Shown: positions 1-15,991 of the stretch, in pieces | Layout: each line of letters begins with the position of its first letter | How positions within the stretch are numbered: the first letter of the stretch is position 1 | IMG/VR virus record: IMGVR_UViG_2654588181_000004 | Length of the DNA stretch: 15,991 bases | Strand: one strand, 5' to 3' | Origin: a virus | Taxonomy: Duplodnaviria; Heunggongvirae; Uroviricota; Caudoviricetes | Made by a program: the position numbers and the translations under genes | The notes under the pieces: generated by a model | Database searches by the model: none | What the model saw: the letters and a program-made list of their open reading frames with translations, nothing else | What the model was told of the DNA's origin: nothing

Positions 1-1362
1 ATGTTTAAACCGGAACTCCTTTCCCCGGCGGGAACGCTGAAAAATATGCGTTACGCTTTCGCTTATGGCGCAGATGCTGTTTATGCGGGCCAGCCGCGTT
101 ACTCCCTGCGTGTGCGCAACAACGAATTCAACCACGAAAATCTTCAGCTCGGCATCAATGAAGCCCACGCGCTGGGGAAAAAGTTTTATGTCGTGGTCAA
201 CATTGCACCGCACAACGCCAAGCTGAAAACCTTTATCCGTGACCTGAAACCGGTGGTGGAAATGGGGCCGGATGCGCTGATTATGTCCGATCCAGGGCTG
301 ATTATGCTGGTGCGTGAGCACTTCCCTGAAATGCCGATCCACCTCTCGGTGCAGGCTAACGCCGTAAACTGGGCGACGGTGAAATTCTGGCAGCAAATGG
401 GCCTGACCCGCGTGATCCTCTCTCGCGAGCTGTCGCTGGAAGAGATTGAAGAGATCCGCAATCAGGTGCCGGATATGGAGATCGAGATCTTCGTTCACGG
501 CGCACTGTGCATGGCCTACTCCGGTCGCTGCCTGCTCTCTGGCTATATCAACAAGCGCGATCCGAACCAGGGTACCTGCACCAACGCCTGCCGCTGGGAG
601 TACAACGTCCAGGAAGGGAAAGAAGATGACGTTGGCAACATCGTACACAAGTACGAGCCGATTCCGGTGCAAAATGTTGAGCCGACGCTGGGTATCGGCG
701 CGCCAACCGACAAAGTGTTTATGATCGAAGAAGCCCAGCGTCCGGGCGAGTATATGACCGCGTTTGAAGATGAGCACGGCACTTACATCATGAACTCGAA
801 AGATCTGCGCGCCATCGCCCATGTAGAACGCCTGACCAAAATGGGCGTGCATTCGCTGAAAATCGAAGGCCGTACTAAATCTTTCTACTATTGCGCACGC
901 ACCGCACAGGTTTACCGTAAAGCTATCGATGACGCCGCTGCGGGCAAACCGTTCGATACCAGCCTGCTGGAAACTCTGGAAGGTCTGGCGCATCGTGGCT
1001 ATACCGAAGGTTTCCTGCGTCGTCATACTCACGACGATTATCAGAACTACGAATACGGTTATTCAGTTTCTGACCGCCAGCAGTTTGTTGGTGAGTTTAC
1101 CGGTGAGCGCAAGGGGGACCTCGCGGCGGTAGCGGTGAAAAATAAATTCTCCGTTGGCGACAGCCTTGAGCTGATGACGCCGCAAGGCAACATTAACTTT
1201 ACCCTTGAGCACATGGAAAACGCCAAAGGTGAAGCGATGCCGGTCGCACCAGGCGATGGTTATACTGTGTGGCTCCCGGTCCCGCAGGATCTTGAGCTCA
1301 ATTACGCTCTGCTGATGCGTAATTTCTCCGGGGAAACCACGCGTAACCCACACGGTAAGTGA
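1..1362 (+). CDS. yegQ: U32-family peptidase-like protein YegQ (TrhP, tRNA hydroxylation factor); complete, 453 aa
   Basis: Full ORF from ATG at 1 to stop at 1362. Protein has the characteristic U32 architecture and cysteine-rich segment (CMAYSGRCLLSGY...CTNACRWEY). Length and sequence match my recollection of E. coli YegQ. Confidence 0.9.
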   Translation: MFKPELLSPAGTLKNMRYAFAYGADAVYAGQPRYSLRVRNNEFNHENLQLGINEAHALGKKFYVVVNIAPHNAKLKTFIRDLKPVVEMGPDALIMSDPGLIMLVREHFPEMPIHLSVQANAVNWATVKFWQQMGLTRVILSRELSLEEIEEIRNQVPDMEIEIFVHGALCMAYSGRCLLSGYINKRDPNQGTCTNACRWEYNVQEGKEDDVGNIVHKYEPIPVQNVEPTLGIGAPTDKVFMIEEAQRPGEYMTAFEDEHGTYIMNSKDLRAIAHVERLTKMGVHSLKIEGRTKSFYYCARTAQVYRKAIDDAAAGKPFDTSLLETLEGLAHRGYTEGFLRRHTHDDYQNYEYGYSVSDRQQFVGEFTGERKGDLAAVAVKNKFSVGDSLELMTPQGNINFTLEHMENAKGEAMPVAPGDGYTVWLPVPQDLELNYALLMRNFSGETTRNPHGK

Positions 1363-1395
1363 TTAATTTCGATTATTTTTCCCGGATGGAAAATT

Positions 1396-1446
1396 CTTAG
1401 AAACCGATCACATACAGCTGCATTTATTAAGGTTATCATCCGTTTC
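1396..1446 (+). promoter_or_regulatory. Probable cyaR promoter: CRP-like site (right half GATCACA at ~1406-1412, centred about 42 bp upstream of the RNA 5' end) and -10-like TATCAT at 1434-1439
   Basis: Seen in sequence: TCACA half-site with a weaker left half (TTAGA), and a -10-like hexamer 7 nt upstream of the putative cyaR 5' end. CyaR is known to be CRP-activated. Confidence 0.45.
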
Positions 1447-1533
1447 GCTGAAAAACATAACCCATAAAATGCTAGCTGTACCAGGAACCACCTCCTTAGC
1501 CTGTGTAATCTCCCTTACACGGGCTTATTTTTT
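1447..1533 (+). ncRNA. cyaR: CyaR (RyeE) Hfq-dependent small RNA; 3' terminator hairpin overlaps the prophage attachment core
   Basis: Sequence GCTGAAAAACATAACCCATAAAATGCTAGCTGTACCAGGAACCACCTCCTTAGCCTGTGTAATCTCCCTTACACGGGCTTATTTTTT matches my recollection of E. coli CyaR. It ends in a stem (GCCTGTGTA/TACACGGGC) plus T-run and lies between yegQ and ogr, as in E. coli K-12. Confidence 0.75.
1507..1533. repeat. Prophage attachment-site core, cyaR-proximal copy (attR-type), 27 bp AATCTCCCTTACACGGGCTTATTTTTT
   Basis: Exact 27-bp direct repeat of 15488-15514. It is the reverse complement of the P2 att core as I recall it (AAAAAATAAGCCCGTGTAAGGGAGATT). Confidence 0.8.
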
Positions 1534-1596
1534 ACGTACAACAAATTGAAATAAAAGGATTTATTTCTGGTCACGTCCACGCATTGACCACATCGA

Positions 1597-1623
1597 CAAA
1601 AAAAGCCCCTCGACTGAGGGGCT
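1597..1623 (-). terminator. Rho-independent terminator downstream of ogr (stem 1604-1611/1616-1623; U-run on minus strand from the A-run 1597-1603)
   Basis: Inverted repeat AGCCCCTC-GACT-GAGGGGCT followed by TTTTTTT on the minus strand, immediately 3' of the ogr stop. A weaker T-rich tract also follows it on the plus strand, so it may act in both directions. Confidence 0.6.
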
Positions 1624-1635
1624 TTCTGTTTGTAA

Positions 1636-1854
1636 TTACATCCACATAATTTGCTGCCCTGACGGCAACGGGTGCGGCCTCACGGCGTGGACTTCTCCCG
1701 GCTTCACGATGTATCGCTGTACCGACTCATAAGTGATGAACGTGGCGCTGCAATTCACGTTCTGACACTGGTGATAACGCTCTTTTGTCGTGTCAGTGAT
1801 ATAGCGGCTTGTACGCGCATGTGCGGCATGCTGGCATAAAGGACAATGAAACAT
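1636..1854 (-). CDS. ogr: P2 Ogr-type late-gene transcriptional activator (C4 zinc finger), 72 aa
   Basis: MFHCPLCQHAAHARTSRYITDTTKERYHQCQNVNC... carries the CxxC...CxxxxC zinc-finger pattern of the Ogr/Delta family. Start taken at the internal ATG (1854), not the upstream alternative start of the track ORF. Confidence 0.85.
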   Translation of the reverse strand: MFHCPLCQHAAHARTSRYITDTTKERYHQCQNVNCSATFITYESVQRYIVKPGEVHAVRPHPLPSGQQIMWM

Positions 1855-1935
1855 CGCGAGCACCTCTTCCGGTTTTGTTGATGGTGCCATTTTAGTCAAT
1901 TTATCCTTATAAAACAAACAGATAAACAAAACACA

Positions 1936-3099
1936 TCACTCATCATCTTCTGTTTCATACTCCACATCAGAAAGCCTGACCTCAAGTTCTAAGGACGTCG
2001 TGAAGCCGCTATTATTCAGAAAGTGAGTCACCTTAGTGATTGTCCAGTCCTGCTCGTCTATGACGCGCTTAAAGCCTGACACTTTAACTGGTGTTTCCGT
2101 GTAAATATCTGCCCGACCGGTAGCCAGGCTGATGGAGAACTCCGCCACACCCCGTTGCAGTTTATCCCACTTCGCCTGAGCGGCGCGCATGGCCTGCGCT
2201 TTCGTGGCATATACCGTGGTCAGGGCAAAAACGTTGTCAGCTTCACCGGCCATGTATTCACCTTCGCGCGCTTCCGGTACTTTTGGCGCTTTCTTCTGCG
2301 TGACTGGTTTCGCTTTCGGGTGCTCCAGTGCGCGCAGGTGTTTTTCTTTCTTTTTGCGTTTCAGTTTTACCTTCTGCTTTTGCGGCTTCGGGTCTTTGGT
2401 GTGAAGCCACTTTGCCGTTACGCCGGTATAGGCTCCACGGTCAGCAATCGCAAAATGGTGGCGGTCGCCGTCGCTGCGGGTTATGGTGACCTGCGGGATT
2501 TTTTTACCGCTGGCCGTCACCCCCTGCCCCGCTTTGAGAAACAACAGTTTTCCCATTTTTACCGAGACCTCACCGCCGTTGCGTTCTGCAAGACGGGTCA
2601 GGAATTTCGCATCAGACTCCTGCGACTGGTCGATGTGCGGAATTTTAATTCCGGCCAGTGACGGCGCGACACTGGCTTCCAGCCTGTTACGGGAGGCTAT
2701 CGCCTCAACAATCGCACCGAGCGTGGTGTCATGCCATGAGCCTTCCCGGCGGGAATTGAGCGTCCCGCGAAAATCTGCACTCCGGGCACGGATGGTGACC
2801 ACATCCGGCGCGCCCCGGTGTTCAACCTCATCAACGGTAAATTTCCCTTTGCATACCAGGGCAAAACCTTTCCAGCCGATATACACCGTCAGGACAGCGC
2901 CACGAACCGGCAGCCCGACCTGCCCGTCGGCATCGTTCAGTTCAATATCAAGCTGGTCAGCCTCAAAGCCCCGGTTATCCGTCAGGGTCATGCTCATCAG
3001 ACGGTCGCTGATATTGCCGGTAATATCCCTGCTGTCGAGCATCAGCATGTAATCCGGCGTCAGCGTACTGCCTGCATCAAATGTCAGCGTATCCAGCAT
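1936..3099 (-). CDS. D: P2 gpD-like tail protein (late control gene D), 387 aa
   Basis: 387-aa ORF, the same length as P2 gpD, directly upstream of ogr in the P2 gene order. Its ATG overlaps the stop of the upstream ORF (TAATG). Confidence 0.85.
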   Translation of the reverse strand: MLDTLTFDAGSTLTPDYMLMLDSRDITGNISDRLMSMTLTDNRGFEADQLDIELNDADGQVGLPVRGAVLTVYIGWKGFALVCKGKFTVDEVEHRGAPDVVTIRARSADFRGTLNSRREGSWHDTTLGAIVEAIASRNRLEASVAPSLAGIKIPHIDQSQESDAKFLTRLAERNGGEVSVKMGKLLFLKAGQGVTASGKKIPQVTITRSDGDRHHFAIADRGAYTGVTAKWLHTKDPKPQKQKVKLKRKKKEKHLRALEHPKAKPVTQKKAPKVPEAREGEYMAGEADNVFALTTVYATKAQAMRAAQAKWDKLQRGVAEFSISLATGRADIYTETPVKVSGFKRVIDEQDWTITKVTHFLNNSGFTTSLELEVRLSDVEYETEDDE

Positions 3100-5039
3100 T
3101 ATCCCGCCCCCGTCATACCCGTGAATTTAGTTGCCATACTGCCCGCCTTCAGCCCTTCAACCACACCGCCAAAGAATGCGCTGACAGGCTCCCAGTATTT
3201 ACGGATAAGTAACGCCCCGGCGACAATAGCGGCCACCACAGCCACAACCGGCCAGCTAATCGCCCCGATGGCGGTCATAACAGCACTGCCAACCGTCGTG
3301 AAGATTGCCCCCATTGCGCCTGCTGCCGCGATGATGGCATTAATGCCGGTGATAACCGGCCAGGCTACAAGACCAATTGCACCGATGATGCCAGTAAGCG
3401 CCAGTGCACCGCCAGCAATGATGCCGATGGTTGACGCCAGTGATTTGTTTTTCTGTATCCAGCCGTCGAGTTTTAACACATACTTTGTGGCCGTCTGCGT
3501 GAGATTACGCAGTGCGCCTTCCTGCTGGTCAAACAGGTCAGTCCCCACCGCCTCATAAGCGGACTGAAACTCTTTAAAGTCACCGCCTAGGTTGTCCTGC
3601 ATGATATTTACCAGCTCGGCGGTCTTCCCGTCTGAGGCTTTAAACGCAGCGGTCAGTTTGTCCAGCTTTCCGGTTGAGGCGGCAGTCATCAGCACGGCGG
3701 CGGCTGAGCTGGCTTCCTCCCCGAAAATGGTTTTCATGTATTCAGCCTGCTGGGCAGTACCGAGCCGGTTTTTCTCAAAACTGGCCTGCATTTCTTTCAG
3801 AATGGTAAATATTGGTCGGGTGTTTCCCTTGCTGTCTGAGGTTTTCACACCAAGCTCTTTGAGTGCATCCCATGCTTTTCCCGTCGGTGCCTGCAGGCGG
3901 CTTAACACGGCACGGCTTCCCGTCCCCGCCATTGAACCGGTAATTTTTGCATCATGCAGCGCCCCGACCATTGCGGCGGTTTCTTCAATGCTGACACCGG
4001 CATTTTTTGCCACAGGTGCGGCATAGGTCAGCGCATCGCTCATGCCGTCAAAATCGGCGGCGGTTTTGTTCATCGTCATGGAGAGAACATCCCCGATATG
4101 AGCGACCTTATCGTTTGAAAGCTGAAAGGCGGATTTCATCCCCATCAGCAGGGCGGCGTTTTCTTCCATCGTGCGACGGTTCGCCAGCGCCATATTCAGC
4201 GTGACCGGCGTTGCCGCCTGAATGGCATCAACATCCCCACCGGCTTTCGCAATGATAATCTGCGCACCGGCAGCATCATCCGCCGAGGCGGCTGTGTTGT
4301 CGCCGAGCTGGCGCGCCTGCTTGCGGAGTGCAGCCATTTCGGCGGAGTCTTTTGCCACACCGAGCACGGCCTGCAATTCTGAGTTTTTCTGCGCAAACTC
4401 ATAACCGGGCATCAGCAGCTTAACTCCGGCCATCGTTCCCGCCGCCGCAATCCCCACACCGGCAGCGCCCACTGAGGCCATATTTCCGGCCAGTTCCTTT
4501 CCTGCCTGATAACGCTGTTTGACTGCGTTAAGTTTTGCCTGTTGTGCACTGACACGCGCCAGCGCGTCACGCTGTCGGTTAAGCTGTGCGGTGGTTTCAC
4601 TGATACGGTTTTTCAGTCCCTGCTCATCATGTGCAAGATTGCGGGTATTAATTCCCACAACGGCCAGTTCCCGCTGCTGGCGTTTAACGGAATCCGTCAG
4701 GCGGTTATATTTCGCCTGTAAGTCCTCCGCCGCACGCTTTGCGGATTCCAGCAATTTCGCCTGAGCACGGGTCGGACGTTCGGTGTTTTTAAACTGTGTG
4801 GCAAGGGCTTCGGCCTCCTGCCGTGCCTTTTCAAGTGCATGACCAGTCACGGCGAGCTGTGCACTGGTCTTGCGGAATCCCTCAATACGGGATGCGTGAC
4901 CGTTCAGCTCGCGCAGTGATTTTTGTGTTTCCCGGATATCCCCCGACAGCGACTTGCTCGCTGTACGGATGGATTTAAACGGGCGGGATGCCTGGTCAAC
5001 AGCCCTGAGCAATACCTGTAATTTTACATTGTTACTCAT
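3099..5039 (-). CDS. T: Tail tape-measure protein, gpT-like, 646 aa; probably shortened at its C-terminus, with no separate gpU gene
   Basis: Long Ala/Gln-rich coiled-coil protein ending in a hydrophobic Gly/Ala-rich segment, encoded immediately after E+E'. P2 gpT is about 815 aa as I recall, followed by gpU; here the ORF stops at the D start codon. Confidence 0.7.
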   Translation of the reverse strand: MSNNVKLQVLLRAVDQASRPFKSIRTASKSLSGDIRETQKSLRELNGHASRIEGFRKTSAQLAVTGHALEKARQEAEALATQFKNTERPTRAQAKLLESAKRAAEDLQAKYNRLTDSVKRQQRELAVVGINTRNLAHDEQGLKNRISETTAQLNRQRDALARVSAQQAKLNAVKQRYQAGKELAGNMASVGAAGVGIAAAGTMAGVKLLMPGYEFAQKNSELQAVLGVAKDSAEMAALRKQARQLGDNTAASADDAAGAQIIIAKAGGDVDAIQAATPVTLNMALANRRTMEENAALLMGMKSAFQLSNDKVAHIGDVLSMTMNKTAADFDGMSDALTYAAPVAKNAGVSIEETAAMVGALHDAKITGSMAGTGSRAVLSRLQAPTGKAWDALKELGVKTSDSKGNTRPIFTILKEMQASFEKNRLGTAQQAEYMKTIFGEEASSAAAVLMTAASTGKLDKLTAAFKASDGKTAELVNIMQDNLGGDFKEFQSAYEAVGTDLFDQQEGALRNLTQTATKYVLKLDGWIQKNKSLASTIGIIAGGALALTGIIGAIGLVAWPVITGINAIIAAAGAMGAIFTTVGSAVMTAIGAISWPVVAVVAAIVAGALLIRKYWEPVSAFFGGVVEGLKAGSMATKFTGMTGAG

Positions 5040-5459
5040 TCGTGTTTCCGCTTCGCCGGAGCGCCTTTTCGCGCCATGTGATGAGTTCGGTCAGACTCAT
5101 GGGATACAGTTCTGATGGCGGCCAGTGAAATATCACTGCCACATCCGCCATCAGGTCATCGACCGACAGATTTTTCGGGAACGTCACTGCACCGAGTTCG
5201 GCGACAAAAAACCGACCACCTTACCGGCCAGCGCCACAAGGTCAGGCAGTTCCAGCGCGGCGACCTCCTGCTCGGTCAGCATCGGTGCCGTCATGCGCGG
5301 CAGCACTTTAATCAGTGCATCGACTTCGGAGTTTGCGACCGCAGCCAGACTGACACCGCGCAGCGTCCCGGCATTAGGTTTCATCAGCGTGACCTGTTCG
5401 ATAACCTGTTCACCACGTTTAACCGGATTATCCAGGGTAATGACGTTTTCTTTGTTCAT
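5032..5459 (-). CDS. gpE+E' -1 frameshift fusion product, predicted 142 aa
   Basis: Reading the -1 frame after the TTTTTTG site gives a 57-codon open extension (VAELGAVTFPKNL...RRSGNTNE) ending at a TAA that overlaps the T start. 85 + 57 = 142 aa, matching the P2 E+E' length as I recall it. Confidence 0.6.
5184..5459 (-). CDS. E: P2 gpE-like tail assembly chaperone, 91 aa (zero-frame product)
   Basis: 91-aa ORF between FII and T, the same length and position as P2 gpE. Contains the T6G slippery site near its 3' end. Confidence 0.85.
   Translation of the reverse strand: MNKENVITLDNPVKRGEQVIEQVTLMKPNAGTLRGVSLAAVANSEVDALIKVLPRMTAPMLTEQEVAALELPDLVALAGKVVGFLSPNSVQ
5205..5211 (-). other. Programmed -1 ribosomal frameshift slippery heptamer T TTT TTG (E to E+E')
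   Basis: Minus-strand sequence GGTCGGTTTTTTGTCGCC. Heptamer position and an open -1 frame are both seen in the sequence. Analogous to the lambda G/GT and P2 E/E' frameshift. Confidence 0.6.
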
Positions 5460-5515
5460 GGTTTTCTCACTTCTGAATCGGGGTTAACCGGTCAGCCAGG
5501 CTGACCGGATGAAAA

Positions 5516-6034
5516 TCACAGGCCGATATTGCGGCGGTGTTGCTCCAGCCGGTCGACGCCGTTCACCTTCTCAATCATGTTGATGGTGTCGATTTCGACC
5601 AGCTCCTTACCGTCCATCGTCAGCCGGAAATAGGTGCAGACCACGGAGATTTTCGACTCGGTGTCTTCTCCTTGTTTACCCTCGCCGGTGTCGATTTCTT
5701 TCTGACGGCCACGCATGACCACCTCGACGGCCACCGTTTCGCCGGTATCGTCGCGCTGGTAAGAGCCTGCAAAACGAATCGGCACAGCATCCACACCGGT
5801 TGCGGCGTAAAGCTCCCAGATAACCGAATCCGGGAAGCCCCCGAGCGACCACTCCATTGACAGCGCATCGTCATCAAGGCCGAGGTCTACCGGTGCGCTG
5901 CCGTTCATCCCCGCACCGCGATAGTTTTCGAGCTTACGGGTCAGTTTTGGCAGCGTGACGGACTTTGCAACGCCCTGATAGCTGTAGCCGTTCAGAAAGA
6001 CGTTCATTAACTTGAGTTTGCGCGGCATTGCCAT
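5516..6034 (-). CDS. FII: P2 gpFII-like tail tube protein, 172 aa
   Basis: 172-aa ORF, the P2 FII length, located between the FI remnant and E. Confidence 0.85.
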   Translation of the reverse strand: MAMPRKLKLMNVFLNGYSYQGVAKSVTLPKLTRKLENYRGAGMNGSAPVDLGLDDDALSMEWSLGGFPDSVIWELYAATGVDAVPIRFAGSYQRDDTGETVAVEVVMRGRQKEIDTGEGKQGEDTESKISVVCTYFRLTMDGKELVEIDTINMIEKVNGVDRLEQHRRNIGL

Positions 6035-6046
6035 CGGTCAGGCTCC

Positions 6047-6490
6047 TTAATTGCTGTTAACCGAGGTGACCAGATTTGCCAGGTATTTATCGGTAATACG
6101 CTGGCGCAGGGTCAGGTTTTCGAGAGGAGGCACCGGTGTATAGTCGTAGTCGATATACAGTTTTCCGGCCTTGAGGGTTTCCGCATCGTTGGATTCTTCG
6201 CTGAACCAGCATGAGCCATCCACTATATAGCCGTTTGTTTTCAGCTCACGGAATTTGGCATTGATGCCGTCAACGATGTCGCGAATCAGCGTTGCGGTGA
6301 TGGGCTTGTCCACCGCCCACATGTGCGCCTCAGCCATCGTGTCGGCCAGCACCTGCGCGGTGCGGGTGTAGTTTTCAAAGAGGAACAGCGGGTCATCAGA
6401 GCAGGTACGGTTACCCCAGAAGCGGAAACCGTCGCGGCGAATCAGCGTTGTGACGCCTGACTCATTAAGCAGGTCAGCATCGGTGTCCGC
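6047..6490 (-). pseudogene. FI: Tail sheath gene FI, 3' fragment only (about 150 C-terminal codons); 5' portion deleted
   Basis: Reading frame is open upstream of the track ORF up to about 6505 with no start codon (…[59 protein letters not shown]…). It then collides with an unrelated plus-strand frame. A full sheath protein would be about 390 aa. Confidence 0.7.
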
Positions 6491-6595
6491 AATGAGCTTA
6501 TCCCGTTACAGGACAGGATCCGCGAGATAAACGGCTGGCTCGGTCAGGAGGTCATCCGCTTTAAAAACTACTCACTGGACACTGACAACGGCTGA
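6491..6595 (+). pseudogene. Probable 3'-terminal fragment of the portal/capsid gene Q (…LQDRIREINGWLGQEVIRFKNYSLDTDNG*)
   Basis: Short open frame ending at TGA 6593-6595, followed by a terminator and then the cos site about 170 bp downstream. This is where the 3' end of Q lies in P2. The exact junction with FI (about 6460-6510) cannot be fixed without a reference. Confidence 0.4.
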
Positions 6596-6600
6596 ACATC

Positions 6601-6622
6601 GCCGCCTGCGGGCGGCTTTTTT
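6601..6622 (+). terminator. Rho-independent terminator (GCCGCC-TGCG-GGCGGC + TTTTTT)
   Basis: Perfect 6-bp GC stem, 4-nt loop and a T6 run directly after the Q-fragment stop. Confidence 0.65.
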
Positions 6623-6764
6623 GCACCCCGTCATCACGCCCTCACACGCTCACCACCGCACAAAACACCCCGCAGACACACCAACGCCACGGCGCACAAT
6701 CTAAACGCCATCACGACGCGCTGAGACGCTGAAAAAATAAAATCAGCACCACCGCCAGCGCGCA

Positions 6765-6783
6765 GTGCTTTCCCCGCCTCGCC
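6765..6783. other. P2-type cos site (19-nt cohesive end), present as the reverse complement GTGCTTTCCCCGCCTCGCC
   Basis: Reverse complement equals GGCGAGGCGGGGAAAGCAC, which I recall as the P2 cohesive-end sequence. Flanking sequence also resembles the P2 left end. Confidence 0.7.
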
Positions 6784-7087
6784 CGCCCGCTTCATGGGGC
6801 GGTTTTAATGCAGTTGCATGATGAAACTGAAATCACATCAGCACTGACCGAAACTGACAAAAAGAATAGTATCTGACACATGCAAAAACACGCACTTAAT
6901 ATACGCCTATCTATAGCTCCTACAGGATTGTCAAAAAACGACCAACTCGTCATAGCGTAAACACATTTGGCTCAACGAACACTTACGTTATATGCCTCTT
7001 GCACATATCAAAGTCTTAAGGTAGATCTTTACCACTAAGTGGCTATATTAAGCTGCTTTTTTACATACAATAAAAGCTTTATCGTAT

Positions 7088-7091
7088 GAGG
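7088..7091 (+). promoter_or_regulatory. Shine-Dalgarno GAGG, 7 nt upstream of the ATG of the 738-aa ORF; an AT-rich putative promoter region lies at about 6990-7080
   Basis: GAGG followed by CATAAAA then ATG. The upstream 300 bp is AT-rich with several -10-like hexamers (for example TATATT at 7044-7049), none assigned with confidence. Confidence 0.45.
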
Positions 7092-7098
7092 CATAAAA

Positions 7099-9315
7099 AT
7101 GGAACTTAGATTAAAAAATGTTACCAGTTATAAGAAAGACGCCTTCACAATACTGAATCTTGAAAAAAGAGTAAACATACTATACGGCCAAAATGGTTGT
7201 GGCAAATCTACCATTTCAAATTATTTCTACGACTCTACACACACAGATTATAACGAGTGTGAATGTACCCTTCTTGACAATTACAAACCTCTTGTTTACA
7301 ACACTAAATTTATTGAAGATAATTTCTACAATGCACAGGAACAAAAAGGTGTTTTTACATTAAGTAAAGAAAATGCAGATATTGAAAAACAATTAATTGA
7401 AAAAGAAGCAATTAAACAGCAACTTACAGAGCAATATAGACAAAAAAAAGGAGTGTTATTGAAATTAGAAGCAGAAATGGAAAAAAAAGAAAATGAATAC
7501 ATCGAATCGATCTGGAAAAAAACAGAACCAATCAGAAACTCTGTACTAAAAACCTTAATGAAAGGTAAAGTTGGCTATAAAAGACCTTTTTTTGAGATGA
7601 TAAAATCATCCTCACCAATCACCTTTATTAATTTAAATGATATAGCAAAAGAATACTCTATACTATTAGAAAATAGAAACAATGAAACCGCATTAATAAC
7701 TCCTTTACATCCATATACCCCATCAATTGATGATGTAAATACATTAGCAACACCTATAATAGATACAAGCAATAGCTATTTATCAGAAACCATTAATAAA
7801 CTTCATAATCTTGACTGGGTAAAAAAAGGTAAAGAACATTATTTAGACGGTTCTACATGTCCGTTTTGTCAGGAAAAAACTATTAGTCACGAATTTTTAA
7901 ATGCCCTTAAATCAATATTTGACGAAAGTTATTCAAAGAAAGTAAAACAGCTCTCAGATATAAAGTCAGTTTATGAGAAAAATACCATATATCATTTTAA
8001 CGAAATACAAAACAATATATCATCATGTGCACTAATCAATGAGAAAGATAAAGAGATCATTATTTCCAATATTAAAATATTGCAAAACATTGCAGAAAAA
8101 AATTTAATAAACATTATTGATAAGATCAACAATCCATCAACATGCGTTACATTAGAAATTGATAAAGAACTAGAAAATCATGTTCAGGAAAGCATAGACG
8201 CTGTTAACAAAAAAATAAGAGACATAAATGATAAGGTTAAAAAACTCAAAGAGTATGAGAATAAAATCGGAAAACAAGTTTGGGGGGCTCTCCATGCTTT
8301 TTGCAGCGATGATTTAGAGAATTTATCCAAACACAAAGAAAAATTCTTTGATATCAAAAAGAAAGTTCATGATGAATTAAATAATATTGAGCAACAAGGA
8401 AAAGAAAATAATCTCACAATAAAAGCATTGCGAGATAAAATATCTAACATTGATTCTACGATAGACTCAATAAACACCCATTTAAAAAATCTAGGGATCT
8501 CTGGTTTTTGTATTGAAAAACATGCAGAAAGAAAAGATATGTACATTATATCTCGACCAGGGCATACAAAAAACCAAAATGTTTATAGATCTCTTAGCGA
8601 AGGTGAAAAAACACTAATAACGTTTCTTTATTTTTTAGAGTGCTGTAAAGGTAAAACCGATAAAAATGATACCGATAGCAGGGATATTTTTATTGTTATT
8701 GACGATCCAATATCTAGTCTATCGCAAAACTATGTCTACGACATCGCATCAATTATTCATCACCACATTATAAAAAATGAATCAACAAAGAAGGTATTAA
8801 TCCTTACTCACAATCTTTATTTCTTTCATGAACTTATTAAGCTATCTCCTAAAAGCAGAGAAGACAAACTATTTAAGAAAAACTATTATCTAGGTAGAGT
8901 AACGAAAAATTATTTTAGTATAATTACTGAAATACAAAAAAACAGCATACAGAATGAATATCAATCTTTGTGGCAAATATTAAAAGATGCAAAAGATGGC
9001 AAAGCAAACAAAATCATAATACCTAATATTATGAGAAACATACTAGAATATTATTTTGCATTTGTTCATAGAACAGATGCTCTACAAGATGAATTAACAA
9101 AGTTGGCACGCGACGATAGCAACAGTGATTTCAAAGCATTCTACAGATACATTAACAGAGGTTCTCACTCTGATGCGGTAAATATTACTGATATGGGCGA
9201 CATAGACCCAGATAAATACCTAAAACAATTGAGAACAATATTTTCAGCTACTGGTGACGAAATGCATTATTTAAAAATGATGGACGAACTAGAAGAGGAG
9301 AACGTTACCGCTTAG
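7099..9315 (+). CDS. RloC/PrrC-like protein: ABC (Rad50/SMC-like) ATPase with coiled-coil insert and CxxC hook, plus a small C-terminal HEPN-like nuclease domain; candidate abortive-infection anticodon nuclease
   Basis: 738-aa ORF with a good SD. Walker A GQNGCGKST (aa 30-38), K/E-rich coiled-coil stretches, CPFC (aa 254-257), ABC signature-like LSEGEK (499-504), Walker B DIFIVIDDP (529-537), H-loop LILTHN (567-572). C-terminal R646-x3-E650 and R683-x6-H690 resemble the PrrC/RloC R-E-H residues. Strongly AT-rich compared with the flanking prophage genes. Confidence 0.6.
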   Translation: MELRLKNVTSYKKDAFTILNLEKRVNILYGQNGCGKSTISNYFYDSTHTDYNECECTLLDNYKPLVYNTKFIEDNFYNAQEQKGVFTLSKENADIEKQLIEKEAIKQQLTEQYRQKKGVLLKLEAEMEKKENEYIESIWKKTEPIRNSVLKTLMKGKVGYKRPFFEMIKSSSPITFINLNDIAKEYSILLENRNNETALITPLHPYTPSIDDVNTLATPIIDTSNSYLSETINKLHNLDWVKKGKEHYLDGSTCPFCQEKTISHEFLNALKSIFDESYSKKVKQLSDIKSVYEKNTIYHFNEIQNNISSCALINEKDKEIIISNIKILQNIAEKNLINIIDKINNPSTCVTLEIDKELENHVQESIDAVNKKIRDINDKVKKLKEYENKIGKQVWGALHAFCSDDLENLSKHKEKFFDIKKKVHDELNNIEQQGKENNLTIKALRDKISNIDSTIDSINTHLKNLGISGFCIEKHAERKDMYIISRPGHTKNQNVYRSLSEGEKTLITFLYFLECCKGKTDKNDTDSRDIFIVIDDPISSLSQNYVYDIASIIHHHIIKNESTKKVLILTHNLYFFHELIKLSPKSREDKLFKKNYYLGRVTKNYFSIITEIQKNSIQNEYQSLWQILKDAKDGKANKIIIPNIMRNILEYYFAFVHRTDALQDELTKLARDDSNSDFKAFYRYINRGSHSDAVNITDMGDIDPDKYLKQLRTIFSATGDEMHYLKMMDELEEENVTA

Positions 9316-9564
9316 GCCGCATATTATCGTTTTGGGTAAGAACGACGGTGCTTACGCACCGTCTCCCAACGCCCAAAGCGGTAGCGGTTGTACTGGCGTA
9401 CATTCACTAGCTTTAACATGAGGCAATCTCCATGCCAGCACTATTGTTGCCAATAGCAGCCTTTATACCCTTTGTACAAAGCTAATACCAAGAGTAATGC
9501 AAAGTAGATGTCCCAAGCGGTAACGGGGCTATTCTATGTCAAACACAGAAAAAATCAAAGCACC

Positions 9565-11829
9565 CTATGAATCCCCCCAACCATCAGCGACCGGATACGT
9601 GAATTTTTTCCCGTCATAATTTACGGTCGCTCCACGCGCCAGCGCCTCAAGCTCCCATCGCTGCGGCCTGATACCGTTCTGAGCAAGGTCAACGCGGATA
9701 CGGGTGATTTGCAATCGTTCAGACCTGGTCAGTCTGGCAGATGGTGCAATTTCATGCGGTTTTAACGGGCTTCCGTTTCTTTGCTGACGGTTTGGCGTTC
9801 TCAGGTCGTATTTTAATGCGCCCCTGAGCGCCCTCACGACCTCCGGTTCATTCCATTCAATAACACCGTCATCAACCAGATTAAGCACTGCTGCGGCGTG
9901 CTCAGAAGGTGTGGGAGCCGGTAACGAAGTATCACCACCGGTGAGCTTTCCACAGTTATTGACAGGACTCCGAGGCGCGGCGATGCCGCTTTTTAAAGTC
10001 AAAGGCTCAACGACCGGAACTTTCGGAACAATGCGCCAGTCCGTCGTTCTGGTGATATGAATATGACGCGCGCCGAGATGCGGCGCGTAAATGCCGACCA
10101 CTCTCTCGACTTCTTCCTCGTACTCGTTAACTTCATCCGACGGACTACGGGCAACCCTGACAGTCTGACAATCGCGCGGAACATTTGCCCCACCCTGCGC
10201 GCTGATATACAACGCAAAATCACCACTGTCTGCGGCGGCGCGTGCAGCCTCGACGCGTTCGTCAAACTCATCAGCAATGCTGACGCCGCGAGGCAATTTG
10301 CGTAGTTCACGGTAAGCGCCCATTGTCGGCAGGCCAACCGTTTTAAATTGCGGGATACGCCACGTTGACGCCCATGCGGTAACAGCCGCTGCAGTGTCTT
10401 TCAGCGGCCTGCCGGTATCGTTATCGAGCTGACCATCCAGTGCATAGCCGTCGATATTTTTTGAGATGTATTTTGCGATATATCCCGCAGCACCGCCCCG
10501 GTTAAGGTGTTTTGCCTGAAAACGGTTTCGCGCGGCTCCTCTTTCGTTACCATCCTCTTTGAGCGCATAGCGACGCATGATTTCGATAATCTGGTTACGC
10601 TGGCGTGGATTACAAAAAAGCATCATATGCCAGTGCGGCGTTCCGTCGTGGTGTGGCTCGACGACACGCAAACCGTAGACCTGTAAATCATTATCCTTGA
10701 ATGCCGTGCGCATCAGGCTCCAGATACGGCAGAGATAACGCTGCGCATCCTTCGGATTAAATGCCTCATCGTTCCAGCCGTGATTAAGCTGGACGGTTTT
10801 ACTTTCTCCTTTTCCGACCTGACGTGTCGGGTGATACTTTGACGGCGTGGTCAGCGTGATAAACATCCCCACATCACCCTCTGCGGCGGCGTAACGCTCA
10901 ATACCGGCAATGGTGTTCATCAGCTCCATCCGGCGAATTTCAGGATTAGAAATACTGCCCATCACCTTACTGATAAGGTCGATGCGCTCGCCGGTTTCCC
11001 TGTTTTCAAGGTCACATGATTTAAGAAACTCCAGATTTGCCTGGCGGCGCGCACGCACATCACGAATGGCATGTTTACTGGCATAAGGAGAACGGTCTTT
11101 ATTGACCTCCCCGACAGCAATCAGTAACGCCTCATGCCAGCGCATGCGCTGGCCTTTAAGCTGATGAGTCCACCACTCATCGTTAAACAGACGGGCAATG
11201 GCAGAATATGCCTGCCTCGTGGTCATCTGTCCTTTACGGTATTTTTTCCAGTAGAGAGGGGAAATATTGAAAGCTCGTGCAGCGCCAGCAACATGACCAT
11301 ACAGGTGATCCTGAGCCTCATCCGTAAACAGTGATTCTTTTTCGCCATGCGCATCCACCCAGGCATCGCTGAGTTCCTCATACATCATGAAAAGCTGCGA
11401 TGAGATACGGGCGGCAAACTTTTTCAGCTCCTTGTCATTCATTCCCGGCAGGCGCGCATAGTGGTCACGCTCTGCCAGAAACAGCAACGACGCGTCGGTG
11501 TTCATTTCATGGCGCTGATTCACACGCTCAATGCGCGGCCATAAACGACGCTGAAAAGTGGATGTGAGGAAATAAAACCCGTGTACCGGGCTTTTATTGC
11601 GCCTGATGTAGTCATAGCGTGAAGTAAACAGCGAGCGCAAAAAGTAAGGCAGGCGGTTAATCGTGGATAAAACACCTTGCACCTGACGCATCTCATCACG
11701 TGTAAGAGGTCTTTCGCGCCCGACAGCCTCGCGTGGCGCGTTCCATGCATAAGCACCGGTAAACATCTTACCGGTGCCTGCGGCAAATGCTGACGGAGGG
11801 ACAAAACGCCCGGAGGCTTTAACGGCCAT
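9565..11829 (-). CDS. A: P2 gpA-like rolling-circle replication initiator (HUH endonuclease)
   Basis: HUH motif (PHWHMMLF) and catalytic tyrosine motif (GYIAKYISKNIDG). The N-terminus MAVKASGRFVPPSAF... matches my recollection of the P2 A start; the track ORF extends 14 codons further upstream from a TTG (to 11871), which I consider less likely. Confidence 0.8.
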   Translation of the reverse strand: MAVKASGRFVPPSAFAAGTGKMFTGAYAWNAPREAVGRERPLTRDEMRQVQGVLSTINRLPYFLRSLFTSRYDYIRRNKSPVHGFYFLTSTFQRRLWPRIERVNQRHEMNTDASLLFLAERDHYARLPGMNDKELKKFAARISSQLFMMYEELSDAWVDAHGEKESLFTDEAQDHLYGHVAGAARAFNISPLYWKKYRKGQMTTRQAYSAIARLFNDEWWTHQLKGQRMRWHEALLIAVGEVNKDRSPYASKHAIRDVRARRQANLEFLKSCDLENRETGERIDLISKVMGSISNPEIRRMELMNTIAGIERYAAAEGDVGMFITLTTPSKYHPTRQVGKGESKTVQLNHGWNDEAFNPKDAQRYLCRIWSLMRTAFKDNDLQVYGLRVVEPHHDGTPHWHMMLFCNPRQRNQIIEIMRRYALKEDGNERGAARNRFQAKHLNRGGAAGYIAKYISKNIDGYALDGQLDNDTGRPLKDTAAAVTAWASTWRIPQFKTVGLPTMGAYRELRKLPRGVSIADEFDERVEAARAAADSGDFALYISAQGGANVPRDCQTVRVARSPSDEVNEYEEEVERVVGIYAPHLGARHIHITRTTDWRIVPKVPVVEPLTLKSGIAAPRSPVNNCGKLTGGDTSLPAPTPSEHAAAVLNLVDDGVIEWNEPEVVRALRGALKYDLRTPNRQQRNGSPLKPHEIAPSARLTRSERLQITRIRVDLAQNGIRPQRWELEALARGATVNYDGKKFTYPVADGWGDS

Positions 11830-12094
11830 ATGAGCCAAAAGCCTCTGAACAACGCCTGCTGAGTTGCTCAACCTGCGCGTTTAAATCAGCAAAAGACTTT
11901 GCGCTTCCGGTCAGAATATCGTGATGCATCAGGCCGGAAACGAGCTGGCTTAATTTCGGGTAATAACCAACCACCGCCAGCCATTCCTGACCGGCGTTTT
12001 TACCGCTTTCCGCTCTCTTTTTCTCGTGGAGAATAAACTGAAAGCTGTCACTGGTAACGACATAACGTTCGCCAATTTCAATACGAATACTCAT
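11819..12094 (-). CDS. Small early-region protein, unknown function (P2 orf83-position)
   Basis: 91-aa ORF in an overlapping, co-oriented string between B and A; stop overlaps the A start. Confidence 0.55.
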   Translation of the reverse strand: MSIRIEIGERYVVTSDSFQFILHEKKRAESGKNAGQEWLAVVGYYPKLSQLVSGLMHHDILTGSAKSFADLNAQVEQLSRRCSEAFGSYGR

Positions 12095-12315
12095 GCCGTT
12101 CTCCGGTAATGTTTGTTTTTTGCTTCAAAGACTGACTGACAGGAAACACAACGCGTGGCTGACGGGTAAGCCGCACGACGGGCAGCAGGTATTGGCGCGT
12201 CACACTCTTCGCAAACCAGCGCAGAAGCACCGCAATGTTTTACCCTTGCCGCGTTAATCTGGCGCTCCAGTAATTCAGCCTGTTGTTCCTGAATAAAATC
12301 TACGTTGTCCGGCAT
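12091..12315 (-). CDS. DksA/TraR-family C4 zinc-finger protein (P2 orf82-position)
   Basis: 74 aa with CEEC...x17...CVSC (Cx2C-x17-Cx2C); start overlaps the stop of the upstream ORF (ATGA). Confidence 0.65.
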   Translation of the reverse strand: MPDNVDFIQEQQAELLERQINAARVKHCGASALVCEECDAPIPAARRAAYPSATRCVSCQSVFEAKNKHYRRTA

Positions 12316-12317
12316 TA

Positions 12318-12620
12318 TCAGCTCCTTTTATCGTTAAGTTTCCTGGATACATCAGCGCAATAACTGGCAAGCTCTGTCGTTAATTTTGTCAGTTCATCCA
12401 CTGAGGAAATTTGCTTGTGGAATACAGCGCGTTTAACAAGTAAATTGACCACATCAGACAGGAGGTTTAATTCATTCTGATAAATCGCGATAACAGATTC
12501 AGTTATGTCGCGTTTTTCTTTATCAAGGCAAAGTTGAATAAGAGACAAATCGCCATTTTTCATAACGGCGATTTTTAAGGCGTTATTCAGTAATACAACT
12601 GAATGAGAACAGGACATCAA
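12318..12620 (-). CDS. Small early-region protein, unknown function (P2 orf81-position)
   Basis: 100-aa ORF, co-oriented and tightly packed with neighbours; locally more AT-rich than the flanking genes. Confidence 0.5.
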
Positions 12621-12874
12621 AGCACCTCCCCGCGAGACAATCCGATATTGTGAAATTTTTCCGACTCCTGACTGAGCAGCTCGACTATCTCCACGCGGGA
12701 TAACTCCGCCTTTGTGATATGGCGAATCATGGCGTCAAGATGAGAAGAAAAGCGTGTCGCTGCGTCGGCCTGTGCTTCGGTTCTGGCCTGTTGCAGCAGT
12801 AATGCGTATTTACCGCACTGATTTTCAGAAACTGTATGCATGACTTTCTCCAGGCAAAAAGAAGCCCCGCACAA
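12617..12874 (-). CDS. Small early-region protein, unknown function (P2 orf80-position); true start may be the internal Met
   Basis: 85-aa ORF whose stop overlaps the next start (ATGA). Confidence 0.45.
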
Positions 12875-12904
12875 TTAAGTGCGTTAAAAACTCTGGTTAA
12901 TTAC

Positions 12905-13405
12905 TTAATGCAGATATTGCTCTGGTTTTACCGACGTCAGAATTGTCGGTGCATACTCAAACAGGCTGAACAATTCACGTAATGCACGGAATAAAGCATC
13001 ACGCCAGTAACATGATTCTTCATTAATTCGCCAGTATGGCTGGTTGAATTCTTTTTCAGTCAATCCGGCATGCATAAATAAAGTACGACGCTGACTGACT
13101 GTTAAAAAACTAATATATGCATACTCACTTGCGCCAACCTGACGGCGTTTTGAGAATGCCCCACGCAATTCATCAATTGCGCAAACCAGCCGTTCACGTT
13201 CGACGTCGTTCATTTCTTCAAAACGCATCGTTGCGTGACGCTGTTTTAACTGCGCATGGAAGCAAACCGTTAGCCGTTCGCGTTCCATCATCTGATTATA
13301 ATAATCGCATGTCTCCTGCCAGCGAGGGACGGCCAGATGCTTACCAATTATCCGGCGCATAGCTGCTGGCTGTTTTTCAACGAGATTGAGCGTCATCACT
13401 GTCAT
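12905..13405 (-). CDS. B: P2 gpB-like replication protein (helicase-loader-like), 166 aa
   Basis: 166 aa, the P2 gpB length, between cox and the small ORFs preceding A. Confidence 0.8.
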   Translation of the reverse strand: MTVMTLNLVEKQPAAMRRIIGKHLAVPRWQETCDYYNQMMERERLTVCFHAQLKQRHATMRFEEMNDVERERLVCAIDELRGAFSKRRQVGASEYAYISFLTVSQRRTLFMHAGLTEKEFNQPYWRINEESCYWRDALFRALRELFSLFEYAPTILTSVKPEQYLH

Positions 13406-13572
13406 TTCCAGACCCTCCGGCTTTTCAGAAAGGTCAGAGCCTTTTTTAACGGACTCTGTTTTTTGGTGCGGATAATGATTCCCTTACGCCCCTTACCGTG
13501 GGTGATGGTGAAGTCAATCGCCCTGGGGCTTTCGTTACGCAATAACTGAGCAATACAACGAGGCTCATTCAT
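13402..13572 (-). CDS. Small basic protein (P2 orf78-position); start taken at the internal ATG
   Basis: The track ORF (13402..13596) overlaps the cox 3' end by 14 nt; the internal Met gives a 56-aa product starting just after the cox stop. Confidence 0.4.
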   Translation of the reverse strand: MNEPRCIAQLLRNESPRAIDFTITHGKGRKGIIIRTKKQSPLKKALTFLKSRRVWK

Positions 13573-13582
13573 ACGGTTCTCC

Positions 13583-13858
13583 TTAACGTGGTTCACCGAG
13601 ACCTAACCACATCAACCAGCCGTCACGAATCTCTTTAGGACGGCTTTCATAAGCCAGTTTTAGTCCGTTATTCCATGCCGGAAGGTATACCCAATATTCA
13701 CCAGCACGCCCCGATACTGACTGAGGGTCAGTAATCTCAATAACTGGTAATTTCCCTTTCTCAATCATGCCCCTTACAGCTCTTGGAGTTTTGCCAATGA
13801 GTTTTGCAAACTCCTGATAAGGCACGGCATCAGTCACGCTTACAAGCTGTCTATTCAT
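13583..13858 (-). CDS. cox: P2 Cox-like excisionase/early repressor (HTH), 91 aa
   Basis: 91 aa, the P2 Cox length, divergent from the C repressor gene and first gene of the cox-B-A operon; HTH-like segment FAKLIGKTPRAVRGMIEKGKLP. Confidence 0.75.
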   Translation of the reverse strand: MNRQLVSVTDAVPYQEFAKLIGKTPRAVRGMIEKGKLPVIEITDPQSVSGRAGEYWVYLPAWNNGLKLAYESRPKEIRDGWLMWLGLGEPR

Positions 13859-13880
13859 CTGCTACGATTCTCCCTTAGTG

Positions 13881-13901
13881 CTTCTAATGGCTCCTAATGG
13901 C
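13881..13901. promoter_or_regulatory. Tandem direct repeats (T/C)CTAATGGCT x2 in the cox/C intergenic switch region; candidate C-repressor operator half-sites at the early promoter
   Basis: Two 10-bp tandem copies seen in the 121-bp cox-C intergenic region. P2 C repressor is known to bind direct repeats flanking the -10 of the early promoter. Confidence 0.4.
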
Positions 13902-13979
13902 TAATTATTGCCTAAAAGGATAACTCCAGAAGCACAACATTTCATACCATCAGCAAGAAATTACGCAATCGGAGTAATT

Positions 13980-14279
13980 ATGTCAATAGACGTTTCGGAG
14001 AAGTTGAAGCTAATCCGTGAATCTGAAAGGTTAAACCGTAAAGAATTCAGTGAATTAACTGGTGTAGCCTACAGCTCACTTTCGAGCTATGAGAGCCGGT
14101 CAAAAAACGCTGGAGTTGAAGCCATAATGAAGGTCTTACAACATCCTAGATTTACTAAATATACTTTGTGGTTCATGACTGATCAGGTAGCTCCAGAAGC
14201 CGGGCAAATTGCGCCCGCTCTCGCACACTTTGGGCAAAACGAAACAACGTCGCCCCACTCCGGTCAAAAGACTGGTTAA
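13980..14279 (+). CDS. C: P2 C-type immunity repressor, 99 aa
   Basis: MSIDVSEKLKLIRESE...TKYTLWFMTDQVAPEAGQIAPALAHFGQNETTSPHSGQKTG closely resembles the P2 C protein as I recall it. Start taken at the internal ATG, giving the canonical 99 aa. Confidence 0.85.
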   Translation: MSIDVSEKLKLIRESERLNRKEFSELTGVAYSSLSSYESRSKNAGVEAIMKVLQHPRFTKYTLWFMTDQVAPEAGQIAPALAHFGQNETTSPHSGQKTG

Positions 14280-14394
14280 CAATTTATCGTGAATATATTC
14301 ATCACAAGTGCCTACTATTGGTGGCTAAATTTCAGCCACCACGAAAAAAGCGATTAGTAGTAGCAAAAAAAAGTACCACTCGGAGGGTTTTCTG

Positions 14395-15408
14395 ATGGCA
14401 ATCAAAAAACTCGATGATGGTCGATATGAAGTGGACATCCGCCCTACTGGACGTAACGGAAAACGCATCCGTAGGAAGTTTGATAAGAAAAGCGAAGCTG
14501 TCGCTTTCGAAAAATACACGTTGTACAACCACCACAATAAAGAATGGCTATCAAAACCAACAGACAAACGACGTCTGTCGGAACTGACACAGATCTGGTG
14601 GGATTTAAAGGGTAAACACGAAGAGCATGGGAAATCTAATCTTGGAAAAATTGAAATCTTCACAAAAATAACGAATGACCCATGCGCATTTCAAATCACG
14701 AAATCCCTTATCAGCCAGTACTGCGCCACCCGAAGAAGTCAGGGTATTAAACCTTCGAGTATCAATCGTGATTTAACATGTATTAGCGGCATGTTTACAG
14801 CCCTGATTGAAGCGGAGTTATTCTTTGGTGAGCACCCTATCAGAGGGACAAAGAGGCTTAAGGAGGAAAAACCAGAAACAGGCTATCTCACACAGGAAGA
14901 AATTGCCTTACTGCTTGCAGCACTTGACGGCGACAATAAAAAGATTGCGATTCTTTGCCTGAGTACAGGAGCACGTTGGGGAGAAGCAGCTCGTTTGAAA
15001 GCAGAAAATATCATCCATAACCGCGTCACATTTGTTAAAACGAAAACAAACAAACCACGCACCGTCCCGATCTCAGAGGCTGTTGCCAAAATGATCGCGG
15101 ATAACAAACGAGGTTTTTTATTCCCTGATGCTGATTACCCTCGCTTCAGACGAACAATGAAAGCAATAAAACCGGATTTGCCAACGGGGCAAGCCACACA
15201 TGCACTAAGGCACAGCTTTGCCACTCATTTCATGATTAATGGAGGAAGTATTATCACGCTACAACGGATACTAGGTCACACGCGGATTGAGCAAACTATG
15301 GTTTACGCTCATTTTGCGCCAGAGTACCTTCAGGACGCCATTTCTCTTAATCCGCTAAGAGGTGGTACTGAGGCCGAGAGTGTCCACACAGTGTCCACAG
15401 TAGAGTAA
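14395..15408 (+). CDS. int: P2-type tyrosine integrase, 337 aa
   Basis: 337 aa, the P2 Int length, with tyrosine-recombinase catalytic motifs (HALRHSFATHF; LGHTRIEQTMVYAH). Adjacent to the att core at the prophage end. Confidence 0.9.
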   Translation: MAIKKLDDGRYEVDIRPTGRNGKRIRRKFDKKSEAVAFEKYTLYNHHNKEWLSKPTDKRRLSELTQIWWDLKGKHEEHGKSNLGKIEIFTKITNDPCAFQITKSLISQYCATRRSQGIKPSSINRDLTCISGMFTALIEAELFFGEHPIRGTKRLKEEKPETGYLTQEEIALLLAALDGDNKKIAILCLSTGARWGEAARLKAENIIHNRVTFVKTKTNKPRTVPISEAVAKMIADNKRGFLFPDADYPRFRRTMKAIKPDLPTGQATHALRHSFATHFMINGGSIITLQRILGHTRIEQTMVYAHFAPEYLQDAISLNPLRGGTEAESVHTVSTVE

Positions 15409-15487
15409 CGTTTAAGGGCTTTCAGTGGTAATTTATGCCGCTCAAACCCGCATTGTACCGTTGAAAGCCCCTACTGGTGACACCCTA

Positions 15488-15514
15488 AATCTCCCTTACA
15501 CGGGCTTATTTTTT
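15488..15514. repeat. Prophage attachment-site core, int-proximal copy (attL-type), 27 bp AATCTCCCTTACACGGGCTTATTTTTT
   Basis: Exact direct repeat of 1507-1533, located about 80 bp downstream of the int stop. Confidence 0.8.
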
Positions 15515-15673
15515 TATGCATAAGCCCTATCTCTGGTAACCGTCTTCCATTGACCACATCGATAGAATCCTCCTTCATAGCACGATGCCTTTCACTTATC
15601 GGCATCGTGCTCCCACAGGTTCCGGCTACGCACAGCCAGAACGCGCATATTTGACGCTTACCAAAAAATATTC

Positions 15674-15991
15674 TCACTCTCCACATTTGAATGTCAGACG
15701 AGCGACACCATGTAATCCTACACCTTCTGTCTTCAGCTCAACTATTTGCATTTTTTTGCCCTGAGTAACACAGAAATGAGTTGCATCATTTTTTACTATA
15801 TTTTCTGCACCAGATATTCTACCCCTGGCTAAAGAAGCTTCGGCTTCGGTGTAGTATTGGTTATCGAGTTTACGCTGAATATTACTTTTATATGCAAGAC
15901 CAAATTTACCGATACTTGTCTCATCATTATGCACAGCACAACCAGACATAATAAAAATACTAATTAATGATATAGCAGCTATCTTTTTCAT
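15674..15991 (-). CDS. yegR: Small putative lipoprotein YegR, 105 aa (signal peptide with lipobox-like SGC)
   Basis: MKKIAAISLISIFIMSGCAV... is a typical lipoprotein signal. 105 aa and position after the P2 remnant match my recollection of E. coli yegR. The start codon is at the last base of the window. Confidence 0.6.
   Translation of the reverse strand: MKKIAAISLISIFIMSGCAVHNDETSIGKFGLAYKSNIQRKLDNQYYTEAEASLARGRISGAENIVKNDATHFCVTQGKKMQIVELKTEGVGLHGVARLTFKCGE

Follow-up and report, generated by a model that had tools for sequence, protein, structure and literature searches.

Does a short P2-like element that carries a candidate defence gene at the cyaR locus represent a defence island that a helper phage can mobilise, or a prophage caught in the course of its decay? 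The element lies in a stretch of 15,991 nucleotides (IMG/VR record IMGVR_UViG_2654588181_000004), the whole of which is referred to here as the window, and a preliminary description had favoured the former possibility. Our analysis indicates that the element is very probably a defective P2-like (Peduovirus) prophage, cut down to its present size only a very short time ago and within a single bacterial lineage.

The prophage occupies 14,008 bp (window 1507-15514), exactly the interval given in the preliminary description, and is flanked on either side by a directly repeated 27-bp sequence that reproduces the P2 attP core exactly. The ogr-side copy (1507..1533) and the int-side copy (15488..15514) do not differ, the core matched the P2 site at 28/28 positions in the comparison of cis-acting sites, and its duplication within the 3' end of cyaR shows integration at the bacterial attachment site. 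The CyaR (RyeE) sRNA gene (1445..1530, forward strand) was detected at full length (Rfam RF00112, 100.7 bits); because the gene runs into the att core at its 3' end, its last ~24 nt come from the prophage end. On the ogr side, the IHF site and the Int P-arm site (1532..1596, reverse strand) match the annotated P2 sites at 33/34 and 27/28 positions, while the Int P' arm site and the Cox boxes that adjoin the int-side core (15374..15471, reverse strand) match P2 at 27/27 and 74/74 positions.

Searches with blastn showed that the element is collinear with P2 over four large blocks of 96.6-98.1% DNA identity and a Q'/cosL segment of 94.3%, the P2 gene order being kept across the att, early/replication, cos and tail regions. 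All ORFs besides one cargo gene are orthologues of P2 genes, with protein identities of 84-100% except for C (65%), and the length of 14.0 kb corresponds to 42% of the P2 genome. Relative to P2 and to full-length relatives there are exactly two gaps, and hence two deletions rather than one, both with 2-bp microhomology. The larger (18.1 kb, P2 299-18403; junction at 6484/6485, microhomology GT) removes most of the portal gene Q, the terminase genes P and M, the capsid genes O/N/L, the lysis genes Y/K/lysABC, the tail completion genes R/S, the baseplate and fibre genes V-G with the Z/fun region and the N-terminal two thirds of the sheath gene FI, and every P2 late promoter (P2 3016-3127, 10239-10308 and 17555-17628) falls inside the deleted interval. 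The smaller deletion (1,001 bp, junction at 3148/3149) leaves T(1-632) fused in frame with the terminal part of U. With P2 299-18403 and 1,001 bp of T/U missing, the prophage is defective; the complete set of virion, packaging and lysis genes is absent, and particle production and host lysis are impossible for it.

The earlier statement that structural and lytic functions had been lost is correct for these genes, but it overlooked tail leftovers of ~4.5 kb; together with the Q fragment they take up 1936-6595, or roughly a third of the element's length. These follow the late-gene activator ogr (1636..1854, reverse strand; 72 aa, 72/72 to P2 Ogr) and its terminator (1602-1625, 24/24 to P2). Full-length genes on the reverse strand are the tail gene D (1936..3099; 387 aa, 99.0% to P2 gpD), the tail tube gene FII (5516..6034; 172/172, as in P2) and the tail assembly genes E and E', a frameshift pair (5032..5459; E 90/91 to P2) whose gene calls in the source contig matched Pfam Phage_TAC_7 and Phage_P2_GpE. 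Alignment with P2 further revealed, on the same strand, the T(1-632)-'U fusion, which ends in the last 14 U codons (3099..5039), and the C-terminal 146 codons of FI (6047..6485), which stop at the 18.1-kb junction. The last 37 codons of Q remain on the forward strand (6484..6595; blastn match to P2 298-1), followed by the tQ terminator (6601-6622, 22/22 to P2). Having lost their late promoter, the left-over tail genes are probably silent.

The source is a draft and the two arms of the element have different closest relatives, features that would suit an assembly artefact in which the deletions are collapses or mis-joins of a full-length prophage. We find this explanation hardly credible. The NCBI assembly (533-kb contig) and the Logan assembly of SRR4218895 agree through both junctions, the L005 sequence is 100% identical to window 1-6787, the smaller deletion gives a clean in-frame fusion and similar deletions are present in closed genomes. 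Moreover, the joined sequences share just 2 bp, so that there is no repeat for an assembler to collapse.

The early half of the element is preserved. The 19-nt cohesive end of cos (6765..6783) is the exact reverse complement (19/19) of that of P2 (GGCGAGGCGGGGAAAGCAC), and its flanks are 99.4% identical to those of the full-length prophage L002. Gene A, the rolling-circle replication initiator (9565..11829, reverse strand; 754 aa counted from the annotated ATG), shares 98.8% identity with P2 A over the first 751 residues, differs from it in the last few residues as does a full-length sibling prophage, and encodes a protein present in exact form on 184 contigs; the ori nick region within it (9941-10001) matches P2 at 61/61 positions. 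The block of orf83, orf82, orf81, orf80, B (12905-13405) and orf78 (11819..13572, reverse strand) consists of full-length genes that are 89-100% identical to those of P2 and show 0 mismatches to L002. The excisionase and Pc repressor gene cox (13583..13858, reverse strand; 91 aa, Pfam Phage_Cox) is full length and 83.5% identical to P2 Cox, and int (14395..15408, forward strand; tyrosine integrase, 337 aa) matches P2 Int at 336/337 residues; both are the same as in L002. The immunity repressor C (13980..14279, forward strand; 99 aa, 64.6% to P2 C) is of a non-P2 immunity type, and the immunity region is 99.5% identical to that of phage vB_EcoM-720R8. The retention of cos, A with its origin, B, int, cox, C and ogr was therefore described accurately, and int, cox and A came through the comparison with P2 that had been proposed as a check on the helper hypothesis.

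Between cosR and A, the region 6813-9568 has no P2 match by blastn. It holds the cargo gene (7099..9315, forward strand; 738 aa, ~29% GC), located correctly in the preliminary description, which sits in the A-cos hotspot in place of old/tin/orf91; the A-to-Q/cos interval is a known defence hotspot of P2-like prophages (PMC9122126, PMC13586616). Its product, a candidate RloC-like ABC ATPase/anticodon nuclease, matched PADLOC PDC-S06 (E=3e-254), still a candidate family in that resource, and Pfam AAA_13 (E=8e-111), and the PADLOC PrrC model aligns to its C-terminal part (residues 490-730). The ABC motifs are Walker A (GQNGCGKS, 30-37), the signature (LSEGE, 499-503) and Walker B (FIVIDD, 531-536), with a CxxC zinc hook (CPFC, 254-257) in the insert between Walker A and the signature motif. 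The C-terminal triad reads R646-x3-E650-x39-S689-H690, and RloC is defined by Arg-X3-Glu-X36-52-His, often with a Ser preceding the His (PMC2610378). All the motifs of that anticodon nuclease are thus present, including the hook in a long insert and the Arg-X3-Glu-X39-Ser-His arrangement, and we regard the protein as an RloC-type candidate, a likeness drawn from sequence motifs. No homologue of solved structure was found for it by sequence search.

The two deletion junctions were found in 0 of 5,426 complete E. coli genomes, and the 18.1-kb junction was absent from 241 M metagenome records and 2.9 M viral contigs (IMG/VR). The T'-'U fusion protein is recorded for one E. coli/Shigella isolate only, in one NCBI assembly and one Logan assembly, each of which matches the window at 100% identity over the shared part; the two probably stem from the same isolate. 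Close full-length relatives of either arm were nevertheless identified. Strain OkiPb01681 has a full-length prophage with the same cargo at the same site, 99.4% identical over 6484-15991, and its int, cox, C and B do not differ from those of the element. The full-length prophage of strain 401651 is 99.9% identical in the left arm; its ogr, E and T(1-632) are identical, D shows 0 mismatches and FII is one residue apart. The retained genes carry no private lesions, which implies that the deletions are very recent.

Differently deleted derivatives have arisen independently at the same locus in PE15, FG92-1, 38A23CPO011, L3452210II and 700481, and two further deletion derivatives were seen in IMG/VR, of which L013 also matches the yegR side of the window in its flank and L016 belongs to a relative that is more distant. 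Among derivatives that share the cargo, several of independent origin have retained it together with cos and A. This would speak against a random remnant, although the search that identified them ranked matches by window coverage and so favoured derivatives keeping both arms. In others at the locus A and cos are both missing, or else cox/C/B and a part of int, which indicates that those modules are not specially preserved.

We therefore propose that two illegitimate deletions (18.1 kb and 1 kb) in one bacterial lineage would have produced the element from a full-length prophage. What is left would act as a resident remnant of the prophage. The C repressor is predicted to silence the early operon and to confer immunity to homoimmune P2-like phages, and the cargo gene, inherited in the A-cos hotspot, may be expressed as a lysogenic-conversion defence gene. 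Seen thus, the element is best regarded as a random snapshot of prophage decay or domestication, not shaped for helper-dependent transfer. What counts against a snapshot is that the intact set for integration, excision, replication and packaging is just what a mobilisable element needs, and somewhat exceeds what a random remnant must keep. Defective P2 prophages with near-identical defence genes have already been described (PMC13586616). The locus thus offers a clean, datable case of very early prophage decay, with two deletions and retained genes of wild type, and a hotspot cargo that outlived particle-making illustrates how defence genes become chromosomal, a pattern already reported.

A refinement of this explanation rather than an exclusive alternative to it is active domestication, in which the host selects the cargo, and perhaps C immunity, and purges the capsid and lysis genes, with int, A and cos kept incidentally. 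The repeated, independent loss of the central capsid/lysis block with the hotspot cargo retained would agree with it, as would the near-identity (4-5 mismatches in 738 residues) between the cargo proteins of defective elements and those of intact ones, and the same pattern elsewhere (PMC13586616). The bias of the search towards derivatives with both arms counts against this reading. Furthermore, the element is too young for purifying selection to have left a trace, all its retained genes being still of wild type, and each derivative whose junctions were searched (the element and two others) occurs in one genome, which gives no sign of long-term retention. We consider such selection possible, though doubtful as the main cause.

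The alternative raised in the preliminary description is a satellite-like island that helpers mobilise and that spreads the cargo gene. In this view a heteroimmune P2-like superinfector would provide every virion protein as well as the Cox and Int needed to excise the element, which would use its own A and origin to replicate, be cut at its own cos, be packaged as monomer or dimer and integrate at cyaR of a new host. At the sequence level it has its own integrase and att sites, its own initiator and origin and a P2-matching cos, and the full-length int, cox, C, A, B and ogr match wild-type alleles. The conservation of the Int arms, the IHF site, the core, the Cox boxes, ori and cos is compatible with excision and with cos cleavage in trans, and since the Cox boxes are those of P2 even though the Cox of the element differs, a P2-type Cox may act on them. 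Some 30% of complete E. coli genomes contain P2-like prophages, the potential helpers. In the P2/P4 system, cos-bearing DNA below genome length can be packaged: P4 cosmids that measure 5-8 kb are transduced in monomeric form (PMC2231350), and in P4 sid mutants two or three copies enter P2-size heads (PMC4936722, PMC6893505). Two copies of the element would measure 28 kb, or 83% of P2.

Against this stand the restriction of the junctions to a single isolate and the finding that two more cos-positive mini derivatives with the same cargo (L3452210II and 700481) have junctions each confined to one genome. The element is not streamlined, as it carries the orphan tail genes and three gene fragments, and no anti-repressor, capsid-size or other gene for helper sensing or exploitation was recognised among its ORFs; a conserved lineage across several genomes or sites, as expected of a satellite, is likewise lacking. 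A mismatch between DNA size and capsid also lowers packaging efficiency in this system (PMC9942202, PMC6893505). On these grounds we judge a helper-mobilised island unlikely; the integrity of int, cox and A stands, as does that of the cis sites, but the private junctions, the unstreamlined genome and the lack of exploitation genes speak against the island itself. By the established biology of P2, its C repressor does not respond to SOS induction and A works preferentially in cis, so that a helper would leave the element repressed and unreplicated.

Since int, cox, the att sites, A with ori, and cos are of wild type, a heteroimmune P2-like helper could physically rescue the element on occasion. 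This would be classical rescue of a defective prophage, conceivable but without a supporting comparative signal. Low-frequency transduction of young cos+/int+/A+ deletion derivatives by such helpers, followed by re-integration at cyaR, seems to us improbable; the derivatives might be packaged as ~28-kb dimers in normal capsids. If it did take place, they would be transient proto-satellites that move defence cargo without a viable phage, and possibly a first step towards satellite evolution. Helper rescue, if shown, would add a minor extra route for defence-gene movement, a concept that classical defective-prophage rescue already covers.

Decay of a P2-like prophage at this site has a known counterpart in the K-12 cryptic prophage PR-X (ogrK and yegZ), which shares the cyaR site and orientation with the defective prophage described here. 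In PR-X, ogr survives along with the 3' end of D, at 97.5% identity across window 1-2150, and everything between D and the int-side core (window 2151-15496) has been lost. The smaller K-12 remnant, ogrK plus a D fragment, was thus rightly placed at this site. The idea that the element is an earlier stage of the same decay is right as regards site and process, but the K-12 remnant arose in an event of its own that is fixed in a lineage, its junction occurring in 356 of 5,426 genomes, whereas the junctions of the element are unique.

The lambda dgal and dbio phages are classical defective transducing prophages that are rescued by a helper and are near full phage length. Like the element, they keep cos, integrase/excisionase, repressor and replication genes and have no virion genes, so that particles can come only from a co-resident or superinfecting helper. 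They differ in that the element has 42% of P2 length and belongs to a non-inducible phage type with a cis-acting A. P4 and P4-like satellites share with it a small integrative genome, a P2-compatible cos, a defence hotspot and dependence on P2 virions. Unlike the element, P4 has its own unrelated primase and the helper-exploitation genes epsilon, delta, sid and psu, carries no P2 structural remnants, fits the small capsid at 11.6 kb and is conserved in thousands of copies. Close in kind as well are the defective hotspot-bearing P2-like prophages (PMC13586616, PMC9122126), which likewise have P2 core markers, miss mobility or virion functions and carry an A-to-Q/cos gene near-identical to that of intact prophages. 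In comparison with these, the element, found in one isolate, has lost late genes only and keeps its early, integration and cos regions intact.

The element at 1507-15514 is a P2-like prophage in defective form. In the window, yegQ/trhP (1-1362) is followed by the CyaR sRNA gene, the P2-like block and yegR (15674-15991). The block is bounded by a 27-bp direct repeat (1507-1533 and 15488-15514) identical to the P2 attP core, so that the limits given in the preliminary description were exact, and the length delimited by the att core repeats is 14,008 bp. The CyaR gene (1445-1530; Rfam RF00112, 100.7 bits) was the only match in an Rfam scan of the window, and a tRNA scan of the window returned zero tRNAs, which means that integration was not into a tRNA gene. 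The 3' end of the CyaR gene lies inside the att core (together 1445-1533) and its last ~24 nt and T-run are regenerated by the prophage end; the sRNA is thus left intact by integration and decay at the site. A 71-codon reverse-strand ORF (15471-15686), which crosses the att core on the int side and the spacer up to yegR, is probably spurious.

The window is 100% identical to FNIS01000001.1, a contig of GCA_900103855.1 (labelled Shigella sonnei), and bases 1-6,787 are also identical in the Logan assembly of run SRR4218895. Position 1 of that Logan contig corresponds to window 6787, where the contig stops 4 nt past cos; the assembly graph could have branched there if the genome has another P2-like or P4-like element with a cos site, and low read depth over the cargo, at 29% GC, could equally explain this end.

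Mapping against P2 (NC_001895) revealed two deletions relative to a full-length phage. Att, ogr, D and the last 50 nt of U (window 1507-3149) correspond to P2 24382-22741; T codons 1-632, E/E', FII and the last 146 codons of FI (3143-6485) to P2 21746-18404; the last 37 codons of Q, the tQ terminator and cosL (6484-6783) to P2 298-1; and cosR (6765-6812) to P2 33593-33546. The cargo region (6813-9568) has no match in P2, A through cox (9569-13836) corresponds to P2 30295-26027, the immunity region (13837-14149) is diverged, and part of C, int and att (14150-15514) correspond to P2 25720-24356. The first deletion, P2 299-18403 (18.1 kb; junction at 6484/6485), removed most of Q, P, O, N, M, L, X, the lysis genes, R, S, orf30, V-G and Z/fun, the first 250 codons of FI and every P2 late promoter (3016-3127, 10239-10308 and 17555-17628). 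The second, of 1,001 bp (junction at 3148/3149), fused T(1-632) to the final 14 codons of U without a frame change, creating the T'-'U fusion ORF at 3099-5039. The sequence across the large junction is GGTCAGCATCGGTGTCCGCAATGAGCTT. Exact mapping against 99.9%-identical undeleted relatives left a microhomology of only 2 bp at either junction, and both deletions are therefore, judging from their end points, illegitimate and neither repeat-mediated nor site-specific.

The genes and sites listed as retained in the preliminary description (cos, A with its origin, B, int, cox, C and ogr) are all present and intact. Its proposed alignment of int, cox and A with P2 found the three proteins intact at 336/337, 76/91 (full length) and 742/751 identical residues, respectively; the last few residues of A differ, as they do in a full-length sibling. 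Ogr (72/72) and B (164/166) are likewise close to P2 at the protein level, orf78-83 are all full length, and C (13980-14279) is full length with 64/99 residues identical to P2 C. Among the sites, the Int P arm (27/28), IHF (33/34), att core (28/28), Cox box (74/74), Int P' arm (27/27) and ori nick (61/61) sequences match P2, and 6765-6783 reproduces the 19-nt cohesive end without a mismatch. The immunity region, comprising the C N-terminus, the Pe/Pc operators and the cox N-terminus, is diverged from P2 and 99.5% identical to that of the isolated phage vB_EcoM-720R8. The diverged Cox, set beside the unchanged att-adjacent Cox boxes, suggests that the two types of Cox share their binding sites near att.

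The loss had been described as structural and lytic, which is only partly correct: full-length D, FII and E/E' remain together with T'-'U, FI' and Q', occupying 1936-6595 or approximately one third of the element. A tailocin-like or domesticated tail module was rejected, as the element lacks sheath, baseplate, fibres, U and the late promoters and has a shortened T. The leftover tail genes have lost the F-operon late promoter and would be promoterless passengers in a prophage whose sequence shows that it can neither build particles nor lyse.

The position of the cargo gene (7099-9315), from A to Q/cos, is precisely that of a P2 hotspot already on record (PMC9122126; PMC13586616). Its product matches the PADLOC candidate family PDC-S06 (E = 3e-254) and Pfam AAA_13; residues 490-730 also match PrrC, less strongly. 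It carries a Walker A motif (residues 30-37), a CPFC hook (254-257), LSEGE (499), Walker B (531-536) and the triad R646-x3-E650-x39-S-H690. This set is complete against the definition of RloC as an ABC ATPase with a zinc-hook insert and Arg-X3-Glu-X36-52-His, with Ser before His (PMC2610378); the motifs thus make the cargo a credible RloC-like anticodon-nuclease defence gene of candidate family PDC-S06. The sole match in the deposited phage collection was partial (79%, Enterobacter phage), no match was found among PDB sequences and hence no solved homologue by sequence, and NCBIfam returned nothing informative. Around the cargo, promoter-like sites were not above shuffle expectation and terminator-like sites numbered 7 (shuffle mean 2.3), including the known tQ terminator; small ORFs from cos to cargo and from cargo to A included no convincing extra gene. 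The hotspot boundary in the window falls within the last ~10 codons of A. In PE15 (L006 12401-14419) and FG92-1 (L008 12440-14458), the annotated A gene stops short at codon 673, the point at which another hotspot cargo starts, so the boundary can sit ~80 codons inside A, downstream of ori.

The immediate ancestors were, on the evidence of close relatives, ordinary full-length prophages. In OkiPb01681 this site is occupied by a complete P2-like prophage that shares the 738-aa cargo; identity over window 6484-15991 is 99.4%, and the proteins of int, cox, C, B and orf78-83 show no difference. For the left arm, the full-length prophage of strain 401651 gives 99.9% identity; in it, ogr, D, E and T(1-632) are identical, FII is one residue off, the cargo differs and the immunity is P2-type. 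The closest relative thus changes from 401651 (1535-6483, 99.9%) to OkiPb01681 and KOr024 (6484-15991, 99.4-99.8%), and the change falls at the 18.1-kb deletion. Either the ancestral phage was a recombinant, or two heteroimmune prophages lay in tandem and the DNA from FI in one to Q in the other was lost. Identical copies of the A protein are found on 184 contigs, and of the cargo protein on 71. No retained gene has a private lesion, which argues that the deletions are very young.

Neither junction was found in 5,426 complete E. coli genomes (201-bp queries, coverage of at least 80%), in which each query half alone matched ~1,600-1,700 genomes. A 28-mer across the large junction was absent from the metagenome collection and IMG/VR (positive control in the window), and the T'-'U protein is on record only in one NCBI assembly and one Logan run. 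The K-12 remnant had been cited as a smaller product of the same site, correctly: in MG1655, cyaR is followed by the cryptic prophage PR-X (ogrK and part of D) and then by yegR, equivalent to window 1-2150 joined to 15497-15991. This K-12-type junction occurs in 356 genomes, as expected if one lineage has passed the remnant on by vertical descent.

Other independent derivatives at this locus have different end points. PE15 has lost FII' to P' and has a different cargo; FG92-1 joins FI' to P', also lacks D, U and the T 3' end, and has a SIR2 cargo; and 38A23CPO011 is without cos and cargo and retains hardly any of A. The same RloC-like cargo is found in L3452210II, with FII' joined to P', and in 700481, with V' joined to P' and an H/J deletion; each of these two junctions is unique to one genome. 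IMG/VR contig L013 keeps Q, cos, cargo and A and has lost orf82-C and the int N-terminus, and contig L016, a more distant relative, has several deletions and a frameshifted D. Among the derivatives whose junctions were searched, cos-positive mini forms therefore arise repeatedly, none is seen twice, and the mobility modules enjoy no special protection. The derivatives were found by ranking on window coverage, which favours those keeping both arms, and their apparent recurrence permits no conclusion; it was rejected as evidence of selection for mobility, a reading also undercut by the single-genome junctions of L3452210II and 700481 and by the loss of A/cos or int/cox/C in other derivatives. 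Two closed genomes (NZ_CP076527.1 and NZ_CM129038.1) have, at this locus, prophages with this cargo that were truncated independently; the first base of each chromosome record is that of the prophage A gene, and a rotation tool probably took A for a replication start gene during assembly.

In the lysogen, C would hold the early operon off and confer homoimmune superinfection immunity, and the cargo would act in lysogenic conversion as a defence gene, its transcription running from cos to A like that of old in P2. The preliminary description had instead proposed a satellite-like island mobilised by a helper, which we consider improbable. A heteroimmune P2-type phage would supply an Int 99.7% identical, its Cox would find identical att-proximal boxes and its terminase would recognise the element's cos. 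Short cos DNA is packaged in the P2/P4 system (PMC2231350) and P4 sid mutants are packaged as two or three copies in P2-size heads (PMC4936722, PMC6893505); two copies of the element would make 28 kb. Packaging is size-sensitive (PMC9942202), which counts against efficient rescue. The element is also without an anti-repressor or capsid-size gene, and comparison gave no trace of transfer. Efficient rescue is further disfavoured by the biology of P2, whose repressor is not SOS-inducible and whose A acts preferentially in cis. The facts of the preliminary description were thus mostly right, including the integrity of its key genes, but its satellite-like reading is an unsupported possibility; the element differs from satellites in streamlining, helper-exploitation genes and recurrence. 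It matches instead the class, already described, of defective P2 prophages that retain conserved defence genes (PMC13586616).

Follow-up and report, generated by a model that had tools for sequence, protein, structure and literature searches.

The window considered here, a stretch of 15,991 bp, is E. coli chromosome running from yegQ/trhP (1-1362) to yegR (15674-15991), and we are highly confident that it holds a 14.0-kb defective P2-like (Peduovirus) prophage at cyaR, in which a single non-homologous deletion of about 16-18 kb joined a remnant of the sheath gene FI (FI') to a remnant of the portal gene Q (Q') and a further, 1-kb deletion fused the tail genes T and U in frame. The original prediction had described the element as a large internal-deletion derivative of a P2-like prophage, with FI' joined to Q', the terminator tQ, and cos, and that description was borne out by alignments that are colinear with one break, at 6484/6485; the coordinates that it gave were all correct. 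The element is most likely the outcome of ordinary prophage decay through one or two illegitimate joining events, in which broken or slipped DNA would have been joined by an illegitimate, microhomology-type process. Such joining would have removed the lethal and structural genes, leaving the lysogeny/excision and replication modules, ogr, cos, and the gene at the hotspot next to cos.

A P2-Type Prophage at the cyaR Site

The P2-type prophage sits between yegQ/trhP and yegR in reverse P2 orientation and measures 14,008 bp, as against 33,593 bp for P2. Its elements follow one another in the order CyaR, att core, ogr, D, truncated T, E, FII, FI', Q', tQ, cos, a gene of the AAA_13 type, A, orf83-80, B, orf78, cox, C, int, and att core; the succession of the phage genes from ogr to Q' and from A to int is that of P2 according to BLASTN and TBLASTN, which result places the element among the P2-like prophages. 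The attachment site is the 3' end of cyaR, and the CyaR sRNA gene (1445-1530, plus strand; Rfam RF00112, 100.7 bits, E=1.5e-19) overlaps the left, ogr-side copy of the att core at 1507-1533. That copy and the int-side copy at 15488-15514 form a 27-bp perfect direct repeat, and both are identical to the attP core of P2 (24356-24382). The cyaR site is among the tabulated attachment sites of P2 (PMC3032704); integration at that site, together with the duplicated att core, is of the P2-like (Peduovirus) kind.

The FI'-Q' Junction

Upon comparison with the P2 genome (NC_001895) by BLASTN, window positions 3143-6485 corresponded to P2 21746-18404 at 97.5% identity, an interval spanning T, E, FII, and the 3' end of FI, and positions 6484-6783 corresponded to P2 298-1 at 94.3% identity (E=1e-129), an interval spanning the 3' end of Q, tQ, and cos. 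With alignments to P2 at E=0, chance is not a concern. In three-way alignments with P2 and the prophages of strains 401651 and OkiPb01681, the FI-side parent matches through 6485 and the Q-side parent from 6484, the overlap being the dinucleotide TG alone (6484-6485, common to P2 18404-18405 and 297-298, and CA on the other strand); FI codon 251/252 is thereby joined to Q codon 308/309. The switch of strand and reading frame that had been predicted to occur within 6460-6510 is consequently placed at this TG, and the endpoints and microhomology—for which the original prediction had looked to an alignment with P2—are a break at 6484/6485 that joins P2 18404 to 298 with a 2-bp overlap.

To the left of the junction lies FI' (6047-6485, minus strand), consisting of the last 145 codons of the gene (6484-6050) plus the stop at 6047-6049, in agreement with the roughly 150 open codons devoid of a start that had been reported on the minus strand. 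These 145 codons are 97.9% identical to gpFI residues 252-396 (TBLASTN). The remnant has no pF promoter, and it has no native start because an in-frame TAA at 6506-6508 closes the FI frame just upstream of the junction and the earliest in-frame start is a GTG at 6352; gene callers predict only a 91-aa open reading frame in it, from an internal ATG at 6322.

To the right of the junction lies Q' (6485-6595, plus strand), which comprises the last 36 codons of the portal gene (6485-6592) and the stop at 6593-6595, as assigned by BLASTN and TBLASTN against P2 and by a check of the frame, so that the plus-strand frame ending at 6595 is indeed Q-derived. This remnant is followed by tQ, the rho-independent terminator of the P-Q operon (6601-6622, plus strand), which element is identical to the reverse complement of P2 160-181 and was also detected by a terminator scan, and then by the 19-nt cohesive-end sequence cos (6765-6783), whose reverse complement, GGCGAGGCGGGGAAAGCAC, is the same as P2 1-19. 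The terminator at 6601-6622 and the 19-mer at 6765-6783, both recognized in the original prediction, are therefore tQ and cos of P2. The conserved region around cos extends over about 6720-6812, and its flanks align to both ends of P2; the element accordingly contains a cos of the P2 type, with 19-nt cohesive ends and adjoining Q.

Extent of the Deletion and Genes Lost

With respect to P2 the missing interval is 297-18403 (equivalently 299-18405), or 18,107 bp, whereas the gap amounts to 17,067 bp with respect to the intact prophage of strain 401651 and to 16,201 bp with respect to that of OkiPb01681, at the same window position, 6484/6485. The loss of about 18 kb that had been predicted therefore stands for P2, and comes to 16.2-17.1 kb for the nearest intact relatives. 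Colinearity with those relatives, a gap that is in the relatives only, and the presence of both prophage ends are together the marks of an internal deletion.

When all the P2 proteins were searched against the window by TBLASTN, no trace was found of P, O, N, M, L, X, Y, K, lysA, lysB, R, S, orf30, V, W, J, I, H, G, or fun(Z); since none of the genes between Q and FI gave a match, the whole head, lysis, and tail-fibre block is gone, as the original prediction maintained. The late promoter upstream of FI has gone with it, also in line with that prediction, for both the activator site and the point of initiation of pF (P2 17555-17628) fall within the deleted interval; the remaining tail genes are promoterless. 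A single deletion would have taken most of Q, the genes P through G, the holin, the endolysin, lysA/B/C, and the cargo at the Z/fun position, and the same event would have taken the pP/pO, pV, and pF promoters along with the first 251 codons of FI.

The element does not, then, have the gene content of an intact P2-like prophage: 17 essential late genes are without a match, Q is reduced to 36 codons and FI to 145, T is truncated, and U is absent (TBLASTN). Neither does it have that of an R-type tailocin, in that the sheath is truncated, T and U are fused, and the baseplate, fibre, and lysis genes are absent (TBLASTN). The inability to make virions follows soundly from this gene content; the element would be unable to build heads or tails or to lyse the cell, and for that reason we infer that it is harmless to the host.

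A Second Deletion, between T and U

The tail region contains a second deletion, which did not figure in the original prediction. There, an in-frame fusion of T and U (T'::U'; 3099-5039, minus strand) was recognized by BLASTN, TBLASTN, and the Pfam family PhageMin_Tail. About 1,001 bp are missing, corresponding to P2 about 21740-22740, and alignment with strain 401651 places the T'-U' junction at a 2-bp TT overlap at 3148-3149. Residues 1-632 of T are present, with T residue about 630 fused in frame to the last codons of U, and gpU gave no match in the window (TBLASTN). Together with the break in FI, this fusion leaves the tail module interrupted at two points.

Parentage and Age of the Deletion Derivative

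The left arm of the element (3143-6485) is 99.94% identical to the intact prophage that strain 401651 carries at the same cyaR site—T, U, and FI being complete there—and 98.0% identical to the next-best genome. On the right, positions 9600-15400 are 100% identical to the full-length prophage of strain KOr024, and positions 6484-15991 are 99.4% identical to the full-length prophage of strain OkiPb01681. Over the Q-cos segment, identity is 97.2-97.6% with strains 401651 and KOr024 but 99.4% with OkiPb01681. Among the known prophages there is none that reaches 99.9% identity in both arms.

That the nearest relative of the left arm (401651, 99.94%) is different from those of the right arm (OkiPb01681 and KOr024, 99.4-100%), and that the left arms of OkiPb01681 and KOr024 are only about 97% identical to the window, would fit an origin of the FI'-Q' joint through illegitimate recombination between two P2-like genomes, either a resident and a superinfecting one or a tandem pair. 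We consider such an origin unlikely. The nearest relative also changes at about 6802, off the junction, where KOr024 passes from 97.2% identity over Q-cos to 99.8-100% rightward, and the order and orientation of the segments are exactly as for a simple deletion. Fine-scale mosaicism is typical of P2-like phages, and for this reason a single mosaic parent is the simpler explanation; the direct parent of this deletion derivative would thus be a mosaic lying outside the collections, as the comparison of the arms suggests. The deletions themselves are probably recent in evolutionary terms, given that the arms which survive match intact prophages at 99.9-100% identity and that all the other genes are undisrupted.

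Retained Genes and Functions

The genes surviving outside the deletion junctions are full length (TBLASTN). On the minus strand, the element keeps intact the late-gene activator ogr (1636-1854; 72/72 residues at 100% identity to P2 Ogr by TBLASTN), the tail gene D (1936-3099; 387 aa, 99.0% identity to P2 gpD), the tail gene E (5184-5459; 91/91 aa, 98.9% identity to P2 gpE), and the tail tube gene FII (5516-6034; 172/172 aa, 100% identity to P2 gpFII). The same strand carries the full-length replication gene A, which contains ori (9565-11829; gpA residues 1-751 at 98.8% by TBLASTN; Pfam Phage_GPA), and the early operon of cox, orf78, B, and orf80-83, all full length (11819-13858; TBLASTN). The plus strand encodes the immunity repressor C (13980-14279), which is 64.6% identical to its P2 counterpart (TBLASTN) and heteroimmune to P2—there is no DNA similarity to P2 across 13837-14149 by BLASTN—and an intact integrase (14395-15408; 337/337 aa, 99.7% identity to P2 Int).

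The accessory gene (7099-9315, plus strand) encodes a 738-aa AAA_13 ATPase (Pfam PF13166, E=8e-111) that matches PDC-S06, a candidate system in PADLOC (E=3e-254), its similarity to PrrC being weak. The gene occupies the cos-proximal hotspot, the position of old and tin in P2, and passages of the work by Rousset et al. describe a defence hotspot between gpA and gpQ of P2-like phages (PMC9122126). We regard this locus as a candidate defence gene, apparently intact. The functions for excision (int, cox, and the two perfect att cores) and for replication (A, B, and ori) are likewise still carried, as is the packaging site, and from this content the element may be competent to excise.

The retention of int, cox, both att cores, A, B, ori, ogr, cos with its conserved flanks, and an intact hotspot gene—a set also retained in the independent remnants E24377A, PE15, L3452210II, SRY157, F247, and W13-16—speaks in favour of a selected, helper-dependent mini-P2 that, in the manner of a satellite, would excise, replicate, be packaged at cos by a P2-like helper, and spread the defence gene. 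To our judgement that proposal is nevertheless improbable. Retention is inconsistent, in that the remnants 38A23CPO011, DLI.5a, and strain 167 lose cos and part of A; the FI'-Q' junction is confined to a single strain and gives no indication of having spread; there is no gene for capsid size or for the exploitation of a helper, each sizeable open reading frame being either a P2 homologue or the one cargo gene; a length of 14 kb is far below the capacity of the P2 head; and useless fragments of tail genes favour decay over design. The genes of P4-like satellites are the alpha primase-helicase, sid/psu for capsid-size control, and delta/epsilon; cos alone is common to the element and such satellites, the open reading frames in 1507-15514 being homologues of P2 genes with the exception of the AAA_13 gene (open-reading-frame homology, Pfam, and PADLOC).

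Reality and Distribution of the Junction

Contig FNIS01000001.1 of the draft assembly GCA_900103855.1 matches the window at 100% identity, and both the FI'-Q' and the T-U junctions are also present in a separate Logan assembly of SRR4218895; these two assemblies, though made with different software, may share the strain or even the reads and are not independent biological replicates. That pieces of one or two P2-like prophages were misjoined during assembly—as the draft status of the source might suggest, and as might the ending of the junction-bearing Logan contig 4 nt past cos, which points to a repeated cos region elsewhere in the genome—is very improbable, for only 2 bp are common at the join while assembler misjoins run through long repeats, different software arrived at the same two junctions, the join is situated 6.5 kb inside a 533-kb contig region, flanked on both sides by the expected host genes and the perfect att repeats in the arrangement of one prophage at one attachment site, and many analogous structures are found in finished genomes.

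The FI'-Q' junction is spanned by no record among 5,426 complete E. coli genomes (megablast of 6285-6685), and an exact match to the 24-nt junction occurred neither in the GTDB species representatives nor in the JGI metagenome contigs; an exact look-up of the T'::U' fusion protein, for its part, returned the source contig and the Logan contig only. The FI'-Q' junction is private to one strain or lineage.

Other Late-Block Deletions in Complete Genomes

Complete E. coli genomes contain at least 12 further independent deletions of the late block, as detected with three synthetic two-piece queries, to which only compact derivatives give one joined match. Because about 2,200 of the 5,426 complete genomes carry P2-like sequence, derivatives of this sort are uncommon but well represented. 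Expressed as the left and right P2 positions, the junctions are 1457/18476 in the SRY157 group and EH01-18-02, 2666/18463 in E423, 1457/18031 in 01G17CRGN001, 2627/18222 in FG92-1, 936/18222 in F247, 1502/19067 in PE15 (FII'-P'), 1977/19107 in L3452210II (also FII'-P'), about 603/19404 in W13-16, 753/19611 in E24377A (E'-Q'), 5505/18998 in the isolateD group and 38A23CPO011, 5056/18476 in the E3 group, and 3720/18032 in AF44.

These derivatives (E24377A, PE15, L3452210II, SRY157, F247, W13-16, and others) resemble the window in that the central late region is gone; their left-hand breaks fall in Q, P, O, N, or M and their right-hand breaks in FI, FII, or E, and the microhomology is of 0-4 bp, or of 8 bp in one case. 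They often keep cos, the hotspot cargo, and the early region, as the window does, and several bear a second deletion, again like the window. Each has its own junction, however, and none joins FI 18404 to Q 298. The kind of object is thus already known, and the window is a further instance of it.

Reused Breakpoints in the Sheath Gene

When the 91-aa FI fragment was looked up by exact match, four more deletion contigs came to light, whose junctions correspond to P2 1502/18475 (L012), 2650/18476 (L013), 18036/18474 (L014), and about 3498/18404 (L015, O'-FI'); at five of the ten places that the look-up returned (L016-L020) the contig ends inside FI, and these were discarded as not being deletions. 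The contig L015 shares with the window the exact FI breakpoint (P2 18404, GGCACC) and the CA microhomology, but differs in the partner and in the FI allele. Given the 178-nt range visible to the look-up, the chance of that coincidence is about 0.017.

FI has only two GGTAACC sites, at P2 18029 and 18474. Of the 13 events recovered free of positional bias, 4 have their right end at one of these sites (binomial P=4e-6); the query that yielded two of the 4 was made once the pattern was already apparent. Both sites are also used in three Logan contigs, and a simulation of uniform breakpoints that modelled the bias of the look-up gave P=5e-6 for the clustering of the right ends. The microhomologies at the two GGTAACC hubs are TAAC, GTA, TA, AA, and GGTAACCG, and that at the window's site is CA; at the FI hubs they always fall within GTAAC or GCAC, and the partner site ranges from Q to N. 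The left-hand sites 1457 and 1502 were each used twice, with different partners. All the junctions were read by eye from three-line alignments, since allelic differences in the vicinity of the junctions confounded the automated calling of microhomology against P2.

That one end is constant and its partner varies suggests end joining after a break at a specific site. We therefore put forward, tentatively, the possibility that the FI breakpoints, reused as they are by independent deletions in unrelated P2-like prophages, are non-random and reflect a sequence-directed DNA break in P2-like prophages or in incoming phage DNA, with subsequent joining of the ends, which proposal rests on 16 junctions and is partly post hoc. 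The candidate causes of such a break would include a nuclease, a nick by a replication initiator, or a topoisomerase, and a single step of this kind would convert a phage to a harmless remnant still in possession of the lysogeny module and the defence cargo.

Three particular agents were evaluated. A GGTNACC (BstEII/Eco91I-type) restriction enzyme was rejected in its simple form, for the three GGTCACC sites in FI were never used, only the GGTAACC sites. Nicking by the P2 A protein at ori-like sites was not convincing either: neither 18474 nor 18222 has a GGAGTC, and the junctions are displaced from that motif by a few nucleotides in the downstream direction. As for P2 Int acting at secondary sites, the similarity to the att core was confined to GTAA and likewise failed to convince.

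Two further observations concern the sequence about these breakpoints. The motif GGAGTC starts at the annotated ori nick position, 29892, and is also found just upstream of P2 18029 and 18404. In addition, GG stands just 5' of the crossover in the right-hand parents at 8 of the 12 distinct sites (background, 0.14), in an unscripted hand count that was made post hoc, and this apparent enrichment was absent in the hold-out left parents.

Implications and Comparison with Known Systems

In annotation the element should be labelled a defective P2-like prophage and not an inducible phage, there being no capsid or lysis genes and no complete set of tail genes. Excision and replication may nonetheless persist, and the element continues to provide Ogr and a candidate anti-phage gene. 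In itself the element matters little. The survey yields a catalogue of independent one-step deletions of the late block in P2-like prophages and, with it, of reused breakpoints in the sheath gene, which reuse is the only part that might repay more work: were it to reflect a specific DNA-breaking activity, it would supply a concrete, testable way for E. coli to render P2-type prophages harmless without losing the useful cargo.

Compared with P2 (NC_001895), the element shares the gene order, and its two arms are 94-98% identical in DNA sequence, with an identical 19-mer at cos, an identical tQ, and an identical 27-bp att core; at the protein level the identity is 99.7% for Int and 100% for both Ogr and FII. 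Unlike P2, the element is without the intervals 297-18403 and about 21740-22740, has another repressor (64.6%), and carries a different gene in place of old and tin.

Remnants of P2 at the cyaR site have been tabulated for K-12 (ogr-D') and for E. coli B (P2*B) (PMC3032704), and the element is like these in its attachment site and in being a P2-type prophage shrunk by deletion. The K-12 remnant, however, consists of ogr and part of D only, whereas in the element described here both ends, cos, several tail genes, and the early region in its entirety are retained, with no further decay of the sequence.

Defective P2-like elements that retain intact defence genes are described as a class, and in statistical terms, in passages of PMC13586616; neither the FI'-Q' junction nor the reuse of breakpoints was found in the passages of that work or in those of PMC9122126. 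With the class as those passages present it, the element shares a non-functional P2-like constitution and an apparently intact hotspot gene between gpA and cos/gpQ.

Breakpoint reuse in the sheath gene

We observed that the breakpoints within FI, the sheath gene, were used again by independent deletions of the late block in unrelated P2-like prophages. The reused positions, as determined from the loci L012–L015 and L023–L032, lie at P2 coordinates 18029, 18222, 18404, and 18474 (NC_001895), of which the last two correspond approximately to 6415–6485 of the window. The O'|FI' deletion in SRR25824596 has the same FI breakpoint as the window, and the left-hand sites at P2 1457 and 1502 were each used twice. 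FI contains just two GGTAACC sites, and these served as breakpoints in 4 of the 13 events recovered without bias (P = 4e-6), two of those four having come from a query run after the pattern had been noticed; and three Logan contigs break at the GGTAACC sites as well.

FI is also interrupted by insertion. In the P2-like prophage of strain KOr024 (L008), an ISEc12 element of the IS21 family lies inside the gene (17797–20099 of that locus), which insertion is a further, IS-mediated route of inactivation. ISEc12 is likewise annotated somewhere within the best matches to the window from APEC O1 and ATCC 11775, and a large deletion in strain 167 is bordered by the IS.

Second deletion in the tail genes

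Loss of about 1,001 bp in a second deletion has produced a T'::U' fusion gene (3099–5039; junction at 3148–3149), in which residues 1 to ~630 of the tape-measure gene T are joined in frame to the final codons of U, with a 2-bp overlap (TT) at the joint. The element lacks gpU. Outside the source contig, the exact fusion protein was found in a single Logan contig only.

Surroundings of cos and the hotspot cargo

The Logan contig that carries the FI'|Q' junction (L005, SRR4218895_49) crosses that junction and stops 4 nt beyond the cos 19-mer, at the equivalent of window position 6787; a second cos-bearing element in the same genome, either P2-like or P4-like, that broke the assembly graph would fit such an end. 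At the final base of the 19-mer there begins a GC-rich hairpin with a run of T residues behind it (6783–6802), within a stretch aligned at 97.9% to the right end of P2, and this candidate second terminator could shield the hotspot gene from read-through of the P-Q operon.

That gene (7099–9315), located in the old/tin hotspot of P2 adjoining cos, encodes a 738-aa AAA_13 ATPase, which is assigned to the PADLOC candidate system PDC-S06 and has weak similarity to PrrC. The hotspot segment (6486–9568) matches intact P2-like prophages in many E. coli over its full length at 99.0–99.5% identity.

Chromosome records beginning at gene A

Several records of finished E. coli chromosomes appear to have been rotated, such that their numbering begins with the first base of a P2-like replication gene A. 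Annotation confirms this for NZ_CP076527.1; for NZ_CM129038.1, NZ_OW967003.1, NZ_AP029046.1, and NZ_CP058618.1, it is judged from the query matching at identical coordinates of the record. Start-fixing software that takes gpA for a replicon initiator is the likely cause. The prophage is thereby split over the record ends and escapes simple searches.

Immunity region

At the DNA level, no similarity to P2 is seen in the immunity region (13837–14149). The C repressor (13980–14279) shares only 64.6% identity with that of P2, and Cox shares 83.5%. From these differences the remnant is predicted to be heteroimmune to P2.

Follow-up and report, generated by a model that had tools for sequence, protein, structure and literature searches.

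The stretch of DNA analysed here, referred to as the window, is 15,991 nucleotides long (IMG/VR record IMGVR_UViG_2654588181_000004) and belongs to a P2-like prophage sitting at yegQ/yegR. Between the remnant of a portal gene and a replication gene, it contains the following features:

6484-6595, plus strand: 3' remnant of portal gene Q (its last ~37 codons), left conserved flank of the hotspot
6765-6783, minus strand: P2-type cos cohesive-end sequence GGCGAGGCGGGGAAAGCAC, an exact 19-nt match, with 0 expected by chance
6849-9568, no strand assigned: variable hotspot cassette (cargo gene with its own leader and trailer), delimited by homology limits
7088-7091, plus strand: GAGG Shine-Dalgarno, 7 nt 5' of the ATG, as read from the sequence
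7099-9315 (stop codon included), plus strand: RloC-like gene, with an ATG start and 738 aa
9565-11871, minus strand: replication gene A, right conserved flank of the hotspot (Pfam Phage_GPA, E 1.3e-122)

We take 6765-6783 to be the cos of P2; Yersinia phage L-413C has a linear genome record that starts at this point, its bases 1-55 aligning to 6765-6819 of the window. Homology to the P2-like phages vB_YpM_50 and L-413C stops at 6848 and restarts at 9569, and the cassette (~6849-9568) takes in ~250 bp of DNA that is not AT-rich, 3' of the RloC-like ORF. The same slot is filled in other phages by DUF3850, Fic/VbhT, DUF4209 or other cargo, the P2-like phages having only the flanks in common. A variable cassette located between gpA and gpQ and adjoining cos, as found here, is what characterises the P2-like cos-proximal defence hotspot (Rousset 2022), and P2 itself has old and tin in this gpA-gpQ hotspot (PMC9122126).

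The first-pass annotation of this DNA described the 738-aa ORF as the sole gene from cos to gene A, and it is indeed the only credible one. No other ORF of at least 60 aa lies in this interval; two 53-aa ORFs on the minus strand overlap the cos region and the leader, and no gene is called in the counterpart of the leader region in the ten assemblies examined. The lack of a companion restriction-modification (R-M) or immunity gene, also pointed out at first, extends to the whole 16-kb window, the neighbours of the gene being cos and gene A. A promoter scan gave 14 sites for 11.8 expected, which is not above chance, and no promoter is therefore claimed for the RloC-like gene.

The prophage itself is not intact, contrary to what had been assumed: the portal gene Q remnant (6484-6595) is fused to a sheath gene reduced to a C-terminal fragment, and the head genes, the lysis genes and most of the tail genes are gone through two deletions. 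Blastn confirmed the homology breakpoint at the remnant, and the alignment of the window with each of 42 complete E. coli genomes begins at 6484, in a gene annotated 'phage portal protein'. The prophage is thus a defective deletion remnant of a P2-like prophage.

The ORF is much more AT-rich than its flanks, as initially estimated by eye, with a G+C content of 0.295 (29.5%) and a GC3 of 0.247, vs 0.542 at 1-6595 (~54%) and 0.475 at 9565-15991 (~48%). The recent acquisition that had been deduced from this composition is weakened by our comparison with other species, in which 30 of the 41 homologous loci also have a low G+C content relative to their flanks (median difference of 8.7 points). As the composition gap is common to the whole family, AT-richness alone cannot date the acquisition of the gene.

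The following elements were located in the encoded protein, their conservation being counted in an alignment of 49 sequences with identity down to 19%:

7186-7212, plus strand: Walker A GQNGCGKST (aa 30-38); G30, G35 and K36 invariant (49/49)
7372-8439, plus strand: helical coiled-coil insert in the ABC ATPase head (aa 92-447), from the AF2 secondary structure
7858-7869, plus strand: CPFC motif, putative zinc hook (aa 254-257); C254 and C257 invariant, P255 and F256 in 47/49
8593-8610, plus strand: ABC signature LSEGEK (aa 499-504); E501, G502 and E503 invariant
8683-8709, plus strand: Walker B / D-loop DIFIVIDDP (aa 529-537); D535, D536 and P537 invariant
8797-8814, plus strand: H-loop LILTHN (aa 567-572); T570 and H571 invariant
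8932-9312, plus strand: predicted C-terminal, all-alpha PrrC/RloC-type (HEPN-like) nuclease domain (aa 612-738)
9034-9036, 9046-9048 and 9163-9168, plus strand: catalytic-signature codons of R646, E650 and S689-H690, respectively

Every motif of the first-pass annotation is thus found at the residues that it gave, and conservation in the 49 sequences indicates that they are more than chance occurrences. The AlphaFold model of the full-length protein has a pLDDT of 82, and its nearest folds are Rad50, SMC heads with coiled coil, AriA and the Lamassu protein LmuB. Two long helices (92-141 and 403-447) are predicted to flank an insert of ~355 residues, with CPFC modelled in an inter-helix loop near its midpoint. 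The Rad50-like coiled coil with a CxxC, for which a check by structure prediction had been suggested, is present in the model: the ABC ATPase head is interrupted by a Rad50-like coiled-coil insert of ~355 residues carrying an invariant CxxC, a putative zinc hook. When PDB sequences were searched with the whole protein, a marginal match to the Rad50 N-terminus was the only one (E 0.9).

At the level of profiles, residues 17-716 match positions 11-713 of the 713 of Pfam AAA_13 (E 8.4e-111), and AAA_23 and SMC_N match as well; NCBIfam has no family for the protein. The PADLOC family PDC-S06, through its best sub-model PDLC04886, matches end to end (E 2.7e-254, 844 bits), PDC-S06 being a purely bioinformatic 'phage defence candidate' label of 13 HMMs that carries no mechanism or validation. 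The PADLOC PrrC model aligns its positions 133-352 (of 372) with residues 490-730 (E 4.7e-13) in a collinear alignment that spans the C-lobe of the ATPase and the C-terminal domain, as it does in many relatives; ~38 of the 47 bits of this match stem from the ATPase C-lobe. All the checks proposed at first turned out favourable to the RloC reading or neutral, none speaking against it. In the profile searches, AAA_13 over the full length and PrrC were recovered; the C-terminal domain alone, searched against PADLOC and Pfam, recovered only the models of its own family (PDC-S06 and AAA_13) and none for PrrC or HEPN. Short matches to the C-terminal profile were considered as PrrC-like proteins and rejected, as they are fragmentary members of the same family. 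Searches with the single sequence and with the alignment gave essentially the same ~120 proteins, and a genome scan gave matches in 80 other species, Geobacillus kaustophilus and Acinetobacter baylyi not being among them.

The C-terminal domain, of ~125 residues, contains the signature R646-x3-E650-x39-S689-H690. N643 and R646 are invariant, E650 is present in 47/49 sequences (the other two have Asp), S689 in 47/49 and H690 in 48/49. The two motifs noticed at first, R646-x3-E650 and R683-x6-H690, are both present, R646, E650 and H690 being near-invariant and R683, found in only 40/49, completing with H690 a HEPN Rx4-6H motif. The signature that defines RloC is Arg-X3-Glu-X36-52-His, often with Ser before His (Davidov & Kaufmann 2008, PMC2610378), and the residues read here agree with it. 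The evidence for a HEPN fold is modest: the loop of H690 is modelled at a pLDDT below 50, Foldseek of the C-terminal model against PDB gave nothing significant, and its profile against PDB sequences nothing meaningful.

The protein is not new. It is identical at 734 of 738 residues (99.5%) to WP_000423308.1 of E. coli APEC O1, from which it differs by four substitutions (I320N, D367G, S562L and Y605D). The latter is located at the same place, from portal gene Q to gene A of a P2-like prophage, but this prophage sits at pflA/pflB and has decayed differently, with an IS21-family element (ISEc12) in its sheath gene. WP_000423308.1 is very probably both the 'E. coli APECO1 RloC' used as an example of RloC (Klaiman 2012, PMC3458546) and APECO1_4465, named as the type example of ABC-HEPN proteins that are carried by prophages and would exclude superinfecting phages (Anantharaman 2013, PMC3710099). 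For the latter authors, the APECO1_4465 group lies 'beyond' the true RloC-like and PrrC-like families, and its trigger and substrate may for this reason differ from those of RloC. Furthermore, WP_000423308 is listed in Table S5A of Rousset 2022, whose Table S5B ranks AAA_13 'RloC-like' fifth by frequency among the P2-hotspot systems, with 420 occurrences; there is no AAA_13 entry among the cloned systems of Table S2. One of the two 738-aa sequences (the present one or its APEC O1 relative) even bears the source name 'wobble nucleotide-excising tRNase', which probably comes from JGI/IMG. The RloC reading and the P2 location are right but already known, and the novelty implied at first does not hold, as the protein and its location are already catalogued as 'RloC-like'. 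Our search of the literature found no phage challenge, toxicity test or tRNA cleavage assay for the P2-borne clade.

Taken together, these data lead us to propose, with a probability of about 0.72, that the gene, which by itself makes up the cargo of a P2-like cos-proximal defence hotspot, codes for an anticodon nuclease of the RloC family, whose members regulate themselves. The domain order is that of RloC, with an ABC ATPase head, a coiled-coil insert with CxxC and a C-terminal Arg-X3-Glu-X36-52-(Ser)His in a single polypeptide. The protein is 65-90 residues shorter than the references of G. kaustophilus (YP_146738, 804 aa) and A. baylyi (ACIAD0152, 826 aa). Compared by landmarks alone, K44/C291/D572/R692/E696/H737 of GkaRloC and K36/C254/D535-536/R646/E650/H690 here come in the same order with similar spacing. 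In GkaRloC, replacement of R692, E696 or H737 by Ala abolishes the anticodon nuclease (ACNase) activity and C291G deregulates it (PMC2610378). RloC is usually unlinked to R-M and the present gene likewise stands alone, but, unlike characterised RloC, it resides in a phage hotspot, and its PADLOC sub-model is not that of the ~790-800-aa proteins.

PrrC (E. coli CT196, 396 aa) is a more distant comparison. It shares with the protein the ABC ATPase motifs and a triad (R320/E324/H356), but its ATPase is devoid of the coiled-coil/zinc-hook insert that occupies ~355 of the 738 aa here. PrrC always lies inside a silencing type Ic hsd locus, whereas the window has no hsd genes, and it nicks the anticodon loop, whereas RloC excises the wobble base. 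PrrC also uses GTP and dTTP via its PrrC box and the terminal Arg of Walker A, whereas Walker A ends here in KST-I, with no Arg; in RloC, too, this Arg is missing and the PrrC box is degenerate (Klaiman 2012, PMC3458546).

The same architecture could serve another biology, the HEPN-type RNase cutting mRNA, rRNA or another tRNA site, or the ATPase sensing a cue other than DNA ends, for example a phage protein, in the way that AriA of PARIS detects Ocr. The separate listing of the APECO1_4465 group by Anantharaman 2013 is in line with this possibility, as are the varied targets of other HEPN defence RNases (PMC3710099), the presence of AriA and LmuB among the structural neighbours of the ATPase, and the best PADLOC sub-model, PDLC04886 and not the PDLC04887 of the ~790-800-aa proteins (132 bits here vs 918 bits for P0114). 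We nevertheless consider it quite unlikely, as the signature and its spacing match those of two characterised anticodon nucleases and the invariant CxxC hook is the element that couples DNA sensing to the nuclease in GkaRloC.

The loss of the head, lysis and most tail genes by two deletions raises the question of whether the gene is an inactive relic, the leftover cargo of a dead prophage. This is very improbable: the ORF is full-length with all conserved residues intact, it differs from the APEC O1 copy at only 4 of 738 positions, and the identical protein is present on many contigs, most of those inspected corresponding to intact prophages.

Slightly less probable still is a Rad50/SMC-like ATPase of DNA repair or maintenance without nuclease, in which the C-terminal helices would be only structural or protein-binding. 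Some homologues are named 'DNA repair ATPase' or 'AAA family ATPase' in databases, and the whole-protein folds are those of Rad50 and SMC. Nevertheless, R646, E650, S689 and H690 are kept across phyla, at the positions where mutation kills the activity of RloC and PrrC, the relatives are located in the phage defence hotspot, plasmids and islands rather than in repair operons, and the window contains no partner of the Mre11/SbcD type.

Finally, an ABC ATPase coupled to a TOPRIM nuclease, of the OLD/PARIS/Gabija type, as could be suggested by the OLD that P2 carries at the same locus and by weak, ATPase-only HMM matches to AriA, mad3 and LmuB, is rejected: the C-terminal domain is predicted to be all-alpha, with no strands and neither a TOPRIM fold nor a Pfam match to it, so that the TOPRIM outcome for which the first-pass annotation had asked to look was not found. 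P2 Old remains a parallel in other respects, since it occupies the same genomic slot, likewise joins an ABC ATPase to a nuclease, excludes other phages abortively and, according to recent work, acts on tRNA; its effector is TOPRIM and it has no CxxC hook, whereas the predicted effector here is all-alpha and HEPN-type.

If the protein is an RloC-type anticodon nuclease, its mode of action may be pictured by analogy with the RloC of G. kaustophilus and A. baylyi. As long as the cell is at rest, the module made of ATPase and zinc hook would hold the RNase silent. Phage infection would generate linear DNA ends or double-strand breaks, which would stimulate ATP hydrolysis and thereby switch on the RNase, and the latter would cut tRNA anticodon loops. 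The wobble nucleotide could be excised at the same time, in which case repair by phage Pnk/Rnl1 would fail. Translation would then stop and the infection would be aborted, so that the lysogen population and its prophage would be guarded from competing phages. No partner gene would be needed, which suits a small, swappable cassette.

One further possibility can be considered. The enterobacterial P2-hotspot clade (PDLC04886; APECO1_4465 group) could be a functionally distinct branch of RloC, with a trigger or an RNA target unlike those of the Geobacillus and Acinetobacter enzymes, which we regard as rather unlikely; it might for example respond to DNA ends or to intermediates of replication when these come from competing phages, the cos ends and rolling-circle replication of P2 itself being tolerated. 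The RloC-like gene might then be kept by hosts as a domesticated defence after the death of the prophage, as independent patterns of decay that retain the gene would suggest.

tRNA-cleaving abortive infection is a current theme of phage defence, with PrrC, PARIS, retron-Septu, HepS and now P2 Old, and RloC is its self-contained, DNA-damage-responsive form. The presence of an RloC-like gene at the P2 hotspot agrees with the view that temperate phages exchange small defence cassettes; both this view and the RloC-like cargo have already been published (2008, 2012, 2013 and 2022) and figure in annotation tools (PADLOC PDC-S06). The remaining value of the P2-borne RloC-like clade, with its 420 occurrences in E. 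coli P2-like prophages, is experimental, and the clade would offer an easy and reasonably relevant test system in which to ask whether it protects against phages, what triggers it, which tRNAs it cuts and how P2 avoids its activation.

The landmarks of the prophage, a P2-like remnant, are the following.

1445-1530, plus strand: CyaR/RyeE sRNA (Rfam RF00112, 100.7 bits), between the yegQ-like peptidase U32 gene and ogr
3143-3149: site of the second, smaller deletion, with a 7-bp overlap, within the 3099-5039 region
6484-6595: remnant of portal gene Q (last ~37 codons only), directly left of cos
6765-6783: exact 19-nt match to the P2 cohesive-end sequence (0 matches expected by chance), left of the cargo ORF
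7099-9315, plus strand: cargo ORF of 738 aa with an ATG start, from ORF reading
9565-11871, minus strand: gene A (Phage_GPA, E 1e-122)

The 19-nt string at 6765-6783 is the P2 cos cohesive end, and the cargo ORF is indeed the sole gene between it and gene A. A GAGG motif is read 7 nt before its ATG. The ORF has a G+C content of 0.295 (0.247 at third positions), against 0.542 in the left flank (1-6595) and 0.475 in the right one (9565-15991), which confirms the divergent, AT-rich composition noted in the first-pass annotation. The recent acquisition suggested there is not dated by this composition: G+C is low relative to the flanks in 30 of 41 homologous loci of other species, and is therefore a trait of the family that carries no evidence on acquisition timing.

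The residue numbers proposed for all named motifs were each checked and found correct, and these motifs are more than chance strings. The alignment examined has 49 homologues, ranging from 66% down to 19% identity to the query. G30, G35, K36, C254, C257, E501, G502, E503, D535, D536 and P537 are invariant, as are T570, H571, N643 and R646. E650 (47/49, the remaining two being Asp), S689 (47/49) and H690 (48/49) are nearly so; R683 is less conserved (40/49).

The proposed RloC-like ATPase-nuclease identity is supported by full-length matches to Pfam AAA_13 (residues 17-716 against profile positions 11-713 of 713, E 8.4e-111) and to the PADLOC candidate system PDC-S06 (E 2.7e-254), together with the published RloC signature. 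The PADLOC PrrC model is matched as well (residues 490-730 against 133-352 of 372, E 4.7e-13). This PrrC score comes mostly from the ATPase C-lobe, and the C-terminal domain alone does not match the PrrC HMM; in several of the relatives scanned, P0165, P0177 and P0213 among them, the PrrC alignment is collinear through to profile positions 348-361.

In the AlphaFold model (pLDDT 82.3), an ABC head is interrupted by helices spanning residues 92-447, with CPFC lying in a loop close to the midpoint of this insert, and the nearest solved structures to the whole model are Rad50, SMC heads with coiled coil, AriA and Lamassu LmuB. As for the putative C-terminal nuclease domain (612-738), it is predicted to be all-alpha, but a Foldseek search with its model gives nothing significant, and we regard the fold evidence for it as moderate.

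The strongest argument for identity is the published definition of the RloC family, Arg-X3-Glu-X36-52-His with a Ser often ahead of the His. The signature reads R646-x3-E650-x39-S689-H690 in the cargo protein, and in Geobacillus kaustophilus RloC the R692A, E696A and H737A substitutions abolish nuclease activity (PMC2610378). K44, C291, D572, E696 and H737 of the latter protein and K36, C254, D535-536, E650 and H690 of the former follow each other in identical order, with similar spacing.

While architecture and residue conservation are established, the mechanism is proposed by analogy with RloC biochemistry (PMC2610378, PMC3458546, PMC3874168). The RNase would be silenced by the ATPase and zinc-hook module and switched on by linear DNA or double-strand breaks with ATP hydrolysis; tRNA anticodon loops could then be cut and the wobble base excised, which would frustrate phage repair enzymes, halt translation and abort the infection. 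The lack of a partner gene is in keeping with a swappable cassette of 2.7 kb.

Similarity to other P2-like phages stops at 6848 and restarts at 9569, and between these points other phages hold different, unrelated genes (DUF3850, Fic/VbhT and DUF4209 among them). Rousset et al. (2022) have described the site of this variable segment (6849-9568) as the gpA-gpQ hotspot; in P2 itself, it is occupied by old and tin (PMC9122126). The last ~250 bp of the segment, downstream of the stop codon (9316-9568), are variable cassette DNA and are not AT-rich. They include an inverted repeat, GACGGTG-CTTACG-CACCGTC, at ~9347-9366, with no T run after it, and a candidate gene, a 31-aa minus-strand ORF (9324-9419) called in 2 of 10 assemblies; a small 'hypothetical' protein, WP_077461969, stands beside the AAA_13 gene in some loci of Table S5A of Rousset et al.

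Past gene A, on the right, lie P2 early genes and an integrase (14395-15408). On the left, the gene Q remnant is joined to what is left of the tail-sheath gene, a C-terminal fragment (6047-6595; junction 6483/6484), followed further left by tube, E/E', a shortened tape-measure gene, D, ogr, the CyaR sRNA and the yegQ-like host gene. The position of CyaR between the latter and ogr therefore places the prophage at the yegQ/cyaR-yegR site. Compared to the APEC O1 prophage, a large deletion of roughly 17-20 kb has removed everything from the portal N-terminus through the sheath N-terminus, with loss of every gene for head, lysis, baseplate and fibres. The second one spans ~994 bp and has taken the last part of gene T and almost the whole of gene U: the tape-measure protein is 646 aa long instead of 815 aa, U is reduced to its last ~50 bp and the truncated T ORF continues straight into gene D.

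The window matches GCA_900103855.1 (contig FNIS01000001.1) at 100% identity; this assembly contains the large-deletion junction, which is absent from all 5,426 complete E. coli genomes searched. In most of the other assemblies with the identical cargo protein, the prophage at this yegQ/yegR site is intact. Two assemblies (L007 and L009) display different decay patterns in which cargo and early region are kept, which is compatible with the keeping of a defence gene after prophage death. The APEC O1 prophage (L094) has two side features of its own.

9267-10853: gene for a 'P-loop ATPase, Sll1717 family' protein, in the second variable slot (Z/fun-like)
11801-14104: IS21-family (ISEc12) element inside the sheath gene

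The cargo protein is identical at 734 of 738 residues to WP_000423308.1, whose gene is flanked by the portal gene and gene A in this P2-like APEC O1 prophage. "E. coli APECO1 RloC" was included in an evolutionary comparison with PrrC (Klaiman et al., 2012), and APECO1_4465 was presented as the prototype ABC-ATPase-HEPN fusion, "frequently found in ... integrated prophages", such fusions being proposed to keep other phages from infecting, with no need for an R-M system (Anantharaman et al., 2013). The gi number of APECO1_4465 is consistent with the genome position of WP_000423308.1, and the two are putatively the same gene. WP_000423308 is also listed among P2-hotspot cargos, where AAA_13 is catalogued as system #5, annotated "RloC-like" and counted 420 times (Rousset et al., 2022). 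PADLOC labels the family PDC-S06, and both 738-aa sequences are in a public collection, one of them named "wobble nucleotide-excising tRNase".

Searched against 1.84 billion proteins, a profile of the C-terminal domain alone retrieves 1,884 cluster representatives. Their length is nearly always 720-760 aa, and the domain stands at the very end of the chain; the short matches tested turned out to be truncated members of this family. Relatives occur in many phyla, on 247 plasmids and in a few phages, those of Streptococcus Javan phages being annotated "translation-disabling ACNase". Among 80 distant homologues found in genomes, a gpA-like neighbour occurs only once, which makes the P2-hotspot position specific to the enterobacterial clade. 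The sole case, in Celerinatantimonas diazotrophica (L018; homologue at 6001-8177), has the gpA-like gene directly downstream (~9008-9774; 42% identity in the best tblastn segment), suggesting that the cargo-beside-gpA layout also exists outside Enterobacterales.

Judged by sequence analysis, the anticodon nuclease hypothesis appears correct; it repeats a published in-silico annotation. We found no experimental validation of the P2-hotspot RloC-like clade in the literature searched. What remains of value is the abundance of this putative system, so far known by annotation, in the P2 hotspot.
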